Source of the DNA: a virus
Direction: 5' to 3' (one strand)
Length of the DNA stretch: 64,000 bases
Virus record (IMG/VR): IMGVR_UViG_3300029365_000529
Coordinates: 14,196-78,195 of that record
Below, in pieces: positions 1 to 64,000 of the stretch. The position numbers were made by a program, and so were the translations under genes. Within the stretch, counting starts at the first letter, position 1. Every line of letters begins with the position of its first letter. The notes beneath the pieces are model-generated. The model searched no databases. It saw only the letters and a program-made list of their open reading frames with translations, and had not been told where the DNA came from.

Positions 1-163
1 TAATAGTAGAGTATAGTATTACAGATACTATTAAAGATTATGCATCATTAAAGAGGTTAAATAATAGTTATGTTTACTGGGATTGGGTTTCTTATGTTGA
101 AAGCGCAAATATAACTCGGTGGCTCTATATTGATGATTTACTGCCAAAGGAAGGAGGTAATCA

Positions 164-325
164 ATGAAAACATTTGTATTTGATATAATGCTCGACGGAA
201 GATTCATCTGCACGTTAAAGTATAAATATTGTGCGCTCTTCCCGATAGATTTTGAAGAACTAAAGAAGTTCATTCTCAGTAAGAAACCTTCTCTGAAAGG
301 AAAGGACTATAGAATTGCGTTTTGA
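164..325 (+). CDS. small hypothetical protein (53 aa)
   Basis: ATG 8 nt after a strong AGGAGG-like site (aaggaaggaggtaatcaATG). Short, no recognisable domain. Confidence 0.3.
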   Translation: MKTFVFDIMLDGRFICTLKYKYCALFPIDFEELKKFILSKKPSLKGKDYRIAF

Positions 326-327
326 TT

Positions 328-492
328 ATGAAAGAGCTTAAAGTTGGAGAAAGAATCACTCTTGAAGCAGTTGAGCAATATGGTTGTAGAGGTTGCTTCT
401 TTGAGGATAATCCAGTATGTATAAAATTTGCATGTTGTGAAGGTGTACGCTCAGATGGAAAATCGGTAATTTTTAAAGAAGTTAAGGAGTAA
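328..492 (+). CDS. small Cys-rich hypothetical protein (54 aa)
   Basis: ORF MKELKVGERITLEAVEQYGCRGCFFEDNPVCIKFACCEG..., tightly packed between neighbouring ORFs. Not in the provided track (<60 aa). Confidence 0.3.
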   Translation: MKELKVGERITLEAVEQYGCRGCFFEDNPVCIKFACCEGVRSDGKSVIFKEVKE

Positions 493-497
493 AGCGT

Positions 498-914
498 ATG
501 GATAAGTTATATATTCCTAGAGATTTGGTATATTTTGGAGGAGAAAAGGCTAAGGTATGGTTCTGTAATCCAAGTGCCGATGATTCTATTTATGTTAGAG
601 TTATAGAAAATGGAGGAGAAAATAGAATATGGAATGCTTCACTTAAAGAGGAAATTAGCCCTATTCCACTCACTCCTGAGGTTCTAGAGAAGAATGGATG
701 GAAAATTGAAGATGTAAACCCTAATGATTTAAGTAATATTGTGAGTAAAGGAATCATGTATAGAGCAATTAAGAACAAAGAAATACTTTTCTTTCAGAAA
801 GGAGCATCAGTTTTTACTTGTCCTTTGAATTGGAGAAAAATAGAAATCAAATATGTTCATGAACTCCAGCACCTTCTCTTCGGTTTAGGACTTAATTCAG
901 AAATGGAGGTGTAG
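498..914 (+). CDS. hypothetical early protein (138 aa)
   Basis: Six-frame ORF preceded by AAGGAG 8 nt upstream (gttaaggagtaaagcgtATG). Confidence 0.5.
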   Translation: MDKLYIPRDLVYFGGEKAKVWFCNPSADDSIYVRVIENGGENRIWNASLKEEISPIPLTPEVLEKNGWKIEDVNPNDLSNIVSKGIMYRAIKNKEILFFQKGASVFTCPLNWRKIEIKYVHELQHLLFGLGLNSEMEV

Positions 915-916
915 GT

Positions 917-1069
917 ATGGCATGTAGAAGTAGTTTAGGTTGTTTTGGATGCAAGTATCTAGAACATTATTACTATAGCACAGGAAATATGGACTGTAAA
1001 CTCAAAGGTCATATAACTTTGGGATTTGGAGATGATATGGGATGTGAAAAGTATGAAAGTAAAGTTTAA
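917..1069 (+). CDS. small Cys-rich hypothetical protein (50 aa)
   Basis: GGAGGTG 5 nt upstream of ATG; MACRSSLGCFGCKY...CKLKGH...GCEKY, possible zinc-binding mini-protein. Confidence 0.3.
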   Translation: MACRSSLGCFGCKYLEHYYYSTGNMDCKLKGHITLGFGDDMGCEKYESKV

Positions 1070-1095
1070 CGCCTTCGGGCATAAATAGTAGTAAT

Positions 1096-1236
1096 ATGGA
1101 TATTGTACCATCTTGTTTTTGCTGTAAGCATATGAAACTAAAAGATAGTTTTTATTGTGATGCTTATAATAAAAAAGTAGAAGAATCAGATTGCCACAAT
1201 GATGATAATCCAAAATTTGAAAGTGTATTTGAATAG
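1096..1236 (+). CDS. small Cys-rich hypothetical protein (46 aa)
   Basis: MDIVPSCFCCKHMKLKDSFYCD...CHNDD; Cys/His-rich, follows the previous mini-ORFs. Confidence 0.25.
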   Translation: MDIVPSCFCCKHMKLKDSFYCDAYNKKVEESDCHNDDNPKFESVFE

Positions 1237-1287
1237 TAACTAACCATCCTCTCCTGTAAAAGGGAGAGGGTAAAAAGAAAGAAGAAT

Positions 1288-1491
1288 ATGATTACAGAAA
1301 AGTTAATAAAAAAGGTGCTACGTAAGTGGTTAAAGAAGAAATTGTATATCAATGCTCCTATTAGCACAAACATAGCACGATTTGAATGGGTCTATAACTC
1401 ACACCTTAAAGAGTGGAGAGATAGAATGTGGGTAATTAAAAACTGCCCAGAAAATAGAGACAAGTGCCTTAATGAGTATCTTTACTCATAG
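1288..1491 (+). CDS. hypothetical protein (67 aa)
   Basis: Six-frame ORF, basic N-terminus. Confidence 0.4.
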   Translation: MITEKLIKKVLRKWLKKKLYINAPISTNIARFEWVYNSHLKEWRDRMWVIKNCPENRDKCLNEYLYS

Positions 1492-1667
1492 CTTTTGTTA
1501 ATCAATTCCACAAGGTCATAGAACTGCATCTTGGTCGTGAAAGTCTCACCATTAGATAACTTGATACAGCTATCACCATCCACCTCAAAGAAAGAGACAA
1601 TGTGGTCTGGGTTAATTGCACGGGTGTATGAATTATCATACGACTTCAAAGTAATTAAATTTTTCAT
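1482..1667 (-). CDS. hypothetical protein (61 aa)
   Basis: Minus-strand ORF convergent with and overlapping the end of 1288-1491. Confidence 0.3.
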   Translation of the reverse strand: MKNLITLKSYDNSYTRAINPDHIVSFFEVDGDSCIKLSNGETFTTKMQFYDLVELINKSYE

Positions 1668-1800
1668 ATAAATGTAATTTTTAAAATTAAGCGGTACAAA
1701 GATAGTAATAATATTCGAGAAGCAAGCAATTCTTTAGGTAATTTTAAAATTAAGCACTTTATTTTATCTGTGCTTGCTTCTCACTTTAAACATATATAAT

Positions 1801-1959
1801 ATGGCAAACAAGAAACAATATAGAAGTATGGATAAGAAAGAGAAATTAATCAATAGTCATATTGATAAGGCTATAGGCTATTCAGATAAGGCTCATTACG
1901 AGTTGCAAACGTTCTTCCATTTGTTGGAACAGATGGGGAACCCCTTATCAAAAATGTAA
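1801..1959 (+). CDS. small hypothetical protein (52 aa)
   Basis: Internal Met of track ORF 1774-1959 (MANKKQYRSMDKKEK...). Its 3' end lies inside the 72-bp direct repeat. Confidence 0.35.
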   Translation: MANKKQYRSMDKKEKLINSHIDKAIGYSDKAHYELQTFFHLLEQMGNPLSKM

Positions 1960-1982
1960 AAATATTAAAAGAATTATAGAGT

Positions 1983-2148
1983 ATGAAGAAGCAAATAATC
2001 TTAGACGAACAAGATATTAACGAATTTCACGAGGATGCAGACCATCTATGTTGGATATACGACAGAATGGTGCTCGGTCATAACGAAAACGAAAAATTCG
2101 ATTATATGCGCCGCTTTTTCAAAATAATCAAAAAGTTAAAGAATTTAT
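1983..2148 (+). CDS. small hypothetical protein (55 aa)
   Basis: MKKQIILDEQDINEFHEDADHLCWIYDRMVLGHNENEKFDYMRRFFKIIKKLKNL; begins right after repeat copy 1. Confidence 0.35.
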
Positions 2149-2152
2149 AGTT

Positions 2153-2518
2153 ATGGATAAATCAAAATTACATTCATCATTACTCTTCCTGATGCTAAAA
2201 CTGGAAGAGGCAAAGAGTAACCCGATGTCTGACAAGAACTTTGTTGCTGCATTGACAGAAGTGCTCAGATATTTCCGTGACAACGGAGAGTTAAAGAAAG
2301 CCTATGAAAGCCAAAAGGATTCTTTGGCAGATATGGCTAATAGCCCTTGGGCGAAACTGGTAATTGGCATACTTACCTCAAAAATGCAAGAAGACAAAGT
2401 TGATGCGGAGTTACCAGACATTGATTCTCTAATAAAGGAGAGTTCTTCTGATGAGTTCATCGAAAAGAAAATCAATGATGTTCTTGGTGATGATGGTGTA
2501 GAACTTAAAGAAGAATAA
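2153..2518 (+). CDS. hypothetical early protein (121 aa)
   Basis: Six-frame ORF, acidic and helical, in a tight operon. Confidence 0.5.
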   Translation: MDKSKLHSSLLFLMLKLEEAKSNPMSDKNFVAALTEVLRYFRDNGELKKAYESQKDSLADMANSPWAKLVIGILTSKMQEDKVDAELPDIDSLIKESSSDEFIEKKINDVLGDDGVELKEE

Positions 2519-2519
2519 T

Positions 2520-2816
2520 ATGATATTCTATAGATTTGGCGAAATACCTAAAAATGAGAAATCATGTATTTGGAAAGGTGAAGAAAAAGTTGGGGAAGAA
2601 TTAGGAGTTTCGGTTTATGAAGCTCATAAAAACATTAATGGGTTATATTCTCCAGTTTTACCTATGCCTACTAATACGAGCGCACTTGATACTTTTCTCC
2701 ATTTAATAAGATATTATAGTGGAAAGAAATATTTAGTAACAGGTGATGTTCTTCCATTTGTTGGAATGGATGGGGAACCCCTTATCAAAAATGTAAAAAT
2801 ATTAAAAGAATTATAG
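2520..2816 (+). CDS. hypothetical early protein (98 aa)
   Basis: Six-frame ORF; its 3' end lies in copy 2 of the 72-bp repeat, in a different reading frame from copy 1. Confidence 0.5.
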   Translation: MIFYRFGEIPKNEKSCIWKGEEKVGEELGVSVYEAHKNINGLYSPVLPMPTNTSALDTFLHLIRYYSGKKYLVTGDVLPFVGMDGEPLIKNVKILKEL

Positions 2817-2819
2817 CTT

Positions 2820-3611
2820 ATGAAAACAGAAGAATATGTAAACGTTATCAGAAATATGCGGACATTCTGTAATTTTGTAGAAGACGTTTACCCCGACCAA
2901 TATAGATTTGTATGTCAGCAGCATGATATTCCAGAGCGTGAAGCGATGGATATGTACGGCTATCTTCGCAAGATAGCTTGCGGACAGTATTGGTGCGTAA
3001 ATGATAAATCAGATGGATATTTCTACACCATGGTAAGCATGGCGCAGGAAGCTCATAAACTGCACGTATTGAATAGCATCATCAAGAACGTACCCACCAA
3101 CAACGGCGAGAAACCAAATATCCTCGCAATCTTTATTAAGAATGGTGAGTATTTTCAGCATGAGTTTGACCTGCAATGGCAGACTACGTTTATCGAAATA
3201 GCCGAAATGATAAAAAACGGCTACAAATTGGTGACTATTGCCCGTCAGGTAGATGATGTTGATGCCAAGGACTATGTAGGCAAGAACGATGGTAAGAAAT
3301 CGAATATCCCTATCTACGATGGCGATGTGATGCTTTGCTATGTCAGTAAGCCGGAATGGTGGAGCTCTGATTGTAAGAGAAGCGGTCTGTATCTATGCAA
3401 GGATGGTGTTTATTATCGTCTCGTCTATACTCCTGGTAAGGGTTACGTAAGGCACGATAAGCCTGATAAGGATGAGGACTTTGAGTTAGATATTGAAAAG
3501 AATGCCTTCAACAGTTACGTGATGACTATGAGTCAGAAATGGTATAAGCTGGGTAATATCCACGCTAGTATCGGATTTTTGATTGAAAAGCAAGAATATA
3601 AAAAAGAATAG
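2820..3611 (+). CDS. hypothetical protein (263 aa), partner of the downstream methyltransferase
   Basis: Long ORF with no recognised motif; stop lies 4 nt before the start of the DPPH methyltransferase gene. Confidence 0.55.
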   Translation: MKTEEYVNVIRNMRTFCNFVEDVYPDQYRFVCQQHDIPEREAMDMYGYLRKIACGQYWCVNDKSDGYFYTMVSMAQEAHKLHVLNSIIKNVPTNNGEKPNILAIFIKNGEYFQHEFDLQWQTTFIEIAEMIKNGYKLVTIARQVDDVDAKDYVGKNDGKKSNIPIYDGDVMLCYVSKPEWWSSDCKRSGLYLCKDGVYYRLVYTPGKGYVRHDKPDKDEDFELDIEKNAFNSYVMTMSQKWYKLGNIHASIGFLIEKQEYKKE

Positions 3612-3614
3612 CGT

Positions 3615-4082
3615 ATGAAACAAAGAATATTAGATATGTGTTGCGGATCTCGTATGTTTTATTTCGATAAGCAGGACCCACAGGTACTTTTTACCGACAT
3701 AAGAGAATATCACGACACATTATGTGATGGACGCAAATTAGACGTACAACCCGATATGATAGCCGATTGCACTAATTTGCCATTCGAAGATGAAACATTC
3801 GATATGGTAGTTTTCGACCCTCCTCATCTGCTAAAGGTAGGACAGAACTCATGGCTATGCAAGAAATATGGTAAGCTGCCCGAAAATTGGCAAGCATTCA
3901 TCAACGATTCTATCCATGAGGGCATGAGAGTACTGAAAACAAACGGAACGCTCATTTTTAAGTGGAACGAGCAGCAGATAAAGGTTAGTGATGTGCTAAA
4001 GGCTATCACCGATTACAAACCTATATTCGGACATCGTACCACCATCAAGAACCAAACTATTTGGATGGCATTCATGAAATAA
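3615..4082 (+). CDS. small SAM-dependent amino-methyltransferase (DPPH motif; N6A/N4C DNA or N2G RNA MTase class)
   Basis: Motif I-like LDMCCGSRMF followed by motif IV FDPPHL (D/N-P-P-Y/F/H family). Only 155 aa with no obvious target-recognition domain. Confidence 0.5.
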   Translation: MKQRILDMCCGSRMFYFDKQDPQVLFTDIREYHDTLCDGRKLDVQPDMIADCTNLPFEDETFDMVVFDPPHLLKVGQNSWLCKKYGKLPENWQAFINDSIHEGMRVLKTNGTLIFKWNEQQIKVSDVLKAITDYKPIFGHRTTIKNQTIWMAFMK

Positions 4083-4092
4083 ATAACCAACA

Positions 4093-4133
4093 ATCCCCAC
4101 CCAGCTATCACAGCCGAGTGGGGATTTCTTTTG
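4093..4133 (+). terminator. rho-independent terminator after the methyltransferase operon
   Basis: 8-bp stem ATCCCCAC/GTGGGGAT with 17-nt loop, followed by TTCTTTTG. Confidence 0.6.
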
Positions 4134-4191
4134 TAATGAAACAATCTACTACCTAATTAACACAACTAATAAACATGAAAAAAAGTAAAAT

Positions 4192-4503
4192 CTATACCAA
4201 TCTATCTACATATTTATCTAAATCTTTTTCGTACCAAACCAGCTCGGTCCATCCTTTCCGCTTTTTACCCTTTGGCAGCCTGCCTTCTTTCACAAGGCGG
4301 TCAAAGGTAGCCCTGGAAACATGAACATAGCCGCATGCCTCAGCCTTGCTGATAGGCTCGTCCTTATTAGCGATGCGGTGCAGAAAATCTAACATGAAAG
4401 CATTTTGCTGTTTGTTAGTTAAGCATCTTCCGCTCTGAATCCGCTCATGAAATTCCATCAGGAGCGAATCAATCATCTGCAGTTCTTCGCTAATCTTCGC
4501 CAT
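4192..4503 (-). CDS. helix-turn-helix DNA-binding protein (HTH_17/excisionase-like)
   Basis: ISKAEACGYVHVSRATFDRLVKEGRLPKG matches the MerR/excisionase-type HTH pattern; 103 aa. Confidence 0.5.
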   Translation of the reverse strand: MAKISEELQMIDSLLMEFHERIQSGRCLTNKQQNAFMLDFLHRIANKDEPISKAEACGYVHVSRATFDRLVKEGRLPKGKKRKGWTELVWYEKDLDKYVDRLV

Positions 4504-4506
4504 AAG

Positions 4507-4947
4507 CTAGCACTTTTTGTTTCTGTACCAGAGAGTGAACCCAATCGCGCAAGCCGCCAGTATAAACAGAAAGGCGATATAGCATCTGCCCAGTGACATC
4601 AGCCTTTGTTCGTTCTTCGTCAGTTGTCGCTCTATAGGATAAGGCACGGAGACTGAATCCGTCTTGATGATCGTGTCCGTCTTCACCTTATATATATTAT
4701 GATACCGGTCCCGGTAAACCACCTTGTTATGGAAAACCGTATCACCTTTCTGAAAAACATACACCGAATCCTTCATGTAGATACTATCCAACTTAGCAAA
4801 AGTATCAGTTCTGCATACGTATTCTGTTCTAACAGAAGGAACCTTGATATACTCCTTCGTCTTGCATCCTGTAAATGCCAATAGGATAATTCCAATCACC
4901 AAGCCGATGCAAGCCCATTTCCAAAACCTTATGTCATACCATTTCAT
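4507..4947 (-). CDS. candidate unimolecular spanin (N-terminal lipoprotein signal plus C-terminal transmembrane helix)
   Basis: Lipobox LLAFTGC near the N-terminus and hydrophobic C-terminus CYIAFLFILAACAIGFTLWY. Lies immediately downstream of the endolysin in the same operon. Confidence 0.4.
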   Translation of the reverse strand: MKWYDIRFWKWACIGLVIGIILLAFTGCKTKEYIKVPSVRTEYVCRTDTFAKLDSIYMKDSVYVFQKGDTVFHNKVVYRDRYHNIYKVKTDTIIKTDSVSVPYPIERQLTKNEQRLMSLGRCYIAFLFILAACAIGFTLWYRNKKC

Positions 4948-4950
4948 AAG

Positions 4951-5394
4951 CTATATCTCTTTGTATTCAACTTTAGCGTCAAAGCAAGGGCACTCCTTGA
5001 TTCTCTCCCAAGGATCCACCACGCCGTTATGGTTCCTGTCGGGCGAAATATCCCTATGCCCCAAGATTTCAGCATCCGGATATTTCTTCTTCAGCTGAGT
5101 GAGCAGAGTGATAAGCGATTTCTTCTGCTCCTCAGTTCTATTGTCTACCGCCTTTCCCTTCTTGTTGATACCGCCAACATAAGCCACATTGATAGCTGTA
5201 GCATTATATCCCTTCACGCCGTTGCTAACCATTTCTACCGGCAGCATCTGGTGAATCCCACCATCAGCAGTAATCACGTAATGATACCCTGGATTATTCC
5301 AGCCTTTGCGCTTAAACTCATCCCAAAGTTCCTTCACACACCATTTCTGAGAAGAGGCAGTGCAATGAACAAAAATTCTTTTAATCAGTCTCAT
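4951..5394 (-). CDS. N-acetylmuramoyl-L-alanine amidase endolysin (Amidase_2/PGRP, T7 lysozyme-like)
   Basis: Conserved Amidase_2 residues readable by eye: FVHCTAS, GYHYVI, KGYN, VGG, GHRD, CPCFD. Confidence 0.9.
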   Translation of the reverse strand: MRLIKRIFVHCTASSQKWCVKELWDEFKRKGWNNPGYHYVITADGGIHQMLPVEMVSNGVKGYNATAINVAYVGGINKKGKAVDNRTEEQKKSLITLLTQLKKKYPDAEILGHRDISPDRNHNGVVDPWERIKECPCFDAKVEYKEI

Positions 5395-5834
5395 TTTTTC
5401 TCCTCCTTTCCCTGCTCCTTCATAATCTCAGCAAAAGCCCTAGCCAAGTCTTCTTTATTTTCTAAGAGTATGCTGAAAGAACGTTCCTGCTTCCGTATCT
5501 CAGCCTTCTGCCAGCTTTTCTCCCTTACGCTTACAAATTCACAGAACACGCAATAGCCTGCCCATATCATAGAGAAGACAGGGAAGGGGAGAACCGTACA
5601 GGCTATCAGGTCTATGCAGACCGTCACCATGAAGGGAGAAAAGTATTTCCTCGCCTTGTCGCAAGTCTTCTTGAATCCTGTACTTGTCGTAGCCAGCCCG
5701 TTCTCTTTCGCTTTCTTGATACCGAAGAACAGGTCCACGCCCATAGAAATGATAAGAGCACCCATGCAGATGACAATAACCAATGCCGATCTGTACAGGT
5801 GCTCTTGTAAAAATGTATGTACTATCTCTGCCAT
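5391..5834 (-). CDS. putative holin (three predicted transmembrane helices)
   Basis: 147 aa with three hydrophobic helices and a charged C-terminus. Its stop overlaps the endolysin start in ATGA. Confidence 0.5.
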   Translation of the reverse strand: MAEIVHTFLQEHLYRSALVIVICMGALIISMGVDLFFGIKKAKENGLATTSTGFKKTCDKARKYFSPFMVTVCIDLIACTVLPFPVFSMIWAGYCVFCEFVSVREKSWQKAEIRKQERSFSILLENKEDLARAFAEIMKEQGKEEKK

Positions 5835-5860
5835 ATACCATTATTTATGATTAATGGCTA

Positions 5861-5903
5861 CAAAGATAAAAGGCTTTTCAATAGCTTTTGCCGTGTTCCA
5901 ACT
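5861..5903 (-). promoter_or_regulatory. late promoter: conserved GGTTGGAACACGGCAAAA motif plus -7 box TATCTTTG upstream of holin
   Basis: Motif at 5887-5903 (minus-strand reading); 17 nt downstream of it is TATCTTTG (TAnnTTTG), about 25 nt before the holin ATG. Confidence 0.5.
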
Positions 5904-6364
5904 TAGCTATTCATATACCACCAGATTTTATCTGTAGGGTGGTTTGTCGATTCGTCACAGAGGAAACTGATAGCCAGTTCCGAAATCCTTTTTCTTGTGG
6001 TATCTTTGTTCTTCGACCATTTGCCCACCACGTCTATATGGTCAGCATACATCTTATTCATCGTTACCGCAAAATCCCAGAAGTTGTAGTCCGGTATGTT
6101 CCAAGATAGCCGGTCATAATCATCCTTCAATTCATCAAACCCGAAGTAAGGAGCATACTTTTTGTGAACATCATCATCAAAATAATAGATGTTGGCGATG
6201 CAGGCTCTGCCCAGTTGCTCGTCAAAGTGATGCTTCCTTTCCATCCAGTAAAGCAGATTTCTCTGCACAATCCTCTCTTCTTCCTCTGTAAACCCGCACT
6301 CATCGTTTCTTAGCATCCCGAAGGCAGATTCTGCTATTCGATAGAGCGATTTTGATAAATCCAT
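5903..6364 (-). CDS. hypothetical protein (153 aa)
   Basis: Six-frame ORF; possible later start; partially overlaps 6300-6632 in another frame. Confidence 0.4.
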   Translation of the reverse strand: MDLSKSLYRIAESAFGMLRNDECGFTEEEERIVQRNLLYWMERKHHFDEQLGRACIANIYYFDDDVHKKYAPYFGFDELKDDYDRLSWNIPDYNFWDFAVTMNKMYADHIDVVGKWSKNKDTTRKRISELAISFLCDESTNHPTDKIWWYMNS

Positions 6365-6632
6365 AAGCGTAAAGCATTAAAGTGAATATGATAAACACAT
6401 GGTGCATCTCCAACTGCTCGGGAGTGATGAGCCAGTGCTGATAATACAATCTGATAGCGTTGATACCGAAAAAATAGAAGAACGGAATGCGGAAAATCCA
6501 GCAGTATCTGAAGAAGAAACTTACCGGTATCATGGTCAGTGGCATATAAATGTATGCCAGTACATAAATCCAGATGATGCAGTTTCCGTTGAAATCGGTA
6601 TCTACAACTGTTGGTCTAGGGATAGTGCCCAT
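6300..6632 (-). CDS. hypothetical membrane protein (110 aa)
   Basis: Very hydrophobic and aromatic-rich ORF; the overlap with the downstream ORF makes the exact boundaries uncertain. Confidence 0.3.
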   Translation of the reverse strand: MGTIPRPTVVDTDFNGNCIIWIYVLAYIYMPLTMIPVSFFFRYCWIFRIPFFYFFGINAIRLYYQHWLITPEQLEMHHVFIIFTLMLYAYGFIKIALSNSRICLRDAKKR

Positions 6633-6932
6633 AGTCCCATACGCCGTACCAGTGACCTAGCATCAATGGAATGGGTGCCCACTTTGCTAGAAGTTCATAG
6701 AACCTCCAAATCTTCCTACTCAATAAGCCTTCCATAACTAAGGCTTTCTCCTCTTCCGAGAGAGGTGTTTCCTGTTTTGTTCTCATTTTGTTATGATTTT
6801 ATGGTTTAATTTTACTTTTTGCTAACTTTTTCTGAGATTTACATCTCATTTTGCTACAAAATTAAACTTTTTCTTTCGTAACACCATGAAAATCTGTCTA
6901 ATATTAAACTTATTTAAATCTTTATGTTCTTA

Positions 6933-6964
6933 TTTGGTCATATTCTAAATAATATGTATATTTG
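6933..6964 (+). promoter_or_regulatory. Bacteroidota sigma-A-type promoter (TTTG-N20-TATATTTG)
   Basis: TTTG at 6933-6936, 20-nt spacer, TATATTTG at 6957-6964; ATG at 6988. Confidence 0.5.
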
Positions 6965-6987
6965 CAGCATCTTAATGCAGCATTTAT

Positions 6988-7443
6988 ATGGCAAGAGCAA
7001 ATTACGAATTGATTGACAGACAGAGGGATGATCTGATGAAGGCGTATCGGGAGATAGCTCCTAATTGCCATTCTCAACAGGAGGCTTGGGAAAAGGTGGT
7101 TCATTCTCCTGCCCCCAGATACTATGTTTCTCCCAAAAGAGCTTGGGATATACTCCGCAGAATGGCAGTCGGCGATTTCTCAAAGGTGGATAGCATGAAG
7201 CCGATTCGGCAGAAGTTATACTATACGCTGTTCAATAGGATGAACGAAATGACGCAGCGAAAGGAATTCGTGGGCAAATCTTTATGGTTTATCTGCCAGT
7301 TCCTTGTTTCTGAGCCTGCACCCGAGTTCTTTATCCAGCCAAGTAATCTCAAATTCATTTTCGCTTACTATAAGAAGTATGGAAAAAATTACAGAGAAAT
7401 GGACCTTCGTAAGAAGAAACTTTCGAACAAAGCTGGTGCTTAG
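6988..7443 (+). CDS. hypothetical protein (151 aa)
   Basis: ORF directly downstream of a consensus promoter. Confidence 0.45.
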   Translation: MARANYELIDRQRDDLMKAYREIAPNCHSQQEAWEKVVHSPAPRYYVSPKRAWDILRRMAVGDFSKVDSMKPIRQKLYYTLFNRMNEMTQRKEFVGKSLWFICQFLVSEPAPEFFIQPSNLKFIFAYYKKYGKNYREMDLRKKKLSNKAGA

Positions 7444-7861
7444 CATAATCTGCCTCATTCTGTGTACTTGGCATGTCGGTTTTTATCCCGGTTGCCCATG
7501 GCAGAATCATATCCTGTATAGCTTCTTCCATGTCAACGGATTTCATCTTGCCGTAAACCTTCTGGTGCTTTGGCAGATAAAGAACGATATGAAACCAGTC
7601 ACTTCTCTGGCTGTTGCCTCTGTCGCTAGTCTGCTGCCCATGTATGTTAGTCAGCCTACAATGGGGCTTTCCGGTTTCCTATTCGCTTCCTTTGGTTTGA
7701 TGTGGGGTAGGACAGGACGATGGAAAGAGGCATTAAAGAAAGCGATGCCGTTCATTCTGTTCACGATGATCCTGAGTAATGTCAACGGACTTCTGCATCT
7801 TTACTGCTTCGTATTAGGCTATATCGTAGCATATTGCGTAAATAATATCAAAAACAGATAA
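7379..7861 (+). CDS. polytopic membrane protein, possibly rhomboid-like
   Basis: Internal Met of track ORF 7304-7861. GLSGFLFASFG (GxSG-like) and a later LHLYCFVLGY (His in a transmembrane helix) echo the rhomboid Ser/His dyad. The start is uncertain because it overlaps the previous ORF. Confidence 0.3.
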   Translation: MEKITEKWTFVRRNFRTKLVLSIICLILCTWHVGFYPGCPWQNHILYSFFHVNGFHLAVNLLVLWQIKNDMKPVTSLAVASVASLLPMYVSQPTMGLSGFLFASFGLMWGRTGRWKEALKKAMPFILFTMILSNVNGLLHLYCFVLGYIVAYCVNNIKNR

Positions 7862-7980
7862 CACACATATAAGAAGAATCATGTTTTTAAAAATGTATTT
7901 CATAACTCATTTTAAAGGCGACCACTCGTGATGAGCAGCCGCCTTTTTCATGTTATTATAAATTAGCGCGTATGAAAGAA

Positions 7981-10638
7981 TTATCTCATTTTGTCTTCTC
8001 GTCTGCTTTGTACCTCTACTATACTTCCAGCAAAGGAATCAGCAGCCTTAAAGTTCTGCAGCGTATACTTGAAAGTAAAGTACTTCCAAGGCTTACCAGC
8101 CAAGCTTGGCAGCTTGCACCAGTGCTTGCAGTCGTTACTTCCGTATATCTCCAGCCCAATCGTACCTTCGTCCGAATCAAACAGATGCTTCACCGCTCTC
8201 AGCGATTTCAACGTCATGCTGCCGCCCAGTTTCAAAGGTCTGGTAGTAAATGACCCGCTATAGCTTTCCGTATCTTCGTTGATGTCTGGCTTTGACGTGA
8301 GTGAATAGACGTTTCCGTTAGTATCTTGTATCAGATTATCCGGATAGTCATTCACTACCGCCTGTGCCTCTATGCCGCTATTCACCATCGAGAAGGTCTT
8401 ATCCACCATATTATATATGTATTGGTATGATTTCCCTTTGCTGAATATTCTCAATATGGAGTCTCTGTAATCGTAGGCGATAAGGCATTCTTTCAGGAAA
8501 TCCAGGAACTTGCCTTCACCGAAGGTTGCAAAGTTTCTCGGCGCTCTTCCCCTCATCTGTTCACTTATGCAGGCTACGCTTCCACCGCTTGCCGCCATCA
8601 GTCCTTTCTTTGAAGCAAAGAACACAAGCCTGTCCGTCGGCACCAGTGGCGAATCCTCATTACATACCTCTCTTGATATTGGATAGGCTCTACTATATAG
8701 TCCTTCTGAGTTAACCGACAAGCCGTAGATACCTTCGTCCGTAAATACCATCAATGGATATTGACCGAACTGACCTTGACTTACCGCCTCCGTGTTGGCA
8801 ATAATTCCGAGTATCTTTCCGGTTCCAACCGTATTATCTCCCGATGCCTCAAATACAAATGGGTTATTGACTACTGAGGTGAAAATCTGAGAGTTCAGAT
8901 CTTCTATTTCATTTTCTATACTAGGTAAGGAAATATTATCTTCCCACCCAATAGTATTATCTGGTAGAGCCATTTTATAAGAACCATTTAATAAAGGGTG
9001 AGGCTGCAACTTACTCTTAATTCCTCTATTATTCTTAACATTATATACAATAACTTCGGTAGCATTTGGGTCAGGGTAGAAAAACCATCCGTTTAGCGTA
9101 CACTTTGGAGCCTTACCTTCTTTAGATTCTACCCAACGTGACATAGAGCCAGATTCGATATGAACATAATATTTATAAGAATCAATATCTTCACCTTTTA
9201 ATGCGCAAAAAGAGCTAAACCCTTCAAACGGACTTCTGTATACTCCGATAGCGTTTAATCTTCCATTGTATGGATACATTTTTTTAAAAACATAATGTGC
9301 CCATCCGTAATAATCATCCTTTTTTAGCTGCTCCTGCGTTTCTAATGTTGATAGAACGCCATCATCTATTTTGAGAGCCGAGCTTATCCCATCTACATCT
9401 TCCGACATCACGTTAAGTTGCGATATTTTATAGAACACAGTATCTTTCTTTAATTCTTCTGCTATTTTATCCTTCTTTTTTAAACTAGGTATGATTCGCA
9501 TACTTGGCTCATCCGTATAACCATCTCTGCTATATTTATGTTCAGTATAATTGTCAGGTCCAACATCATCATTCCATGTCATTCCATAAACCTCATCAAG
9601 GTACCCGAATTTCCAACCTTTTTCTAATTTATAAGGCATTACACCCTTTGTGGCAAAAAAAACGATTTCTTTTACAATATCAACCCAGTCTTCTTTTTGG
9701 GGTATTGATACAGCCGCTGTTAGACTTGATCCATACAAGGTAAAGTAAGCTGTTGTGTTTCCAATATGCGAATGATGGTTTCCTGTAACACATGGGTAAC
9801 AAATCACCGGATTTGAAATCCTGGCATAAGTCCCATCAAAGAGACGTAAGGCATACCTTGCATAAAAAGGAAAGCAGAAAAGATTTTTTTCTTTTGCTTT
9901 ATTTATAATAGATGATACATGACCAACAACAGCATCTTGAAATAAGTTTTCGTTGTTATCATTATCGTTTGTTATAGCATAAGCTTCGTAGTCTTCTTCT
10001 TTGACAGGAGTATTGTCATTTATCGTAACCGTTTGCTCTCCGAAATCACCACTATTCTTTATATATATCAACTTATGTATTTTACATACATTTCCAAAGT
10101 CGTCATAGCTTACTTTAAGTGTTTTGTGATTAACAAAACCTTTATATCTGATAGGTGTATCTGCTTCAATAGGCGTACTTGGTGATAGAGAAAACACCAC
10201 ATTAGGTGTAGGAATCTCTGTACCTAAATCTTTATACTTTCCACCTTTAAATAGCAGATAATGCAAGCCTTCATTTGTTGCAACAGCAAGTGTATTGCCT
10301 ATACTTTTTACGTCATAAACGGTTCCTACATTGAAACTTTTCGTTACTCCATCTGGTGGGCTTACAATATTTCCACTATCATCTTTGGTATACCAGTATA
10401 TATTCGTCGTACCATCATAGGCAATGATATTCTCATAGTCTGCCATCTTGTGAACGTACATTATCTTATAAGGAACGTTGCCAATACTCACCCCTTTCTG
10501 TACCGCCTTCATTTCTCCATCCTTAAAGATAAATCCGTCACTCTCCAGCAGTTCAGAATCATCTGAAAGCAAGTCGCTAGGCACATTCGTCATGCCCTTG
10601 CTAAAACTCAAAGTTTGTCTTTCTAAGTTTCTTTCCAT
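7981..10638 (-). CDS. large virion-associated protein (885 aa), function unknown, possibly tail or receptor-binding
   Basis: Long ORF immediately downstream of the large terminase; beta-rich composition and no catalytic motif recognised. Confidence 0.55.
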   Translation of the reverse strand: MERNLERQTLSFSKGMTNVPSDLLSDDSELLESDGFIFKDGEMKAVQKGVSIGNVPYKIMYVHKMADYENIIAYDGTTNIYWYTKDDSGNIVSPPDGVTKSFNVGTVYDVKSIGNTLAVATNEGLHYLLFKGGKYKDLGTEIPTPNVVFSLSPSTPIEADTPIRYKGFVNHKTLKVSYDDFGNVCKIHKLIYIKNSGDFGEQTVTINDNTPVKEEDYEAYAITNDNDNNENLFQDAVVGHVSSIINKAKEKNLFCFPFYARYALRLFDGTYARISNPVICYPCVTGNHHSHIGNTTAYFTLYGSSLTAAVSIPQKEDWVDIVKEIVFFATKGVMPYKLEKGWKFGYLDEVYGMTWNDDVGPDNYTEHKYSRDGYTDEPSMRIIPSLKKKDKIAEELKKDTVFYKISQLNVMSEDVDGISSALKIDDGVLSTLETQEQLKKDDYYGWAHYVFKKMYPYNGRLNAIGVYRSPFEGFSSFCALKGEDIDSYKYYVHIESGSMSRWVESKEGKAPKCTLNGWFFYPDPNATEVIVYNVKNNRGIKSKLQPHPLLNGSYKMALPDNTIGWEDNISLPSIENEIEDLNSQIFTSVVNNPFVFEASGDNTVGTGKILGIIANTEAVSQGQFGQYPLMVFTDEGIYGLSVNSEGLYSRAYPISREVCNEDSPLVPTDRLVFFASKKGLMAASGGSVACISEQMRGRAPRNFATFGEGKFLDFLKECLIAYDYRDSILRIFSKGKSYQYIYNMVDKTFSMVNSGIEAQAVVNDYPDNLIQDTNGNVYSLTSKPDINEDTESYSGSFTTRPLKLGGSMTLKSLRAVKHLFDSDEGTIGLEIYGSNDCKHWCKLPSLAGKPWKYFTFKYTLQNFKAADSFAGSIVEVQSRREDKMR

Positions 10639-10662
10639 AATAATTCAACATTTAACATTGAC

Positions 10663-12780
10663 TTAAATTTTCGCCGCCGTATGAACACCATCACCACCAC
10701 GGCTTCTTCTTTCCGCTTTCTTCCAGCTAGGTTTCTCCATGTCCGTAAGACTAACAAAGAGACCGATGCCGGTACTCATTACCACATCATCATGGTTTCC
10801 GTTACCCACGATGTTACCCAAGCTGCCATCATCATGTCGCTCATAGATTCGCAACTCATGATACATTTCCTTGTCTGGCTCCTCATACAGATTATCATCA
10901 ATAAACTCTTCCAAGTTATCAATCACCTGTTGCTTCGTCAGCTTGTTGGTTTGGAAACCATACTTCGCCAGTACGTTGTCTTCCACATTCTCCGAACTGC
11001 TTGTTCTCTGATACAGATTATCGTAGTAATCGGCTATCTCCTGTAGAATAGTCAGAAAGTGATCACCCTCCGTGTTGTTGTTCTTCTCTCGGTCGGCAGT
11101 ATTACTCTCTATCACCAGCAGCGCATCATCATAATAATGAGCTAGGGCAGCAGCCATCCATGCCAGTTTATCATGTCTAACATGTCCTCTGTATCTCGCT
11201 ACCACCTTTGGCTTGCCCTTCACCGTAGGAATCATACCGAATCGGTCTATAACGGTCATAACGGTATAGTCCGATGTCGTACTCTTACCGCCAATATCCA
11301 CGCTCACCAAATATCTGTTCTCCACTTGCAGACAGTTTGGCACAGCCCAAATCTTCAGGTCTCCCTCTCCATCGTCTCTCAGCTTCACCTTCGAGTTCGG
11401 AATGGTGTTATCATCCTTCACGCTGATGTTCACTACGATGTCGGCAGTAAACTTAGGGTCTTGCTTATACAAAGCCTGCATGTCGTCTATAGAATAAGGA
11501 TTGAATACCAGTCTACCAGAGTTTCTGAACGCATCTTCCTCATCAATAGGAGCCTCGGTTGCACATGCTGCATGGGTGGTAAACTTGTTTCTGTAGTTTC
11601 TGTACCATTCTATCGCCTCAAAGCAAGCACCCTTCTGCCACATTCGCCAGAAGAACTTTCCTGTCTCACGATAACCCTTCGGACAGGTACTTCGGTCTCT
11701 GTTCTGCAAAAGCCACTTGGCAAATGCTCTTCTGTTCTCTACAGGAGTCATATCCTTTTCGATGAAGAAACAAGGAATAAAGAGGAACGAATAAGCATCA
11801 TTATTCTTTGGGTCCATTGCCAACTGGCACTTGTCGTAGAAGAAACCAGAGTTACCTCTACCGGTACTTTCGAATATCTCCACGTTGTCTTCCAATGGGT
11901 CGATACCACCGGATATAGAAGAAATCACACCCTCAGGATCATGCTCTGGTGTCTTCTTCCAATAGGCTACCTCCGAATAGTGGGCGCAGTGGAAGTTGCT
12001 ACCACGCACAGAATCGAAGTTCTCGAAGGATGCTACCGTCAGCGTACTTCGTCTGATTGCCTTCACACCATCCGTTACTTGAAAATCGTCGGGAGAATTT
12101 TCGTATGGCGAGAACTGAAGTTTTGCGCCCGGATGCCCCACGGTCCACCCCGGCTGCCGCTCCAAAGCTTTTCGGTACATCGCCTTAATCTTCTTGGCGG
12201 TATTCTTCTGTTGGGCAAGCACAATAGCATTCCAACCATCGCGCCTATAGTCCTGAATCCATTTGATGTAAAGCTGTGATAGGGTAGAGCCGCCCCACTG
12301 ACGTGCTTTCAGAATAACCACAAACACCGGTTTATGGGCATTCCGCAGGTCCTCCATAATCTTCAGTAGCTTTCTTTGAGGATAGTTCAGCTTGAAAGAA
12401 ATCATCTTACCGGTCTTCTTATCCTCAATCTTATCGGTCACGTATAGGGCAAACTCGGGGTCTTCCATGAACCTCACTCTACAGATGGCAAAGGTAAGCA
12501 TTTGGAAATGCTGGGCATCATCCTTCTGGTGCACCACATAGTTGATGTAGTCTTTTAGACTGCCCATCTTTCTCAGACCTCTGAACAGAACAGATTTTGC
12601 AGTCTTCTTCGGAACCCACATCTTAGGAATGAAGAAATCGGATAGTTCTATCAGCACACGATGCTCAAAGTTATAGCATCCTTCGCCCGTCATAGGGTCG
12701 TAGGTGCCATAAATCTCATCGTATCGCTTCTGGTTTTCCGCTACGAGATTTTCTATTTCCTGTTCAGTTACTAGAGCCAT
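10663..12780 (-). CDS. terminase large subunit
   Basis: Walker A of the terminase type VVILKARQWGGST (KxRQxGxS/T); C-terminal nuclease-like LVSVDIGG...HDD; 705 aa. Confidence 0.85.
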   Translation of the reverse strand: MALVTEQEIENLVAENQKRYDEIYGTYDPMTGEGCYNFEHRVLIELSDFFIPKMWVPKKTAKSVLFRGLRKMGSLKDYINYVVHQKDDAQHFQMLTFAICRVRFMEDPEFALYVTDKIEDKKTGKMISFKLNYPQRKLLKIMEDLRNAHKPVFVVILKARQWGGSTLSQLYIKWIQDYRRDGWNAIVLAQQKNTAKKIKAMYRKALERQPGWTVGHPGAKLQFSPYENSPDDFQVTDGVKAIRRSTLTVASFENFDSVRGSNFHCAHYSEVAYWKKTPEHDPEGVISSISGGIDPLEDNVEIFESTGRGNSGFFYDKCQLAMDPKNNDAYSFLFIPCFFIEKDMTPVENRRAFAKWLLQNRDRSTCPKGYRETGKFFWRMWQKGACFEAIEWYRNYRNKFTTHAACATEAPIDEEDAFRNSGRLVFNPYSIDDMQALYKQDPKFTADIVVNISVKDDNTIPNSKVKLRDDGEGDLKIWAVPNCLQVENRYLVSVDIGGKSTTSDYTVMTVIDRFGMIPTVKGKPKVVARYRGHVRHDKLAWMAAALAHYYDDALLVIESNTADREKNNNTEGDHFLTILQEIADYYDNLYQRTSSSENVEDNVLAKYGFQTNKLTKQQVIDNLEEFIDDNLYEEPDKEMYHELRIYERHDDGSLGNIVGNGNHDDVVMSTGIGLFVSLTDMEKPSWKKAERRSRGGDGVHTAAKI

Positions 12781-13177
12781 CCGTCAAATCGTTTAGTTCC
12801 TCAAAATCTGCATCCTGTATCTCGGGTGCTTTGCTTATATCCAGCACGTCTGCCTCGTCTTCGTCTTCTACGGTTGTCATACCGAGTGCCATGAGCTGCT
12901 TGAAGTCTGCATCTATTCCGTGGGTAACGCTTACTTCTGTCTGCTTTGGTATCATGTGCTTGGTAAGGTCTTTGTAGATGGTGACGTATGTCTTAGGATC
13001 ACACTCTGCCAGTTGGTTCATACAATCCTCAAACTGCTCTTGGCTCCTTGCCAGCCAGTCTCTAATATATTCCTTTTGGGCACTCTTTCTTGCAGGGAGA
13101 AGTTTCTTCACCTTCTCCTTCTTCTCTTTCTGTATCTCCCTTACAGACTTAAATCCATCCATTTCAAAATCTTCCAT
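12764..13177 (-). CDS. possible terminase small subunit (137 aa)
   Basis: Position only: directly upstream of and overlapping the large terminase start. Charged, with an acidic tail. Confidence 0.3.
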   Translation of the reverse strand: MEDFEMDGFKSVREIQKEKKEKVKKLLPARKSAQKEYIRDWLARSQEQFEDCMNQLAECDPKTYVTIYKDLTKHMIPKQTEVSVTHGIDADFKQLMALGMTTVEDEDEADVLDISKAPEIQDADFEELNDLTDGSSN

Positions 13178-13192
13178 ACGCTCGCTTTTTTA

Positions 13193-13801
13193 TTATCCGA
13201 AGGGTTTCAGAGTATGAATCATGCTGCCCGGCTTGGTTGAGTTGGCGCAGTCTATGATGTCTATCTCCAGTTCGTCCAGTTGGTTCATCTGGTCTATCGT
13301 CAGAGGGTCCTTGCTCGTCAATGTGCGCATAAAGTATTCGTATAGCGCACCGGTCACGATATAGTCGTGTATCAGCTTGACGAGTGCATCATATTTGGTA
13401 TCATCCCAGTAGTCTGGAAATTTCAGCCATATCTCCTTCTCATCCCATTCTCTCAGGGCATTATCTCTAACCCTTCCTTCCGGTTTCATTACATAGGCTG
13501 ACAGATTCGCTTCCACCTTATTAATATACTTGTCAAACCATCGGTAGAAGAGTGGACGTTCCTGATCGTTCTCGCTTGTCGGAATGTCTTCACCTTGCGC
13601 ATCCTTCATGTTCCGTCTTGCTCGTCCTACCATGTTGGTGTTTGAATCTATGTCATACCAGAGCTGAGTGGCATAGATAAAGATGTGTTTATCCCAATAG
13701 CCGTGCCCTGCTCTTCGTGGCTTCGGCAAGAAAGGATTTGGCTCGGGCTTCCATCCTCTCTCTCGGATAAAATGTGTCGGGTGTAATTTATTAAACTCCA
13801 T
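13193..13801 (-). CDS. hypothetical structural-module protein (202 aa)
   Basis: ORF in the portal-terminase operon. Confidence 0.5.
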   Translation of the reverse strand: MEFNKLHPTHFIRERGWKPEPNPFLPKPRRAGHGYWDKHIFIYATQLWYDIDSNTNMVGRARRNMKDAQGEDIPTSENDQERPLFYRWFDKYINKVEANLSAYVMKPEGRVRDNALREWDEKEIWLKFPDYWDDTKYDALVKLIHDYIVTGALYEYFMRTLTSKDPLTIDQMNQLDELEIDIIDCANSTKPGSMIHTLKPFG

Positions 13802-13802
13802 C

Positions 13803-14594
13803 TTATACCTCCTTTGCTACGGTTGCTTCTACTTCCACTTCCAGTTTATCGCTGTGTCTGGAGAATAGAGTGATGGTTGCTACACCTGTATTGATAGGCT
13901 TCAGCCAGAAAGCATGTGGCTCCTGACTTCTGTGTACTTCCAGTATACTAGGGTCACTGCTTCTTGCCTCAATATCATCAATGGTTCCATCGTCAATAGA
14001 GTAGGATAGGGTAACTTCCATATCGTCAATACGTATGGTTACTGCTCCGTCCTCTTCGCTTCCGTCCACCTTGGCGGTCAGATGTTGGGTGTATGGAATA
14101 GTAGGAACTGCCGGACCACTCAGAACGAAACATCTGCGAATATTCTGTTCGTCAAATGTCAATGACTGCAAGTAAGGTTCAGCCTGTTTAAGGTTGGTAG
14201 TTTTTAACCACCACTGGTATATCATATAGTCCTCTACATACTTTGCTACCAATCTTGCCAGAGTGTCAGAGAGTGTTCCGTTGCATCTGCGTGATACGAC
14301 AATAACAAACTCTACTATATCATCATCCTTGTCATTGTAGTATATAACGTTATCGCCTGATGTCTGAGCGTTTGGAGCCAGATAGTCCGCAAGTATAACC
14401 TTTGTTATCTCCAATGCTGATTGAAAATCGTGCGTCAACGTATTTTCGTGCACAGCCTCGTCGCCAGCTGCTTCATTAAAACTCATCTTGATGGCTCTAT
14501 CATCTGTAGCACCATCTATCTTAGCCTTTAGGTAGGTTGCCCTCTTAACCTCGTCAACTACTACCGATTTGATAATTTGAAATTTTAATATCAT
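13803..14594 (-). CDS. protein with C-terminal Ig-like (Big_2-type) domain, possible capsid decoration protein
   Basis: C-terminal SSDPSILEVHRSQ...INTGVATITLFSRHSDKLEVEVEATV resembles the Big_2 consensus. Confidence 0.45.
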   Translation of the reverse strand: MILKFQIIKSVVVDEVKRATYLKAKIDGATDDRAIKMSFNEAAGDEAVHENTLTHDFQSALEITKVILADYLAPNAQTSGDNVIYYNDKDDDIVEFVIVVSRRCNGTLSDTLARLVAKYVEDYMIYQWWLKTTNLKQAEPYLQSLTFDEQNIRRCFVLSGPAVPTIPYTQHLTAKVDGSEEDGAVTIRIDDMEVTLSYSIDDGTIDDIEARSSDPSILEVHRSQEPHAFWLKPINTGVATITLFSRHSDKLEVEVEATVAKEV

Positions 14595-14602
14595 ATCTTT
14601 CC

Positions 14603-15118
14603 TTATTTAATAGTTTCTAACTGTGGGTCACTCTCCATGGATCCTGTCATATCTTTCAGTGTTTTATCTCCAGCCGAAGGAGCCTCTTTGTTAAATACCA
14701 GTTTTATTGCAGATTTCAAAAGCATATCTGCTTCATCCGAATAAACTTTTGCTTGCTCTGTACTGCTCAAAGTTAGCACCATGTAGGCTGTGTACGCCCT
14801 TACATATCCCATAAAGCAACTTTCGAAAGCATCCTTGTGACCTTCGTTCAGTCGAGTCACATTGAAAGTTACTGATGCGGGAAGTGAAGAGTCCAAATAG
14901 CTTTTTACTACTGGTGCCATTTCGCCAGCAAAACTACGAACCGCTGATTCGATGTATTGCCTTATCACTATTTTCTCTACAGATGATAGGGTCGTGCTTC
15001 CAAAAAGAGAAACACCATCCTTGTCTTTCAGTCTCTTTGCGATAACTGAAACCTGCTTCGTCACATCACTTTCGATGGACTCCATGCTGATTGTTATTAA
15101 TTTCGTTTCTTCTGCCAT
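14603..15118 (-). CDS. hypothetical structural-module protein (171 aa)
   Basis: ORF immediately downstream of the portal gene. Confidence 0.5.
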   Translation of the reverse strand: MAEETKLITISMESIESDVTKQVSVIAKRLKDKDGVSLFGSTTLSSVEKIVIRQYIESAVRSFAGEMAPVVKSYLDSSLPASVTFNVTRLNEGHKDAFESCFMGYVRAYTAYMVLTLSSTEQAKVYSDEADMLLKSAIKLVFNKEAPSAGDKTLKDMTGSMESDPQLETIK

Positions 15119-15121
15119 ACC

Positions 15122-17155
15122 TTATGCTGCTCTGTTATATCCTAATACACTCTGTGCCTGTGCTACCGCATTCTGGTCTGCACCCTGCACAATTCCGTTT
15201 TCTACCTGACCGCCACCTTGCTGCTGAGCCATTGCCTGTTGCTGCTGATACATCTGTTCGAGCTGAGCCTGCTGCTCCTGTACGCTGGCAAGCAACTTGT
15301 CTGCAAATGGTGCGTTGAGGTTCTGCAGATACTGGATGATGTTGATACCGCCCATTTCAAGAAGCTTGTCAAGCGTATCGTTCTGCATCGTGTTGAAGGC
15401 TGCTGTAGCTGCTGCATTCTTGATGCTGATCTTGAAGTGAATATCTCTTGCCGAAAGGCGGTCGTACTTGTAAACCGTATTGAAATTCCGGTCGTAAACC
15501 CTTCTTCCGTCTTCGTAGTACTGCTGTATAGTCATGCACTTCTTGGTTGCCAGCTTCTCCGTAAACACGTCCATGTCGGCAAGGATGGTATACAGAGATG
15601 TGGTTGCATTCTGGCTTTCCTGTGCATATCTGGCTGCCGAAGTTCCTGCCGATGGGGTCTTACCCTGCAAAGCTCCGCTCACGTTGGTAACCTCTCGAAT
15701 CAGGTTCAGCTCTATCTGCAAGAGTTCATTCGTACCAATGTTCACGGCATTCGATGTAATAATTTCTGGCTTTGCATTCGGTGTCTTTACCGATGGCTTG
15801 TAGAATATCCATCCGTCATACTCTACCGCCTCTTCCATAAACAGCTCCGGTGTTCTGCCGTTAAGCACATTTGTAGGAATCATCTTGAATCCCTTGAAAC
15901 TGCTTCTGATGGCCATGTCGTTCATAACAATCAGTCGGTTGATGTATCGCTGCTGGTCTATGATATTGGCAAGGAATGGATGAATCTCTCCGTTGATATA
16001 CGGATAGAGCTTCATCGTGAAAGGATGGCTCTTATAATCGTATGGTGTTTCGCCCTGACAGAGGATAGTTCCGTCTGGCGCCATGTAGGTATAATACCAG
16101 TACTTATCTGCAATCTCTTCGCTAGTGATGTACGCTCTGTCTTCTTCCGCTATACCCATTTCGTCATACTGCTGCTTGCGCTTCATATTGTCGTTGCGCA
16201 GCTTCTGTATCATCGCAGTATCATCCAAATCTATGCGGAAGTAAGCACCGGTTCCTGTGGTCGCAATCGGGTCAAAGCATTGCAGTCTTGGCTTGGTTTC
16301 CGTGGTCCACACCTCAATCACTCTAGAGTAATGTCTTCCCTTGTTGGTATGGTCAAAACTGAGATTCTCCAACGCCTTCTCTTCGTTAAACTCATAGCCG
16401 TAGCTGTTATCGTCCGAAGGATAAATATCAAAGATGGCGTTCAGATCTTCTTCTGTAAGCCCATATTCCTGTTTGGCAAACTTCTGATACAAGTCTTCTC
16501 GGCTCACGTCATGCAGAACACCGATAAGACTCACGTCATTGTGTCGTGGGTCGCTGCCGCATTCAAAAAACATGTGGTCGGGTTCCATCGCATCTGTCCA
16601 TGAGTCGGTCATTTCAAGTTCCTTCGCCTCCCAACTCTCTCTGACAAACATCTGACCGCCCATAAGATAGTCCTTAATAGCGTGGTTCAGCACATCTTGC
16701 ATGTACGTTGTCTGCCAGTTGCATTGCATCGTGGCACTCATCATGTCGCTCAGTTGTCGGGAGTCGCTGTCTCTTGCAAAGCAGACTGGTTCCGTTCCCT
16801 GCTTGGCATAAAGACCGGCAATAGATTCCAGTATGCTCACCATGATATTGTTGCTCATAGGTGTCTGGTTGCGCTTCTCCATATAGGTGCGCTCCGTCAT
16901 TTCCTCCCAGTAACCATGATGGTACACTCTGATGGTGTCGCTCCATTGGTCGCCCATACAGTAGCGCATCGTTCTCGCCCTCGTTTCTCGCACACCGCTC
17001 AGGTTATTCCAAGCATTTCTGCATCGGCTGAGTAACTCCTCGTCCTTGCCGTGTTCTTGTCTTCGCTTGCGAGCCTTAACCGAGTCATACTTGTTATGTT
17101 GAGGCATCACTTTGCTAAGTGTCAGTATTCTTGCCTTTACCATTTTTTTATACAT
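15122..17155 (-). CDS. putative portal protein
   Basis: 677 aa, first gene of the operon containing the terminase; Q-rich flexible C-terminus. Assignment rests on size and context rather than a unique motif. Confidence 0.55.
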   Translation of the reverse strand: MYKKMVKARILTLSKVMPQHNKYDSVKARKRRQEHGKDEELLSRCRNAWNNLSGVRETRARTMRYCMGDQWSDTIRVYHHGYWEEMTERTYMEKRNQTPMSNNIMVSILESIAGLYAKQGTEPVCFARDSDSRQLSDMMSATMQCNWQTTYMQDVLNHAIKDYLMGGQMFVRESWEAKELEMTDSWTDAMEPDHMFFECGSDPRHNDVSLIGVLHDVSREDLYQKFAKQEYGLTEEDLNAIFDIYPSDDNSYGYEFNEEKALENLSFDHTNKGRHYSRVIEVWTTETKPRLQCFDPIATTGTGAYFRIDLDDTAMIQKLRNDNMKRKQQYDEMGIAEEDRAYITSEEIADKYWYYTYMAPDGTILCQGETPYDYKSHPFTMKLYPYINGEIHPFLANIIDQQRYINRLIVMNDMAIRSSFKGFKMIPTNVLNGRTPELFMEEAVEYDGWIFYKPSVKTPNAKPEIITSNAVNIGTNELLQIELNLIREVTNVSGALQGKTPSAGTSAARYAQESQNATTSLYTILADMDVFTEKLATKKCMTIQQYYEDGRRVYDRNFNTVYKYDRLSARDIHFKISIKNAAATAAFNTMQNDTLDKLLEMGGINIIQYLQNLNAPFADKLLASVQEQQAQLEQMYQQQQAMAQQQGGGQVENGIVQGADQNAVAQAQSVLGYNRAA

Positions 17156-17170
17156 TATTAATTATAGGCG

Positions 17171-17247
17171 CAAAAATAGGCAAAAACATGGCTTTCTTTG
17201 CCGTGTTCCAACCAACCATCAGGCGCAAGGTTGGAGCACGGCAAAAC
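17171..17247. promoter_or_regulatory. divergent late promoter region with inverted copies of the conserved late motif
   Basis: TTTGCCGTGTTCCAACC at 17197-17213 and its inverted partner GGTTGGAGCACGGCAAAAC at 17229-17247 (one mismatch) form a hairpin-capable inverted repeat. Each copy faces one of the divergent operons; a -7 box TATTTTTG (minus-strand reading) lies at 17171-17178. Confidence 0.5.
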
Positions 17248-17298
17248 TTCTTCAATTTATTTGCATTTTTGCCGAAAAGTTTCAAACAGTATAGAGAT

Positions 17299-18087
17299 AT
17301 GACAAAAGAAGAATTAGCACAGATGAATGAGGAAGGTGGCACACAACAGGCTCCACCTGCTGAGGCTACTGCAGATGAAACGCCTGTAGATGAGCGCCCT
17401 AATCGTACAGCTTTCTCCAAGCGTTTCTCCAATCGTCACTCCGACATCGACTTCGAAGACAAGGAAGCTCGTTATGCGGCAATGAATGATGATGCTGATT
17501 TGCTCGGGCAGTACGAACAGAGCGGTAAGGCATTGTCTAAAGTATTCGATAAGCACAAGTGGCTCGCTGCTCTGGCGATGGATATGGAGAAGAATTCTGA
17601 CGACAATCCTTTTGATGCGATGGCTCGCTTGGGTATTGATGTAAAGACGTTGATTGATGATCCTGAAGGCGGCAAGAAACTCGCTGAGATTCTCGCCAAG
17701 CATAACAAGGACGTGGCTGAACAGAACGAGGCTGCCGAGAAGGTTAATGCCAATATGCGCAAGTCGCTTGAACGCCTGATGGAGCTCTATCCCGATGATG
17801 CGCAGGATATGTGGTCCCAGATTTACGAGATTCACGACAAGGTAGAGAGTGGCGATATTTCAGATGATATTTGGAAGATGCTCCACAATGCCAACAACTA
17901 TGATTCCGACATCACTTCGGCGCGCGACGAGGCTGCTATGCAAGCCCGCAACGAAAAGATTCAGAATAAGGTTCGCTCTTCTAGCACGGAAGGCATTCCT
18001 CCTTCTCTTTCTAGTTCGGGTGCAGGAAACAAACCGGCAAAGAAACAGAAACGTGAAAGTTTCTTTGATGATATTAGAAGTAATTAA
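17299..18087 (+). CDS. putative scaffolding protein
   Basis: Internal Met (MTKEELAQMNEEGG) of track ORF 17119-18087; acidic and helical, directly precedes the putative capsid gene. Confidence 0.4.
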   Translation: MTKEELAQMNEEGGTQQAPPAEATADETPVDERPNRTAFSKRFSNRHSDIDFEDKEARYAAMNDDADLLGQYEQSGKALSKVFDKHKWLAALAMDMEKNSDDNPFDAMARLGIDVKTLIDDPEGGKKLAEILAKHNKDVAEQNEAAEKVNANMRKSLERLMELYPDDAQDMWSQIYEIHDKVESGDISDDIWKMLHNANNYDSDITSARDEAAMQARNEKIQNKVRSSSTEGIPPSLSSSGAGNKPAKKQKRESFFDDIRSN

Positions 18088-18098
18088 TCCATAAATAT

Positions 18099-19808
18099 AT
18101 GTATAAAATGAAGAAAAATTGTTTTAAGAATTTTATGAGCGGTCAGTTCATCATGAAGATGATTCTGATGCTTGTTGCCGTAGTTACAGGTGGTGGTATA
18201 ATGGCTGTAGCAGACCTTGTGGAGCCACAAATTGGTGACGAGGGTGTAAATCCTGCAAGTAAAGAGACTGTTGCCACAAAAGAGCCGGTAGCCCCTAATG
18301 CTAACGACAGGCTTAGCCCTGGTGGAAAAAAAGACGGTCAAGACCTTACAGGCTCTCAGGCTTCTAGTACACAGCTTCGTGAGGGTGGTCTGCTTGACAA
18401 GGAGTGGGATAGTGAGATTGTTAAGTTCTATCCTTTCAAGACACCGCTTCTTTCTATTGTTCGTCGTATGGCAAAAACAGTAAATATTAAGAACTGGTCA
18501 ATCTCGCATCAGCGTGTTGGTGGCGAAACTCTTGATGGACAGACTATTCAGAAAATTGAAACTGCTGACACCATCGAGATTAATTCAACGAACTTCTCTG
18601 GTTCTATTCGCCCATTCTATAAAGGCACTACTGTTTTTGCTTCTGGTGTTCCCGGTTATGCTGCTGGCTCACAGACCAAGACAGAGGGTACACTGATGCT
18701 TTATGTAATTGAGGCTAACGGTAAAAAAGCGGTTATGCAGGCTGTCAACGGAAAGCCGAAGGTTAGTGGAGACTCAAGAGACAATCTTGACAACATGACT
18801 TGCCCGGAAATCCCTGTTGGAACAACGTTCCTTGCTGGTGCATCTGCAGCTTCTGAGTCTCAGCTCACCATTACACCAGAAAACTTCCAGCCACGCGAGA
18901 AAGAAGTGTATGTTCAGAAGAAACTCTTGAACATCGTATTTACAGATGACTACGAGAAGGTAAAGAAGGAGCAGCCTATTACAGTTGCCGACTTAAAGAC
19001 CGATGCTATCATCAAGTATAACCTACGTGCAGAGCGTACTTATTTGCTTGGATGCAAGTCTCGCTTCAAGGCAGAGACCGGCGACGGACAGATTGAAGAT
19101 GTCTATACCTCTGAGGGTATCATCAATCAGCTCACCAACACATACTCCATCGGTGATACTTATACGCTTGGCGATTTGATTGCTATTTCCAAACTCCAGT
19201 TCACGGAATTCTCCGAGAATGATCGTTGTTTTGCCTTCTGTGGTAAGAATGCTATCGAACGTTTGGAGAATATCAAGTTGGAGGGAAGCCATCAGAACGA
19301 CTTCATTAATCACAACGAGTTCGACCTTACCTTCAAGCGATTCAAGGACACCTTTGGCTCTATTGATTTTGTTTGGACTCAGACTCTCGATCTCTTGGGT
19401 ATGTCAGACTTTATGGTTATCTTCGACCCTAAGGCTTCTCGCCGATACGTCAAGATTGGCAAGAAGGAGCAGACCAATGATATGTCTAAGGGAGGTGGCG
19501 AGGTTCGTGACGCTAAGCGTTGGATTCATCAGGAGGCAGATAGTGTGGCACTTCGTGGTTACAACTCAATCTTGGTTGGTCCTGCTGATAAGATTGCTAA
19601 GATTGCCACAGAGTCACTTAATGCCATCATTTCTGCTAAGGAACTTCCTAAGAATCCATCAAAGGGTATGAAGGTTGCGCTCACGCAAGACTACACCTTA
19701 AAGGGTGCTAATTCTCCTACTGATGATGTCAAGTATGAGGCAGGTACAGTTTTATACTACACTGGCACCGCTTGGGCTATCTATGCTGGTCAAGATACAG
19801 CGCAGTAA
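18099..19808 (+). CDS. putative major capsid protein
   Basis: 569 aa ORF after the scaffold-like gene and followed by the strongest terminator in the window. The true start may be an internal Met. Confidence 0.5.
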   Translation: MYKMKKNCFKNFMSGQFIMKMILMLVAVVTGGGIMAVADLVEPQIGDEGVNPASKETVATKEPVAPNANDRLSPGGKKDGQDLTGSQASSTQLREGGLLDKEWDSEIVKFYPFKTPLLSIVRRMAKTVNIKNWSISHQRVGGETLDGQTIQKIETADTIEINSTNFSGSIRPFYKGTTVFASGVPGYAAGSQTKTEGTLMLYVIEANGKKAVMQAVNGKPKVSGDSRDNLDNMTCPEIPVGTTFLAGASAASESQLTITPENFQPREKEVYVQKKLLNIVFTDDYEKVKKEQPITVADLKTDAIIKYNLRAERTYLLGCKSRFKAETGDGQIEDVYTSEGIINQLTNTYSIGDTYTLGDLIAISKLQFTEFSENDRCFAFCGKNAIERLENIKLEGSHQNDFINHNEFDLTFKRFKDTFGSIDFVWTQTLDLLGMSDFMVIFDPKASRRYVKIGKKEQTNDMSKGGGEVRDAKRWIHQEADSVALRGYNSILVGPADKIAKIATESLNAIISAKELPKNPSKGMKVALTQDYTLKGANSPTDDVKYEAGTVLYYTGTAWAIYAGQDTAQ

Positions 19809-19828
19809 ATTATCACTATAAACCATCG

Positions 19829-19866
19829 GTGGGCAGGTGCATCTTGCTCTGCCCACCATTTATAAA
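19829..19866 (+). terminator. rho-independent terminator after the capsid gene
   Basis: Perfect 9-bp stem GGTGGGCAG/CTGCCCACC with 12-nt loop, followed by ATTTATAAAG. Confidence 0.7.
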
Positions 19867-19874
19867 GAATAAAT

Positions 19875-20336
19875 ATGATTAAGACATATAAAGCACGAGT
19901 AAATCAAAATAGCATTAGCTATCTGCTTTCAGGTAAGCAGGGTAATCAGGTTCGCTATCCTTTCGCAAATGGTAATGTAATTATAAACAAATATCCTTCA
20001 CTTACGCTGCGAAACCGATACTGTCAGGAACTTCTAGAGTCTAGCTTGCTTTTTGCCAACAATACTATTGTTCTCGACCATGAGGAAGAGGAGTACCCTG
20101 GTGAAAAGGCTAAACTCGAAGAAGAAAAGAATGCCGCATTAAAGTCTACCGTAGATGAGCCGGCAAAGAAGACTACAAAAAAGTCACAGAAAGAGGAGGT
20201 AGCAGGCATCCGTACAGCGGAAGAAGTTATTAATTACATAAACAACCGTTTTGACAAGGATTGCAGGACTCTTGAAACTGCTATGAAGCATGCAGACAAG
20301 GCTGGTCTTATTTTCCCTGATTACGGCAAGGAGTAA
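19875..20336 (+). CDS. hypothetical structural protein (153 aa)
   Basis: ORF in the capsid-tail operon. Confidence 0.5.
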   Translation: MIKTYKARVNQNSISYLLSGKQGNQVRYPFANGNVIINKYPSLTLRNRYCQELLESSLLFANNTIVLDHEEEEYPGEKAKLEEEKNAALKSTVDEPAKKTTKKSQKEEVAGIRTAEEVINYINNRFDKDCRTLETAMKHADKAGLIFPDYGKE

Positions 20337-20354
20337 TATATATAATAAGGTGAA

Positions 20355-21011
20355 ATGAAGGTAGAAGACATCATAAAGGCAGTTCGTTGGTGCATAGACG
20401 AGGAATCCAACAACTTCTCATCAATCACAGATGAGAAGGACGATTTGTATATGGACAACATCATCAAGGCAAAAATAAACGATGCCCTGCATTGGATTGC
20501 CGTTACCGCATCATCCTCTGCTGCATTGGCTGATTCCAAGAAGATAGGTACTTCTTCTGCCACCCTCCAAGTGCAAGACTACGATACCCTGAGAAGCATC
20601 GGAGTAGTCACGATGGATGCCAATACCGAGGTGATCAATATCTCTCGCATTCGTGGTAATGGCTGGTTTAAGGCAGTTGTGCCTATAGAGGATACCGAGG
20701 ATGAGGCTGTTATGATGTTTGATGATACGGCAAAGGGAACCATCGATCGACCACAGGCGGCTATCATGCGTGAGAATCCTCTGAAAATCCTCTTGCAGCC
20801 CAAGCCTACGGAAGCGGTCATTTCCTATGTAGGTGTTCCGGAGAACGTAAGCACGACCGATTCTACAGATGTAGCTATCCCAGGCCGCTTGAAGAATGCC
20901 TTCATCTACTATCTCGCCTTCTTATTGCTTTCAGCCTACGATGATACCAAGGCTACGCAAATGTACACGATAGCCTTGCAGCAGCTAGGCGTTAGTCAAA
21001 CATCAAAATAA
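20355..21011 (+). CDS. hypothetical structural protein (218 aa), possible head-tail joining
   Basis: ORF between the capsid and tail fibre genes. Confidence 0.45.
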   Translation: MKVEDIIKAVRWCIDEESNNFSSITDEKDDLYMDNIIKAKINDALHWIAVTASSSAALADSKKIGTSSATLQVQDYDTLRSIGVVTMDANTEVINISRIRGNGWFKAVVPIEDTEDEAVMMFDDTAKGTIDRPQAAIMRENPLKILLQPKPTEAVISYVGVPENVSTTDSTDVAIPGRLKNAFIYYLAFLLLSAYDDTKATQMYTIALQQLGVSQTSK

Positions 21012-21018
21012 TGAAATC

Positions 21019-21297
21019 ATGGAGTATGTATCTACGAATTATAGCGAAGAAGAACTGGCATGGGTCTCCCCGGAGATAACCTTGCAGCGTGACATCTACT
21101 TGATGATTAAGCTAAAGCGCCCAGGGAAACTGGTAATCAGACAGGATAGGGGCGATGGCAAGAAGCCTCGGGTTCCCATTCGTGCCCACAAGAACACCTG
21201 CGAGTTCAAGCTTCGCCTTCGGGTGATTCCTGAAACCATAAAGATTCAGATATTCACTTCATCAGAACCAAAAGAAATCAAATATGCCTACATTTAG
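21019..21297 (+). CDS. hypothetical protein (92 aa)
   Basis: Small basic ORF; its end overlaps the tail fibre start. Confidence 0.4.
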   Translation: MEYVSTNYSEEELAWVSPEITLQRDIYLMIKLKRPGKLVIRQDRGDGKKPRVPIRAHKNTCEFKLRLRVIPETIKIQIFTSSEPKEIKYAYI

Positions 21298-24200
21298 AGA
21301 TGATCAAAAATTAGGTTGCAAGGTGCCGATGATGAAAACAGACGACATCAACGACCAAGCCATCACGAAAGACAAGATTCGTGACGGCAATGTTACGACC
21401 GAGAAGCTCGCTGATGGTGCAGTTTCTACGGATAAACTGCCTGATGGAGCAATCAAGACTTCAAAGATAGCGGATGAGAATATCACGACCGAGAAGTTAG
21501 CTGAAGGTGCTGTGGAAACTTCTAAAATCGCCGACCAGAATGTAACCAGTGAAAAAATCGCCAACCAGTCGGTAGATAACTCCAAACTTTCACCAGAGGC
21601 AGTCACCTACGATAAGGTTAAGGATAAGGCTATCATCACAGAGAAGCTCAATGATCGTGCTGTAACCACAGAGAAGGTAGAGGAGAAAGCTATTACAAAC
21701 CCGAAACTTGGCAACCAGTCGGTTGATGGCAGAGTAGTTCGTGAGGCATCCTTGGAGTCCAGGCATTTCGCCAACGAATCTGTAACTACGGAAAAAATCA
21801 AAGACGACTCAGTTACAAATGAAAAGGTTGCAGACGATACGCTTGGCATCGAGAAGTTCGACCCAGAGCTTCGCAAAACCATTCAAGCCGCCACTGGTCT
21901 CCCTGAGGATTTAAGTCAGATGATCCAAGATGTAGATAAGTCTGTCAAGCAACTGAAAGAGAAGGACACAGACCTCCAGTCTCAGATTGACGATAAGCAG
22001 CAGCAAATCACCGCCAACGATGATGATATTTCATTGTTGCAGACTCGCAGTACTCAGATGGAGGAAGCCATCAAGGGCATTTCCGCAAGCGGTGGTGCAA
22101 GCCAAGCCTCAGCAGTAACATACGAGAACACAGAGAGTGGTCTTGATTCTGTAACTGCACAGGGAGCCATTGATGAACTTGCAAGAAAGAAAATCAACAA
22201 GGAAAATATTGCCCAAGAGTTCGGTGATTCAGAGGACAAGGTAGTCTCCCAGTTTGCTCTTCCATTCCGCGAAATTGAATCTCCAGAGTTCCTCAAAGCT
22301 ATAGTGGATTCAGATGATAAGGTTCTGTTTGGTTTCTACAGAGCAACTGGCAAGCCTTATTATCCTCTCAATGAAATGTATCATGTCATTCAGAATGAGG
22401 AATACTTTGCTGCTTGGGTTACTACTGACGATAAAGTAGTACTTGGTCTTAGAAGAGACGGACAAATCATTGGTGAAATCCATGCAGTCAATGCCTTGAA
22501 GAAAGTTATCTCTCAGTTTCAATCAGATTTAGCTTCTTTGCAGGAGAAGGTAGGTACAATAGATACCAACCTCAAAGAACTTCTTGACGTTTTTTCTTTG
22601 CAGGATAACGAGGAATATCTTGCAGTTGAGCAAGATGCAGAAGGCAAGGTATTGTCTGCAACAAATCCTGATGGTTCAAAGATATTTTATATTCCACTGA
22701 TTCCTAAATCTTCAATTAAGTTTGATGATAGGACAATATATGAAGATGAGGTGGAAGATTACAAAGAACTACTGCTTGATTCTGATGACAAAATTCTACG
22801 CTATACAGATGAAAATGGTGTTATACATGAAAATAGAGAAATTGTTTTCAGCTCTGCTAACTTAGGTTCAAATGAATCAGAAAAGGAGTTGGATGTGCCT
22901 CGTTCAATGAATCTTCCTAAGTATGGCTATACAGATATAAAAGAAGAAACTTTTTATTTGACAGCTAATGCAGGATATTCTGATAAGGATGGTATTTTAG
23001 CTATGCTTGTCAATGAAGATACGCAAGCAAATGCTCAAAAAGGATTGACTCCCTATAAATACTTTGTTAAGTCAACGCTTCAAAATACTGATGGTGTATA
23101 TTCTGTGACATCTGAAAGTGTGTCTTTGAATTTCTATGTTCCTTCTGATGTAAAGGAGGTCGGAGGAAAGTCTTATGTAACTTCCTCACTTACAAAGGGT
23201 AGTGATGGCTCGTACACCGTAAATCCAACTTCTATTGAAGTTACAAAAATTGTAGATAAGCCTAATGTAGGAACATGGGAAATCAGTAAAAAGACCAAGC
23301 ATTGGTGTGTAGTTGACATAGACTTTGGCAGCTATCTTAAAGGAACATATAACGTATTGGTATCCTTTCAAGGGGCATCAACCTTATATAACAGACAGAA
23401 GAACTTGAGATATGCTTTTGTTAAATCAGATTATAAAAGCAAGGTGAAATTGAAAATTGGAGAGTTATTGAAAGTGGACAAGTTCAACTTGAAGTCTTAT
23501 TACTCTGATGATACAAAACTGAAAGAGCCAATTATCTTTCGTCTGTATTTACAAGCTAAAGAATTACGTAATTTCAATGAGCAATATCCCTGGAGTGCTT
23601 CATCCATCATTGCAACTGGTGCAACTGGTATCATAAAATCTTTTCCTGTATGCACATCTGTAGGAGGTGAGTTCTATGGTGTTCAGTTCTTTGGCTATAA
23701 GAAAGACAAGGATAACTACATGCTCTCTGGTGATGAAGATGGAATGATTATCAGCGGAGGCGTAGGCTGTAACTGGGCTAAATTTGACTGGAGTACGTGG
23801 GAAGATGAAATGAATGATGACCCAACAGAAAGCAACAGGGTAGCTGTAGAGAAATTCTACCAATTCATTAACGGAAGTGATTTCACTAAGGAAAACGCTC
23901 CTAAGCACATGAATATCAATGACTGGATAGACTATTTCATTTTCATTCAGTTGTTCAGGCTCAGAGATAATGACATTCACAACCTTATTCTCTATAGCGG
24001 AGCAGACAAGAAAATTTTCTCTCCATTCCTTTACGACTTGGATTTATCATTCTTTGTTTACAGCTTTAACTTGGAAGCAAACCCAACAAATACTGTTTGG
24101 CTAAAGCTGAAATCATTGTATTGGGAAGAGATATGTGCAAGATACAAGGAACTCAGAAGTTCCGTTCTGACACAAGGAAACTTCAATATGATAGTCAGTG

Positions 24201-24349
24201 ACCTACAAAGCAGCATTGATTACTCTGACTTTGAAAAAGGAGTTAAGAAATGGGGACAAAGAGATACTAAGGTGACAACTGGATATTTAGAAGAATTATT
24301 CGGTGAGTTACTAAAAACGTTTGATGTATATTTTAATTTAAACAAATAA
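21284..24349 (+). CDS. tail fibre or receptor-binding protein with N-terminal 11-residue tandem repeats
   Basis: About 16 consecutive repeats of the form xxVTTEKLADGAV (ITKDKIRDGNV, TTEKLADGAVS, TDKLPDGAIKT and so on), then a coiled-coil segment and a large C-terminal domain; 1021 aa. Confidence 0.7.
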   Translation: MPTFRDDQKLGCKVPMMKTDDINDQAITKDKIRDGNVTTEKLADGAVSTDKLPDGAIKTSKIADENITTEKLAEGAVETSKIADQNVTSEKIANQSVDNSKLSPEAVTYDKVKDKAIITEKLNDRAVTTEKVEEKAITNPKLGNQSVDGRVVREASLESRHFANESVTTEKIKDDSVTNEKVADDTLGIEKFDPELRKTIQAATGLPEDLSQMIQDVDKSVKQLKEKDTDLQSQIDDKQQQITANDDDISLLQTRSTQMEEAIKGISASGGASQASAVTYENTESGLDSVTAQGAIDELARKKINKENIAQEFGDSEDKVVSQFALPFREIESPEFLKAIVDSDDKVLFGFYRATGKPYYPLNEMYHVIQNEEYFAAWVTTDDKVVLGLRRDGQIIGEIHAVNALKKVISQFQSDLASLQEKVGTIDTNLKELLDVFSLQDNEEYLAVEQDAEGKVLSATNPDGSKIFYIPLIPKSSIKFDDRTIYEDEVEDYKELLLDSDDKILRYTDENGVIHENREIVFSSANLGSNESEKELDVPRSMNLPKYGYTDIKEETFYLTANAGYSDKDGILAMLVNEDTQANAQKGLTPYKYFVKSTLQNTDGVYSVTSESVSLNFYVPSDVKEVGGKSYVTSSLTKGSDGSYTVNPTSIEVTKIVDKPNVGTWEISKKTKHWCVVDIDFGSYLKGTYNVLVSFQGASTLYNRQKNLRYAFVKSDYKSKVKLKIGELLKVDKFNLKSYYSDDTKLKEPIIFRLYLQAKELRNFNEQYPWSASSIIATGATGIIKSFPVCTSVGGEFYGVQFFGYKKDKDNYMLSGDEDGMIISGGVGCNWAKFDWSTWEDEMNDDPTESNRVAVEKFYQFINGSDFTKENAPKHMNINDWIDYFIFIQLFRLRDNDIHNLILYSGADKKIFSPFLYDLDLSFFVYSFNLEANPTNTVWLKLKSLYWEEICARYKELRSSVLTQGNFNMIVSDLQSSIDYSDFEKGVKKWGQRDTKVTTGYLEELFGELLKTFDVYFNLNK
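21340..21890 (+). repeat. 33-bp periodic tandem repeat inside the tail fibre gene
   Basis: Encodes the 11-aa repeats above; the repeat units are divergent at nucleotide level. Confidence 0.6.
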
Positions 24350-24351
24350 TT

Positions 24352-25290
24352 ATGGGAAAGTGTTTTATAACAAAAATGAAGGGCAGTGTTAGTGGTGCTG
24401 ACTTGCCTGTTCTTGGAAAGATTAGAATTAAGTTGTTGGACAAAACTAATGACTACCATTCTAATAGTCAAGGCTATATTCAAGTAAAAAACTCCAATAT
24501 TGAATGGGCTGGTGAAGAGAAACCAGTTTCTAACGAAACTGGTTCTTATACGATTTATTTCAAACAGCCAAAGAGTGGTATTGTATATTGCTCTGATAAA
24601 AATAATGTTAGCGACATCAAAACAACTTGGATGTATGCCGCAGATGTCAAGTTTGAGGACTTGAATAAATATTGCGGAAACTTAACATCTCTGTCATTAT
24701 CTAACTCTGGACAGACTGGAGATTTAAGTGAGATTGCTGATTTGAAACTGATAAATTTGTCTTTATCACATAGTAAAGTTACTGGTGACATTACTTCATT
24801 GCCAAACAGATACTTGTTGACTATGCTGGATATTTCTAACAATAAAACAATTTCTGTTAATACGCAATACTTATCTATCTGTACTGGTCTTACAAATCTT
24901 AATCTGGATGATAGTATGGCTACAGGTGATATAGCGAACTTATCTACGCTCACAAACCTAGAGATTCTTATTGTGAGAAATACGTCTGTTAGTGGTGACT
25001 TGTCTTCTCTTGCAGGTCTTTCTAAGTTTTATTACTTTACAAACTGGAATCTGAAAAACACTTGGAGCAGTCAGGACTTACGACCATCAAGTAGCAAAAT
25101 TATCTCTGGAGAATTCAGATTTGCAACAGCGACTGATACAGATAATTTCTTGATAAACATGGCTAAGTGTCAGGCAGCAGATAGAAAACAAATCTATTTT
25201 CAGCAATCCCATCGCACAAGTGCATCTGATGCAGCAGTTTCCACCTTGCAAGGAAAGGGATATACTTTATCGCAATTAATTACTGATTAA
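24352..25290 (+). CDS. leucine-rich-repeat protein, possible tail-associated adhesin
   Basis: Successive LxxLxLxxxxxTGDIxxL units: LTSLSLSNSGQTGDLSEIADL, KLINLSLSHSKVTGDITSL, LTNLNLDDSMATGDIANLSTL, LEILIVRNTSVSGDLSSLAGL. Confidence 0.6.
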   Translation: MGKCFITKMKGSVSGADLPVLGKIRIKLLDKTNDYHSNSQGYIQVKNSNIEWAGEEKPVSNETGSYTIYFKQPKSGIVYCSDKNNVSDIKTTWMYAADVKFEDLNKYCGNLTSLSLSNSGQTGDLSEIADLKLINLSLSHSKVTGDITSLPNRYLLTMLDISNNKTISVNTQYLSICTGLTNLNLDDSMATGDIANLSTLTNLEILIVRNTSVSGDLSSLAGLSKFYYFTNWNLKNTWSSQDLRPSSSKIISGEFRFATATDTDNFLINMAKCQAADRKQIYFQQSHRTSASDAAVSTLQGKGYTLSQLITD

Positions 25291-25305
25291 TAATATTTCT
25301 AGGAT

Positions 25306-25509
25306 ATGGAATTGAGAAAATTAACAAAACCATTCAAGGTAGTTCACGAAGGCAAGAACATTATTCTTCCTTTGACAGAGCAGGGTGACAATGCCGAGGT
25401 ATACCCATCGGCGAATGCCACCGCAGTAGAGTTTGACACATACACAGAAGCAAAGGATTACGTAGATGAGCATAACTTGGTGTATGAGGAGCCAAAGTAT
25501 GGGGAGTAA
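25306..25509 (+). CDS. small hypothetical protein (67 aa)
   Basis: Last ORF of the + operon before the convergent terminator. Confidence 0.4.
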   Translation: MELRKLTKPFKVVHEGKNIILPLTEQGDNAEVYPSANATAVEFDTYTEAKDYVDEHNLVYEEPKYGE

Positions 25510-25521
25510 ACCATAAAGATA

Positions 25522-25553
25522 AAGGGTGAGTCGAAAGATTCACCCTTTTCTTA
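25522..25553. terminator. bidirectional terminator between convergent operons
   Basis: 8-bp stem AAGGGTGA/TCACCCTT with 10-nt loop, A-run upstream and T-run downstream. Confidence 0.6.
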
Positions 25554-25920
25554 TGCAGCAAGCCTGCACCAATCCACCAAGCAAATAGCAAGCCTCCTCT
25601 CCATACATATTTATCAAGAACTGCTCGGAAATATGCTGAACCACATGCAGCATTTCGTGGCTGAGGCTGTTCATGTATTCTGCCTTTGAAGTAGTCCACC
25701 CAATCACAACTACAGTTTTTCTTATATCAACATTAGAATAGGTTATCCCTTTGTTGGCTTCACCTTCGAGCACGAGATTACAGGCATCTTCGAGAGGAAT
25801 GCCGCTGCATCCCAAATCCCGAAGATGCCTTCTTACCTTCATGGCATCCTTTGAGTGAACATCGTACATTATGTGTACGGTCCAGTCATACCTTTCCAAG
25901 TAAATCTCCTGCTCAGTCAT
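25540..25920 (-). CDS. small putative zincin-like metallopeptidase (HExxH)
   Basis: SLSHEMLHVVQH (HExxHxxxH) in a 126-aa protein; the family could not be assigned by eye. Confidence 0.4.
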   Translation of the reverse strand: MTEQEIYLERYDWTVHIMYDVHSKDAMKVRRHLRDLGCSGIPLEDACNLVLEGEANKGITYSNVDIRKTVVVIGWTTSKAEYMNSLSHEMLHVVQHISEQFLINMYGEEACYLLGGLVQACCIRKG

Positions 25921-25923
25921 ATT

Positions 25924-26337
25924 TTACAAAATCTCTTCCCAAGGAATGCCCACACCATTGAAAGATGTGTCTGCATAGAATCGGTTGAAGATGAAACCGT
26001 CCTGCTGATCCTCATCATCCACGTAGTCTTTGATGAACTGAGCCATCTGTTTCTCCTCTGTGATAGACGAGCCGTAGAAATCTGCCAGACACATGTGTGC
26101 GATGTAAACTGCATCGTAGCCCACATTATTCTCCAGCACGATATTGTTCTTCTTCAAGATGTCCTCAATATCATCCTTGCTCATCATGCGGATAGGCTTA
26201 CCATTCTTCCGCATCTGCTTCACTACCCACTCACACATCTTCTTATTGAAGTGCCAACCGTTGTAGCGAAGGTAAGCCCTCATCTCTTCCGGCTGATAAT
26301 CGTAGGCGTTCAAAGATTGTCTGTATTTTCTTTCCAT
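25924..26337 (-). CDS. hypothetical protein (137 aa)
   Basis: Six-frame ORF in a minus-strand operon. Confidence 0.5.
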   Translation of the reverse strand: MERKYRQSLNAYDYQPEEMRAYLRYNGWHFNKKMCEWVVKQMRKNGKPIRMMSKDDIEDILKKNNIVLENNVGYDAVYIAHMCLADFYGSSITEEKQMAQFIKDYVDDEDQQDGFIFNRFYADTSFNGVGIPWEEIL

Positions 26338-26401
26338 AATCTTTCTGATATTAAAAAGGGTTTGGTAACGAAATCAGTTTCACTACCAAACCCCAAGTTA
26401 G

Positions 26402-26677
26402 TTAATACTCGTCGCCGTAGCTTCGATAATCACGTTCTCCACGTTCTCTGTCGTCACGTTGGCGCATGTCGTCGTACTCTTCATGCTCTCGCATACCTCT
26501 TCTGCCTCCACGACCTCTGTAATCGGGCATGCGGTTGCGCTCGCCGTATCGGTCACGTCTGCCTTCACGCTTCATTTCGCCTAGGCAGTTCATCGCCTTA
26601 TCCAAGTAACACAAGCCCTTCTCCACGTTCTCATACAAGCCATCAAACTTGTCTTCTGTAATCTCAACCATTATCAT
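26402..26677 (-). CDS. small protein with Arg/Asp/Glu/Gly-rich low-complexity tail
   Basis: C-terminal RDRYGERNRMPDYRGRGGRRGMREHEEYDDMRQRDDRERGERDYRSYGDEY, RGG/RD-repeat-like. Confidence 0.45.
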   Translation of the reverse strand: MIMVEITEDKFDGLYENVEKGLCYLDKAMNCLGEMKREGRRDRYGERNRMPDYRGRGGRRGMREHEEYDDMRQRDDRERGERDYRSYGDEY

Positions 26678-26711
26678 AATTCTAAGATTTTTAAAGTGAA
26701 TAGATAGGAGA

Positions 26712-27212
26712 TTACTTGGTTATCGCCTGTTGGAGCAATCCCATCATCTTGTCGAGCTTGCCCTCCATGCCAGAAACCTTGCCTTCCAGCTTGCTGATCT
26801 TCTCAGTCTGTTCCCTCTCCTTGGCTATCTGGGGGTTGAGTTGCAATAGCATTCCCTCACAAGAATCAACGACTTTCTTGTGGTAATCTACGCTCTCCAG
26901 TATCGCCTTGGATTGTCTCAGCATCGTATCGACCTCTGCACTCATGGCTTCCTTGTTGTCGCTCACCACAAGGTTCTTGTCGTTGGCTATCTGTCCGTTG
27001 GCAGGTAGCTGCTTGAAATCCACCTCCTCGTCGTTCAGTTTCACCTTCACATCAACCACAGTTTCCATAGGCTGAGGCGTGAAGCCATTATTGAAGGTAG
27101 GGTATTTCGTCTGAGGGTTGCTGACCGAAACAACCTGACCAATCTGCAAGTTCGGGTTTTCGCCCTTATCTAGGACATAGAATAAAGAATTTGTTCTTAA
27201 ACCTTGAAACAT
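26712..27212 (-). CDS. hypothetical protein with C-terminal coiled coil (166 aa)
   Basis: Six-frame ORF. Confidence 0.5.
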   Translation of the reverse strand: MFQGLRTNSLFYVLDKGENPNLQIGQVVSVSNPQTKYPTFNNGFTPQPMETVVDVKVKLNDEEVDFKQLPANGQIANDKNLVVSDNKEAMSAEVDTMLRQSKAILESVDYHKKVVDSCEGMLLQLNPQIAKEREQTEKISKLEGKVSGMEGKLDKMMGLLQQAITK

Positions 27213-27242
27213 AATGTAATCTCCTATTATCTATTCTGTTTG

Positions 27243-27587
27243 TTAAACAATACCCGTCATCAGCTGAAGGGTGTTAGTGTCTCTCTCAAACCAGAGCTGA
27301 ACAACTCCAGTTCCCGGCACGTCTGCAACCGTTAATGCCTCACCATTGAATTTGGTTACGGCTTGGGTTACGCCGTTGGTCTCGAAAAGGATAGGCAGCG
27401 TACCAGTCGTTCCAGTCGGAATAGCCTGACGCAGATTTACGAAGATCGTTCCTCTGTAGCTGGCATTCACGAAGGCGTGGTTTTTAAAGGTGAACACCAC
27501 ATCGGCAGTATTCACCTTCACGCCTGTAGAAGCGATAGCCGCCGAACCGTTACGATTCACCCATGTATAAGGTCTTAACCATAACAT
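27243..27587 (-). CDS. hypothetical protein (114 aa)
   Basis: Six-frame ORF, beta-rich. Confidence 0.5.
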   Translation of the reverse strand: MLWLRPYTWVNRNGSAAIASTGVKVNTADVVFTFKNHAFVNASYRGTIFVNLRQAIPTGTTGTLPILFETNGVTQAVTKFNGEALTVADVPGTGVVQLWFERDTNTLQLMTGIV

Positions 27588-27602
27588 AGCAGCCTCCTTT
27601 CT

Positions 27603-28553
27603 TTAACCCCAGAATCCTGCATTGTTGGCAGCATTCAAACCATACAAACCTGCCTGATAAGCCACGCAGTTAGGAACCGCAGTAAATGGGCTGTAAGGAG
27701 TGGTTACTGTCTCTGGCAGCTTACACTTGATACCAGCCACCTCGCTCTGCAGACCTGCAAGCACAGCATTGATAGGTGCTACAGCTTGACCAACAATCTG
27801 AGAAGTCATGGCAGAAGACTTGAAGGTACTGTTCTCCTCACGAAGAGAATCAATCTTGTTCTGCATTTCGCGCATCTCAGCCTGCTTCTGACCGTCAACG
27901 ATGGTCTGAGTGCTTTCCTTGATAGCGTTGTGCAAGTCACACGTCTGTCTCTGAGTCTCGTAAGCTACGTTAGAGAAGCCACGCTCCTGACCTACAGCCA
28001 CGTTGTTGATAGCATTCTGTAAGGTACCAGTCTGCTGGCAGATAGCCAGACGGTTCTCGCAGCAGCAGTTTGCAATCTGCTGAGCAATCTGCATGTTACC
28101 CTGCTGCAAAGCATTGATGGTCTGCATGCCACTCATACCTACCTGATTACCTACACTCTGAACCTGAGAAGTCAAAGCAGAAATGGCATTCTGAATCTGA
28201 CCTTCGGTACAGTTGAGCTGAGTAGCCAAATTGCTGAGCGCATTACGATTACCACCGATGGCATCCATCAAGAGGGCACGGCCATTGTCGTTGTTAATCT
28301 CGTTAGCAAGACCGCCACGACCGTTATTGCCGAAGCCACCCCAGCCATTGCCGCCCCAACCCATAAGGAAGAAGAGGAAGATAACCCACATGAACCAACC
28401 ACCTTCACCGCCGAAGCCATTGTTGCCCTTCATAGCGAGAAGCACATTTGGATCTACACCCTGCTTCTGGAGCAGAGGAGCAAGAAGTCCAAGCATTCCG
28501 TTTGAACCTCCGTTTTGGTTTTCACCAAAGATGTATGTCTTAGATTCTGACAT
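27603..28553 (-). CDS. Gly/Asn/Gln-rich protein with one transmembrane segment (316 aa)
   Basis: GGWFMWVIFLFFLMGWGGNGWGGFGNNGRGG, then a Q/N-rich helical region with a CCC triplet. Confidence 0.5.
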   Translation of the reverse strand: MSESKTYIFGENQNGGSNGMLGLLAPLLQKQGVDPNVLLAMKGNNGFGGEGGWFMWVIFLFFLMGWGGNGWGGFGNNGRGGLANEINNDNGRALLMDAIGGNRNALSNLATQLNCTEGQIQNAISALTSQVQSVGNQVGMSGMQTINALQQGNMQIAQQIANCCCENRLAICQQTGTLQNAINNVAVGQERGFSNVAYETQRQTCDLHNAIKESTQTIVDGQKQAEMREMQNKIDSLREENSTFKSSAMTSQIVGQAVAPINAVLAGLQSEVAGIKCKLPETVTTPYSPFTAVPNCVAYQAGLYGLNAANNAGFWG

Positions 28554-28668
28554 AATGAAATAGTTTATTCGTTTCGTTCACTATTGAACTTGGTGCAAAG
28601 TTACGAAGAAGATGAGGCTCTGCCTAACTATGCTCAAAATAAAATTTTCGCCATTCAAGCCTCTGTTC

Positions 28669-28687
28669 CTCAGCATTTTATGCTGAG
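28669..28687. promoter_or_regulatory. perfect palindrome CTCAGCAT-TTT-ATGCTGAG in a divergent intergenic region (operator candidate)
   Basis: 8-bp arms with a 3-nt spacer, about 115 nt upstream of the minus-strand gene start at 28553 and about 120 nt upstream of the + gene at 28808. Confidence 0.4.
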
Positions 28688-28767
28688 TCACCTCCTGCTC
28701 ATTTATTTAGCAATAATCTAAACTGTAAAGAAAACTGCCAGCAACCGATACAACCTATCAATATTTT

Positions 28768-28775
28768 CTGTACTT
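28768..28775 (+). promoter_or_regulatory. -7 promoter box TACTTTTG
   Basis: TAnnTTTG 33 nt upstream of the ATG at 28808; no clean -33 TTTG. Confidence 0.35.
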
Positions 28776-28807
28776 TTGCAGAAAATAACGCTTAACTATT
28801 TTGGATT

Positions 28808-29275
28808 ATGAAGAAATTTTTATTGATGCTGATAGCTGTATTCACTTTGTGCGCTTGCAGTAGTGATAGCTATGATGATGTAAAAAATGAAATCATCTAT
28901 GACGGTAATACTCATCAAATAAATAATGTGGAGATGGATAAAAGCCGTATTTGGTTCTATACCAGCGATGGCTATTGGTTCACTCTCGATAGCGAGAAAA
29001 TCACTGTAGGTAAGAAAATATATCTTATTGCCGATGAGCACTTAGATTCTTCTTTCTCCAAATTCCATGAGCCAGATAGCTACGCAGATATAGTTCATTC
29101 TTGGTGTAACAATGAAGACTATAATAACAAAAGAATAACTAGCGATTCTTATGTCTTGGTCAAGGGAAACAATGATGATAACAGATATTATATAGAGGTA
29201 TTCTTGGATGATGGCGTAAAGTATATTAGAGCCACATATTATGGTACGCCAAAATTAGGTTATATGGGGGATTAA
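28808..29275 (+). CDS. lipoprotein (155 aa)
   Basis: Signal peptide with lipobox FTLCACSSD. Confidence 0.6.
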   Translation: MKKFLLMLIAVFTLCACSSDSYDDVKNEIIYDGNTHQINNVEMDKSRIWFYTSDGYWFTLDSEKITVGKKIYLIADEHLDSSFSKFHEPDSYADIVHSWCNNEDYNNKRITSDSYVLVKGNNDDNRYYIEVFLDDGVKYIRATYYGTPKLGYMGD

Positions 29276-29278
29276 AAT

Positions 29279-29533
29279 ATGGCATATCCTAGAAATCCAA
29301 AACTTGAACAGATAATAATATTCTGTTTTTTAGTTATGTGTTTATTTTCTTTCTGTCCAGCAGGTGAAAACCGATACGTATATATTTGCACAGGTCCAAC
29401 TGCCTATGCTTACCACAAGACGAACAACTGTAAAGGACTGCGCCGATGCACTGGTGAGATAAAGAAGATAAGTATAGAACAAGCGAAGAAAGAAAATCGA
29501 AAGGCTTGTAAGTTATGTTTTAAAAAGAGGTAG
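29279..29533 (+). CDS. small membrane-anchored Cys-rich protein (84 aa)
   Basis: N-terminal hydrophobic helix, then CTGPTAYAYHKTNNCKGLRRCTGE...CKLCF. Confidence 0.45.
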   Translation: MAYPRNPKLEQIIIFCFLVMCLFSFCPAGENRYVYICTGPTAYAYHKTNNCKGLRRCTGEIKKISIEQAKKENRKACKLCFKKR

Positions 29534-29534
29534 T

Positions 29535-29807
29535 ATGAAATATCTAACATTATTGATTTGTATTATATTTATTTCATGTGGACCATCAAAACAAGAACTC
29601 CAAGATGAAATAGAATGTAAGAATGACACAATAGAAAATTTGAAAAGAATAATTAGTAATCAAGGGGATTACATAGAAGAACTTCAAGAAAAACTAGATG
29701 AAATTAAATCTCGTGCAAGCGATATTCAATCATCAATAGATGACGATTATATTGATGATGCTTATGATGCAGCATCTGATATAGAATCTGAAGCTGAGTA
29801 TGATTAA
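29535..29807 (+). CDS. lipoprotein with coiled-coil and acidic tail (90 aa)
   Basis: Lipobox IFISCGPS; C-terminal DDDYIDDAYDAASDIESEAEYD. Confidence 0.5.
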   Translation: MKYLTLLICIIFISCGPSKQELQDEIECKNDTIENLKRIISNQGDYIEELQEKLDEIKSRASDIQSSIDDDYIDDAYDAASDIESEAEYD

Positions 29808-29810
29808 AAA

Positions 29811-29850
29811 GAAAGGAGTGAGCCTTGCGCCCACTCCTTTATTTATTTAT
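29811..29850. terminator. bidirectional terminator shared by the lipoprotein operon and the giant gene
   Basis: Stem GGAGTGAGC/GCCCACTCC (one mismatch) with loop CTTGC, A-run upstream and TTTATTTATTTAT downstream. Confidence 0.6.
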
Positions 29851-32800
29851 TCCAATCTATCCAGTTCATCCACCGCATCCATCATAATCCTGTCAATATT
29901 CTGGTTAGCGAAGTTGATGCTCTCGGTATCTGAAGATTTATCTCTGAGTTTCTTCCATCGCTTCATCTGCTTCTCTGCCAGCTCGATTACTCTCACCTTG
30001 GCAGCCTCCTTGGAGTTTTGGAAGTGATAATACTCCCCGATATTCGTGATTCTCTTGTCAATCGGAACGTTCTTCGATTTCAGGCGGTCCACGTTGGCCA
30101 TGGTCTTTTCCATTTCGTCCTTGTAGTTATACCACTTGCTCTTGGTTCTCTGCAAGCTACTCTGCTCACTAGGCGTATAAAGAAGAGAGCGAAGGAAAGG
30201 AATATCCTTGGTTTCCGTGTCGCTTCCATGCTTGATAACACCGATAGCTCGCTCTGTAAAGGTAGCAGCGCCACCACCTATGCCACCGATGTAATGATTC
30301 AGCATACTAGGGTTCGTTACCATATCCAGGAAACTGTTGCCCAGCATATCCTCATTACCCTTGGCTACATCGTTGGTCTGGGCATTCACCCATTTATTCA
30401 CAGCCAGATAACCGTCAGGCACACCCTTGTAGGCTCTTTGCCAAGCAGGGGAATTTTCATTCCAGTCACCACGTCTTTCAATCGGCGCACCCTTCCAGTC
30501 GGTGTTTAACTCCCATTCCACGAAAGGAGATAGGGCAGAAGGAGAGATAGCCTTGATCGTCTCATTCAATGGCTCCTTGCCAGCCGAAGAGTTACCGAGA
30601 TAGTCCATCACCGGCACAAGCTGCGACATACAGCCCACGGCATCCAAGGCAGGATTCTTCTGTCCGCTTACGTTTGGCGAGAAGGTCAATCCAGCCGCCA
30701 AGTCACCCAAACCATAGAAGGCTCTCAACTCAATGGCAAGCGGAATAGTAACAAACTGACCGCCACCCTTGTAGATGCAGAGATTGTTTCTTCTCACGTA
30801 GTCAGGCAACTCGCCGTATGGGTCCTTCACGCCCTTTCTATCCTTCTCATCCTCACTCGCAATCAGCACATTGTTTCCAAGTGCAGCCAGAGCACCTAGG
30901 GCAAAAGGAATGGCAAGCATATTGATAGAAGTACCCACAGGATGATTCTTCAAGTTCTTCACAAGAAGATTTGTACTTTGAATACCGGCATTAAAGAACA
31001 TAGAACAATGTCTCAGATAGCTAGCCGTAAATCCGTAAGCCCATCTTGCAGCCGCCTTGCCGCCAGTCATTTCTCCGTTCTTGAAACTCTTGATGGCATC
31101 ACCGCTTCCATGGCGGTTGAAGTTGGTAGATACCTCCTTTGCATCATAGACCGAACGGATGATAGAACGGTTACTGTCTCGGCTCGCACAATAGGTAGCG
31201 AATCGGGCGATATTCTCAGCCACCTCGTTGATGTTCGCCAGATTTCCGAAGAAGAAGTCACGAAGGGCAGCGCCGCCCTTGTCAATCTTGCTTCTTTCGC
31301 TCTTCACATCTTTCTTGTACTCCTTGGTCCAGTCCTGCATGTTCTTGATCTGAACCCAACCGGTTTCGCCGCCGTTCTCCATGAACTCCTTGAAATATCG
31401 TTGAACCTTGTCAGAAGTATCAAGTGTTCCGTTACGATACTTGGCAAACAAGCCCAAGCCAGTAGTTCCGCTCAAATCCTTGAAGCTGATATTCGATGCA
31501 CCCTTATACAAGCCCAACTGCGCATAGTACTTCGTCCAGAGCGCACCATATCTTGCACCCTCCTTAGAAGTAACGTTGCTCGATGCAAACTCCGCATCAC
31601 GCATGATGTTTCGCATCACGAACTCAGGGTTATAAGATGTACACAACTGCGCCATCATTCTTGATATAGAACTCAATGGTTTCATGATTCCCTTGGCGCC
31701 CGAGTTCTCCAGCAATCCATTCAGAGCTTGCGCCGCTCTAGGATTTCCGTTGATAATAAAGGTATGGGTCCTTCCGGCAATCTTCACATCTACGATATGC
31801 TGCGATTTATTCTCCGCTCTTTGGAACTTATAGCCGATTCTTCCTCTTCGATACACCTTTGTCGCCAACCCCTTTGATTCCAAATCCTTCATTTCCATAT
31901 TGAAGTCTGCTACTATCTGATTTATTTCATCAGCCGTAGCGTCCTCGGGAATGTCTGGGTAACGCTCCACGGTGGTATGAGTGATAGGGTCATCGGCGTA
32001 CCAAACCCTAGTCTCCGTCACAAGATTATTGTTCGAGTTGTTTCTTACGAATCTTGCAAATGCCTGACGGATAGCGTTCATACCGCCATTCTTGATAGCT
32101 CTGTTACCCATCGCACCAATCTGCGCCAGTACGTTTGTTTCACTCAGATACTTGTGTCCTCTCGCTCTCATAATCGTGCTTCCGATGTAGCTCTTCGGGT
32201 CGCCCTGCTCAGTAATGTAGCCATAAGTATCTTCTGCAGTAGCCTCATCATACTTTCTCAAAGGCACATACCAGTTGAACATATCAGATACATGACCGTA
32301 AAGCTCTCTACTGATAAGACCATTCTTATAGTCAGTATCAATAGAATACTGGGTGGCAGCCTTCACCTTATCCCAATAGTCCTTAACAGACCCCTTCTTG
32401 ATACTCTCCATCTTTGCTTCTGAATCCATCACGCTAGCGATAGCCTCAGCATCATCGTAAGGATCAGAAGACTTAGCCACTTCCTGTATAGCGTGAATAC
32501 CCGAATAGTCATGTTCGCCAGCATCAAACTTATTGTCACTATCCACGTAGGTACGGATGAAATCGTCCATGCGCTCATAATAAGTCTTCAGGTCGATGTC
32601 TCCACGCTCCAATTTCTCGTCAAGGGTAGCTTTCTCGTTGTTCCAATCGAACTCCACAGTATCAGCTAGCTTCTTTGTCTTCTCGTTCATGCGCATATAC
32701 TTCAAGGCATCACGCACATACAAGATACGGTTTCGCTCCAAGCCGTGCTTGGTAATCATGTAGAGATTGAAGTTTCTGATCTTCTCATCATCCTTCTTGC

Positions 32801-35800
32801 CATCGAAAGCATCCAGTACGCCGGCCATGGCCTTATCAAGAGGCTTCATCACGTTGCGCTCAAATATCTGAGCCGCATCACTCATCGCACCCTGCATGGT
32901 GTTCTGCAGTATATAAGGATTCTCAGAAGAAGCAATATCTTCAATCTTCTTGTCAGGCACAATCGCATTCATCAACTTCTTCAACGAAAGCATATTGTCC
33001 ATATAGCTCTCGGTGAACATATAGCCATGTTCATCAAGCGAGCGGTGGTATCTGTCAAGTGCCGTGCCGGCAGATGGGGTAGTGCGGAAGTGAATCTCAC
33101 CATCTGTAGCCTCATTCCACTCAGCCTTGGTAAGATTATCCATACTTCTAACCTTAGCGTCATTTCCGTAGAACATACCATCATGAGCCACGACAGCAGG
33201 CATACGCTCATGGTCGAGACGGTATTTCACCGCCTCGACTCTCATTTTCCAATAAGGATCATTTGGATTCTTCTGCAAGTTCTTGCTCAACCAGAGCAGA
33301 TACTTCACATCTTTAGTATTAGGAGCAATACGATAACCGATTTCGTGAAGGAAATCAGATACCTTATTTTTGATACCATTCCAGAAGCCCGGTTCACCCT
33401 TGCCATCTTCGGCGAGTCGGGCGATACCTTCCTCAATGGCATCATAGATATTCAGAGGATTGAACTTTCTCTCCTCATCCACCAGCTTCTTTAAAGCCGC
33501 ATTCTCAGGCTTATCCAAGTCATACCATACTTCACGAAGGAACTTATCGAATCGTTCATCACCAAACAACTCTCTCATTCCCTTGTGTCCAACTACCTCA
33601 TGCCAGATAGTCTTCTCGGCAGTATATCTGTCGTGGATATTAGGCATATAAAGATGCACCTCGCCAGTCTTTTCATCATACCAGCCGGTAATCTTTCTGC
33701 CATCCTCAATAGCAGCCTTAGCTGCCTTGTTGGTGATTTCATCAACTGATGAAACCATCTTCACCTTGCCACCAGTCTTCTGAGCCACATTTTCGATATG
33801 GCTCTCAACCGATGAAGCAGGGTAGTTGCTTTCTCCATTATCCGTGCGGAATTTAGTGCCTCCGTCCTTGCCCCATTCCTTGTAGGCATCCTTTGTCATT
33901 TTTACGTTGACGAACTTAGCCTGAGGGAACTCCTGTTCCAGTTCAGCCATCTGCTTCAAGAACTTCTCCTTTGTTTCAGGGTTCTGTCTGCCTTGCTCTA
34001 CGGTAGTGATAGGCACACCAAGTTTTACAAGCTCTCTCAACTGGCTAGGGGTAACTACGTTCCAAGGGATAGCCAATCCGGTTCCTCTCAGTTGGTCGGC
34101 GATTTTCTCAGCAACCTCCTCGTCAGGCAATATTCTTACTGCCTTTCTCCATCTAGAGAGCATCACGCTTCTCTGTCTGTCCTTTGGCAGAAGGCTGTTT
34201 ACTGTTCCAGAAGTCCAAGGCACCAAGCCCACAGAGTTCTTTGCGCCCTCGGCGTGATAGCCGCTAGTCTTCTCGCTCTCAGGAATCTCCCATTCAACAA
34301 CCTTGATGTTGCCTCTAGCGTAAGCACCAGAGAACTGGTCGTTCATCACCGAAGTGGAAGTGTGCATGTAAGGGTTATAAGCCGCTGGCACTGGTCCTTC
34401 ACCTGCCCCAGGGTTCTTGTCGGTCTTTACAAGTTGGAACTTACCGTTCTTCACAAGGTCAGGTCGCTCGTCTGCGCCCATCCAAGCACCAATCTCGGTA
34501 GCATCGGTACGCTTTCCGTCAATGATAGCAGCCATAGGGGAGTACAACTTTCCATCCACCTCCTGCATTCCGCTATACATTCTGAAAGTCTTCTCCTTGT
34601 TGAGGCGGTCCAGCTCGTCCTTATCTGTGACCTTATAGGAGAATCCGTCCTGTTCAATCTCATTCATGGAAATATCATCAATGGTTTCATTGAAATCATC
34701 CATGATGTCATTGATAGCCTTATCCATCTTATCCTTCTCAGAAACCTCAAAGAGTTTCTTCCAAGCATCCTTCAAACGTTGCAGGATAGAACGGTCGCCC
34801 TTTCTTGCAAACTCATGTGCTGCATTCACAACTTTATCCCAGATAGACAAGTCCATCGCCTTTCTCTGTCTAGAATCTGCCATCTGAGCAGTCAACTCGT
34901 AAGCATCAGTCAGACCGTAAGGCTCTTCTTTGAAACGTTCCTTATCGCCCTTTACTCTGTCATAGATTTCGAGGATAGTCTTTACGCCCTCTATCTGCTT
35001 AGGAGTCAGCATGCCCTCAGCCTTGCCTTTCTTAACGAGATTGATAGCACCCATTGTTGCCTCATGAATCATTTCATGCAGCATGATGGTAGGGGCAGCA
35101 TAGTCTGGAGCTTTGGTCTTCGTTATACCATCAATGTATAAATCAATGTTTCTGCGAGTGTCCGCTTCTCCCGCCCTCTTGTTTGGATCCTCTGGGCTTA
35201 CTTTGATTCTTACGCCGAGGCGCTTACTTATATTGAGTGCTTTTTCGAAGAGTTCAGCCTTTTCTTTATCTCTATTTGTTTCTTTAAAAATTCGTTCAAC
35301 GTCTCCAAGTGTGAACGTTCCTCCTGGCTGCAATCCCCAAGTCTCTCTGAGATTCTTTGCTCTAGCGTCTCTATAGGCAAGTTCTCTGTCAGCGACGGCG
35401 AGAATGGTCTTATAATATTGCAGTAGATAAGAGCCTTTATTTCCCTTACCGTCATTCTTACCACCAAGATGTCCTCCGGTATGCTGTCCTGATAACTTTT
35501 CAACTTTTCGTTCATAATCATTCTTGTAATATTCAATAACGCTTCTACCAAGATCAGAAAACTCATCCAGAGCAGATTCAAGATTATCAGCAAACAAAGA
35601 TTTATCTCTGTCTTCTGTATGCTCTTCGATGTCCTTAATGGTAGAATCAAACTTCTTTTCAATCTGCGAAGATACATTTTTATCTACATCTTCCGGAATG
35701 ATTCTACTATTCTTAACATCTTTTGTATCTGTTTTAGAATACTGCAAGCCTCGGTCCTCACGGAAGTGGGTGCGTTCATCCTCAGAAGTATTGCGCTCCT

Positions 35801-38800
35801 CCTGTACCTTTACGCCCATCTTAGACAGGCGGTCCAGTACAGGCTTCAACTGATCAGGCTTAAACTCAGCAAGCATATTGTTGCCTCTTGTTTCGAAGTT
35901 ATTGCCATTAACCAGTTTCAGCAAATTTTCATCCATGAAGTACTTGCCGCCCTTCGCCTTGCTCTTCGGCACACGAAGCTCGTAGAAGTTGCCACGATTG
36001 TTGTCTATGCGCTTCACCTTCACTTCACCATCTGATGAAGTAACCTCGTCAATACCACCATGCCATGATGAAAGCTCAAACTTATCTACCACGCTGTTGA
36101 TAGGCGCATCCGTAGTCAAGCCCTTAGGGTCGAATCTATCTGGCATCAAGATACCAGTCTTCACCTCGCCAGTATCTGTAGTATATTTCACCAGCTGACC
36201 GCCCAAGCCCTGATCCTTGCTGTCAACCAAAGCCTGCATCAGATTACCAGTTACAATATAGCCATTCTTGCGGCTCTCATTGCTAGTCAGTCTATCCCAG
36301 TTATCAAAGTTTTGGTTCAATACTCTGAGATGGCTGTCTCCCATACCGGCAGCCTGCTTAGTCATGTTGTCGATGGCACTGATAACATCAGCCTTGTTGT
36401 CACCTGCGCCCACCTTACCCGCGATAGGGAATGTAATCTTTCTTCTGCCATCCAAGGTAGCGAAGGAAACCGAAGAGGCGTTAGGCGAGTAGTTATCAGT
36501 AATCTTGATGTCAATAAGTCTACCATAACTGTTACCGAATCCGCTCAACTCGTTAGGATTGTTCATATCCGTAGGCAGAACGAAAGTCTGGTTTGTATCG
36601 AAGGTATCAAGCACACGCTCAAACATTTCAGCCTTGGCTTTCAGGTTCTTCACCACATCGTTCAGCTTATCTTTCTCCTGCTTGTAGATGTTGTCATACT
36701 GATAGCCAGCCATCTTCTCGATCTGCTCATCGCTCATGCCCGAATCCTTCTGACCCTTCTTGCCATCCTTGATATACTTCTCCTTAGCCTTGGTTGCAGC
36801 CTTCACGGCACGCTCCTCATACTTCTGAGTCTCGTCCGCAATCTTCTGGTCGAAGTACTCCTTCACGGCAGCCTTCTTATCGGTCTTGTATTCATCCCAA
36901 GTCTTGCCGCCAGTCAAACCATCCTGCGAAGCCTTCACCTCAGAAGCCTTCATTGGCTTCTTCAAGATGGCCATGTTCACCTTTTCTATATAGGTGTTGT
37001 CTGCAAAGGCGTTATCGCCGCCCGGCTCTGCACCCTGTTTCCAAACTTCCTTGTGGAGAGTCTTAGCCTTCAAAGGCAACTCAGTAATCTCAAGGTCATT
37101 CTCACCCATTTCGTTGAGTCGCTGAATCTCGTTGGCATAAAGCTCGCCAATCTCCTGCAACATCTTCTCCTGCTCAGAAACTCTCAGCAGAGCCATACGC
37201 CCAAGCAACTTGCTTGCATCGGCACCAGCTTCACCTTCACCAACACCGCCACCGCTAGCAACAAGAGTTTGGGGGTCGATTCTAGACAAATCATCGCCAT
37301 TACTCTTTTCCCATCCGAATGGATCAGCCATGCGTGCATAAAGGTCAAGATGCTCTGCCATATACTCACGAACTACCTTATCACCATATTTATTGGTAAT
37401 ATCGGCAACTTCCATTTCGTTGAACTTACTCTTCTGAGAAGAAGTAGTGTTGGCATCAAGTGACTTCAACTTAGCCTTAAACATCATCAGCAGTCGCTGC
37501 TCGGCAGGGATAAGGGAAACCACATATTCGTATGCACCTCTAGCCACCTGACCGGTTCGGTCGATTCGTCCACGCATCTGAACTTCATCGTTTACGTCAA
37601 GTTGCTGCTGCGCCACGATCATCACACGCTTCTTCTGGTCCTTATACTTGCTCGAAGCATGAAGGGAAATACCGGTTGCTGCACTCTTGTTGAGAATAAG
37701 CGCATCAATCTTACCATCGTTAAAGTCGCGCGCGAGTTTCTTCTTGTCTGTATCTGCACGCTTTACCTTGGTAACAGTTCCGTTGTCGTTATAAACAAAC
37801 TCGGTCTGTCTACCGGTCAGCTCGCCAACCTTATAGCCAGCCTTCTGCAGCTCGTTCTTGATTACATCAATAGGAGAGAGGGAAAGACCGGTACTTGTCT
37901 GCTCAATCTTCTTTTCCAGTTCGTGATAAGCATCAACTGCCTCATCGCCCAAATCCGAAAGCTTGATGTAACCGCTTTCGCTATTATCCTTTGCATCCTT
38001 CTGGGTATAGCGAAGTGTACCTTCAAGACCCTTCTTCAAAGATGTACCCAAGTCTGGTGCGTCCATTTCCTCGCCAAGCGCAAGGTTGCCAGTCTGCGAT
38101 TCGTTGGTATTGTTCAACGCAATCACAGGCTTCATGCCCTGCTTCAAATAGTCGATGGCACGTTCTGCAGCAGACTTTGCTTTTAGGGAAAGAAGAACCT
38201 GCTGAACGGCATTGAATGCCTTGCTGGCAAATGGCTGATTTTTGATACCCAGGGCAGCCGTTCCCTTCTTGATTCCCATGGTAGACTGAATGGCAGCCAA
38301 CTCGTCATTACGCTCATCCACGTAACTTGAAACATATTTCTTTTGGAAATTGATAATATCATTAAACAATCCGATGATGCTATCATACTGTTCTCGCTGC
38401 TCCTGCACTCGCTCTGGATCATCAATAGCCTTCCAGTCGATGGTTACGCCAGTCATATCTCGCTCACGGCGAATCATCTGACCGCATTGCGTCAAGGTCT
38501 GGCTCATAATCTCCTGCAAGGTTGCACCACCACGCTTCACCGCATCAATCAAATCGGATGATTTCATACCGCCCTCGTTCATGGCAGTACGCAAAGCGTA
38601 GATAGGCATGTTGTCTGGTCTCTTGGCAAAGGTAGCCGAGAAGAAGGTAACATTCTTTGCCTTCTGAATAATGTGTTGGAAATAGTTGCCCTGTCCGCTA
38701 TTGCCACCAGCCGTGTGGCTTTCGTCAAGGATAAGATAGGCGTTACCCATCAGTTTTTCAATAGCATCACGTCTTTTCTGTCCGCTCAGAGCAGCAGCAC

Positions 38801-41800
38801 CGAAAGATTTACCCTTCGCAAGCTTTCTCTCCTTGCGGTTGCCATCCTCGTCAAACTCATACACACCATTGCTTACTTGGCTGTAAGTAGTCAATACATA
38901 GTCATATTCGTCTGGCAGCTTTCCATTCTTTTCGATGTAATCAAGCACTCGCTTCACCTCGCTCTTCGATGGCAAAGCAAATACTACTTTTCCGTCTGAG
39001 TCGGTAATGGCAGCTTCCTTGGCGCTACCGAATACAAATGGTCTTAGGTCTGGGCTGCCAATATCCACCAAGTCACGGTAAACATCGCTCAGCAATCCTG
39101 CTGTCTTGGTGAAATATACAGGAACCTGACCCTGCTTCTTGGCGTATCTGATAAGTGAAGCAGCCTGTCTTCCCTTACCGATACCTGTCATATCTCCAAT
39201 GATGAAGGCATTGCCCTTCTTTGCCTGCTGCAAGGCAAGGGCTACAGAGTCAACCTGCTCTGCAGCAAGATGAGAATACAAATCATCCTTATCATTATAG
39301 CCCAGCTCGTCAACAAGGAACTGGTCGGCATCGCCCAACTTTTCAAGATTCTTGTTTACTGCCTCCTGCTGATCGGCAGGCATCACGGCTTTCAGAGTGA
39401 ATGGATTTCCACTCTTAGGTGTATAGGTAACTTTCTCGGTGCTTAATCCACGTACGGATTTGTCCACCCGCTGTAATTGTCCCCGTGGTCCGCTTCCGCT
39501 CCCGGCGTTGGAAGGCTCATCAGTACTTGGCTGAGCGTCATTCCGTCCAGCTCCTCCTGATCCATTTCCTCGCTGCTCATTGGTTCCAGTGGTTGGTTCT
39601 TTGCTTGGAGAAGGCTCTGTCCCTGTTCCGTCTGCTCTACTATCTCCATTAGGAAGTCCTCCATCTTGTCTTGGCTCGGTTCCTCGTTGATTTTCCAAGT
39701 CATCATGGGTTCCTGATACGGAAGTGGAGTCAAATAGGTCAGACTCTCGCTCACCATCTGGTTTGCTTCCTCCTCGTTCTCCTGCTCGTACTCTCTCTTT
39801 AGGAGTACCAGCAGCGCCTTGTTTATCAAGTTCTGGTTGAGCACTTCTTGTTTCTCCTCCGATGGAAGAATCCATCCGTTCACCTCGTAGTATATCATCT
39901 TCAATTCGTTTATAAAGTTCGTCATAATCTTTCACGGTCTCTGCTCTAGCCTTATCCTTTACTGGTGGAAAGGCATTTTCATTCAAGCGTCTTCCGTTTA
40001 TTAATATAATACGTGTAGGGTAGCTGGTTCCCTGCTTTGCATAGAGACTGCCATCCACATTAATCACGTCCTCCACATTATAGTGGCTATAGAGATAACC
40101 AAGGAAAGCCTTATCTTTCGGATTCAGACTTCCGTTCTTGGCGTATTCCGTCTTGCCGCCGACGATAATGGCTGCACGGCCATCGTCTTTCATGCTCTCC
40201 AAGGCATTGATAGCCATCTGTCCTTCCAAAGAAGAAATCTTATAGCCGTCATACTCCTTAGGGGTAGCACTACCGAATGGTGGGTTTGTTACCACCACGT
40301 CAACGTCCTTGTCTGCAAAAGGCTGAGTTCCGTCCTGACTGGTCACGTTCTTGAAGCCCTGTCTTCTCAGGTTCGCCAATCGCTGGGCATCAATATCGTT
40401 CACATGCACCTTATCCATTGGCAAGCCGATGGTAAGCATACCGTTGCCGGCACTAGGCTCCAGAGTACTCTCAATCACCTTGCCGTTACCCTTCACATAC
40501 ATATCCGCAAGGAAAGCGTAAGGGGCAGGGGTAGAGTACTGCTGCTTCATCACTCGCTCAGAATCACGCTGGTTGAGGCTAGGCTGATTCTCATAGAGTG
40601 TCTTGATGCGTTCAAACTTCACGGCATCGTTGGTTGATTCAGAAGAAGCGATACCTCTTGCTCGCTTAACAATAGCAGTCTCAGCAAGCTCCTGCAAGTC
40701 CGTGTCCTTAATATCCTTCAAGCCAACTCTTTCAGCGATTTGTCTCAGTTCAACTATTCCGTTAAACTTATGCTTGAAACCCAACTTTATGTTCACGGTA
40801 TCAATAAACTTCTTCTCAGCCATCTTTCTCTCCTCGGCAGTCTTTGAGTCACCCACCAGATTCTCCTGATGCTTAGGCGAAGTTTTCTCGTAGAAGTCAG
40901 CCCAATCCTTCAAACTCATGCGCTGCTCACCATCGCGATAGCGGATATTCATCATCTGCTCATAGATAGCATCCACGTCTTCCTTCTTAAAGAGCTTGGC
41001 AGCAGGAGCAAACTCCTTGCGCATTTCCTTCACCACGTCTTCAAGATTGTGCATACCTCTCTTGATTCTCAGATAAGCATTTTCGGCCATGGCGCTCACC
41101 AGCTTAGGCAATACTTCCAACTGTCTAGAGTTAAGACCAATAAACGAAGCGGATATTTCGTCCTTACCGGCATTCTTGAGCATATCCCAAAGGTCATTAA
41201 CCTTCTTGTTGGAAGCTGCTACTGCTGCATCGTCAGCCTTCTGCTGAGGCTTCTTCTCTGTCTCAGCCTTAGTTTTCTTCTCCTTACCAAAAGCTTCTGC
41301 TGCATTCTTGATTCCTTCCATAGGGTCAGCAGATGGTTCCGTTTTAGGAGTCTCAACCTTTGGTTCAGTCTTCTGTCCTCTGGTCTTGGCAAAGATACTT
41401 TCATAGATAGCACGATGCAAATCATCTGTCACCTCACCGTTCAGATAATCAAGAGCCATATCCTTGGATAAATCATCCACGTCAGCCTTCATGATCTCCT
41501 CCTCAGTCAGAGGATGCTCCTTCTTGAATTCCTTGGCAGCCGCCGCAATCGGGTCAAAAGTAGGGTCTGGCTTCTCTTCCTTAGGAAGGAGTGGGAGAGG
41601 TTTTTCTTTTACCTTACCGTCAACATATTCGACAACCTCATTCAGGTCGCCAAACTTCTTGCCATCATACTCATAGTATGAGCCGGTATATTCTCCCTTA
41701 TCGTTTGGCTCATCAACCTTGATAACCTCCTTGTCGCCATCAATAAGAATCTTCTGCCTTGTGATAGGACCGTTCTCAGATGGAGTTTCGGTTTCCTCGT

Positions 41801-44800
41801 CAGTAACCTTAATACGACTTTCAAGTTCTTTGTTTACTAAGTCGTCTGGTTCTTCTACTCTTGGTCGTTCTGGTTCTGTTCCTGCTTCTGCTGGTTCATT
41901 TCCTCCTGATGCTTCTTGTTGAGGTTCTTCATTGCCTGAAACATCATTGCCTCCTTCAATTTCTGAATGTCCTGTTCCATAATCTTGCCATTTTTTAAAG
42001 TTCAAATACTCATTAATTAACTCTTCCTTGGTAGGAGCTGCCTCAAACATATTGCCCTCGCCAGTATTTCTAGCCTTAGCGATGCGGTTGTATTCGTCAA
42101 GCAAATCTCTGAAATCAGAAACCTTGCCCTCCAAGGCTAAAGCCATCATCTGAGAGATAGAAGAGTAACGCTTAGCCGCATCCTCACCGAACATGTCTGG
42201 TGTTCTCAGCAGCGTATCAACCTTATTGCCACCCTGTCTTGCCTCATAGAGCAACTGTATAGCCTGATCAATCTCATCACGAAGAGAGAACTCACCCAGC
42301 TTCATGTTGTCCATTACCGAGCGGATAGCGTTGATAGCCTTATTCTTCACCGTAGAGTCGATGCCCAACATTCTGATAGTCTCTGGCTTGAAGATTGAAC
42401 CCAACAGAAGGTTCTTCACATACTCCCTGCCTTGTGCAGAAAGCCGTTCAGGACTATCCATCATCTGTGCCACCTCGTTCTGTCCGATGATGCCTTTATC
42501 TACTAACGTCTTCACCAAGTCATTTATTGCCTTGGAATTGTTAAAGAAAGCATCAAGAGAGCCATTTCCCTCAATCTCTGCAACAATCGCACCTACTTCG
42601 TCAGAAGTCAAGGTCTTAGCCTTGGCAACCGCCTGTTCGGTATTGCTCTGTGTCTTCTTCTCGTTTCTGTTGAATTTGGAGAAGGTAGCCGTATCGTATG
42701 GCAGTCTCTCATCCGTCACCAATACAAGACGTGGATGCTCGATTCCACTCTGCTCAATCTGCTCTCTGGTAAAGCCGAAGTTCTCGGCATTCTCCAAAAG
42801 GTCGTTGATGTATTCTGCGTCTGTGCCTTCCTTTGCAGCCTTCTGTCCTGCCATGGTTCTACCGTTACCATCATAAACGATACCCTCGTCAGATACCACT
42901 GGCACCTGCTCGATAGCCATACCGTTATACTTCCTAGCAATCTGGTCCGTATTCTGCTGAGCCGCCTTGTCGTGCTCATAGTCACGGTCATTCACGGTTC
43001 TGCCCTCAGCATCGGTAGGGAATCCCTCAGATTTCTTATAGCCATTGTTCACATCGTGAGAAGGAGTAAGACTTTCTGCCGGCACAATCTCATAGTGTCC
43101 CTTAATCTTTGTCTCTCCGTCAGGCAGCATTCTTGTACGCTTGTTACCCACCAGTCTTGGTGCATTCACAAACTTCTGTGCAGCCACGCTACCAGCTTCA
43201 TGTGCGCCCTCAGTCTGTTCTGTATTACCCACAGTCTCCGCAACCTTCTTGGCAGTCATAGCCTTCTTGATATTCTGAGCGTGGTCCAGCTGCTTCTTGG
43301 CAGCTTCAATAGTCTGATTCTTCAAAGTCTCCTGCTCCATGATGTCGTTAGGTTCGGCGGTATAGTCCACCTTCATCTTCTCGGCATCCTTCAAAGCCTT
43401 CTCTGCTTTCTGAATCTGTCCGTCCACTACCTTCTCGGCATTATCCCCGAAATCCTCAGTAAGAATCTCCGCACTCTGCTCAGGAGTCATTTTCTCATAG
43501 TCAGGCGTAGGTCTTCCCTTGCTGTCCGTAGCCATAGGAACATCTGAACCATCGGCAAACTTACGGGTAGGCTGAGGCTGCTCTTGTGGTACAAATTTCT
43601 CGGTTTTGGTATTATTTTCGCCCGATGCGGTATTATTTTCGCCCGATGCGGTATTATTTTCCTCATTTGTGGTATTATCTTGTGGTGCTTCCTGCTCCTT
43701 TGGCTGAGGCTTGGCAGCATCCTGCATAGCTTGCTCCTGTGCTGCCTGATTGTATGGCTCAGAGTTCTTCATCTGTAATCTCTGACGATATTCTGCAGCA
43801 AACTGGTCGATAGGCTGATTCTGAAACAGAGTAACCTCATCTGCCTTCACATAAACCATTTCCCTGGTATTAGGGTCGAAGCAGACAAGCATATCGCCGC
43901 TACCTTCCTTGGCTCTACCTGTAGTCTGGTCAAAGGCAACATCACCCGAACCAACAAGAAGTGTTCTTCCGTTGCTGTCTTGCACGTACAAAGCTTGCTC
44001 GCCATTCATCGGCTGGCCATTCAATGTTCCGTGATAGCTCCAATCAGAAATAAAGCTCTTCACATTTTCCTCTATGACATCAGCAGTAGCTTCCTGCATA
44101 CCCTGCACTCTAGCGTTCGCATTAATATATTGGGCAAGTGGGGTCAACTCTTCTTGGGTCAATCCATTCTGAATGAGTGCATCGTAAATCTGTGCCGGTG
44201 TCAAGCCCTGCTGGTGCAATTTCTCAAATGTTTGCTTGAACACATCGTTGCTATCCATTGCTTCATCAACCGCCTGTTCTGCATTCCGAAGGTTGCGCAA
44301 CTCATCAACTACCACGCCGCTATCCGGGTTGTCCGTTCCCAGACTATGCTCCTCGGCAACCGTCTTGCCTTGGCTGGCAGACTGGTCTGCGTGTGGTCTC
44401 CAGCTAGGAAAAAGCTCATCTTCGAGTGCTCTCTTCACATGATAGAAGATTCTGTTCTCCTCATCGGTACGCTTCATTGGGTCCTTGCGCATGATTTTGT
44501 CAATATCAATAACAATGCTTCCTTCTTTACCAAGAATTTCTTTGATAGAAGCCATGAAGTTATTAGTATAGCCTCTGCTTTCTGATCTGAGGTAGCCAAG
44601 CAAACCGTTTTTGTCCGCATACTTCTCCCAGTCAAGATAGAGCGCACTCTTCTGGTTGCGCAACTCATTAATCAGTCGGGCATTATTCGGGTCTGTAATA
44701 TCCTTATTCTCGTCATATCCGTTTTCTTTAAGAAATCTAAACGCTAGATTAGTGACAGTTCCATCATCATCTAAGAACTGCATATCCTTCATTCTTGCAT

Positions 44801-47150
44801 AGCCCATCAGCGACATCATATCGTCATTATCACGATAAAGCTTCTGCTTGTAAAGAATAGCTCTGCGCTCATCGGCATTCTTATAAGAGGTACGTGTAAG
44901 CAGTGTTCCGTTCTTGGTGTATTCCAGAATCTGCTTGTTTTTCACGTCGTTCACGCTTCGGTAGCTTTTGCCTCTTGTCGTGTTAAACAGTCCCATGGCC
45001 GCATTCACCTTCTCTTTGGTGCTCTGAGAAACGTCTGGGTCGTTCATAAAATCCGTGTAAGCAGTCTTATACTTCGGGTCTCTTGGGGCTGTCTTCGATG
45101 CACGGTCCATCTTTGTAAAGGCATCCATCAGATTCTTGCCCGATGCAGAAGAAATCAGCTCGTTCTTCTCATCAGGAGTCAGACGAATATCCACGGCGAT
45201 AGGGGAACCGTTGTCATTCTTGCCAATCACGAAATTACCACCGCTGTTATGGGTAAGATGATGCAGGATATTGCCCATCTTCACGAAGTTGCTAGGTTCG
45301 CCAGCCTTGAAAGCACCCACCATCACCACGTCTTCCAGCCAAGTGCCGAAGGAAATATCCTTGTCGCCAGTCACGTTGTCGGCAACCATCATGGTTCCAG
45401 CCTCAACACCGAGACCTGCGGCAGTAGCACCAAACTTCTGTGCGCCATGAAGCAATCGCTCTCCAGTGCTCTTTTCCATGCCGGTGATTCCGAACTTGGA
45501 AACCCAAGGAGACATCACCGCACCAGATACACCGAACATAGCACCAGTTACAGCACCGTGTTCTGCACCTTTCAGACCAGCCTCACCGATAGCCTGCAAA
45601 GAAGTATCATCGCCAGTAGAAGCCTGATTCAAAGCAGCACTCGCACCCGAATATCCTGCAAGATTCAGCGAACTTGTAGCCGTTCTAGTGCCCAATCCCG
45701 ACATGATCTTCTGTGCCGTTGTCATATTGGCAACCTTGAAAGCCATCTGCTGTGCTGTAAGTCTCTGTGCTGCCTTCATCACGCCAGCCTTCACCAGTCC
45801 GTTTGTCAGAACTCGGGTTCCTGCATTCACGGCAGCACTCGCACCTGCACCGATTACGGCAAGCGGACCAGAATCTGCAGCCATGTTTACGGCAGTAGAT
45901 GCGAATCTCGTACCGATGCCCGAGCGATAGGTTTCATCCTTGTGACCGGCCACCTTCTGAATCTCTGCATCACCGTCTGCGATAGCGATACCTTCCTGCA
46001 ATCTCTGTCTGGTATCTCTAGACATCACAGATGGAGCCACCACCATACCGATAATAGAGTTGCTGAGGTTCTTGGCAATGTAATCAAGCGCACCATGAGG
46101 CATGATTTCCTCCTGATTTCGCATCGTCAGAGCCTTCTGAGCATAGTTCATAATCTCTGGAGTAACGTATTTGTCCACGTATTCCTCCATACTCATGTTC
46201 AGCTTCTCTGCGCTCTCAGCAATATGGCGCTGCATACCCTTCTGCGAATAAATCTCATTGATTTTGCTGCTGAGATTGTTCATCAGAACGTTCTGACGGT
46301 TCACCTGTTCCTGCGTCTGAGCATCACGGAAAGCCTGTTCCTTTACCGACTGAGGCGCATAGATGCCGCCCATCTTGTCAAGGTTCTGCTGATACTGCTG
46401 ACGTGTTAATTCCTGCGCCTCATTTATGGAAGAATCAACCAGACTGAGAAGATCATTACCCAAAATACCTTCGGTCTGTCCGTCATTTCTTACGAACTTG
46501 TTGCCATCAACCTCATACTGGGCAAGATTCCTTGCATCGTCCTCTCTCTGCTGCTTACCTCTAGCCCTGCGAGCTTCAGGAGTAGAAAGCTGCTGCATCG
46601 TCTCGTTGAAGTTCTTGGCAGTAGGGGTTATTCTGCTTCTGCTGATAGGGGTTGCTCTCTGCTGTTCCTGACGTGCAGACTGCTCTTGTGCTCTTTGCAT
46701 GCGCGCGCGCATGTTGCTAGCCTGAGCCTGCTGCATCGGGTTCATCTGGTCGTTGCGCATGTGCATCAACTGCCAGTTCTTCATATAGTCTGTACCAGAA
46801 GCAGTAGCCGTACTAGGCTGCTGAGGTCTCCGAGGCTGCTGCCTCTGCTGCTTATACTGAGCTGCCACCTTCTGTGCCCTCTGCGAAGTAGTCATTGGCT
46901 TCTGCTGCGCTACCGGCTTCTGCTGAGGCTTCGGATTTACAGCATGGAGTCCAAGCCGCTGCGCAAACTCCTCATAGGAATTACTGGAAACAGCACCATC
47001 AGCATGAAGCGCATCATAGAGCTGCTTTCTGTTATGATAGCCCTGCTTGCCAGGCGCATACACGAACTTTCTGAAATGTTCTCTAGTTCCCGATACTGCG
47101 CCATCTGCTTTCAAGGCGTTATAAAGTTGGTCAAATTTATCTCCAGCCAT
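29847..47150 (-). CDS. giant polyvalent virion protein (5,767 aa): ParB-like + N6A methyltransferase + SNF2-family helicase + two HExxH zincin modules + hydrophobic segments
   Basis: Uninterrupted 17.3-kb ORF. Motifs confirmed by reverse-translating the + strand: DGNGR (ParB-like, about 42870), LEPSAGNG...VVTNPPFGSA (MTase motifs I and IV, NPPF at 40275-40286), GIGKGRQ (Walker A, about 39170), LILDESH (38715-38726), FFSATF (motif III), QMRGRIDRTGQ (motif VI, about 37570), IMLHEMIHEA (35062-35079), TIWHEVVGHKG (33584-33601). Confidence 0.85.
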   Translation of the reverse strand: MAGDKFDQLYNALKADGAVSGTREHFRKFVYAPGKQGYHNRKQLYDALHADGAVSSNSYEEFAQRLGLHAVNPKPQQKPVAQQKPMTTSQRAQKVAAQYKQQRQQPRRPQQPSTATASGTDYMKNWQLMHMRNDQMNPMQQAQASNMRARMQRAQEQSARQEQQRATPISRSRITPTAKNFNETMQQLSTPEARRARGKQQREDDARNLAQYEVDGNKFVRNDGQTEGILGNDLLSLVDSSINEAQELTRQQYQQNLDKMGGIYAPQSVKEQAFRDAQTQEQVNRQNVLMNNLSSKINEIYSQKGMQRHIAESAEKLNMSMEEYVDKYVTPEIMNYAQKALTMRNQEEIMPHGALDYIAKNLSNSIIGMVVAPSVMSRDTRQRLQEGIAIADGDAEIQKVAGHKDETYRSGIGTRFASTAVNMAADSGPLAVIGAGASAAVNAGTRVLTNGLVKAGVMKAAQRLTAQQMAFKVANMTTAQKIMSGLGTRTATSSLNLAGYSGASAALNQASTGDDTSLQAIGEAGLKGAEHGAVTGAMFGVSGAVMSPWVSKFGITGMEKSTGERLLHGAQKFGATAAGLGVEAGTMMVADNVTGDKDISFGTWLEDVVMVGAFKAGEPSNFVKMGNILHHLTHNSGGNFVIGKNDNGSPIAVDIRLTPDEKNELISSASGKNLMDAFTKMDRASKTAPRDPKYKTAYTDFMNDPDVSQSTKEKVNAAMGLFNTTRGKSYRSVNDVKNKQILEYTKNGTLLTRTSYKNADERRAILYKQKLYRDNDDMMSLMGYARMKDMQFLDDDGTVTNLAFRFLKENGYDENKDITDPNNARLINELRNQKSALYLDWEKYADKNGLLGYLRSESRGYTNNFMASIKEILGKEGSIVIDIDKIMRKDPMKRTDEENRIFYHVKRALEDELFPSWRPHADQSASQGKTVAEEHSLGTDNPDSGVVVDELRNLRNAEQAVDEAMDSNDVFKQTFEKLHQQGLTPAQIYDALIQNGLTQEELTPLAQYINANARVQGMQEATADVIEENVKSFISDWSYHGTLNGQPMNGEQALYVQDSNGRTLLVGSGDVAFDQTTGRAKEGSGDMLVCFDPNTREMVYVKADEVTLFQNQPIDQFAAEYRQRLQMKNSEPYNQAAQEQAMQDAAKPQPKEQEAPQDNTTNEENNTASGENNTASGENNTKTEKFVPQEQPQPTRKFADGSDVPMATDSKGRPTPDYEKMTPEQSAEILTEDFGDNAEKVVDGQIQKAEKALKDAEKMKVDYTAEPNDIMEQETLKNQTIEAAKKQLDHAQNIKKAMTAKKVAETVGNTEQTEGAHEAGSVAAQKFVNAPRLVGNKRTRMLPDGETKIKGHYEIVPAESLTPSHDVNNGYKKSEGFPTDAEGRTVNDRDYEHDKAAQQNTDQIARKYNGMAIEQVPVVSDEGIVYDGNGRTMAGQKAAKEGTDAEYINDLLENAENFGFTREQIEQSGIEHPRLVLVTDERLPYDTATFSKFNRNEKKTQSNTEQAVAKAKTLTSDEVGAIVAEIEGNGSLDAFFNNSKAINDLVKTLVDKGIIGQNEVAQMMDSPERLSAQGREYVKNLLLGSIFKPETIRMLGIDSTVKNKAINAIRSVMDNMKLGEFSLRDEIDQAIQLLYEARQGGNKVDTLLRTPDMFGEDAAKRYSSISQMMALALEGKVSDFRDLLDEYNRIAKARNTGEGNMFEAAPTKEELINEYLNFKKWQDYGTGHSEIEGGNDVSGNEEPQQEASGGNEPAEAGTEPERPRVEEPDDLVNKELESRIKVTDEETETPSENGPITRQKILIDGDKEVIKVDEPNDKGEYTGSYYEYDGKKFGDLNEVVEYVDGKVKEKPLPLLPKEEKPDPTFDPIAAAAKEFKKEHPLTEEEIMKADVDDLSKDMALDYLNGEVTDDLHRAIYESIFAKTRGQKTEPKVETPKTEPSADPMEGIKNAAEAFGKEKKTKAETEKKPQQKADDAAVAASNKKVNDLWDMLKNAGKDEISASFIGLNSRQLEVLPKLVSAMAENAYLRIKRGMHNLEDVVKEMRKEFAPAAKLFKKEDVDAIYEQMMNIRYRDGEQRMSLKDWADFYEKTSPKHQENLVGDSKTAEERKMAEKKFIDTVNIKLGFKHKFNGIVELRQIAERVGLKDIKDTDLQELAETAIVKRARGIASSESTNDAVKFERIKTLYENQPSLNQRDSERVMKQQYSTPAPYAFLADMYVKGNGKVIESTLEPSAGNGMLTIGLPMDKVHVNDIDAQRLANLRRQGFKNVTSQDGTQPFADKDVDVVVTNPPFGSATPKEYDGYKISSLEGQMAINALESMKDDGRAAIIVGGKTEYAKNGSLNPKDKAFLGYLYSHYNVEDVINVDGSLYAKQGTSYPTRIILINGRRLNENAFPPVKDKARAETVKDYDELYKRIEDDILRGERMDSSIGGETRSAQPELDKQGAAGTPKERVRAGERGGSKPDGERESDLFDSTSVSGTHDDLENQRGTEPRQDGGLPNGDSRADGTGTEPSPSKEPTTGTNEQRGNGSGGAGRNDAQPSTDEPSNAGSGSGPRGQLQRVDKSVRGLSTEKVTYTPKSGNPFTLKAVMPADQQEAVNKNLEKLGDADQFLVDELGYNDKDDLYSHLAAEQVDSVALALQQAKKGNAFIIGDMTGIGKGRQAASLIRYAKKQGQVPVYFTKTAGLLSDVYRDLVDIGSPDLRPFVFGSAKEAAITDSDGKVVFALPSKSEVKRVLDYIEKNGKLPDEYDYVLTTYSQVSNGVYEFDEDGNRKERKLAKGKSFGAAALSGQKRRDAIEKLMGNAYLILDESHTAGGNSGQGNYFQHIIQKAKNVTFFSATFAKRPDNMPIYALRTAMNEGGMKSSDLIDAVKRGGATLQEIMSQTLTQCGQMIRRERDMTGVTIDWKAIDDPERVQEQREQYDSIIGLFNDIINFQKKYVSSYVDERNDELAAIQSTMGIKKGTAALGIKNQPFASKAFNAVQQVLLSLKAKSAAERAIDYLKQGMKPVIALNNTNESQTGNLALGEEMDAPDLGTSLKKGLEGTLRYTQKDAKDNSESGYIKLSDLGDEAVDAYHELEKKIEQTSTGLSLSPIDVIKNELQKAGYKVGELTGRQTEFVYNDNGTVTKVKRADTDKKKLARDFNDGKIDALILNKSAATGISLHASSKYKDQKKRVMIVAQQQLDVNDEVQMRGRIDRTGQVARGAYEYVVSLIPAEQRLLMMFKAKLKSLDANTTSSQKSKFNEMEVADITNKYGDKVVREYMAEHLDLYARMADPFGWEKSNGDDLSRIDPQTLVASGGGVGEGEAGADASKLLGRMALLRVSEQEKMLQEIGELYANEIQRLNEMGENDLEITELPLKAKTLHKEVWKQGAEPGGDNAFADNTYIEKVNMAILKKPMKASEVKASQDGLTGGKTWDEYKTDKKAAVKEYFDQKIADETQKYEERAVKAATKAKEKYIKDGKKGQKDSGMSDEQIEKMAGYQYDNIYKQEKDKLNDVVKNLKAKAEMFERVLDTFDTNQTFVLPTDMNNPNELSGFGNSYGRLIDIKITDNYSPNASSVSFATLDGRRKITFPIAGKVGAGDNKADVISAIDNMTKQAAGMGDSHLRVLNQNFDNWDRLTSNESRKNGYIVTGNLMQALVDSKDQGLGGQLVKYTTDTGEVKTGILMPDRFDPKGLTTDAPINSVVDKFELSSWHGGIDEVTSSDGEVKVKRIDNNRGNFYELRVPKSKAKGGKYFMDENLLKLVNGNNFETRGNNMLAEFKPDQLKPVLDRLSKMGVKVQEERNTSEDERTHFREDRGLQYSKTDTKDVKNSRIIPEDVDKNVSSQIEKKFDSTIKDIEEHTEDRDKSLFADNLESALDEFSDLGRSVIEYYKNDYERKVEKLSGQHTGGHLGGKNDGKGNKGSYLLQYYKTILAVADRELAYRDARAKNLRETWGLQPGGTFTLGDVERIFKETNRDKEKAELFEKALNISKRLGVRIKVSPEDPNKRAGEADTRRNIDLYIDGITKTKAPDYAAPTIMLHEMIHEATMGAINLVKKGKAEGMLTPKQIEGVKTILEIYDRVKGDKERFKEEPYGLTDAYELTAQMADSRQRKAMDLSIWDKVVNAAHEFARKGDRSILQRLKDAWKKLFEVSEKDKMDKAINDIMDDFNETIDDISMNEIEQDGFSYKVTDKDELDRLNKEKTFRMYSGMQEVDGKLYSPMAAIIDGKRTDATEIGAWMGADERPDLVKNGKFQLVKTDKNPGAGEGPVPAAYNPYMHTSTSVMNDQFSGAYARGNIKVVEWEIPESEKTSGYHAEGAKNSVGLVPWTSGTVNSLLPKDRQRSVMLSRWRKAVRILPDEEVAEKIADQLRGTGLAIPWNVVTPSQLRELVKLGVPITTVEQGRQNPETKEKFLKQMAELEQEFPQAKFVNVKMTKDAYKEWGKDGGTKFRTDNGESNYPASSVESHIENVAQKTGGKVKMVSSVDEITNKAAKAAIEDGRKITGWYDEKTGEVHLYMPNIHDRYTAEKTIWHEVVGHKGMRELFGDERFDKFLREVWYDLDKPENAALKKLVDEERKFNPLNIYDAIEEGIARLAEDGKGEPGFWNGIKNKVSDFLHEIGYRIAPNTKDVKYLLWLSKNLQKNPNDPYWKMRVEAVKYRLDHERMPAVVAHDGMFYGNDAKVRSMDNLTKAEWNEATDGEIHFRTTPSAGTALDRYHRSLDEHGYMFTESYMDNMLSLKKLMNAIVPDKKIEDIASSENPYILQNTMQGAMSDAAQIFERNVMKPLDKAMAGVLDAFDGKKDDEKIRNFNLYMITKHGLERNRILYVRDALKYMRMNEKTKKLADTVEFDWNNEKATLDEKLERGDIDLKTYYERMDDFIRTYVDSDNKFDAGEHDYSGIHAIQEVAKSSDPYDDAEAIASVMDSEAKMESIKKGSVKDYWDKVKAATQYSIDTDYKNGLISRELYGHVSDMFNWYVPLRKYDEATAEDTYGYITEQGDPKSYIGSTIMRARGHKYLSETNVLAQIGAMGNRAIKNGGMNAIRQAFARFVRNNSNNNLVTETRVWYADDPITHTTVERYPDIPEDATADEINQIVADFNMEMKDLESKGLATKVYRRGRIGYKFQRAENKSQHIVDVKIAGRTHTFIINGNPRAAQALNGLLENSGAKGIMKPLSSISRMMAQLCTSYNPEFVMRNIMRDAEFASSNVTSKEGARYGALWTKYYAQLGLYKGASNISFKDLSGTTGLGLFAKYRNGTLDTSDKVQRYFKEFMENGGETGWVQIKNMQDWTKEYKKDVKSERSKIDKGGAALRDFFFGNLANINEVAENIARFATYCASRDSNRSIIRSVYDAKEVSTNFNRHGSGDAIKSFKNGEMTGGKAAARWAYGFTASYLRHCSMFFNAGIQSTNLLVKNLKNHPVGTSINMLAIPFALGALAALGNNVLIASEDEKDRKGVKDPYGELPDYVRRNNLCIYKGGGQFVTIPLAIELRAFYGLGDLAAGLTFSPNVSGQKNPALDAVGCMSQLVPVMDYLGNSSAGKEPLNETIKAISPSALSPFVEWELNTDWKGAPIERRGDWNENSPAWQRAYKGVPDGYLAVNKWVNAQTNDVAKGNEDMLGNSFLDMVTNPSMLNHYIGGIGGGAATFTERAIGVIKHGSDTETKDIPFLRSLLYTPSEQSSLQRTKSKWYNYKDEMEKTMANVDRLKSKNVPIDKRITNIGEYYHFQNSKEAAKVRVIELAEKQMKRWKKLRDKSSDTESINFANQNIDRIMMDAVDELDRLE
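43600..43680 (-). repeat. 21-bp tandem repeat (3-4 copies) inside the giant gene
   Basis: + strand GGTATTATTTTCGCCCGATGC twice, then two degenerate copies; encodes NNTASGE-NNTASGE-NNTKTE. Confidence 0.7.
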
Positions 47151-47167
47151 ATATTATATATTAATGT

Positions 47168-48577
47168 TTATAAACCAAGTTTCTTTGTATTCTTATATCC
47201 GTTCTTCGACTTGCCGGCAGATTTAGCTGCTCTCTTTCTGGCTTCTTCCCTCTGTCTTCGCAGCGCTCCTGCTCTCTGTGCAACAGAAGAACCGCTTTGT
47301 CTGTTGGTGGTTCTTGTAGTAGAGCCATCCCTGTTGAACACTTCCTTGCTGCTTGAAGTAGATGAATTGCCAGAAGTATTACCATTGTAGTAAGCTTCAT
47401 TTGCTTCATACATGGTCTTGTTGGATGCGTAATGTGGTTTTCCTTCTGCATCCCAAGTTACGTATTTGGCAGAAGAGCCTCCACCGCCGCCTGATCGTCC
47501 ACGTCCGCTTCCTTTATGGGTAGCATTATACTGTGAAATGCTCAATCTTCTGTTGGTCTGCTCGTCCTTCGCCTTATCACGCTGCTGCTTATATTCGAAG
47601 TCTCGCTGGTCCTTCTGCTGCTTATACTGTGCTGCTGCAGCATCCTTGCCCTGACGATAGTCGAACTTATCCCTGGCAAGCTGATTATTCTGGTTCCTCA
47701 TGCCAAGAAGCAGTTCCCTGTAGGCATTCTGTGCATTGGCAGCACGTTCCTTCAAGCTGAGATTAGCCTGCTTGTAAGCCGCATCTGCATCAAGTGCAGC
47801 TTCCTTCTGTCTCTCAGCCTTGCGGTTCTGATAGACCTGTTCCATCATGGCAGTAGGGTCATTGAACTGCTGCAAAGGAGCGCCCTTGGAAGTATTCACG
47901 ATATTTCCCATGTGACGGATGGCATCGGCAAAGGCAGCGATATTCTCACGGTTGGTAGTGATTCGGCGGTCATACTCTTCAGGAGTCTCACCCTCACGCA
48001 TTCCCGGTCTGCTCTTCGGCATAATCTTGCCGAGCCAACTGAAAAAGCCGCCATCCCTCTGCTTTGGGTCTGCCTCAAACTCAGGAACCTGCTGTTCCTG
48101 TGGCATCTGAAAGCCGCTCAGAGCAGTAGAAAGCGTATCATAGCGAGGTGTTCCGTCAGCATTCCAACCGGTAGAAGGCTGTGGCATTCCTTCAAAATTG
48201 CTCTGAGGCTGAGGGGTATTCTCTGCTGCATCGCCCATGTAAGGAGTCTGTACTGGTCCCAAGGCAGGGTTAGCATTACCGTTGCCCTGCGGAACGAACT
48301 CTTCCTGCTTAGGCATCTGGGTGAAGTCTGTAATAGGTGCTGCGCCAGTCTGAACAGGCTGAGCCTCAAACTTACCGGTAGCACCGCCCCCATTGCCGAA
48401 GAAGTTAACGCCAGCACCGCCATTTACCCCCGCGGACCCTCCGTTACCTCCATTCATCACCTGATCATAATCGGGATATTTCGCCCTCATCAGGTCATGT
48501 ACAGCCTCAGGATAGCCGCCGATAGTTACCGGCTTCTTCCTAGGCTGCTGCGTATTCTGATTATTGTTTACTACCAT
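47168..48577 (-). CDS. low-complexity Gln/Gly/Asn-rich protein with central coiled coil (469 aa), probable internal virion/ejection protein
   Basis: ORF immediately upstream of the giant gene in the same operon; GG-rich N- and C-termini. Confidence 0.55.
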   Translation of the reverse strand: MVVNNNQNTQQPRKKPVTIGGYPEAVHDLMRAKYPDYDQVMNGGNGGSAGVNGGAGVNFFGNGGGATGKFEAQPVQTGAAPITDFTQMPKQEEFVPQGNGNANPALGPVQTPYMGDAAENTPQPQSNFEGMPQPSTGWNADGTPRYDTLSTALSGFQMPQEQQVPEFEADPKQRDGGFFSWLGKIMPKSRPGMREGETPEEYDRRITTNRENIAAFADAIRHMGNIVNTSKGAPLQQFNDPTAMMEQVYQNRKAERQKEAALDADAAYKQANLSLKERAANAQNAYRELLLGMRNQNNQLARDKFDYRQGKDAAAAQYKQQKDQRDFEYKQQRDKAKDEQTNRRLSISQYNATHKGSGRGRSGGGGGSSAKYVTWDAEGKPHYASNKTMYEANEAYYNGNTSGNSSTSSSKEVFNRDGSTTRTTNRQSGSSVAQRAGALRRQREEARKRAAKSAGKSKNGYKNTKKLGL

Positions 48578-49629
48578 AAGTGTTGTATATTCTTAAATAA
48601 GTCTCTAACATCCTCACCATATAGCCTAACCGTAACCTTTAAGCTTGGAGAAACATCTTTCTGGTTTGTAACTTCTCCATGAGAATTATCATCTTTGAAA
48701 GGGGAAAGTTTCTTCTCCTCTTCCTCTATAAAATCATACAGCTGAGGGTTGAATCTGTAGCCATTCGCCCAACGGCGATATTCTTCGAATTCTTTTGAGG
48801 AGACTTTTCCTTCATAGACTATAACATTTGCCAGCTTCCGGATCATCTTCTCAGCAGCAATACCATATTCGCAATACTCCTTAGAACCTTTACGAACGAT
48901 TTCAACAAGCTTGGACTTCTCCTCCAACTCCTTCTTGGTAGCCGCCAGTTCATTACCTAAGTCGGCAATCACCTCGTCCTTCTCTGCAATCACCTTCTCT
49001 TTGTAAGCGAGAGCACTCTCGGCACTCTTCAAAGCCTGAGCATCAATCTCGTCAACAACCTTGTCTGCAAGCTTCTTCTTCAACTTCTCATTCTCCCCAA
49101 CATACTTAAGACCTAACTCGGCAAGATTCTTCTCACGAATCTTTGTAAGGCGAAGTTCCTCGTTTTTATCACATAACTCCTGTGATAAATCCAGATTCTC
49201 GCCGAACATCTTAATCTTTCCTCTTAGGTGTCTAGAACTTTCCTTTCTAAACTCCTCAATCTTCAAGTTCTTCTTATGGATAATCTTGTTGAGTCGGGAA
49301 ATCTTTTTAGTGAGATGCTTAATCTTCTTTCCCTGCTCATCCAACAAGGCATCGTTGAACTGGGAGGCTGCTTCTTCAAGGGCAGGAGAACCAGACGTAG
49401 GTGCATTGCTATGCTCTTCAAGCTGCTCCTTCAAACGAGCCTTGCGAGCGTTAAAGTCACACACTTCCATCATGATCATATAACCGGCAGAACAAACAAT
49501 CTGCATAGCTTCACAAATCTCAGGACTCTCTAATTCAATAAAGCATTCGCTAACATCGCAAGGCTTACCAGGACCTTCAAGCTTAAAACCTTCTTTCATC
49601 AACATATCCTTTGCTTCTTCTAATGTCAT
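48571..49629 (-). CDS. coiled-coil protein (352 aa)
   Basis: Long heptad-like Lys/Glu/Leu-rich segments; same operon. Confidence 0.55.
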   Translation of the reverse strand: MTLEEAKDMLMKEGFKLEGPGKPCDVSECFIELESPEICEAMQIVCSAGYMIMMEVCDFNARKARLKEQLEEHSNAPTSGSPALEEAASQFNDALLDEQGKKIKHLTKKISRLNKIIHKKNLKIEEFRKESSRHLRGKIKMFGENLDLSQELCDKNEELRLTKIREKNLAELGLKYVGENEKLKKKLADKVVDEIDAQALKSAESALAYKEKVIAEKDEVIADLGNELAATKKELEEKSKLVEIVRKGSKEYCEYGIAAEKMIRKLANVIVYEGKVSSKEFEEYRRWANGYRFNPQLYDFIEEEEKKLSPFKDDNSHGEVTNQKDVSPSLKVTVRLYGEDVRDLFKNIQHLW

Positions 49630-49632
49630 AAT

Positions 49633-49917
49633 CTATCCAATTAAAATAATGATTAATAAACCAGCAAATGCGCCTAACACATCTGCTACAATATCCTTGT
49701 TGTCAAACAAGCCGTATGTGTTATAGTCGTATGCCTCCTTCAATATGCCGGCAATAATTGCTATCATGCAAGCTGATACAGCCGAAGCCGTAATACCCAG
49801 ACCGAGCAGGTTCATATTCAAAAGAGCAACAACCATCGTGATCAGGCAGCAAGTCTCAAAGTGCAATACTTTGTCCTCGCCACCAATTCGCTTTATAAAT
49901 CTCTGAAATCTATTCAT
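49633..49917 (-). CDS. small integral membrane protein (94 aa)
   Basis: Three hydrophobic helices and a KEAYDYNTYGLFDNKDIVADVLGAF motif. Confidence 0.45.
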   Translation of the reverse strand: MNRFQRFIKRIGGEDKVLHFETCCLITMVVALLNMNLLGLGITASAVSACMIAIIAGILKEAYDYNTYGLFDNKDIVADVLGAFAGLLIIILIG

Positions 49918-49934
49918 ACTATTTTGTTTTAATA

Positions 49935-50159
49935 TTAATCTTTCTTGAACATTTCTTTTGAGAATTGTACTAATTCCTCGAATGTAAATGTAGTGTTATC
50001 AACTTCATCGTCATGAGCCATATTCCATGTTCCCTTCTTTAGTTTCGGGAGAGTCTTTATAAAAGGCTTTCTGTTTGTGTAAGCACCAGCTAAACCTTTT
50101 GGTCTATGATGCCTTTCGTATTCTTTTCTACCACACAGAATAATCTTTGTTCTATTCAT
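49935..50159 (-). CDS. hypothetical protein (74 aa)
   Basis: Basic small ORF. Confidence 0.4.
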   Translation of the reverse strand: MNRTKIILCGRKEYERHHRPKGLAGAYTNRKPFIKTLPKLKKGTWNMAHDDEVDNTTFTFEELVQFSKEMFKKD

Positions 50160-50381
50160 AATCTGTAATATTTAATATTGTTAACACTTCCCGAAAATTC
50201 AGGGGTGGGGAAAATCGGAAAACCGAAATCCAGAAAAAGGGGGTGGGGGGAGGCAGAATTTCTTTATTTGTATTATTCTACTATAATTTGCAACGGTGGT
50301 CGAAGGGGGTGGGGGTCTTGGGGTTGCCTGTTGTGCCTCGTCCACCTTGCCTGTCGCTCATCCACTCCACCTTTTAGCTGC

Positions 50382-51149
50382 CTACCCAAGTCTCGACAAG
50401 CCAACTGCCTTCTTCAAGCGGTATTGGTTCTTCTCCTCGGGAGACATCATGCTCTCAGCCAAGTGGTCGCTTGCAGCAGAACGAGCGGTCTCATTCATGG
50501 TGTGTGATACATTTGTGTTATCAATTGGCTTTTCATTTGAGCCTAAAGCGTTGGCTTTCACCGCTTTAGCACCATCGAGTTCTGACCCCAATTGGTTCAC
50601 ACCGAAATTGAACATCGCATTTGACGCATTTTGAGCCGCATCGCTAGTGGCTTGCGCCTTCTGCTGCTCGATTTGCTGACGTTCTCTAGACAACTGCTGA
50701 GTGTTTTGAAGGTGAGCGTCCTCCACATGCTGCTTGCGAGCCGTGTCCTGTGCCGCTACGTTGGCTATCGTGTCGCCCATAGCCTTATTAGCACTCTCCT
50801 TCGCCATTGCCACGCTTGCAGCAGTTCCACCGCCAACAGCAGCAGCGCCATCAGCCTTGCGGACATACTCGTCCTGTACTTCCTTCGCCCTTCTCATGAG
50901 GTTTTGACCCGCTTTCGTGTCAAGGTAGTCCGTGTTGTAGTTCTTGTCGTACCAAGCCTTCTCAGCGTTCGTTCTGTACGTGTTCTCCGCTTGTGCCCTT
51001 CTAGCTGCCTTCTTAGCCTTGTTAGCACCGAAGAGAGAGGAGCCAACGCCAAGCGCCAAGGATGCAGCACCTAAGACCCATTCTTTCTTATCCCCGAGAA
51101 CAGGGCAAGAGGTCAAATGCTTTGGGATTTTTGATAATATTTCCGTCAT
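50382..51149 (-). CDS. hypothetical protein with N-terminal transmembrane helix (255 aa from an internal start)
   Basis: Track ORF 50382-51311, trimmed to Met MTEILSKIPK because the conserved late-promoter motif and -7 box lie inside the longer N-terminal extension. Confidence 0.45.
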   Translation of the reverse strand: MTEILSKIPKHLTSCPVLGDKKEWVLGAASLALGVGSSLFGANKAKKAARRAQAENTYRTNAEKAWYDKNYNTDYLDTKAGQNLMRRAKEVQDEYVRKADGAAAVGGGTAASVAMAKESANKAMGDTIANVAAQDTARKQHVEDAHLQNTQQLSRERQQIEQQKAQATSDAAQNASNAMFNFGVNQLGSELDGAKAVKANALGSNEKPIDNTNVSHTMNETARSAASDHLAESMMSPEEKNQYRLKKAVGLSRLG

Positions 51150-51175
51150 AATTGCAATTATTTGATGTTTCGAGG

Positions 51176-51218
51176 GCAAATATATAATATTTGAAGGTTC
51201 GTTTTGCCGTGTTCCAAC
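51176..51218 (-). promoter_or_regulatory. late promoter: conserved motif plus -7 box TATATTTG upstream of the ejection-module operon
   Basis: TTTTGCCGTGTTCCAACC at 51201-51218; 17 nt downstream on the minus strand is TATATTTG (51176-51183), about 30 nt before the ATG at 51149. Confidence 0.5.
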
Positions 51219-51329
51219 CTCGGTCGAAATCGCCCCAAATCCCACCAATTTCTTTCTCGGGGCGCAACTCACCCCTTTTCCTTCTCCCTCTTCGCCCTCT
51301 AAAAGACCCATTTTGTAAACATACGTGAT

Positions 51330-51850
51330 TATTGTAAAGAAAAGACAAGTGGTTAATTATAAGCAAGTTAGTTTCAATCACTCCCGAGGAAGAATAAAAG
51401 CAAATTGTAAAGAAAGTTCTTATTTCATAAAAGAAGATTCTTTGCAAACAAAAAAGGGTTTTGCATTAATAGGTACGCACGCACGCAAGAAGTTCGTTAG
51501 CAAACTTTAACTAGCCGTATTTAGCCTTCTTGAATGTTTTTCACCCTAAATCAAGATAAAGTCGCTCATTTCTTGCGATTTTTGCGATTTTCGGGCAGTT
51601 GGTCGGGATTTCTCCCAAATTCGCAAGTTTTGAGCCGTTTAAGAGCCATTTGCAAGCAGATTAGAGCCGATTTTGTGGGTTTTTCGTAGATTTCATGGTT
51701 TTGTGCAAGATAATGCGCTCATCTAGGATTAAGGCTTTTAGAAGATGATTTAGGCGGTTTTGATTTTCCTAGTTGGAAAAATATTTTTTCCTAGTTAGGG
51801 AAATTGTTTTCTTTAGTAGTGTGGTTTCCTGTACTCTCTCTTCTCTTGTG
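51330..51850. other. 520-bp non-coding region with short iterated motifs (candidate ori, pac or regulatory hub)
   Basis: GCGATTTT x2 at 51575-51591; AGCCGTTT / AGCCATTT / AGCCGATTTT series; TTTTCCTAGTT x2 at 51764-51774 and 51786-51796. No ORF longer than 60 aa. Confidence 0.35.
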
Positions 51851-51887
51851 TGTTCTCCTTATGGGTGAGAGTGAAGAATCCTCGGTG

Positions 51888-51935
51888 GAGATAAGGGGGC
51901 AGCGCCCCCACGGGCGCAAGCGCCCTCCCCATGCC
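51888..51935. repeat. GC-rich twin-hairpin element, copy 1
   Basis: GAGATAAGGGGGCAGCGCCCCCACGGGCGCAAGCGCCCTCCCCATGCC; hairpins GGGGGC-AGC-GCCCCC and GGGCGC-AA-GCGCCC. Lies just after the end of the repressor operon. Confidence 0.6.
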
Positions 51936-51952
51936 CTGTGGGGCTGACGCCC

Positions 51953-52159
51953 TCACCACAAGCCTTGCAGCCACTTGCCGAAGGTGTATACCGAATACAG
52001 GTAGCACACCACGATGAGCAGTTGCAAGAGCCACTCAGCATACTTCACGGATGATTTCTTATGTTCCTCCACCTTCCCGAATACATTAAAGAGATAGGCT
52101 ATACAAACGAGTGAGACTGCACCGAAGGCGAGCCACATGATAATTTGGACTATAATCAT
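51953..52159 (-). CDS. small two-helix membrane protein (68 aa) co-transcribed with the repressor
   Basis: Overlaps the repressor stop in ATGA; two hydrophobic helices; possible superinfection-exclusion-type protein. Confidence 0.4.
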   Translation of the reverse strand: MIIVQIIMWLAFGAVSLVCIAYLFNVFGKVEEHKKSSVKYAEWLLQLLIVVCYLYSVYTFGKWLQGLW

Positions 52160-52455
52160 TTCGCTATAATCCTTAACTCATCAACTTGCTTGAAGAACTC
52201 CTCCAATGTATCGGCAGTATAGTGGATGCCCTTATAGCGGATAAAGCTAGCAAAACCTTCTTTGCTATCCTCCTCGAAGAGTTCAGACACCTTGCAGCCG
52301 ATTATCTCTGCCATTTGTTCAAGCCTATCAATACCAAACTTTTTGCGAGCTAACATTTGGCTAAGTGATATAGGCTCAATGCCCATACCTTTAGCCAAAT
52401 CTTTTTGCTGCATCCCATGTGCTTTTAAGCACTCTTTTATTCTCAATTGTACCAT
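52156..52455 (-). CDS. XRE-family helix-turn-helix transcriptional repressor (CI/Cro-like)
   Basis: LKAHGMQQKDLAKGMGIEPISLSQMLARKK is a typical XRE HTH; divergent from the early + operon. Confidence 0.65.
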   Translation of the reverse strand: MVQLRIKECLKAHGMQQKDLAKGMGIEPISLSQMLARKKFGIDRLEQMAEIIGCKVSELFEEDSKEGFASFIRYKGIHYTADTLEEFFKQVDELRIIAK

Positions 52456-52614
52456 AATTCTATTTTTTGTGGCAAAGATAATAAAAATATAGCATATAAC
52501 AATAACTATTACTTATTTTAACGCACAAATATAGTACAAAAACCATCTTGAAGCGCAAAGTTATGTTTAAATGCTATACTTTTGTGTAAAATATCGTTAA
52601 TAAACATAATAAAA

Positions 52615-52656
52615 TTTGGAGAGTATAGCATAAATACTTATCTTTGCACTCGAAAT
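52615..52656 (+). promoter_or_regulatory. early promoter PE1 (TTTG-N20-TATCTTTGCACTCGAAA)
   Basis: TTTG at 52615-52618, 20-nt spacer, TATCTTTG at 52639-52646. A near-identical copy is found at 63133-63183. Confidence 0.55.
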
Positions 52657-52939
52657 CAAGTTAGTTTGATTTTAGAGGAACGATGGCACGTTTAGAACTT
52701 CACGTTTAACTACCTCTATAAAAGTACAGATTAGTCGGGAAAGTCAGAGAGATAGAACTCTTCAAACATCAACGGAAAATGCGACCGAGTTAGTTGCCAC
52801 TCTAAAAAGCAACAAGACAAAGAAGTCTCAAACACTCATCACGCAAGATGTAAAAACGCTAGTCGTGTTAGACTAGAGAAACATCGAAACACGTCAACCC
52901 ACGGACGTTAAACGAAGGGAGTTAGGTCACATGTAACTT

Positions 52940-53179
52940 GTGAACGTTGGGCGCAAACGTACACCTGCACTTTGTATGTATAACATTTTAACAACAACGA
53001 CAATGGAAACAACAAAGATGTGTTTATTAGAATTGACTAAGGCTGATGCTATGGTATTAGTCAACGTAATTAGAAGAACTGCAAACGAGAATCCATTTCA
53101 TTGGAAGGAAAGCAGCGTTGAGAAGACAAGAGACCTGTACGATAACGTAATCGCTCAGTTGTACGACTATAAATATTAA
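52940..53179 (+). CDS. hypothetical early protein (start may be the internal Met at 53003)
   Basis: First ORF after the roughly 280-nt leader. Confidence 0.4.
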   Translation: MNVGRKRTPALCMYNILTTTTMETTKMCLLELTKADAMVLVNVIRRTANENPFHWKESSVEKTRDLYDNVIAQLYDYKY

Positions 53180-53184
53180 AGACT

Positions 53185-53580
53185 ATGGCAAAGTTAGCAG
53201 ATTATATCGCTTGTAGCCTAATTTATCACAAGGGCAACAAGTTCGAAATCGATGAAGAAAGAACCATAATGCCTTGCATATACGAGGATAGTGACGAATA
53301 TATCAAAGAGTATTGGGGAGACAACGAGTTTATCGGGAAGTTTCCTGTAACGTACAAAGGAAAGGAAGTACAAGTTCTTGTGTTCAAAGACTATGAAGAG
53401 TACTTTGGAGTATTCAAAGACGAAGAAAACAAGGGCATGAAGACGTATATCGTAGTACAGGAATTCTCAGAACCCGAGAAAGAGCCAAAGATTATCGCTC
53501 AATTCAATGAAAGGTGGCAAGCAGAACATTACGCTTGTCATCATGAAGGGAGACTTTGGGTGTATGAAATGAGTAAGTAA
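53185..53580 (+). CDS. hypothetical early protein (131 aa)
   Basis: Six-frame ORF; followed directly by GC-rich element copy 2. Confidence 0.5.
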   Translation: MAKLADYIACSLIYHKGNKFEIDEERTIMPCIYEDSDEYIKEYWGDNEFIGKFPVTYKGKEVQVLVFKDYEEYFGVFKDEENKGMKTYIVVQEFSEPEKEPKIIAQFNERWQAEHYACHHEGRLWVYEMSK

Positions 53581-53589
53581 CAATGTGGG

Positions 53590-53637
53590 GAGATAAGGGG
53601 GCAGCGCCCCCACGGGGCGTACGCCCCTCCCCACGCC
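53590..53637. repeat. GC-rich twin-hairpin element, copy 2
   Basis: GAGATAAGGGGGCAGCGCCCCCACGGGGCGTACGCCCCTCCCCACGCC; the second hairpin is GGGGCG-TA-CGCCCC, stem sequence changed but still self-complementary relative to copy 1. Confidence 0.6.
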
Positions 53638-53847
53638 TAACGGACAAAAGATTATAATATATGGCAGTAGCAAAGAAGATAGAGTTGACGGCTAATCAAT
53701 TGTGGGTGCTTAAGTATATCCTGCATGAGGTTGCCAGTAGTGAGGAAGGTGCTAACGGCATCTACCTCACTCCAAAGGAAAGAGTTTCACTCGGACAGAT
53801 AAGAAGTAAATTGTAAAGGTATGTTGAACCATTTAAAATTTTAGAGT

Positions 53848-54081
53848 ATGAAAGTATTTCTTTTTTATCGTACAGATAATTGGAACTCCCATGATAGCAA
53901 GGATTTGGTATATATCGGGACAAACAAAGAGGCTAGTATCAAAAAACTAATGAAGTTGGAGAGCGAGCCAATCACTGAGGAACAGGCTGAGGACATCCAA
54001 AGAATGAACCAAAGCCAATGCAATAACGTGGGATATGAATGGGTAGTTGAGGTTTGGACTCCTAACCATTTGGTAGAGTAA
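53848..54081 (+). CDS. hypothetical early protein (77 aa)
   Basis: Six-frame ORF. Confidence 0.45.
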   Translation: MKVFLFYRTDNWNSHDSKDLVYIGTNKEASIKKLMKLESEPITEEQAEDIQRMNQSQCNNVGYEWVVEVWTPNHLVE

Positions 54082-54265
54082 CTTTAATCTTTAAGCAGAT
54101 AGGAGATTGATATTTATGGAAAAGGAAGTTCATGTTATACTGAAGGGCGACTGCTATTCTATGAATACATATTGCAGCACCCTCAAAGAGTTTTTGGAAA
54201 TGAGACACCTCAAGAGAAGTGACGTTTCCGATTGGTGGAAAGAATAATTATTAAAGTTAAGAGTT

Positions 54266-54523
54266 ATGGCAAATAATATCGTAGAGTTCAGTATAGTTAG
54301 AATACCCGCTGAAGGAGGAGTAAAAGTTGAACCGATTTCCTGTAAGATATGCACTGATAATCGTGTGAAGGAAATCAAGAAACAGATGAAGAAGTTAGGC
54401 TACAAGTACAAAGGACGTGACAGGGATATGTACGACAACATTTTCACGAAGTATATAAAGCTAAGCGAAATCCTTCCCGAGGAAAAAGTATTCTATAAGT
54501 ATCAAATAACAAGATTAAAATAA
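54266..54523 (+). CDS. hypothetical early protein (85 aa)
   Basis: Six-frame ORF. Confidence 0.45.
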   Translation: MANNIVEFSIVRIPAEGGVKVEPISCKICTDNRVKEIKKQMKKLGYKYKGRDRDMYDNIFTKYIKLSEILPEEKVFYKYQITRLK

Positions 54524-54529
54524 ACGAAT

Positions 54530-54697
54530 ATGGAAAAGACAATAACACTTACAGGCGGTGAAATATATAATATTACATCAGCTATTAACGATAGAATAAT
54601 CCTTCTAGAGGAATGTATTTCAAGCCACGATGATACTCCTATAACGCACAAGCGATTGAAGGAGTTTAAAGAGATTAAAGCAAAGTTGAACAATTAA
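54530..54697 (+). CDS. small protein (55 aa), paralog A of a tandem pair
   Basis: MEKTITLTGGEIYNITSAINDRII...; same N-terminus and 5' nucleotide sequence as the next gene. Not in the track (<60 aa). Confidence 0.4.
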   Translation: MEKTITLTGGEIYNITSAINDRIILLEECISSHDDTPITHKRLKEFKEIKAKLNN

Positions 54698-54709
54698 AAC
54701 GATAAGAAA

Positions 54710-54892
54710 ATGGAGAAGACAATAACACTTACAAGCGATGAGATTTCAAGCATCACTCTCGCTATATACGACAAGGTAATGAACCTTTCACAAGCAGCTC
54801 TTATTTGTGGTGCGGAACTCACACCGAATGCACAACAGAGAATCGAGAACTTAAAGGCAATCGCCCTTAAATTAAATGGTATAGAATCTTAA
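54710..54892 (+). CDS. small protein (60 aa), paralog B of a tandem pair
   Basis: MEKTITLTSDEISSITLAIYDKVMN... Confidence 0.45.
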   Translation: MEKTITLTSDEISSITLAIYDKVMNLSQAALICGAELTPNAQQRIENLKAIALKLNGIES

Positions 54893-54909
54893 AGATAGGA
54901 GATAAGAAT

Positions 54910-55155
54910 ATGAGAAAGAACAAAACTTACGAGCAGCAGAAGAAGTTCTATGATAAGAACAACGACTATGAGAGTCTAGGGGCATTATTCTTCGAATGGC
55001 TTACTAGCGGTTATATGACTGCAAAGCAGATGCAAGATGTGTACAGAGAAGGAACAAAGGAATGCAAGGAGTACATCTTTGAAGACTTGTTTCACCTTGT
55101 AGGACACAAAACCTTCTATCAGTTCGTTAGAATCTTCAACTTTGGCAAGAAGTAA
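54910..55155 (+). CDS. hypothetical early protein (81 aa)
   Basis: Preceded by TAGGAGA 8 nt upstream. Confidence 0.45.
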   Translation: MRKNKTYEQQKKFYDKNNDYESLGALFFEWLTSGYMTAKQMQDVYREGTKECKEYIFEDLFHLVGHKTFYQFVRIFNFGKK

Positions 55156-55239
55156 CATGGAGCGGTCAGCGAATAGAGGAGCACATCACGTTCAAGCCGT
55201 GAGACCGCACAAGTTAAATCAATTAATAAATAAACAGAA

Positions 55240-55434
55240 ATGAAAAAGAATATTTGTTTATCTTGCAGATTTGCATTCAGAAATGGCAAATGCAATCGAC
55301 TTGTAGTATCTAGTATGGGTATGAATGACCGACTTGGCAGTTACTATAAGAAAGACAATAAATGCCCTTATCATGAGGAAGGAAACGATTGTAGAAACAG
55401 AGATTATGAGCCTATTAATTTTTATAATTCATAA
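55240..55434 (+). CDS. small Cys-rich protein (64 aa)
   Basis: CLSCRF...GKCNRL...CPYHEEGNDC, putative zinc-binding. Confidence 0.4.
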   Translation: MKKNICLSCRFAFRNGKCNRLVVSSMGMNDRLGSYYKKDNKCPYHEEGNDCRNRDYEPINFYNS

Positions 55435-55457
55435 CAATTAAAAGAAAGGAAATTGAT

Positions 55458-55688
55458 ATGAAAGTACATCACATTGCACATTACGAGTATGGCAGCAGAC
55501 CGCACTCGGAAATGAGAGAAAAGGAGTTTCCTACACGTTGGGAGGCTGAGAAGTTTTGTGAGGAGTGGAGAAAAGAGCATTGGTATTTTGGCGGTGCAGC
55601 ATGGGCAGAAAGCATAACAGAGCCGAGACCTATAACCGCTAACAATGTTCTCGCAGCCGCAGTAATCAAAAAGATTTTAAGATATTAA
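55458..55688 (+). CDS. hypothetical early protein (76 aa)
   Basis: AAAGGAAA before the ATG. Confidence 0.45.
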   Translation: MKVHHIAHYEYGSRPHSEMREKEFPTRWEAEKFCEEWRKEHWYFGGAAWAESITEPRPITANNVLAAAVIKKILRY

Positions 55689-55792
55689 GGAGGGTTAAGT
55701 TATGGACATCACAATTTATGTATTAATCTTCTTAGTTGGCAGTCTTACAGGCTACAGACTGAGAGCAGCAAAAGACATGGAGGACGAGTAAT

Positions 55793-56095
55793 ATGAACAT
55801 TATTAGAGTAACAAAGACATCACGCAACAGGGTTGACGTAGTCTTTACAGGCGACAAGTATCTGTTCCTCAATCCCGATAACGGACTGATAGCTTTGGCA
55901 CAGAGACACGAATTTGGTTCGGGGTTGTTTCATGTATTGCTTACGGAGCAGATAAGCAAGAAGATGATAGAAGAGACCATAAAGAACAATGAGCCATCAA
56001 GCATTATTGCTTTAGGTTTTGAATATAATAACGAGGACAATAAACCTCAGCATACTTTACCATTTATCGTGAAAGTTGAACTAGACAAGAGATAA
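55793..56095 (+). CDS. hypothetical early protein (100 aa)
   Basis: Six-frame ORF. Confidence 0.45.
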   Translation: MNIIRVTKTSRNRVDVVFTGDKYLFLNPDNGLIALAQRHEFGSGLFHVLLTEQISKKMIEETIKNNEPSSIIALGFEYNNEDNKPQHTLPFIVKVELDKR

Positions 56096-56119
56096 ACAAG
56101 AAATTAAATCAATAAAGAT

Positions 56120-56443
56120 ATGAAAAAGAGAATTAAGATAGCTTTGGTAGCGGCAACGATAGTTGCCCTACCTCTTATGGGAGCCGGAATGCAGCAGAGC
56201 AAGAGCGAGGAGAAATCTTTGCTTGTAGACTTCATCGAGTATTGCAAGACATGTGAGAACCTTAGGCAAGTTGATCCTAACAAGGACTACACCCAAGCAA
56301 CACTCCATGAGCTGAAGAATGCAGCACGTTTCTATGAGGGACAGGAGAACTTTGCCGACTGCACAGATTATCAGCAGCAAGCAAAGATAGACGAGATTAT
56401 CGGCAGAACTTATGCCGCTAGAATGATTAACAATAACAAGTAA
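56120..56443 (+). CDS. secreted small protein (107 aa) with signal peptide
   Basis: MKKRIKIALVAATIVALPLMGAGMQ N-terminus. Confidence 0.45.
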   Translation: MKKRIKIALVAATIVALPLMGAGMQQSKSEEKSLLVDFIEYCKTCENLRQVDPNKDYTQATLHELKNAARFYEGQENFADCTDYQQQAKIDEIIGRTYAARMINNNK

Positions 56444-56471
56444 CAAATTTAAATTATAGGAGACAAGAATT

Positions 56472-56978
56472 ATGAATACAAACAATGCAATTTTTATTTT
56501 CGGTCACTTGGTAGGCGTTGAGGTAGAGAATATCCAAGACGTGGTGAAGGCACAGGAAATAGGATTTTACCTTTCAGACGAGCAAGGCAATGGTTATGAT
56601 TACACCATCATGAGAGAAGACGAAGAGGGAAACGAGGTGGAATGTGAGCCAACAGAGCAAGAAATCTTTGAACGTGTTTCAACTGCACTAGCAGACGGAG
56701 AAAAGGTGTACGCCTGTATGACATTATCGCCTGATTGGGACGTACAGAGATACGCAAATACGCATCTTAAAACCAACTTCTATGTTGGTCAGCAGGTTTT
56801 CCTATTGCGTGATAACAAGATAGCTGAGAAGACGATTTCTCGCATCGTTCTTGAGAAGAGAGAAGACAAAGACAAGGAGTGTTGCAAACTTTTATTAGAA
56901 TATGATAATGCATACACCAAGAGCACAGACGTCTTTGCCACCAAGGAAGAACTTGTAGAGAGTCTGTTGAAGGAGTAA
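56472..56978 (+). CDS. hypothetical early protein (168 aa)
   Basis: TAGGAGA before the ATG; acidic. Confidence 0.5.
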   Translation: MNTNNAIFIFGHLVGVEVENIQDVVKAQEIGFYLSDEQGNGYDYTIMREDEEGNEVECEPTEQEIFERVSTALADGEKVYACMTLSPDWDVQRYANTHLKTNFYVGQQVFLLRDNKIAEKTISRIVLEKREDKDKECCKLLLEYDNAYTKSTDVFATKEELVESLLKE

Positions 56979-57023
56979 GTTTAACCCGAGGGAGAGAAAT
57001 CTCCCTCATAAAACATTTCGAGT

Positions 57024-57266
57024 ATGACTAATTCAGTTGTTAAAAATCTGTTGGCTAAAAAGGATTGGAGCAGTATCATTTTCCGCTTTCCTACATCAAG
57101 CTATACTCTGTTCAATAGCGACAGATACGAGATAGATAGTTTCTGTATATATATCCATGACGATACGTCCAGAGAGTACGAGGAAACGAAAGTCTTAGAC
57201 ATAGCAAGTCTGATTTCTATGGAGATTAATAAGAAGAGTTTTGAGGATATTGTAGAGGAGATGTAA
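57024..57266 (+). CDS. hypothetical protein (80 aa)
   Basis: Six-frame ORF. Confidence 0.4.
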   Translation: MTNSVVKNLLAKKDWSSIIFRFPTSSYTLFNSDRYEIDSFCIYIHDDTSREYEETKVLDIASLISMEINKKSFEDIVEEM

Positions 57267-57270
57267 GCAA

Positions 57271-57453
57271 ATGACGATAATCATAAAATTTTTCAAGGGA
57301 GCCATCTACGTTGACAAGTTCGGACGGAGATACAGGGCACGTACAACGTTCATCATCAAGCAGACCTCATTTACTGAGAGGTTCTTTCTGCCGAACGGAA
57401 TGCAAGTAGACAAGAGCACTTGTCTTGAGAAGATAAACGAGAAGAGAAAATAG
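57271..57453 (+). CDS. hypothetical protein (60 aa)
   Basis: Six-frame ORF, basic. Confidence 0.35.
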   Translation: MTIIIKFFKGAIYVDKFGRRYRARTTFIIKQTSFTERFFLPNGMQVDKSTCLEKINEKRK

Positions 57454-57558
57454 TTGTTGTTGTTATATATAGGGCGAATGCGGTATTCAAGCCGCTACAG
57501 ATGGTTGCAACGTACCATCCGCCCACTAGTATTAATTTTTAAAAGAAAGGATTTGATT

Positions 57559-57732
57559 ATGAAAAGGTATGAAGTTGAAATCGTAGAGAAAATCACCTAC
57601 AAGGTACCGCTAGACGCAGCATCATCCGAAGACGCAGAGAATGCCGCAAGACGTTTGTACGATTTGGGTTGTTTGGTGAATGGCGAGTTGGAAAGTGTTA
57701 CGTTTGATGTAGAAGAGAAGGAGGGCGAGTAA
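57559..57732 (+). CDS. small hypothetical protein (57 aa)
   Basis: Internal Met MKRYEVEIV of track ORF 57454-57732, preceded by AAAGGA. Confidence 0.35.
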   Translation: MKRYEVEIVEKITYKVPLDAASSEDAENAARRLYDLGCLVNGELESVTFDVEEKEGE

Positions 57733-57733
57733 C

Positions 57734-58006
57734 ATGAAGAAACAGAAAGTATTTGTGTTGATTAAGCACGGAGCAGACAACCAAGACTATTCGGGCGTTA
57801 ATATTATTGGGGTATATCGTACCAAGACCGCAGCCAAGGAGCAGATGGCAGAAGAGGAGAATAATATCCTAGACTTCTACAAGGAGGAATATCCCGATAA
57901 CTATGAAGTGTCTGAAGACAAGGACGAATCATCATGGAGTTGTTCTTGCAAGGATAGTACTATGTTTGATGAGTTGTTAATAACAGAAAGTGAATTAGAA
58001 TCATGA
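57734..58006 (+). CDS. hypothetical protein (90 aa)
   Basis: Translationally coupled to its neighbours (stop/start overlap). Confidence 0.45.
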   Translation: MKKQKVFVLIKHGADNQDYSGVNIIGVYRTKTAAKEQMAEEENNILDFYKEEYPDNYEVSEDKDESSWSCSCKDSTMFDELLITESELES

Positions 58007-58377
58007 TAAAGAAATTTCTATTCAACGAGTTCGGCGTATGCACGAATCCTGACAAGACTGAAATCGGCAGCGGAATCCCCCATATCGAAATATCCACAGC
58101 TTATGTTAGAGGAAAGTGGACGTATGGTGTGATGTACATGCTAGCAGATAGAGGAGGGGCGTTTGGAACTAACCTCAGCAACACGAATTGGTTCAAGACA
58201 CAGGAAGATGCCATAGAGCATGCTTTGAATTGGGCAAAACATTGGCTTAACGTACAGATAGAGCAAGAGCGCAACCGGAATAGTTCTGTTTGTAAGAGCG
58301 CAGCTAAGATACTGAAGGAGATAGAAAATCTACTCCCGAAGAAGAGATATGTACAACTAGAATTATTTGAGTTTTAA
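58003..58377 (+). CDS. hypothetical protein (124 aa)
   Basis: Start overlaps the upstream stop in ATGA. Confidence 0.45.
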   Translation: MIKKFLFNEFGVCTNPDKTEIGSGIPHIEISTAYVRGKWTYGVMYMLADRGGAFGTNLSNTNWFKTQEDAIEHALNWAKHWLNVQIEQERNRNSSVCKSAAKILKEIENLLPKKRYVQLELFEF

Positions 58378-58654
58378 GAATATGAATAAGCAAGAATTTA
58401 TCTTCGTCTTCCCTCAGTCGGGGGAGACAATAACAAAGAAAATGAATCCTTTGGCGGTGAAGGATGCAGCCGTGAAGTATCTGAAAATGCAGAACGAGGT
58501 AAGAGGAGACATCTGTATCATCAAGAACGCCCATGAAGATGTTGTGGCCATGGCCTACGTGAGCGAAATGATGAAGGTTTCCTTCTTCACCGAGGATGAA
58601 AGTGTGAACGACATCAAACCGATAGGAGTAATCGAGGAAGGAGGGGAAAAATGA
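58367..58654 (+). CDS. hypothetical protein (95 aa)
   Basis: Overlapping start; six-frame ORF. Confidence 0.45.
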   Translation: MSFKNMNKQEFIFVFPQSGETITKKMNPLAVKDAAVKYLKMQNEVRGDICIIKNAHEDVVAMAYVSEMMKVSFFTEDESVNDIKPIGVIEEGGEK

Positions 58655-58878
58655 AATTACGACAGGCGAAGAAGATACTTTGTAGAAAGAAAAACTATTT
58701 TTGGAGACCCCGAATCATGGCTTATGCTTATGGCTTTGGTGAAGACCACAGAATCACAAAGGCTATCTGTAGGGTTCGAGCCTATCAGAAGAAAGGAGGT
58801 AAGCTATGAGTAAACAGGAATGGTTCGTGCTCTTTATCTTCTTATTCACGATACTGATGGCAATATTAGGTTGAGGAT

Positions 58879-59295
58879 ATGGAAAAGGCAAGAATCATAA
58901 TCTACGATGATTGGGCGATACTCGATGAGACAGAGACCTTCTTCAAGGATAAATCCTATCTTATTGGCATCGCCAAATCTACCCTTCAGCAGACGCCCGA
59001 TGCGGTAATTGCTGAAGTTTGGGTAAATGACCGGCTGAAAATGAAGTTCCGCATCAATAGCAAGGGCAAGGTTCAGCAATGCAAGGTCAGTCAGCATCCA
59101 GGGTGGGGTGGTTGCAGAGAGCGAGCCGGAACACCGAGCAAGGGGGCAGCTGCCCTCATCCATAGGGTTGTGACGCATGTAAACGAAGATATGTTTGAGT
59201 TTTGCGAATCCCTCGGTCGCAACAAAGCCGAATGGATCAGACAGGCTATAGCCGAGAAACGAGAACGTGAAGACAAGGAAAAAGCAGGGCACTAG
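58879..59295 (+). CDS. hypothetical protein with possible C-terminal ribbon-helix-helix
   Basis: VTHVNEDMFEFCESLGRNKAEWIRQAIAEK resembles the beta-strand plus two helices of a CopG/RHH fold. Confidence 0.35.
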   Translation: MEKARIIIYDDWAILDETETFFKDKSYLIGIAKSTLQQTPDAVIAEVWVNDRLKMKFRINSKGKVQQCKVSQHPGWGGCRERAGTPSKGAAALIHRVVTHVNEDMFEFCESLGRNKAEWIRQAIAEKREREDKEKAGH

Positions 59296-59308
59296 GCTCT
59301 GCTTTTTC
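59283..59308. terminator. bidirectional terminator between convergent early (+) and minus-strand blocks
   Basis: Stem AGCAGGGC/GCTCTGCT (one G-U wobble) with loop ACTAG, A-run upstream and TTTTT downstream. Confidence 0.55.
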
Positions 59309-59310
59309 TG

Positions 59311-59583
59311 TTACCATGTTATCATTCGGTCGTACTGACAATGCCACATATAAGCAAGGTGTCTCTTATATTCTTTAATGGCAGCTAAACGTGCCCTTGC
59401 TTTCCATTTAGTACGCCTTCCTACTATTACATACTCAACACTCTCTTCGTATACGAATTTATAGTCACGGATATATATTCTTACTTTAGTCGGATTTACG
59501 TATCTTTCTACGCCATACTTCGCAGCCTTCTTTAGCTTTCGGGGAATGCGAACCTTAAAACCTCTAAAGAATCTTCTTTTCAT
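59311..59583 (-). CDS. basic hypothetical protein (90 aa)
   Basis: Six-frame ORF. Confidence 0.4.
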   Translation of the reverse strand: MKRRFFRGFKVRIPRKLKKAAKYGVERYVNPTKVRIYIRDYKFVYEESVEYVIVGRRTKWKARARLAAIKEYKRHLAYMWHCQYDRMITW

Positions 59584-59809
59584 GCTTACCTCGCTTTCTT
59601 CTTGATTTCATTCGGATAGGAAAGTGATTTTGTATTCGCCCATCCATATTCACAAAGCAGTAGTATATCCATTTAGTGCTATAATCACCAAGAAAAGACT
59701 TCAACGAATACCTGATTATCTTAGCCTTGCGCCTAAACCTGTAACCTTGACTTTCCCAATACGGACGAGCCTTCTTCATTTGCTTCTTAGCTTTTCTAAT
59801 ACTAGTCAT
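59564..59809 (-). CDS. basic hypothetical protein (81 aa)
   Basis: Six-frame ORF. Confidence 0.4.
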   Translation of the reverse strand: MTSIRKAKKQMKKARPYWESQGYRFRRKAKIIRYSLKSFLGDYSTKWIYYCFVNMDGRIQNHFPIRMKSRRKRGKHEKKIL

Positions 59810-60209
59810 ACACTACTCCTTTCTGTTCTTCAAAATAGAATACGATAGGCTTATTGAAAGAAGGAGTAAGCAGACCATAAGCGATACTCATACTTACTTG
59901 GAACTTTGCAGCACCTCTAAGCAAGCCTTCAGCCTGTTCTCTTATAGATTCACGGAATTGTTCGATATTCATATCCCGCTTTCTAAAGTTACAGGCTCGG
60001 CAAGAAGGCATGTAATTATCCATACTATCCTCACCATGAGAAACGACATACTTACCTTCCTTATCACTCCAACGAGAGTAACCGCCACGATTCTTTGGAA
60101 CGAAATGGTCTACTTGCATATCTTCGAACTTTATTTCTTTTCCGCAGTATGCGCAATGATGGCCGTACTTCTCCCAAACCTTGATTCTGTCTTCCTTTTT
60201 CATACGCAA
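59802..60209 (-). CDS. HNH endonuclease
   Basis: HHCAYCGKEI...VDHFVPKNRGG...NYMPSCRACNFRK contains the C-x2-C...H-x...N...C-x2-C HNH signature. Confidence 0.75.
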   Translation of the reverse strand: MRMKKEDRIKVWEKYGHHCAYCGKEIKFEDMQVDHFVPKNRGGYSRWSDKEGKYVVSHGEDSMDNYMPSCRACNFRKRDMNIEQFRESIREQAEGLLRGAAKFQVSMSIAYGLLTPSFNKPIVFYFEEQKGVVYD

Positions 60210-60332
60210 TAGTTTTACTAAACAAACCTTCTGCCTTTCAGAATCACCACTCTTTTATGGCGCTCTGCTGCATCATGCAATTTCTGAAGAAGTTCTTCCT
60301 GTGCCCAACGCAGTTTGGCATCATTCAAATAC

Positions 60333-60824
60333 TTATCCATTACCTTTATCAACCTTCCCATCTTCTTTATGATTTTCTTTCTTACCTCTGTATTTCTTTT
60401 GAAATTCGTTGAGCATATCGAAGAACGCACATGGGTTATTTGCAGCGGTTTTGGCGATAGACTTTTCCTTAGGTAACTTACGTGTATCATATTGTCCGCG
60501 TTTGTGTAAGACCTCCCTAAGCGCATAGAATAGCGCAGCAAAAATCTCACCTTCTGCCATGTTTTCGTCTCTATTCCATTCTGCACGAATATTGACTTTC
60601 AGCGTATTCTCTAACGTCCCATCATCTTTGAGGTGAATGATATGTTCAAACGGACGATAGTTGCCTATCGAAATTTCCAATGCACTCGGAGCAATATCCC
60701 TAGAAAAATAGGTAGCAACATCAAGAACAATATCCGTATCAGCAGGAACTCTGCTTAGAATATCAACGAACTCGCCAGCCTTACCTAGGATAGGTCTATG
60801 CGGATAACCTTCTGTATATTTCAT
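60333..60824 (-). CDS. hypothetical protein (163 aa)
   Basis: Six-frame ORF. Confidence 0.45.
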   Translation of the reverse strand: MKYTEGYPHRPILGKAGEFVDILSRVPADTDIVLDVATYFSRDIAPSALEISIGNYRPFEHIIHLKDDGTLENTLKVNIRAEWNRDENMAEGEIFAALFYALREVLHKRGQYDTRKLPKEKSIAKTAANNPCAFFDMLNEFQKKYRGKKENHKEDGKVDKGNG

Positions 60825-61090
60825 GCTTTTTTCTTGTTGATTTTAGCGATGCGTTCATTGTAAGCATCATAGTCTTGTTTACTAATCTCAATAACGCTCT
60901 GGACGATTACTGTTCCACTAACCATATCATACTTGAATTTCTCTTCCGTACTAGTGATGATGTTCATGAGAGGATAGAACTTAATATCCTTTTCTTCCCC
61001 TTTAACGCTACACGTAACCGCACTAACGCTAATCTTGTCATCCTTGCGCATGAAGGAGGCTACTGCATAATAATATCTTTCAACTTCCAT
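60821..61090 (-). CDS. hypothetical protein (89 aa)
   Basis: Six-frame ORF, coupled start. Confidence 0.4.
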   Translation of the reverse strand: MEVERYYYAVASFMRKDDKISVSAVTCSVKGEEKDIKFYPLMNIITSTEEKFKYDMVSGTVIVQSVIEISKQDYDAYNERIAKINKKKA

Positions 61091-61093
61091 AAG

Positions 61094-61324
61094 CTATAAT
61101 TTTTTACGAAACAACGGATTAACTCTTTTTCTGAACTCAACAAGCGTACATGGATATTTCGCTTTTAACTTGTGATAATGCCTGTAGCGGTGTATCTTCC
61201 AAAAAGAATTTACGAAGTCCTTACATTTCTTGAAGGTGTAACAACAAGTACAATCCTTACACCTACCTGTCGAATGCGTCCAGCAGTATGCAAAAATGAG
61301 ACGCTCTTTTATAAAACTTCCCAT
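61094..61324 (-). CDS. small Cys-rich protein (76 aa)
   Basis: CWTHSTGRCKDCTCCYTFKKC cluster. Confidence 0.4.
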   Translation of the reverse strand: MGSFIKERLIFAYCWTHSTGRCKDCTCCYTFKKCKDFVNSFWKIHRYRHYHKLKAKYPCTLVEFRKRVNPLFRKKL

Positions 61325-61328
61325 AATC

Positions 61329-61580
61329 CTACAACTTTTCTAATTCTTCCTGTAAGTCATTAATTCTCTTCTCGATGTTGGCGACAACCATCGCTCTCAG
61401 TCCTTTGATAACATCATTATCGAGAATGTAACCTATGTTAAGAATACGTCCGTGATCGCACCTTTCTTCAAGATTAACTCTTAAATCCACAGAAGGGAAA
61501 TTTGCAAACTGCAAAAGTTCTCTTTCACTATCAAGTACTTTCTTCAACTCAATAGCTTTCGTTAAATCTTCTTCTTTCAT
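61329..61580 (-). CDS. hypothetical protein (83 aa)
   Basis: Six-frame ORF with helical C-terminus. Confidence 0.4.
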   Translation of the reverse strand: MKEEDLTKAIELKKVLDSERELLQFANFPSVDLRVNLEERCDHGRILNIGYILDNDVIKGLRAMVVANIEKRINDLQEELEKL

Positions 61581-61622
61581 ACGCTATAAATAAAAGCCCC
61601 ATCCGAAGAGAGGGCAATTAGT

Positions 61623-62411
61623 TTATTTAACCATCATCATTTGTGGAACATTACCATATACAGGCAACTTACCATCCCACTTCTCAATCCACATCTTCTG
61701 CAAGATTGCCGGAGTAAGCGATGCAGTCTTCAACTCATTCGCCTCTCGCTCAGCTTTTGCTTGCACAAGCATCTTCTCAGCCTCAGCCTTCTTTACTGCA
61801 ACCTCATTGAGTGCACGCTGAGCCTCCTGAATAGCCTTGTTTTTCTGATTGACCGCCTCAACTATCGAACTTGGATATTTCAAGCCAGAAGTAAGCTGTT
61901 CCAAATGGAAATGCTCATTGGCGAGAGCCTTGCTGAATTGAGCCTCAATAGCTTTTTCCACCAAATCACGATTGCTGACGATTTGGTCGGTTGTGTATTT
62001 GTTCAGCTGAATGCGGAAGGCATCTTTCACGTAGTTGAACAAAGTACCATTCACAATGTCCTTCAACTCCTTGCGGTACTTCTTGAATACCTTTGGCGCA
62101 TTACCATCCACCATTTTGAGAGAGACCGTAGGATCCACGGTGAATTCTGAGCCATCCTTGGCATTGATGGTGAATGCCGGATAGTCAATAGTCTGCACAT
62201 AGGTAGGGTACTCATACACCTCCTCTGTGAAAGGATTGTACCACACACGACCGGTAACAAGACTTACATCATCTACGCCTTTGTCGGAACCATAGAGGTT
62301 TACCAAGATTCCCTCAGAGCCAGCATCCACACGCTCGCTACAGGAAGTAGTTGAAAACAACGCTGCACCAAGCAGCATAAACAAACACAATTGATTAATC
62401 TTTCTTTTCAT
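61623..62411 (-). CDS. SPFH/band-7 (prohibitin-like) domain lipoprotein
   Basis: Lipobox LFSTTSC; C-terminal AIQEAQRALNEVAVKKAEAEKMLVQAKAEREANELK coiled coil typical of SPFH proteins. Confidence 0.5.
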   Translation of the reverse strand: MKRKINQLCLFMLLGAALFSTTSCSERVDAGSEGILVNLYGSDKGVDDVSLVTGRVWYNPFTEEVYEYPTYVQTIDYPAFTINAKDGSEFTVDPTVSLKMVDGNAPKVFKKYRKELKDIVNGTLFNYVKDAFRIQLNKYTTDQIVSNRDLVEKAIEAQFSKALANEHFHLEQLTSGLKYPSSIVEAVNQKNKAIQEAQRALNEVAVKKAEAEKMLVQAKAEREANELKTASLTPAILQKMWIEKWDGKLPVYGNVPQMMMVK

Positions 62412-62486
62412 TGTCTTTTTTATTTTTGAACGTTAAACAATTTGTCGCGATGGAGAACAATATCCATAGGACAAAGCCTAGCACTC

Positions 62487-62603
62487 CTACAAGGTTAAGA
62501 TGGTGTCTGCCTTGCTAACTGCCCTAAGACTTAGGCTGAGAATCATAAGCGTTGAGAGCAGCCAAGCTGCAAACAACATCACTTTCCATTTAATCTTCTT
62601 CAT
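62487..62603 (-). CDS. small hydrophobic peptide (about 38 aa) upstream of the SPFH gene
   Basis: MKKIKWKVMLFAAWLLSTLMILSLSLRAVSKADTILTL; coordinates approximate to within 1 nt; not in the provided track. Confidence 0.25.
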   Translation of the reverse strand: MKKIKWKVMLFAAWLLSTLMILSLSLRAVSKADTILTL

Positions 62604-63132
62604 AATCTATAATTTTTAGTTCGACTTTCATTTAAGGGTACACCCCAACCTTTTCCGCACACCACTAGGGGGCGAGGATTGACCGACTTGAAATTTGGTT
62701 TTATATAATTATATATTTACCTACTCAAAGAGTACCAAATATCAAAAGTCTTACCTAGATATAGAAAAGCCATTCCGCAAGCCTTCTTCGTCCCAGTGTA
62801 TTACCTTTCGGTCGTGCGTTGCCTGTTGAGGTTGGTTGCTCAGAGCAGGACTGAAGGGATATATCTATCTAAGTTAGGGTCGTTTTATATATCGGCAGGT
62901 AAACCGAAGAGGACGATACTGATGAAACCTCGTATGTCTTGCCAAAAACTCGGGGAAAATAAAAATCCCCAAGTCGTGTGACGCCGACCTAGGGATTTCG
63001 TGATTTATATTGAACCTATTGAATACAGGTAGAATATCGAAGTCTTATATCAATCGTCACATTGACGAGTGCAAAAGTAAGAAAAGTATTTGAAACCGCC
63101 AAATTTCAACTTTTGCAAAATATAGTTAAAAA

Positions 63133-63183
63133 GTAATTAAAAATTTGTGTTATAAAAATGTTATCACTATCTTTGCACCCGAA
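63133..63183 (+). promoter_or_regulatory. early promoter PE2, near-identical core to PE1
   Basis: TTTG at 63133-63136, 20-nt spacer, TATCTTTGCACCCGAAA; shares -33, -7 and 9 downstream nt with the promoter at 52615-52656. Confidence 0.5.
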
Positions 63184-63189
63184 AGATAA

Positions 63190-63393
63190 GTGGCTGATAT
63201 AGACAGCTTTGTGAGAAATTGGTTGTGCCCCCAACGGAATCACAAAATAAGCAAAATAAAACTTATTTGTACAAAATTAGCATGGGAGAACAATGGTAGT
63301 AAGTTACTTATTTATAGGTACTTACCTCTGTTGTTCTATTTTGTTTTTAAATATATTTTACAGTTTACCCTCTTTTATGTACTCTTTTCGTAA
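63190..63393 (+). CDS. small hypothetical hydrophobic protein (67 aa)
   Basis: ORF directly downstream of PE2. Confidence 0.35.
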   Translation: MADIDSFVRNWLCPQRNHKISKIKLICTKLAWENNGSKLLIYRYLPLLFYFVFKYILQFTLFYVLFS

Positions 63394-63505
63394 ATAGCTG
63401 TTAATCAATATGTTATGAGTTTGGTGTATTGAGAAATCATCCATGTGTGTTACAAATGTGTTATCAAAAAGCGCTAATGTGTTACCAGAATAGAGAAGTT
63501 GAAAT

Positions 63506-63540
63506 CCTTAATGACCTTAATGACCATGGCCTTAATGACC
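63506..63540. repeat. three direct copies of CCTTAATGACC
   Basis: 63506-63516, 63515-63525 and 63530-63540; in the gap between convergent genes. Confidence 0.5.
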
Positions 63541-63559
63541 GGAAAACGGCCCTAAACAT

Positions 63560-64000
63560 TTATTTGTTTTTCTGATGAAATTCCTTCCTTGTCTTAGCCA
63601 TTGCTTCTGTAGCCCTATCGTGGGTCTCTATCAGCAGTGGACTCTTGTGATATTGCACGATTTTGACTCCGACTGAGTTGTGCCTTTTCTTTACCTCGAT
63701 GCATTGAATGATCAAGTCCGGATTGGCTGATTTAGCCGTTGGAGTCTTGTCAAAGTTCTGAATATAGGCAGCGTTGGTCAGGAAGAGAATGTCGGAACCT
63801 TCCGGTATTTCCTGCATTACTTTCACCATGAGGGTTAGTATCATGCGGAATTCCGTGGTGTGTAGGTCGCTGATTACATCACGGCTGATGATATTGCCGT
63901 TATGCTCAATCACAACGGCAGCACCACCAGCTCGCTCTTTATGGCCATAATCACATGAGCCACCTATCCAAACGTAATATGTAGATGTATCTTGTGTCAT
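63560..64000 (-). CDS. RNase H-like domain protein (RNase HI/RVT_3 fold), possibly catalytically altered
   Basis: YVWIGGSCDYG (DG motif), TEFRMILTLM (Glu), HKSPLLIETHDRATEAMAK (His...Asp). The second Asp position reads LTNAAY instead of TDS. The start codon sits exactly at the window edge. Confidence 0.5.
   Translation of the reverse strand: MTQDTSTYYVWIGGSCDYGHKERAGGAAVVIEHNGNIISRDVISDLHTTEFRMILTLMVKVMQEIPEGSDILFLTNAAYIQNFDKTPTAKSANPDLIIQCIEVKKRHNSVGVKIVQYHKSPLLIETHDRATEAMAKTRKEFHQKNK

Follow-up and report, generated by a model that had tools for sequence, protein, structure and literature searches.

Two probable zincin-like metallopeptidase domains, of HExxH and HExxxH type, in a giant DarB-like polyvalent phage protein

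A giant polyvalent protein encoded in the window (the whole 64,000-nucleotide stretch of viral DNA that was analysed) very probably contains two members of the zincin-like domain class, named D1 and D2 in this work. As judged from the sequence, each of them carries a gluzincin signature consisting of two His residues, a general-base Glu and a later Glu. On balance, we regard as probable the joint explanation that D1 and D2 are diverged gluzincin-type domains of a polyvalent protein, that they depend on a metal and that they take part in self-processing. Taken by itself, self-processing of the giant chain as their main role is the most likely of the roles considered, although our confidence in it falls somewhat short of even. 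The features to which the text refers are the following (window coordinates, strand):

29847-47150, minus strand: giant ORF of 5,767 aa with no interruption, encoding a DarB-like polyvalent phage protein
34605-35378, minus strand: D1, probable zincin-like metallopeptidase domain of the HExxH type (aa 3925-4182, delimited with an HMM from its alignment)
35064-35078, minus strand: HEMIH (aa 4025-4029), with two predicted metal-binding His and the predicted catalytic Glu of D1
34896-34898, minus strand: E4085 of the D1 Glu helix (YGLxxxYE), predicted to serve as third metal ligand and invariant in 26 of 26 copies
33951-34604, minus strand: Dmid, a very conserved uncharacterised module (aa about 4183-4400) flanked by D1 and D2 and outside the peptidase domains
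33204-33830, minus strand: D2, probable zincin-like metallopeptidase domain of the HExxxH type (aa 4441-4649, delimited with an HMM from its alignment)
33585-33602, minus strand: HEVVGH (aa 4517-4522), predicted active-site motif of D2, from sequence and conservation
33429-33434, minus strand: E4573-E4574, an (E/D)E pair in the D2 Glu helix, with E4574 as the predicted third ligand

Pfam models matched four parts of the giant protein: a ddrB-ParB domain (about aa 1347-1472), a methyltransferase domain of the adenine-methyltransferase-like type (about aa 2234-2336), the AAA_34 and Helicase_C_4 domains of a Strawberry-notch SF2 helicase (about aa 2628-3356), and LPD38 (about aa 5443-5652). This combination identifies the product as a DarB-like polyvalent phage protein, in which D1 and D2 are located after the methylase-helicase part and before the C-terminal LPD38 part. 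The 64-kb window also has genes for a portal, a terminase and a tail fibre. From homology, the giant protein is likely to be carried in virions and to be delivered together with the phage DNA; the homology of D1 to ejection or internal virion proteins of solved structure (see below) fits this view. As in phage P1, a DarB-type pair of methylase and SF2 helicase and a DdrB-type ParB are present, but DarB and DdrB of P1 are separate and much smaller proteins whereas here both sets of domains reside in one chain; in the phage collection, neither D1 nor D2 directly matched a P1 sequence.

With aa 3901-4660 as query (760 residues covering D1, Dmid and D2), 1.84 billion representative proteins were searched exhaustively, and 1,928 of them matched at E ≤0.001. 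The matched ranges fell into D1, Dmid and D2, which other giant proteins (2,000-7,000 aa) combine in varied ways. By tblastn, D2 was detected in gp68 (3,633 aa) of Bacteroides phage BF1-TP2, in a protein of phage BKO1-TP3 annotated as 'DarB-like antirestriction' and in LPD-domain proteins of Bacteroidales plasmids, and D1 in proteins of 2,044 aa that Helicobacter pullorum prophages encode; all the relatives of both domains are located in giant phage or plasmid proteins. The relatives retrieved by a word-indexed homologue search were all close and fragmentary, and no match was obtained by megablast against phage genomes or by single-sequence search against PDB sequences. With regard to domain order, one fragmentary relative (P0016) contains D2 together with the Pfam domain PF18762, the polyvalent-protein kinase, an instance of how freely D2 is combined with other effector domains. 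Another relative (P0006) contains the last part of one D1 copy and the first part of another, so that some relatives carry tandem D1 domains.

The earlier note on this DNA had described two HExxH motifs in the giant protein. The first peptide, PTIMLHEMIHEATMG, was found in the giant ORF and holds a true HExxH (HEMIH), which is the sole one in the 5,767 residues. The second, EKTIWHEVVGHKGMRELFG, is present as well, but it reads H-E-V-V-G-H; with four residues between its histidines it is an HExxxH, misread by one residue, and the phrase 'two HExxH' is therefore not literally correct. The placement of both motifs had been described accurately: they are separated by 492 residues (about 490 had been given), they lie at 70% and 78% of the protein length, that is, in the C-terminal third, and the predicted helical context was reproduced in AlphaFold models, in which they occupy helix 89-111 of the D1 model and helix 79-94 of the D2 model.

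The composition of the protein predicts 0.077 HExxH motifs per protein by chance, and the same value for HExxxH, so that one motif by itself is mildly unlikely and the motifs alone prove little. This expectation is not negligible over many giant proteins, and it is all that speaks for the explanation that both are short motifs that arose by chance in a very long protein; this explanation is refuted by conservation, and we assign to it a practically negligible probability. In D1, residues H4025, E4026, H4029, E4085, A4091 and R4096 were invariant in all 26 copies, at identities down to 22%. The D2 set comprised 106 copies (mean identity of about 27%, calculated on a set of 30 sequences); H4517, E4518 and H4522 were retained in 103-105 of them, with E4518 kept in 105, and the HExxxH spacing was observed in every copy that retains the motif residues. 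Conservation of these residues in the homologues places both motifs above chance. It extends in D2 to G4530 and E4574, identical in 106 of 106 copies, to E4581 (101/106) and to position 4573, occupied by E or D in 101.

A third ligand had been anticipated 20-30 residues downstream of each motif, an interval in which no invariant E, H or D was present. The predicted ligands are found at a greater distance, on later helices: E4085 is situated 56 residues past the second His of D1, within helix 154-162 of the model, and E4574 is situated 52 residues past the second His of D2, where the pair E4573-E4574 falls within helix 139-153.

AlphaFold2 runs on the D1 and D2 alignments yielded models that could be used, with a pLDDT of 73 and a pTM of 0.72 for D1, and a pLDDT of 82 and a pTM of 0.68 for D2. 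Both models consist of an N-terminal helix, a three-stranded sheet, the long helix with the motif, extra helices and then the helix with the invariant Glu. When the profiles of the two domains were compared with hhalign (probability of 96.3%, E of 1.9e-9), the HE pairs were superimposed, H4029 fell on H4522 and E4085 on E4574, with G4521 as a one-residue insertion. From this comparison we conclude that D1 and D2 are diverged copies of one domain type; no further copies were found in the giant protein with the HMMs from both alignments. Among predicted viral structures, D2 matched pieces of giant phage proteins with names such as 'large polyvalent protein associated domain' and 'MuF C-terminal domain'. 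Because the general-base Glu is kept as strictly as the ligands, we consider both domains to be catalytically competent gluzincins, as a prediction. The proposal of two peptidase-like modules thus holds as regards the zincin-like class and the conserved residues, and has to be amended as regards the second motif, which is HExxxH, and the third Glu, at 52-56 residues.

Polyvalent proteins were defined by Iyer et al. 2017 (J Bacteriol; PMC5512222), who described a zincin-like metallopeptidase (MPTase) domain as their commonest domain, present in one to five copies per protein. Those domains form 12 clades unrelated to the classical zincin families, and in one set the motif is HEXXXH, with a predicted helix bend (PMC5512222). 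The window protein resembles that setting, being a giant multi-enzyme phage protein with a methylase-helicase dyad, a DdrB-type ParB and an LPD domain, and it has several copies per protein, one of them of the HExxxH variant (D2). The cores are alike too, in that a sheet of three strands is combined with two C-terminal helices, the active-site one and a second one that bears the Glu, and these two helices are separated by a variable insert. Accordingly, the multi-domain setting, the HExxH or HExxxH on the first C-terminal helix and the Glu on the second are all found in D1 and D2, the position of the Glu being read from predicted helices. The Pfam model MPTase-PolyVal (PF18818), derived from that work, was not matched by the window protein at E up to 10 nor, with a limit of E = 1, by 21 homologues of D1 and 30 of D2, so both domains are outside that Pfam model.

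Direct comparison of the motif regions with Pfam, PHROG and NCBIfam produced nothing above the cut-offs, and a lone SprT-like signal at E of 0.11. The profile scan against Pfam zincin families that the earlier note had put forward yielded no match above cut-off, and weak signals that also indicate a zincin-like class, SprT-like for D1 and DUF6782 or Zincin_1 for D2. In the window D1, the SprT-like model scored 12-13 bits (E of 0.11-0.15) against a cut-off of 25.6; sub-threshold SprT-like signals were present in 14 of 21 D1 members (best E of 1.9e-4), and a few D2 members gave sub-threshold DUF6782 or Zincin_1 signals. Likewise, matches to the minimal zincins (Zincin_1, PDB 3E11 and 2EJQ; the minigluzincins projannalysin, proabylysin and selecase; SprT/Wss1/Spartan) stayed below curated cut-offs. 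The third His of the SprT/Wss1/Spartan motif HExxHxxxxxH is missing in D1 (HEMIHEATMGA) and in D2 (HEVVGHKGMRE), which sets them apart from that family, and the metzincin extension HExxHxxGxxH with its third His is also missing in both; D1 has a Gly 5 residues past the second His, with no His after it. What we describe are two abundant zincin-like clades in giant phage proteins of gut Bacteroidota that Pfam, NCBIfam and PHROG overlook. The finding carries little weight as a discovery and is useful for annotation.

ArdC of plasmid R388 (PDB 6SNA) provides the one structure of the class with bound metal, which is held by H201, H205 and E229. The E228/E229 pair of ArdC, of which E229 binds the metal, resembles E4573-E4574 of D2. 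ArdC differs in that its motif is HExxH with the Glu ligand 24 residues past the second His, compared with 56 in D1 and 52 in D2, and its sequence similarity to D1 and D2 is below detection. It also has the ssDNA-binding domain ArdC-N, to which the giant protein gave no Pfam match, so that the latter is not a member of the ArdC family.

As opposed to the curated families, structures of ejection proteins were matched by the D1 profile. In a search against PDB sequences it aligned with residues 380-509 of PhiM1 gp48 (8VB2; E of 1.1e-8), with an 'internal virion protein' (9sfn_G; E of 2.5e-7) and with 'gp10' (23sg_S; E of 1.7e-4), and the HExxH and the Glu helix were covered in all three alignments, E4085 falling on a conserved Glu of gp48. 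PhiM1 gp48 forms a tetramer that sits above the portal within the capsid and leaves the particle on infection; the authors of 8VB2 gave Asp268-Asp528 the label endolysin/exotransglycosidase-like, with no mention of a peptidase motif. Our alignment suggests that the gp48 segment of about 380-509 is a zincin-like domain, and thus a re-reading of this endolysin-like region as a zincin. The same match is the basis for supposing that D1, at least, is part of an ejection apparatus in the cell envelope, where it would cut peptide stems of peptidoglycan or envelope proteins, or would only build a channel. We find this improbable: the fold matches are zincin-type peptidases and not muramidases, D2 matched no ejection protein in the PDB, and the neighbouring domains act on DNA, which indicates a cytoplasmic site of action. 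As regards T7 gp16-type tetrameric ejection proteins, it is the zincin-like segment 380-509 of gp48 that matches D1; the rest of gp48 consists of hub and hoop domains, which are unrelated to the DNA-acting enzymes that make up the rest of the giant protein.

[quoted passage not shown] The two domains would then cut the 5,767-residue chain into separate working modules, either during packaging or after delivery. Their position at module borders, flanking Dmid, was counted in favour of self-processing. This role and cleavage of host proteins, the two offered by the earlier note, are those already published for MPTase domains, self-processing having been proposed by analogy with the processing of P1 DdrB (PMC5512222). 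In P1 DdrB the zincin domain is C-terminal, and processing of the protein precedes its packaging (PMC5512222). Against self-processing, domains of this kind are present in the N4 virion RNA polymerase, ArdC and TraC1, all of which are transferred unprocessed (PMC5512222), and no report of catalysis or of a cleavage product was found in the literature for the D1 or the D2 clade. Literature searches on HExxH motifs in internal virion proteins and on polyvalent or DarB proteins of Bacteroides phages also found nothing. The HExxxH clade represented by D2 is still without an experimental structure or a demonstrated activity. If self-processing were shown, D1 and D2 would constitute a switch that converts one injected chain of 640 kDa into several antirestriction and takeover enzymes.

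The main rival explanation is that D1 and D2 are effectors which, once delivered, would cut proteins of the host, for instance restriction enzymes or further defence factors. It is compatible with the strict conservation of the predicted catalytic residues and with an antirestriction-type protein that has a DarB-like methylase-helicase, one relative of which is annotated as 'DarB-like antirestriction'; zincin domains also act as effectors in polymorphic toxins, and the role was named for polyvalent proteins (PMC5512222). No target is indicated by the sequence, however, and polyvalent-type zincin domains have no known substrate. In ArdC, the one relative of the class that has been examined by mutation, the metal-site mutant E229A kept its antirestriction activity, HhaI was not degraded and no substrate was found. 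We consider a host-directed role unlikely, although the sequence by itself does not separate it from self-processing.

The functional E229A mutant, together with the lack of a curated-family match above threshold, counts against the joint explanation, and the mutant also speaks for a third possibility, in which D1 and D2 bind metal without cutting, as structural elements or for encapsidation only. The latter was suggested for the zincin region of the N4 virion RNA polymerase, which is packaged unprocessed and needs this region for its encapsidation (PMC5512222). Yet a mere metal-binding scaffold would not need the general-base Glu, which is invariant in D1 (E4026, 26/26) and nearly so in D2 (E4518, 105/106), and we judge a non-catalytic role very improbable. 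Self-processing by two metal-dependent domains is the reading that we prefer.

In the representative search, Dmid was more abundant than either D1 or D2. It is extremely conserved, and its invariant residues, a set that looks like that of an enzyme, include P4205, M4206, E4228, P4260, N4270, F4273 and R4279, with the pattern AYNPYxH...NDQF..A..R. As it gave no match to Pfam or to PDB sequences, Dmid may represent an enzyme yet to be characterised. In 40 of 112 cases, a sample that is biased, it was followed within 150 residues by an HExxxH domain of the D2 type. One could envisage D1-Dmid-D2 as a self-excising cassette, whose zincins would free Dmid in the infected cell as a new kind of effector, D2 being its dedicated releasing protease; we hold this quite unlikely. 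Separately, Dmid was inspected as a possible R-S-E ADP-ribosyltransferase ('FRMY', 'STS' and 'EWE'), a candidate that was rejected: the Arg is not conserved, the other motifs are conserved only partly and no ART family matched.

As for its source, the element is a phage, and its host is probably Segatella or Prevotella of the gut, given that the nearest relatives are on Segatella-binned contigs. The closest relatives, which share 94% of their amino acids, come from metagenome-assembled contigs of Segatella copri, among them JAJWOH010000037.1 (locus L003, 3001-5280), and further Segatella-binned contigs (L006 and L007) showed 77-78% amino-acid identity. One of the 94% matches was binned as 'Bacilli bacterium', likely a binning error. 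Many database relatives (P0003, P0006, P0014 and P0019-P0023) cover only a short piece of the giant gene and have out-of-frame tails, on contigs of up to 64.8 kb; the presence of such fragments even on long contigs points to frameshifts or broken gene calls in the assemblies.

Two ORFs of the same (minus) strand are located directly upstream of the giant gene, at 47168-48577 (469 aa) and 48571-49629 (352 aa), with ends that overlap or abut. Neither of them matched Pfam or PHROG, and scans of the neighbouring ORFs with these two collections for packaging partners of the MuF or DarA type gave nothing informative. Packaging of P1 DarB needs partner proteins and, by analogy, the two upstream products could be packaging partners of the giant protein. 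Its first 1,300 residues had no family match. They include a long hydrophobic Gly/Ala-rich stretch (aa about 411-620; window about 45291-45920, minus strand), which may insert into membranes, and a low-complexity linker with two tandem copies of NTASGEN (aa 1166-1180; window 43611-43655, minus strand).

Follow-up and report, generated by a model that had tools for sequence, protein, structure and literature searches.

A late operon with putative ejection proteins and a giant polyvalent protein in a probably temperate, short-tailed Bacteroidales phage

Introduction

The ejection (internal virion) proteins of phages T7 (gp14/gp15/gp16) and P22 (gp7/gp20/gp16) are encoded in the order small membrane protein, mid-size helical protein and largest protein last, and most T7 gp14 homologues have 4–5 predicted helices (PMC8954989). 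The N4-type phage DEV has a small pore-forming ejection protein (gp73), a poorly conserved mid-size protein (gp72) and a giant of more than 3000 aa (gp71); cysteine suppression has been reported for N4-type ejection operons, being strong in all three DEV proteins (PMC11445570). The giant of N4-type phages is a virion RNA polymerase. In phage SU10, gp20–24 are experimentally defined ejection proteins, and transglycosylase activity has been reported for gp20 (PMC9509320).

A different body of work concerns polyvalent proteins (Iyer, Burroughs, Anand, de Souza and Aravind 2017), multi-enzyme proteins with LPD domains for which packaging and injection have been predicted (PMC5512222). Mass spectrometry detected one protein with LPD38, gp47 of the short-tailed phage phi24B (2811 aa; LPD5, LPD1 and LPD38), in virions, and it has been proposed as an ejection protein (bioRxiv 10.64898/2026.04.10.717836).

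The phage considered here is probably temperate and of Bacteroidales, probably a Segatella copri prophage. Its closest cultured relatives are the Bacteroides phages BKO1-TP3, BS-TP4 and BF1-TP2 (portal identity 31–35%); in the study that describes them 16 phages were imaged, and the accessible text names 15 of these, none of the three included (PMC12694917).

Results and Discussion

In the 64,000-nt window (the whole stretch of DNA that was analysed), five ORFs precede a giant gene, all on the minus strand and at the coordinates given by the first-pass annotation. They encode a 255-aa gp14-like protein (50382–51149), a 74-aa basic protein (49935–50159), a 94-aa polytopic membrane protein (49633–49917), a 352-aa helical protein (48571–49629) and a 469-aa cysteine-free protein (47168–48577), and the giant gene (29847–47150) encodes a polyvalent protein of 5767 aa. 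Neighbouring genes lie close together, between an overlap of 7 nt and gaps of 17 nt; the exception is a C-rich intergenic gap of 222 nt after the 255-aa gene (50160–50381, minus strand), which is the upstream edge of a variable gene slot and gave no significant RNA fold (z = −1.25). The 255-aa start was favoured over an alternative 309-aa ORF, since the additional stretch of the latter contains the promoter and, in 70 homologous sequences, lacks codon periodicity.

The late-promoter motif ascribed to the cluster proved real and repeated in the window. This phage-specific, late-type element, GTTGGAACACGGCAAAAC, lies at 51201–51218 (minus strand) ahead of this cluster, with other copies ahead of the portal operon (17195–17212, minus strand), the capsid/adaptor/fibre operon (17230–17247, plus strand) and a small-gene operon (5885–5902, minus strand), that is, four occurrences versus 0.03 expected with up to 3 mismatches allowed. 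Exactly 16 nt downstream of each copy there is a TAnnTTTG-type octamer, one of them being CATTTTTG. The octamer of this cluster, TATATTTG (51177–51184, minus strand), precedes the ATG at 51149 by 28 nt; judged by the Bacteroides promoter consensus, which is well established, we take it to be the −7 promoter box of Bacteroidota. In 45 of 82 loci, made up of 80 related contigs and two BS-TP4 segments, the motif core was found at the corresponding site. The portal and capsid operons and this cluster share a late-type promoter and would be co-regulated; late expression is also a feature of the T7 ejection operon. At the other end, the shared terminator claimed after the giant gene was recovered as an intrinsic terminator closing the operon, a hairpin at 29812–29840 (minus strand) with a 12-bp stem and a T-run (dG −19.7 kcal/mol, z = −6.55).

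The cluster was compared with about 160 related viral contigs and the three cultured Bacteroides phages, and the conserved core was found to consist of three genes, those of the gp14-like protein, the 469-aa family and the giant. In 23 diverse loci the order was the gp14-like gene, 0–8 inserted genes, a gene for a cysteine-free homologue of 330–490 aa, always directly upstream of the giant ORF, and the giant ORF itself; the gp14-like homologue lay upstream on the same strand in these loci and in BKO1-TP3. One locus, L098, has the minimal trio with zero inserted genes. BKO1-TP3 carries the same trio (gp57-gp56-gp55), and BS-TP4 carries a gp57-like C-terminal fragment, cut by the record start, followed by the 469-family protein gp2 and the giant gp3. 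Unlike in the window, the trio of these cultured relatives abuts the portal gene and is devoid of the 352-aa, 74-aa and 94-aa genes.

It seems reasonable to interpret, with a probability of about 70%, that this late operon supplies the ejection proteins of a temperate phage of Bacteroidales, probably with a short tail, and that it is composed of a core trio plus passengers. The first-pass annotation had seen here an ejection module of five genes ahead of the giant one; the presence of ejection-type proteins of a short-tailed phage is retained, while the five-gene composition is replaced by a core formed by the 255-aa, the 469-aa and the giant proteins. In SU10, gp20–24 are likewise encoded by consecutive genes, five in number, of which the largest closes the series before a terminator, and the window encodes an SU10-type head-to-tail adaptor (20355–21011, plus strand; Pfam SU10_adaptor, 31 bits versus a gathering score of 27, E 4.2e-7). 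Pairwise comparison showed no similarity of the cluster proteins to the SU10 ejection proteins, nor was a transglycosylase, like those of T7 and SU10, found in it. The earlier remark that no tail-tube or tape-measure gene was recognised held, as no tube, sheath or tape-measure match was obtained with PHROGs and Pfam for the ORFs of 7981–28553 and the cluster; these are window ORFs, and the genome, of roughly 75 kb, extends beyond the window by about 11 kb. A short tail fits with the SU10-type adaptor and with this result in the scanned ORFs, so that the phage is, judging from its genes, probably short-tailed.

Concerning the 255-aa protein, its similarity to Pfam T7_gp14 was peripheral (16.5 bits, E 0.0079, under the gathering score of 27), and the family as a whole gave stronger matches: 42 of 142 members matched the profile, with a best E of 7.9e-8, and 5 of 10 distant members covered it almost in full, with 17–26 bits. 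The top PDB match of the family profile was the N4 gp52-like pore protein DEV gp73, weakly (E 0.022). Profile comparison of the 255-aa protein with T7 gp14 itself found nothing. The AlphaFold model was helical (pLDDT 78), and Foldseek gave no significant match with it (E > 0.03), the top non-significant neighbours being PspA/Vipp1 helical hairpins. The protein had been described as transmembrane-anchored; there is indeed one Gly/Ala-rich segment, at residues 23–43, but it is only moderately hydrophobic (Kyte-Doolittle 1.51), and this single weak helix contrasts with the 4–5 predicted for most T7 gp14 homologues (PMC8954989). The 255-aa protein is a candidate for the outer-membrane pore of an ejection channel.

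The 469-aa protein belongs to a family undescribed before, and matched no known family. It is rich in A, G, Q and N, in agreement with the composition first noted for it, and has a pI of 9.5. The family shares the core motif ADAxRHxGNIYNTxKGAPxQQFNxP, and its 16-member HMM found BKO1-TP3 gp56 (E 2.7e-6) and BS-TP4 gp2 (E 7.7e-5), both at Z = 1e6. The AlphaFold model was of low confidence (pLDDT 45.6), with the N-terminal 170 aa disordered and a 114-residue helix at 241–354. The suggested kinship of the 352-aa and 469-aa proteins to known internal proteins was not borne out: no sequence similarity was detectable to T7 gp15 or gp16, nor to internal proteins of N4 or crAss type whose structures have been solved, and profile comparison with T7 gp15 found nothing. 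A tunnel role of the 469-aa protein is proposed from its position, size, helicity and cysteine content.

Cysteine content sets the core trio apart. The giant has 7 Cys in 5767 residues (0.12%; P about 6e-30 versus the rest of the phage), compared to 1.56% elsewhere in the window; the 469-aa family has 0 Cys in 37,544 residues (80 homologues), and the 255-aa protein has 1 Cys in 255 residues (0.39%), with 0.25% across 76 homologues. The suppression was thus seen across 76–80 homologues, and also in BKO1-TP3 and BS-TP4. The 74-aa homologues (1.6%), the 94-aa homologues (2.9%) and the 352-aa protein (2.0%; 1.25% across the family) are not depleted. The same computation gave 0 Cys in 2956 aa for SU10 gp20–24 and 0 Cys in 3967 aa for a Vibrio phage operon that ends in a homologue of the giant.

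These data can be arranged in a mechanism in which the trio, laid out like T7 gp14/gp15/gp16 and N4-type gp52/gp51/gp50, would travel inside the head and pass through portal and tail in unfolded form. Such threading would account for why cysteine is almost wholly avoided; in principle, the depletion could reflect some other constraint. After ejection, the Gly/Ala-rich hydrophobic helix of the 255-aa protein would insert in the outer membrane to form a pore, the 469-aa protein would form or extend a conduit across the periplasm, and the giant would be tethered to both the channel and the inner membrane by its conserved C-terminal part of some 900–1290 aa, which comprises a transmembrane helix and LPD38. 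The N-terminal and middle parts of the giant would be exchangeable enzymatic cargo (ParB-type nuclease, DNA methyltransferase and Strawberry-notch-type helicase, and in addition two HExxH motifs seen in its sequence), entering the cytoplasm with the DNA and blunting host defence. The 74-aa, 94-aa and 352-aa proteins would be co-transcribed passengers or helpers rather than threaded components.

The genes of these three proteins occupy an insertion hotspot inside the operon, with unrelated genes between the first and second members of the trio, unlike in T7. The 74-aa gene was found in 16 of 80 close relatives, and its product is basic, as described (pI 9.7), with no family match. The 94-aa gene was present in 10 of 80; its product is a polytopic membrane protein, as had been recognised (GRAVY +0.93; hydrophobic stretches at residues 17–62 and 73–94), which matched phrog_26616 (E 8e-8) and, weakly, VanZ. 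The 352-aa gene is a clade-level component of the insert, with homologues in all 80 close loci (27–81% identity, 146–533 aa) and shorter relatives of 135–264 aa in other clades. Its product is E/K/L-rich and mosaic. It had been called a coiled coil, which is correct for segments of it; the heptad signal was significant only around residues 204–250, so it is a helical protein with coiled-coil segments, not one long coiled coil. Nor does it belong to the core, for which it had been a candidate, as it is part of the variable insert, has a normal cysteine content and is missing from some relatives that keep the core; probably, it is not ejected.

The 352-aa protein might instead be a structural part of the tail, namely a needle, plug or fibre formed by a trimeric coiled coil whose tips can be exchanged, in which case four of the six genes would encode virion parts. 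The tail needle gp26 of P22 is encoded next to ejection genes. The 352-aa family, with cassette-like insertions and deletions and variable terminal domains, has a conserved extreme N-terminus, a helical part whose length varies (274–533 aa) and C-terminal domains that have been swapped, a pattern typical of fibres in contact with the host, and the location in a late operon and normal cysteine content would suit an external, unthreaded part. Against it, the protein gave no match to needle or fibre families or solved structures, and no informative match in Pfam, PHROG, PADLOC or PDB; its heptad signal is local; its gene is absent from L098, BKO1-TP3 and BS-TP4, which keep the rest of the operon; and the window already carries a tail fibre gene (1021 aa). 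This identification is therefore considered rather unlikely.

The giant itself contains Pfam domains ddrB-ParB, methyltransferase, AAA_34/ResIII plus Helicase_C_4 (a Strawberry-notch-type helicase) and LPD38. Its C-terminal part of about 1290 aa (residues 4479–5767; 29847–33716, minus strand) is conserved across distant phages: it aligned with BKO1-TP3 gp55 and BS-TP4 gp3 with 28% identity (E about 1e-117 to 1e-120) and with a 3130-aa protein of Vibrio phage 1.205.O with 24% identity (E 4e-39), and it was the sole region conserved as far as Vibrio phages. It contains the one transmembrane helix that is strongly predicted in the giant (residues 5404–5432; 30855–30941, minus strand; Kyte-Doolittle 1.82), just preceding LPD38 (residues about 5443–5652; 30195–30824, minus strand; PF18857, E 1e-23), and is a putative ejection-channel anchor. 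Among the distant phages compared, the methyltransferase-helicase block is common to BS-TP4 only. The giant is more than four times as long as T7 gp16 (1318 aa) and, unlike it, carries anti-defence enzymes; with these domains it also differs from the RNA polymerase of N4-type phages, and the phage, being temperate, differs from DEV. The multi-enzyme architecture with an LPD domain is that of polyvalent proteins; their gp14-like and 469-family partners, the cysteine signature and the layout of C-terminal anchor plus swappable cargo go unmentioned in the accessible parts of the polyvalent-protein article and the phi24B preprint. phi24B gave no direct sequence match in the phage collection.

Such domains would also suit a head-internal anti-restriction system like the Dar system of P1, with the giant as a fused DarB/DdrB-like effector and the upstream proteins serving capsid targeting or packaging, as DarA, Hdf, DdrA and Ulx do, instead of forming a channel. 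The ddrB-ParB domain and the DarB-like methyltransferase-plus-helicase block agree with this, as does the anti-defence role predicted for polyvalent proteins (PMC5512222); besides, the trio genes of the cultured relatives are annotated as hypothetical with the exception of the BKO1-TP3 giant, named 'DarB-like antirestriction' by its depositors. Nevertheless, families of the DarA, Hdf or DdrA type were matched by none of the upstream proteins, the gene that opens the operon is a member of a gp14-like family whose helix is predicted to insert in membranes, the virion module is SU10-like and not P1-like, and what is conserved across phages is the LPD38 C-terminus and not the Dar-like enzymes. An exclusively Dar-type system is thus judged improbable, and it overlaps with the ejection reading, as the cargo can be Dar-like while its partners form a channel.

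A lysis or membrane-remodelling cassette (holin, spanin, PspA-like) merely upstream of the giant gene would account for the hydrophobic N-terminal helix and the PspA/Vipp1 neighbours of the 255-aa protein and for the polytopic 94-aa protein, but it is extremely unlikely, given the scarcity of the 94-aa gene, the finding of no endolysin or holin family in the cluster, and the T7_gp14 matches, cysteine depletion and conserved position of the 255-aa family.

Layout of the gene cluster and its expression signals

The description of five genes running into the giant gene on the same strand was borne out, six consecutive minus-strand ORFs being read from 51149 down to 29847. Their products have 255 aa (50382-51149, minus), 74 aa (49935-50159, minus), 94 aa (49633-49917, minus), 352 aa (48571-49629, minus), 469 aa (47168-48577, minus) and, for the giant, 5767 aa (29847-47150, minus). 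The characters assigned by the first-pass annotation also held for the basic 74-aa protein (pI 9.7), the polytopic 94-aa membrane protein (strongly hydrophobic, with stretches at residues 17-62 and 73-94) and the 469-aa protein, rich in A, G, Q and N. Two others needed correction. The supposed 352-aa coiled coil is indeed rich in E, K and L, but its heptad periodicity was significant only around residues 204-250, and the transmembrane anchor of the 255-aa protein amounts to one Gly/Ala-rich helix (residues 23-43) which is only moderately hydrophobic.

The junctions between the genes go from a 7-nt overlap up to 17-nt gaps, except for a 222-nt gap 3′ of the 255-aa gene (50160-50381) that forms the upstream edge of a variable gene slot. 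The RNA fold of this gap was not significant (z = -1.25). It contains long C-tracts (CCCCCACCCCC, CCTCCCCCCACCCCCTTTTT), preceded by a stretch rich in G, and might act as an attenuator or as a hotspot of recombination.

The late promoter proposed ahead of the cluster (51201-51218, minus) was recovered as a repeated motif, GTTGGAACACGGCAAAAC, with four copies in the window at up to three mismatches versus 0.03 expected. Exactly 16 nt downstream of each copy there is an octamer of the type TAnnTTTG (CATTTTTG in one of them), which has the pattern of the Bacteroidota -7 promoter box. Each of the three remaining copies lies ahead of an operon, namely that of the portal, the divergent one for capsid, adaptor and fibre, and one of small genes, so that the cluster has its promoter element in common with structural genes. 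The promoter core occurs at the equivalent position in 45 of 82 loci, and no further copy was found inside the operon in the window scan with the same tolerance. Two of the copies, at 17195-17247, form a facing inverted repeat in the gap of about 100 nt that separates the portal operon (minus) from the capsid operon (plus), where one bound regulator could drive both.

A longer, 309-aa reading of the first ORF was rejected: the promoter would sit inside the extension, which displayed no codon periodicity in 70 homologous sequences, and the 255-aa start is therefore correct. At the other end, the predicted terminator was confirmed, as the operon is closed at 29812-29840 by a 12-bp hairpin followed by a T-run (dG -19.7 kcal/mol, z = -6.55). 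Neither the window nor the upstream leader gave a match in Rfam or tRNA scans.

Cysteine content of the cluster proteins

In the study of the N4-type phage DEV, all three N4-type ejection proteins were described as nearly devoid of cysteine (PMC11445570). In the present cluster, the giant contains 7 cysteines in 5767 residues (0.12%; binomial probability about 6e-30), the 469-aa protein 0 in 469 (0%) and the 255-aa protein 1 in 255 (0.39%), this sole cysteine being replaced by serine in most aligned homologues. The corresponding figures are 7 in 352 (2.0%), 3 in 94 (3.2%) and 1 in 74 (1.4%) for the 352-aa, 94-aa and 74-aa proteins, and 157 in 10,085 (1.56%) for the 46 other proteins of the window. 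The cysteine signature marks three cluster proteins, not six.

The same pattern was observed across homologues: 0 cysteines in 37,544 residues of the 469-aa family, 0.068% in the N-terminal part of the giant (to the extent of the fetched loci), 0.25% in the 255-aa family and 1.25% in the 352-aa family. The cultured Bacteroides phages BKO1-TP3 and BS-TP4 display the same contrast against their own portal, capsid and terminase proteins. Phage SU10 served as a control: its five ejection proteins, defined by experiment, have 0 cysteines in 2956 residues. A second control, a Vibrio phage operon that ends in a giant homologous to the C-terminus of that of the window, has 0 in 3967. Pairwise BLASTP of the cluster proteins against SU10 gp20-24 gave no match. 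Near-zero cysteine over 5767 residues is a simple marker, which here parted the putatively threaded proteins from their co-transcribed passengers and could be used for annotating ejection proteins of uncultured phages.

The 255-aa protein and its likeness to gp14

Against the Pfam family T7_gp14 (PF24072), the 255-aa protein of the window scored 16.5 bits (E 0.0079), below the gathering cut-off of 27 bits. A full-library search yielded 786 representatives of the family, 150-290 aa in length; 42 of the 142 members scanned matched T7_gp14 at E ≤ 0.01 (best E 7.9e-8), and five of ten distant members sampled matched nearly the whole profile with 17-26 bits. When the family profile was aligned by hhalign to T7 gp14 itself, no match was obtained. 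Run against the whole PDB, the profile gave as best match DEV gp73 (E 0.022), the N4 gp52-like pore-forming ejection protein, over a region that takes in the hydrophobic helix and the basic stretch that follows; a shallow profile of ten sequences gave only chance matches to PDB sequences.

The AlphaFold model of the protein (pLDDT 78) contains three long helices. No significant match to it was found by Foldseek in the PDB or BFVD, the top 50 of BFVD including six proteins of about 170-230 aa named 'internal virion' or 'DNA transfer', each with E > 0.1. For most T7 gp14 homologues 4-5 helices are predicted (PMC8954989). The 255-aa protein has the one moderate hydrophobic helix at residues 23-43 and a size within the 180-260 aa expected of gp14-like proteins. 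Its gene also occupies the position of gp14, being the first of the operon and followed by those of a mid-size and then a very large protein, with room for 0-8 unrelated genes in between. Judged from these profiles, the similarity is consistent, and membership in the gp14 group would be peripheral and by transitivity only.

The 469-aa protein at the gp15 position

The likeness to T7 gp15 that had been envisaged for the 469-aa protein did not appear when its family profile was aligned by hhalign; proteins of the gp15 type are usually paired by size and synteny, rather than by sequence (PMC8954989). The protein itself had no match in Pfam or PHROGs, nor by tblastn in cultured phages, and the family profile matched in the PDB only Vipp1 (E 0.43). 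With an HMM built from 16 diverse family members, and Z set to one million, BKO1-TP3 gp56 (E 2.7e-6) and BS-TP4 gp2 (E 7.7e-5) were detected, while no decoy matched. The family shares the core ADAxRHxGNIYNTxKGAPxQQFNxP, and in 23 loci its members, of 330-490 aa, are always encoded directly upstream of the giant.

The AlphaFold model is of low confidence (pLDDT 45.6), with 170 disordered N-terminal residues and a 114-residue helix. The protein is mid-size, helical (in that low-confidence model), suppressed in cysteine and adjacent to the largest protein, all of them traits of the gp15 type, to which P22 gp20 and DEV gp72 also belong. From position, size and composition, we infer that it is a putative periplasmic tunnel protein. 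The family and its ADAxRHxGNIYNT motif provide a handle for finding operons of this kind.

The giant protein

The Pfam domains found in the giant were ddrB-ParB, a methyltransferase, AAA_34/ResIII/Helicase_C_4 (a helicase of the Strawberry-notch type) and LPD38, and HExxH motifs were read from its translation. With several unrelated enzymatic domains and LPD38 in one polypeptide encoded by a late operon, it can be classed, from its predicted domains, as one of the polyvalent proteins defined by Iyer et al. 2017 (PMC5512222). That paper predicted that polyvalent proteins are packaged and injected. In a 2026 preprint (bioRxiv 10.64898/2026.04.10.717836), phi24B gp47, a protein of 2811 aa with LPD38, is reported to be detected by mass spectrometry in virions of a short-tailed phage, and is proposed there as an ejection protein. 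As to the Dar system of phage P1, its helpers (DarA, Hdf, DdrA-type) were matched by none of the five upstream proteins, and the sole match in the cluster was the ddrB-ParB domain of the giant.

BKO1-TP3 gp55 and BS-TP4 gp3 align with residues 4479-5767 of the giant (28% identity, E about 1e-117 to 1e-120), and a 3130-aa Vibrio phage protein with its last 870 residues or so (E 4e-39). The methyltransferase-helicase block is shared with BS-TP4 only. The single strong transmembrane helix predicted (residues 5404-5432) comes just before LPD38. In DEV the giant binds the periplasmic tunnel protein through its C-terminal domain (PMC11445570), and we infer by analogy that the C-terminal module of the present giant may anchor it to the ejection channel, and that the remainder may be exchangeable cargo.

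The 3130-aa protein belongs to Vibrio phage 1.205.O (MG592575.1), of which genes 16-20 are five consecutive genes for proteins of 201, 117, 77, 442 and 3130 aa, all of them without cysteine; the C-terminus of this Vibrio giant is homologous to that of the window giant, and about 100 Vibrio phage records share it. This operon suggests that the ejection platform may be shared outside Bacteroidota.

Core genes and variable insert

Across 80 related viral contigs the gene order was fixed (255-aa, variable slot, 352-aa, 469-aa, giant). Several alternative small genes can sit in the slot; just 16 of the 80 loci had the 74-aa gene, and just 10 the 94-aa gene. Conservation was high for the 255-aa protein (median identity 91%) and moderate for the 469-aa protein (76%), and the 352-aa protein was a mosaic with identities of 27-81% and lengths of 146-533 aa.

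In the first-round searches with the 255-aa, 469-aa and 352-aa proteins, the matches listed were close relatives only. Wider diversity was reached for the 255-aa family by the representative search, and for the other two through contigs fetched by way of 255-aa family members. A second contig set was fetched in this manner with distant members, and the 23 loci examined displayed a gp14-like gene (218-265 aa), 0-8 inserted genes, a gene for 330-490 aa and a giant ORF. The insert was empty in one locus (L098), and in some clades it consisted of short relatives (135-264 aa) of the 352-aa protein. In BKO1-TP3 the order is gp57 (34% identity to the 255-aa protein), gp56, gp55 (5553 aa) and the portal gene; in BS-TP4, gp2 and gp3 adjoin the portal gene, and gp1 is a gp57-like C-terminal fragment cut by the start of the record. 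The claim of a five-gene ejection module thus stood in part: the 255-aa and 469-aa proteins, plus the giant, form the core, while the 74-aa, 94-aa and 352-aa genes lie in an insertion hotspot.

In more distant clades (loci L086-L092) the insert encodes proteins that, by eye, were labelled as terminase-like (about 720 aa), rhomboid-like membrane, amidase-like and structural-looking (about 900 aa), for instance at L086:11397-14001 and L088:11410-15841. These look like essential late genes, so that the insert would not be purely accessory there, and the ejection genes would be modularly rearranged.

Phages of this lineage abound in human-gut metagenomes. At 90% identity the three families comprise 1,475, 2,640 and 3,478 protein clusters, some with more than 1,000 member sequences.

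The putative passenger proteins

The likeness to solved ejection proteins that had been considered for the 352-aa protein was not found when its family profile was run against PDB sequences, and tblastn against cultured phages gave no match. A Pfam scan of 35 diverse homologues for terminal domains returned only coiled-coil noise. With PHROGs, Pfam and PADLOC, the five upstream proteins yielded the weak T7_gp14 match, phrog_26616 and a weak VanZ match for the 94-aa protein, coiled-coil noise and nothing else.

Members of the 352-aa family differ by cassette-like insertions and deletions, have alternative cores at the N-terminus and show swapping at the C-terminus. In its alignment, ALLDEQxKKI recurs as ALVDEQxEKIKKLE in inserted cassettes, and the family looks to carry internal duplications of a helical module. 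Together with its more than 3,400 clusters at 90% identity, its neighbours being less diverse (1,475 and 2,640), these apparent duplications are consistent with diversifying selection. Candidate roles for the protein are those of assembly helper, counter-defence factor and needle-like fibre.

Type of phage and relatives

The window encodes a portal protein (15122-17155), a terminase (10663-12780) and a tail fibre (21284-24349), all assigned by PHROGs, and an SU10-type adaptor (20355-21011) above the gathering score of Pfam SU10_adaptor. In agreement with the first-pass annotation, no tail tube, sheath or tape-measure family was matched among the scanned ORFs of the window, about 11 kb of the genome lying outside it. 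The adaptor and this gene complement point to a probably short-tailed virion.

Among cultured phages the closest are BS-TP4, BKO1-TP3 and BF1-TP2, temperate phages of Bacteroides (portal identity 31-35%). The three are apparently not among the imaged phages of PMC12694917, as far as the 15 named of 16 go, and the cluster DNA gave no match to cultured phages. One homologue bears the name Segatella copri and some lie on contigs of up to 196 kb, which points to a Segatella prophage. Affiliation to Quimbyviridae was dropped: in its accessible part, the paper on this family places TerL nearest to myovirus subfamilies, makes no mention of giant or polyvalent proteins and contains nothing that ties the family to the window phage.

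The cluster as a probable ejection operon

The results support in part the reading of the cluster as a podovirus-type ejection operon, with a gp14-like protein, an undescribed family at the gp15 position and a polyvalent giant at that of gp16. In the window lineage it is interrupted by the insertion hotspot, which holds three of the five upstream genes (74-aa, 94-aa and 352-aa). What is gained is a polyvalent giant at the gp16 position with identifiable partners at those of gp14 and gp15, and a link between two ideas until now separate: that short-tailed phages eject proteins which form a channel, and that polyvalent anti-defence proteins are, by prediction, injected. If true, it would show how a protein of about 640 kDa passes through a short tail into Bacteroidales cells.

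A broader proposal is rather doubtful, and we would give it roughly three chances in ten. The C-terminal 900-1290 aa or so of the giant, with the transmembrane helix and LPD38, the cysteine-free 469-aa family and the gp14-like protein would be a widespread, undescribed ejection platform of Bacteroidales and Vibrio short-tailed phages, on which anti-defence cargo of up to about 4500 aa would be swapped freely; the hotspot, where the mosaic 352-aa protein is encoded, would add another layer, fast-evolving and host-specific, of counter-defence or host-range determinants, co-delivered or co-expressed.

Neighbouring loci

Between the immunity genes and the late promoter there are about 700 nt of non-coding DNA (51220-51950), conserved in some 76 of the 80 related contigs, to the same degree as the adjoining coding sequence, with neither codon periodicity nor an Rfam match. 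Read by eye, the very GC-rich hairpins with which it starts (about 51885-51945) probably terminate the upstream operon; the whole might serve as a regulatory leader or packaging site, or encode a non-coding RNA. Beyond it, the minus strand encodes an XRE-type HTH regulator (52156-52455) and then an overlapping 68-aa two-helix membrane protein (51953-52159). At the DNA level about 18 related contigs share the HTH gene, about 34 the membrane protein gene and about 74-76 the flanks, an allelic pattern that resembles an immunity region. A second conserved non-coding block (52650-53000, 74 loci), which could contain a small RNA or operator sites, separates the HTH gene from the early genes on the plus strand and includes a terminator-like hairpin at 52859-52876 (minus).

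On the other side, a three-gene cassette of GC 0.39 (28808-29807, plus) converges on the giant gene and uses the same terminator region. It encodes a 155-aa ORF, an 84-aa ORF of which 8 residues (9.5%) are cysteine, and a 90-aa protein in which a coiled coil comes after a lipoprotein-type signal (MKYLTLLICIIFISC), and it looks like a moron, i.e. an accessory gene cassette of a prophage.

Follow-up and report, generated by a model that had tools for sequence, protein, structure and literature searches.

The question raised by this locus is what a pair of GC-rich hairpin elements contributes to the immunity region of an uncultivated Bacteroidales gut phage. The stretch of DNA analyzed here (the window, 64,000 nt) contains two direct copies of a 49-nt repeat with 84% identity, both on the plus strand, at positions 51887-51935 and 53589-53637. 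A sequence-only reading of the window had described 48-nt copies that share 27 nt and then carry different, internally self-complementary second stems. Both observations were confirmed: the 27-mer GAGATAAGGGGGCAGCGCCCCCACGGG has exactly two plus-strand occurrences (51888-51914 and 53590-53616; none was expected from 100 shuffles), the identical run extends to 28 nt (51887-51914 and 53589-53616), and the second stems are GGGCGC-AA-GCGCCC in copy 1 and GGGGCG-TA-CGCCCC in copy 2. With the exception of one coding spot, the copies are the two GC-richest 40-nt stretches in the window.

Each copy is a composite in which an outer stem, GGGGAG...CTCCCC, closes around two hairpins, the version in copy 2 being longer (GTGGGGAG/CTCCCCAC). 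On the plus strand, the core of copy 1 (51884-51930) consists of the outer 5' arm GGTGGA (51884-51889), which has one T-C mismatch specific to the window's genome, AGATAA (51889-51894), hairpin 1 (GGGGGC-AGC-GCCCCC, 51895-51909), a linker AC, hairpin 2 (51912-51925), and the outer 3' arm TCCCC (51926-51930). Copy 2 (53585-53634) repeats this order on the same strand, with the outer 5' arm GTGGGGAG (53585-53592), AGATAA (53591-53596), the same hairpin 1 (GGGGGC-AGC-GCCCCC, 53597-53611) and AC linker, hairpin 2 (53614-53627), and the outer 3' arm TCCCCAC (53628-53634). The stems are 6 to 8 bp long and all-GC, and the composite has a minimum free energy (MFE) of −36 to −44 kcal/mol on either strand. 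A single long hairpin, the RNAfold MFE structure for copy 2, was rejected, as its pairing is lost in 13 to 14 of 45 sequences from the window's clade. Copy 1 is followed on the plus strand by a third hairpin, GTG-GGGC-TGAC-GCCC-T-CAC (51938-51956, with the inner GGGGC-TGAC-GCCC at 51940-51952), which is conserved in relatives with the loop variants TGAC, TAGC, TGGC, and TTGC and which overlaps the stop codon TCA (that is, TGA; 51953-51955) of a 68-amino-acid (aa) minus-strand gene.

That gene (51953-52159) encodes a membrane-like protein and belongs to a leftward immunity operon (51953-52455, minus strand) together with an XRE-type helix-turn-helix (HTH) repressor (52156-52455), whose homologues match HTH_3; copy 1 lies directly downstream of this operon. 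Putative divergent promoters of the Bacteroidetes type (52473-52646) were assigned by motif match, with a leftward −7 box TATCTTTG at 52480-52473 and a rightward promoter made up of TTTG at 52617, a 20-nt spacer, and TATCTTTG at 52639-52646. The first rightward early unit (52650-53580, plus strand) ends at copy 2 and comprises a conserved noncoding leader of about 350 nt (52650-53003), a 79-aa open reading frame (ORF) ending at 53179, and a 131-aa ORF (53185-53580) directly before copy 2. The stop codon of the 131-aa gene lies 5 nt before copy 2, and the next ATG (53661) follows the end of copy 2 after 26 nt. The sequence-only reading was correct in placing copy 1 downstream of the leftward repressor operon and copy 2 downstream of a rightward early gene. 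A canonical bidirectional terminator is present at 59280-59310, and the window contains no tRNA or tmRNA.

The two copies are members of a conserved same-strand family, in which GATAA is followed by a GC hairpin, found in phages of gut Bacteroidales. In a large group of these phages, the family occupies the early and immunity region. Its general form is (A/G)GATAA, a GC hairpin, and AA, often with a weaker second hairpin. The element core was present in 102 viral contigs. More than 100 related genomes carry elements at the positions of copies 1 and 2; of 80 loci that were chosen by the neighbouring protein and not by the element, nearly all have both positions filled. Covariation evidence from the two copies alone is weak, and the real support for the proposal that structure is under selection comes from these relatives. 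Pairing in the twin-hairpin model reaches 90% in the window's clade, where three hairpin-2 pairs are changed on both sides. In distant relatives, whose neighbour protein is about 45 to 57% identical and which were retrieved with a distant homologue leading the alignment, hairpin 1 has 29 distinct, fully complementary stems behind AGATAA. Stem changes in these relatives were tallied with position-from-base tables, the stem lengths being unequal; G-C, A-T, T-A, and C-G pairs replace one another at positions 3 to 8 with pairing retained. Behind AGATAAGG, a perfect hairpin of at least 5 bp occurs in 78 of 108 distinct contexts, compared to 2% of random GG positions. The stems have diverged even between copies inside one genome, yet they are compensated. 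Together, these substitution patterns argue that pairing is under selection. GATAA is essentially invariant across clades that are otherwise diverged, as are the first two G-C pairs, and the loops of hairpin 1 vary (AGC, AAC, TGC, GTT, GCG, AGA, ACA, TGCC, and others).

Searches for the element elsewhere returned little. Megablast against the INPHARED phage collection gave no match, Rfam gave no relevant match either for the whole window at gathering thresholds or for 51300-54000 at an E value of ≤10, and a full-text literature search for the core sequences retrieved unrelated primers only. A generic scan of viral contigs for twin GC hairpins recovered mostly unrelated GC-rich viruses.

Three properties were absent from the sequence-only reading, namely, strict single-strand polarity, the constant GATAA, and the existence of a multicopy family. 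All 288 occurrences (288 to 0) lie on one DNA strand regardless of the direction of the flanking genes, a pattern suggestive of a link with one particular strand or with rightward transcription. When the minus strand is read, each GC hairpin is directly followed by UUAUCU(U/C)C. The minus-strand tail score after hairpin 1 is 2.46 ± 0.28 (n = 80) against a background of 1.07, and the phage's own canonical terminators score 1.9 to 3.4; the plus-sense tail, which is almost U-free, scores 0.14 against a background of 0.71. The U-tract is short and borderline, with 4 U's in the first 6 bases and then a C-rich sequence in the window's clade. A near-identical A-tract occurs in one canonical bidirectional terminator of the same phage (AAAGATAAAGGGTGA...TCACCCTTTTCTTAT). 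It had been stated earlier that neither copy has a U-run; this holds for the plus strand but not for the minus strand, where hairpin 1 runs directly into UUAUCU, and the conclusion drawn from it, that the copies are not standard intrinsic terminators, is not supported, as the minus-strand tails score like canonical ones. For copy 1, the minus strand is also the strand of the gene that precedes it.

Placement relative to genes takes two main forms. A leftward-gene stop codon adjoins the element (16 to 64 nt away) in 71 of 188 distinct contexts, copy 1 included, and every leftward module seen, including a second one in locus L380, has an element at its 3' end. About 68 of the 188 contexts, including copy 2, lie 5 to 15 nt past a rightward stop codon and roughly 25 to 45 nt before the next rightward ATG. 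Loop and stem details also differ between the strands: 23 of 36 distinct tetraloops have the form T..C on the plus strand (cGNNAg on the minus strand) and none has G..A on the plus strand, and the single-sided stem changes comprise three A-C on the plus strand (G-U on the minus strand) versus one G-T. In the stems of the window's clade, G-T and A-C counts are balanced at 12 versus 11 and are not decisive for strand.

The favoured explanation, although well short of assured, is that the family acts at the RNA level and stops or insulates against leftward transcription as a polar intrinsic terminator or insulator. We infer termination itself, and its direction, from the observed anatomy, conservation, covariation, polarity, and tail scores. 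In the minus-strand RNA, an all-GC hairpin of very high stability would run straight into the U-rich tail UUAUCU(U/C)C; the window's clade has two hairpins, with an outer stem closing both. Copy 1 would stop the leftward repressor transcript about 20 nt past its last stop codon, and this stop would keep RNA polymerase out of the leftward virion-protein operon. Copy 2, together with the same-oriented extra copies between the early genes of relatives, would block leftward (antisense) read-in heading for the early promoter and the repressor. Rightward early transcription should pass copy 2, because the rightward RNA has no U's after the hairpin, and in the rightward mRNA the hairpins may act as 3'-end or intercistronic decay barriers.

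Several features of the element resemble those of known terminators. Read on the minus strand, it has the GC-rich hairpin of an intrinsic terminator with a U-rich, if borderline, tail directly behind it, the tail score equals that of the phage's own terminators, and the position of copy 1, some 20 nt past the last stop codon of the repressor operon, is comparable to that of the lambda t_imm-type terminator, which ends the prophage repressor transcript. Unlike intrinsic terminators, however, the elements have stems that are all G-C, a tail fixed as UUAUCU instead of a variable U-run, and two or three hairpins inside an outer stem; in addition, all family copies are on one DNA strand, and about a third or more of them are in the "wrong" orientation between rightward genes. 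At such contexts a leftward terminator would have no obvious transcript to stop. A promoter-motif search detected no complete leftward promoter rightward of copy 2, and a canonical bidirectional terminator is already in place at 59280-59310. The invariance of GATAA also counts against a polar terminator, since a sequence that serves simply as a U-tract would be expected to vary, for instance to UUUUCU. The literature on Bacteroides terminators yielded no usable 3'-end maps. Two other explanations of the flanking motif were discarded: TTATCT resembles the TAnnTTTG −7 box of a leftward promoter but has no TTTG, and UAAGGAGG, which looks like a Shine-Dalgarno site in some variants, is 25 to 45 nt from the start codons with the hairpin in between.

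The same constancy of GATAA, together with same-oriented copies between rightward genes, makes a role in plus-sense RNA or single-stranded DNA possible. One alternative, which we consider rather unlikely, is a cis-acting RNA element of rightward transcripts in which a phage or host factor recognizes GAUAA and the 3' AA as single strands, with a GC clamp of no particular sequence holding them in place. The element could then be a site where an endonuclease cuts and leaves mRNA ends protected by the hairpin, a site of pausing or loading used by an elongation or antitermination factor (nut-like or similar to the ops site of a NusG paralogue), or a Rho-type attenuator such as lambda tR1, a hairpin after the first early gene. 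All copies (288 to 0) are co-oriented with the rightward early genes, those downstream of rightward genes sit at a near-constant 5 to 15 nt past the stop codon, and a fixed GATAA and first two G-C pairs beside an otherwise variable stem and loop are the pattern expected of a flank-specific reader with a structural clamp. The conserved leader that follows the early promoter is structured as well, and relatives have plus-strand ORFs to the left of the leftmost copy too, which could make that position a convergent junction. In Bacteroides, NusG paralogues are recruited with the help of hairpins (PMC11685472). Against this, the sequence left of copy 1 in the window's clade is a noncoding stretch with no recognizable rightward promoter, and any rightward transcript crossing copy 1 would be antisense to the repressor operon; the loops are unconserved, unlike those of boxB or put, and their ends fit GNNA on the opposite strand; and neither an Rfam family match nor a partner protein was found. 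A broader version, which likewise seems rather doubtful to us, is that GATAA with its GC clamp is a strand-specific recognition module other than a terminator, located in plus-sense RNA or on a single DNA strand and recognized by a dedicated factor of the phage or of Bacteroidales. Such a module would mark the boundaries of early-region cistrons or cassettes through programmed mRNA processing, elongation factor loading, or cassette exchange, and it may work together with the structured leader.

Explanations at the DNA level fare less well. It is improbable that the elements are module boundaries for the homologous swapping of immunity and early cassettes or hairpins formed on one single DNA strand, for example, as a priming or nuclease entry site whose minus-strand loops are stable d(cGNNAg), even though similarity between genomes breaks off at the elements, mosaicism affects both the repressor module and the genes right of copy 2 around nearly identical elements, and polarity is strictly confined to one strand. 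Variants of hairpin 2 are also shuffled with respect to both flanks and between both positions, some hybrid stems look recombinant (loci L369 and L378), and deletion forms have lost one hairpin between short direct repeats. Homologous recombination, however, requires conserved sequence and not compensatory stem changes, and pairing between copies would be prevented by stems that differ within one genome. The restriction to 2 copies in 64 kb, in the early region alone, is unlike replication priming, and the window showed neither a dedicated recombinase nor an integrase of the integron type. More improbable still is a palindromic element of a selfish or repetitive kind (REP/BIME-like or MITE-like) that has colonized intergenic gaps and that host chromosomes may share. 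Genomes carry several copies just past stop codons, and GC-rich repeat blocks between genes in rumen Bacteroidales metagenome-assembled genomes (MAGs) contain an identical 20-mer, GATAAGGGGGCAGCGCCCCC, beside a tRNA gene (Rfam detected only tRNAs at these loci). The element is absent from Bacteroides phage BS-TP4 and the other nearest, though distant, cultured relatives (35% portal identity) and was therefore gained within a subclade. However, no presence/absence polymorphism with target duplications was seen at the two positions filled across the group, the orientation is single in all copies, and no GTAG foot and, in a protein scan that was not exhaustive, no transposase or RAYT was found. 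Copies within a genome that have diverged yet remain compensated point to old copies under structural selection and not to recent transposition.

Like lambda nutL/nutR (boxA plus boxB) and HK022 putL/putR, the elements are paired sites flanking an immunity region, one of them just past the first early genes, and have a linear motif followed by a hairpin (twin hairpins in put). The nut and put sites are mutually inverted, each being sense in its own transcript, whereas here direct repeats flank diverging units; they present a conserved loop or internal-loop sequence that is recognized by N or RNA polymerase, whereas the element loops are unconserved; and relatives of the window have several copies per operon. 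A nut- or put-type antitermination RNA was ruled out by the direct-repeat orientation, the variable loops, and the absence of an Rfam match even at an E value of ≤10. Intercistronic mRNA-stabilizing hairpins, such as the REP sequences in Escherichia coli malE-malF and the Rhodobacter puf stem-loops, are GC hairpins without a U-run and similarly lie between cotranscribed genes just past a stop codon, but they need neither a conserved flank nor a fixed orientation, and REPs occur genome-wide in both orientations. A REP/BIME or MITE identity was further rejected on the basis of 2 copies in 64 kb, the 288-to-0 orientation, the fixed positions, and the lack of a transposase among the proteins scanned (not exhaustively). 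T4-type PeSL cassettes and lambdoid "boundary" sequences resemble the elements as short conserved stem-loops flanking variable small early ORFs in a mosaic region, but PeSLs include an early promoter, and no promoter motif is associated with the elements here.

Three further candidates were rejected. Integron attC sites do not fit, as the flanks are GATAA and AA, with no R''/R' GTTRRRY, and no integrase was found in the window. A diversity-generating retroelement target (IMH plus hairpin) is contradicted by a repeat of only 49 nt, by unrelated upstream sequences, and by the lack of a reverse transcriptase among the scanned window proteins; BS-TP4 has a reverse transcriptase yet no elements. 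An N4-type hairpin promoter for a virion RNA polymerase was set aside, as no polymerase domain is present in the giant protein of virion type (5,767 aa), whose domains are ddrB-ParB, methyltransferase, Sbno/SNF2 helicase, and LPD38. The roles first listed for the elements (RNA stability or processing, a small RNA, or a protein-binding site) were too broad to be wrong, although nothing points to a free-standing small RNA.

As probable one-directional transcription stops and insulators, the elements are a regulatory detail and not a new kind of system. These phages are abundant in human gut metagenomes, one early protein being listed in 81 blocks of a public assembly collection, and the control of the lysis-lysogeny region in Bacteroidales phages has, to our knowledge, hardly been described. 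If the family does terminate leftward transcription, it would represent a compact, sequence-defined one-way transcription stop, would supply an insulator part for Bacteroides synthetic biology, and would reveal the means by which the immunity module is kept transcriptionally separate. If that reading fails, the constant GATAA and strict polarity would point to an undescribed factor recognition system. The family can now be searched for as GATAA, a GG(N)CC hairpin, and AA, and the element also occurs in a Segatella copri MAG.

The window holds most of an uncultivated Bacteroidales phage, encoding a portal, a terminase-like protein, and tail fibres. Its closest cultured relatives are the Bacteroides phages BS-TP4, BKO1-TP3, and BF1-TP2 (portal identity, ~31 to 35%); Megablast against INPHARED gave no match to the window, and human-gut assemblies and a Segatella copri MAG also yielded the phage. 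The two GC-rich elements enclose a leftward operon of two genes, for an XRE-type HTH repressor (52156-52455) and for a protein of 68 aa, divergent Bacteroidetes-type promoters recognized by their motifs, a conserved non-coding leader of ~350 nt, and two small rightward ORFs that end at 53580. Rightward of copy 2 are many small early ORFs on the plus strand, two adjacent ones of which are diverged duplicates (54517-54600 and 54697-54780; 84 nt, 70% identity). Leftward of copy 1, a conserved stretch of ~700 nt with no convincing ORF (51190-51887) separates the element from the promoter (-7 box, 51184-51177) of the leftward virion and polyvalent-protein operon. TTTTG motifs recur in this stretch, which also has the direct repeat TTTTCCTAGTT(G/A)G (51764-51810); the equivalent space holds rightward ORFs in relatives and an integrase in BS-TP4. 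The operon includes a gene for a weakly T7 gp14-like internal virion protein (50382-51149), followed by a single minus-strand ORF (29847-47150) for a 5,767-aa polyvalent protein with ddrB-ParB, methyltransferase, Strawberry-notch (Sbno)/SNF2 helicase, and LPD38 domains. A 21-nt tandem repeat in three copies lies within this giant ORF (43608-43681), and three GGGGTGGGG-type G-runs on the plus strand of an intergenic gap of the operon (50195-50330) are kept in relatives and may have G-quadruplex potential.

The duplicated twin-hairpin sequence is as the sequence-only reading had described it. The 27-mer GAGATAAGGGGGCAGCGCCCCCACGGG occurs exactly twice on the plus strand (51888-51914 and 53590-53616; 0 expected in shuffles), and a repeat finder pairs 51887-51935 with 53589-53637 (49 nt, 84% identity). 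One coding spot excepted, the copies are the top two 40-nt stretches for GC content in the window (~42% GC). An outer stem, GGGGAG/CTCCCC, surrounds both hairpins; it is lengthened to GTGGGGAG/CTCCCCAC in copy 2 and weakened by a single G-to-T change in copy 1 of this genome. After copy 1 stands a third hairpin, GGGGC-TGAC-GCCC (51940-51952), which overlaps the stop codon of the adjoining minus-strand gene.

A scan of viral contigs with a 22-nt core recovered 102 loci with 138 copies, including many contigs of 37 to 79 kb with two direct copies spaced 1.2 to 2.4 kb. Because this sample was picked by the element itself, we added an independent sample of 80 loci fetched via the neighbouring protein (50382-51149, minus strand), and nearly all of these had the element at both positions. 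The surroundings are mosaic, with the repressor module and the genes right of copy 2 exchanged among genomes and the elements almost invariant. Within the window's clade, hairpin 1 has a constant stem and an AGC or AAC loop, a variable linker (AC, GC, AA, or TC) joins the two hairpins, and hairpin 2 takes the form GGGCGC-AA-GCGCCC or, with many different loops, GGGGC(G)-loop-(C)GCCCC; these variants show no association with the left or right position. One-hairpin deletion forms also occur, one of which retains hairpin 2 instead of hairpin 1. When 45 distinct twin elements were aligned, the model of twin hairpins with an outer stem was 90% paired, with three hairpin-2 pairs doubly changed. The single long hairpin preferred by RNAfold for copy 2 lost pairing in 13 to 14 of the 45 sequences and showed no covariation. 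The covariation at the level of this clade represents only one or two independent events and is by itself modest evidence.

An exhaustive search with the neighbouring protein reached homologues of ~30% identity, and placing a distant homologue first in the alignment recovered other clades at about 45 to 57% identity. Several of these have two to five copies inside the 5 kb rightward of the anchor gene, built of an invariant (G/A)AGATAA, a GC hairpin immediately behind it that always starts with GG and ends with CC, AA, and, in many cases, a second, weaker hairpin (GGGC-NNNN-GCCC or GGC-TTC-GCC). The hairpin-1 stem is free to differ among copies and clades while complementarity is kept, as in GGGGGC/GCCCCC, GGGGGCG/CGCCCCC, GGAGGGGC/GCCCCTCC, GGTGGGGC/GCCCCACC, GGGGCGGT/ACCGCCCC, GGGAGGC/GCCTCCC, GGTGGGC/GCCCACC, and GGAGGGC/GCCCTCC; new hairpin-2 stems are GCGGC/GCCGC, GTGCGC/GCGCAC, and GTGGC/GCCAC. 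When distinct contexts of AGATAAGG on this strand were counted with no preselection for hairpins, 78 of 108 were followed by a perfect hairpin with 5 bp or more, against 2% of random GG positions, and most of the others had near-perfect or recombinant hairpins. At stem pair positions 3 to 8, G-C, A-T, T-A, and C-G were all seen. This excess of perfect hairpins, together with the pair swaps, makes selection on a folded single strand well supported, and the earlier claim that structure is under selection was thus borne out. No GATAA-type GC hairpin was found in the more distant members (loci L357-L362, L364, L365, and L368), the element is absent from cultured phage BS-TP4, and loci L408 and L433 have only a divergent form with a spacer between AGATAAGG and the GC hairpin; the family therefore originated within a sub-group. 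Seven loci (L371, L379, L380, L384-L386, and L406) have an extra, hairpin-less AGATAAGGAAGAC 20 nt upstream of the true element in the window's orientation, in the final codons of a conserved ORF of 117 aa that ends …WEDKED*, so that two AGATAAGG motifs are spaced two helical turns apart.

Across 160 protein-anchored loci, GATAA with a GC hairpin lay on the strand equivalent to plus in the window in 288 of 288 cases and never on the opposite strand. Of 188 distinct contexts, 71 resemble copy 1 in adjoining, at their right side, a leftward gene's stop codon, and every leftward module has an element, the second module of locus L380 included. About 68 contexts resemble copy 2: a rightward gene stops 5 to 15 nt before the element, and the next rightward ATG usually comes 25 to 45 nt after it.

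By the textbook rule, when an A-rich tract precedes a hairpin and no T-run comes after, the structure terminates transcription of the opposite strand. The sequence-only reading had ruled out terminators, wrongly: read on the minus strand, hairpin 1 directly precedes UUAUCU. Scored in the way of d'Aubenton-Carafa, the minus-sense tails (2.46 ± 0.28, n = 80; background, 1.07) fall in the range of the phage's own canonical terminators (1.9 to 3.4), whereas the plus-sense tails score 0.14, far under the plus-strand background of 0.71. Those canonical terminators, bidirectional and composed of an A-tract, a hairpin, and a T-tract, stand at convergent junctions (4090-4135, 7925-7965, 25515-25550, 29805-29850, and 59280-59310); the one at 25515-25550 opens with AAAGATAAAGGG, which echoes the AGATAA flank of the elements. 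Two weaker hints agree with the minus strand acting. Among 36 distinct tetraloops, 23 read T..C on the plus strand, the middle bases being variable, which corresponds to cGNNAg on the minus, and none read G..A on the plus. Of the one-sided stem changes, three were A-C on the plus strand (G-U on the minus) versus one G-T. Counts of G-T and A-C came out balanced in the window's clade.

We tentatively propose that the elements are hairpins acting as polar intrinsic terminators or insulators against leftward transcription. Copy 1, in a position like that of lambda t_imm, would terminate the repressor operon transcript, and copy 2 would block leftward read-in to the early promoter and repressor region; rightward early transcription would pass copy 2, and the hairpins could serve as decay barriers in the rightward mRNA. 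Rivals are sustained because several features fit a terminator poorly: many copies lie between rightward genes with no leftward transcript evident there, GATAA is invariant whereas a plain U-tract should drift, and strand polarity is absolute. No full leftward promoter motif was found right of copy 2, and the canonical terminator at 59280-59310 is already present rightward of it, also a poor fit. A plus-sense RNA element read via its flanks, acting in processing, pausing, or factor loading, is a rather unlikely alternative that these misfits keep in play. It is improbable that the element works at the DNA level, either marking a boundary for recombination or forming a hairpin in single-stranded DNA; similarity breakpoints at the elements and hybrid stems speak for it, but the compensatory stem changes do not. 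Least probable is a REP- or MITE-like repeat, since fixed positions and a single orientation contradict it, although rumen Bacteroidales MAGs carry the same 20-mer within intergenic repeats that are GC-rich.

In eight such MAG loci (L186, L187, L190, L197, L198, L202, L204, and L205), the same module, GTGAGCGGATAA-GGGGGCAGCGCCCCC-TCAA, lies in long GC-rich intergenic repeat blocks, with a canonical terminator and a tRNA gene in convergent orientation next to them. Loci L197 and L200 additionally have tandem hairpin repeats of ~52 nt, and Rfam identified only tRNA in the rumen MAG loci.

We conclude that the element is genuine, is strongly conserved, and has a structure under selection. No Rfam family matches it, and no description of its sequence was found in the searchable literature. 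Readings as nut/put, attC, DGR, REP, or N4 promoter each missed a defining feature when tested. As a terminator, the element would depart from the usual form in its stems made wholly of G-C pairs, its invariable UUAUCU tail, the outer stem that closes over two or three hairpins, and its one-way design. Its function is most likely ordinary in kind, but that would leave its polarity and invariant flank unexplained.

Arguably the more novel object of the region is a conserved non-coding leader of ~350 nt (52650-53003, plus strand), which starts at the predicted early transcription start. Its 102 distinct variants are 75 to 100% identical, even in clades whose neighbouring protein is ~48% identical to that of the window. 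A local MAFFT alignment of 26 variants analyzed with RNAalifold gave 55 predicted pairs, 19 with compensatory double changes, and there was no Rfam match to the leader, a candidate new structured leader or ncRNA. The early promoter shares TATCTTTGCACYCGAAA with a divergent pair of strong Bacteroidetes-type promoters at 62955-63175. Downstream of the leftward member of this pair (-7 box, 63079-63072) stands a canonical terminator (62999-62962), and a small RNA of ~105 nt is therefore predicted.
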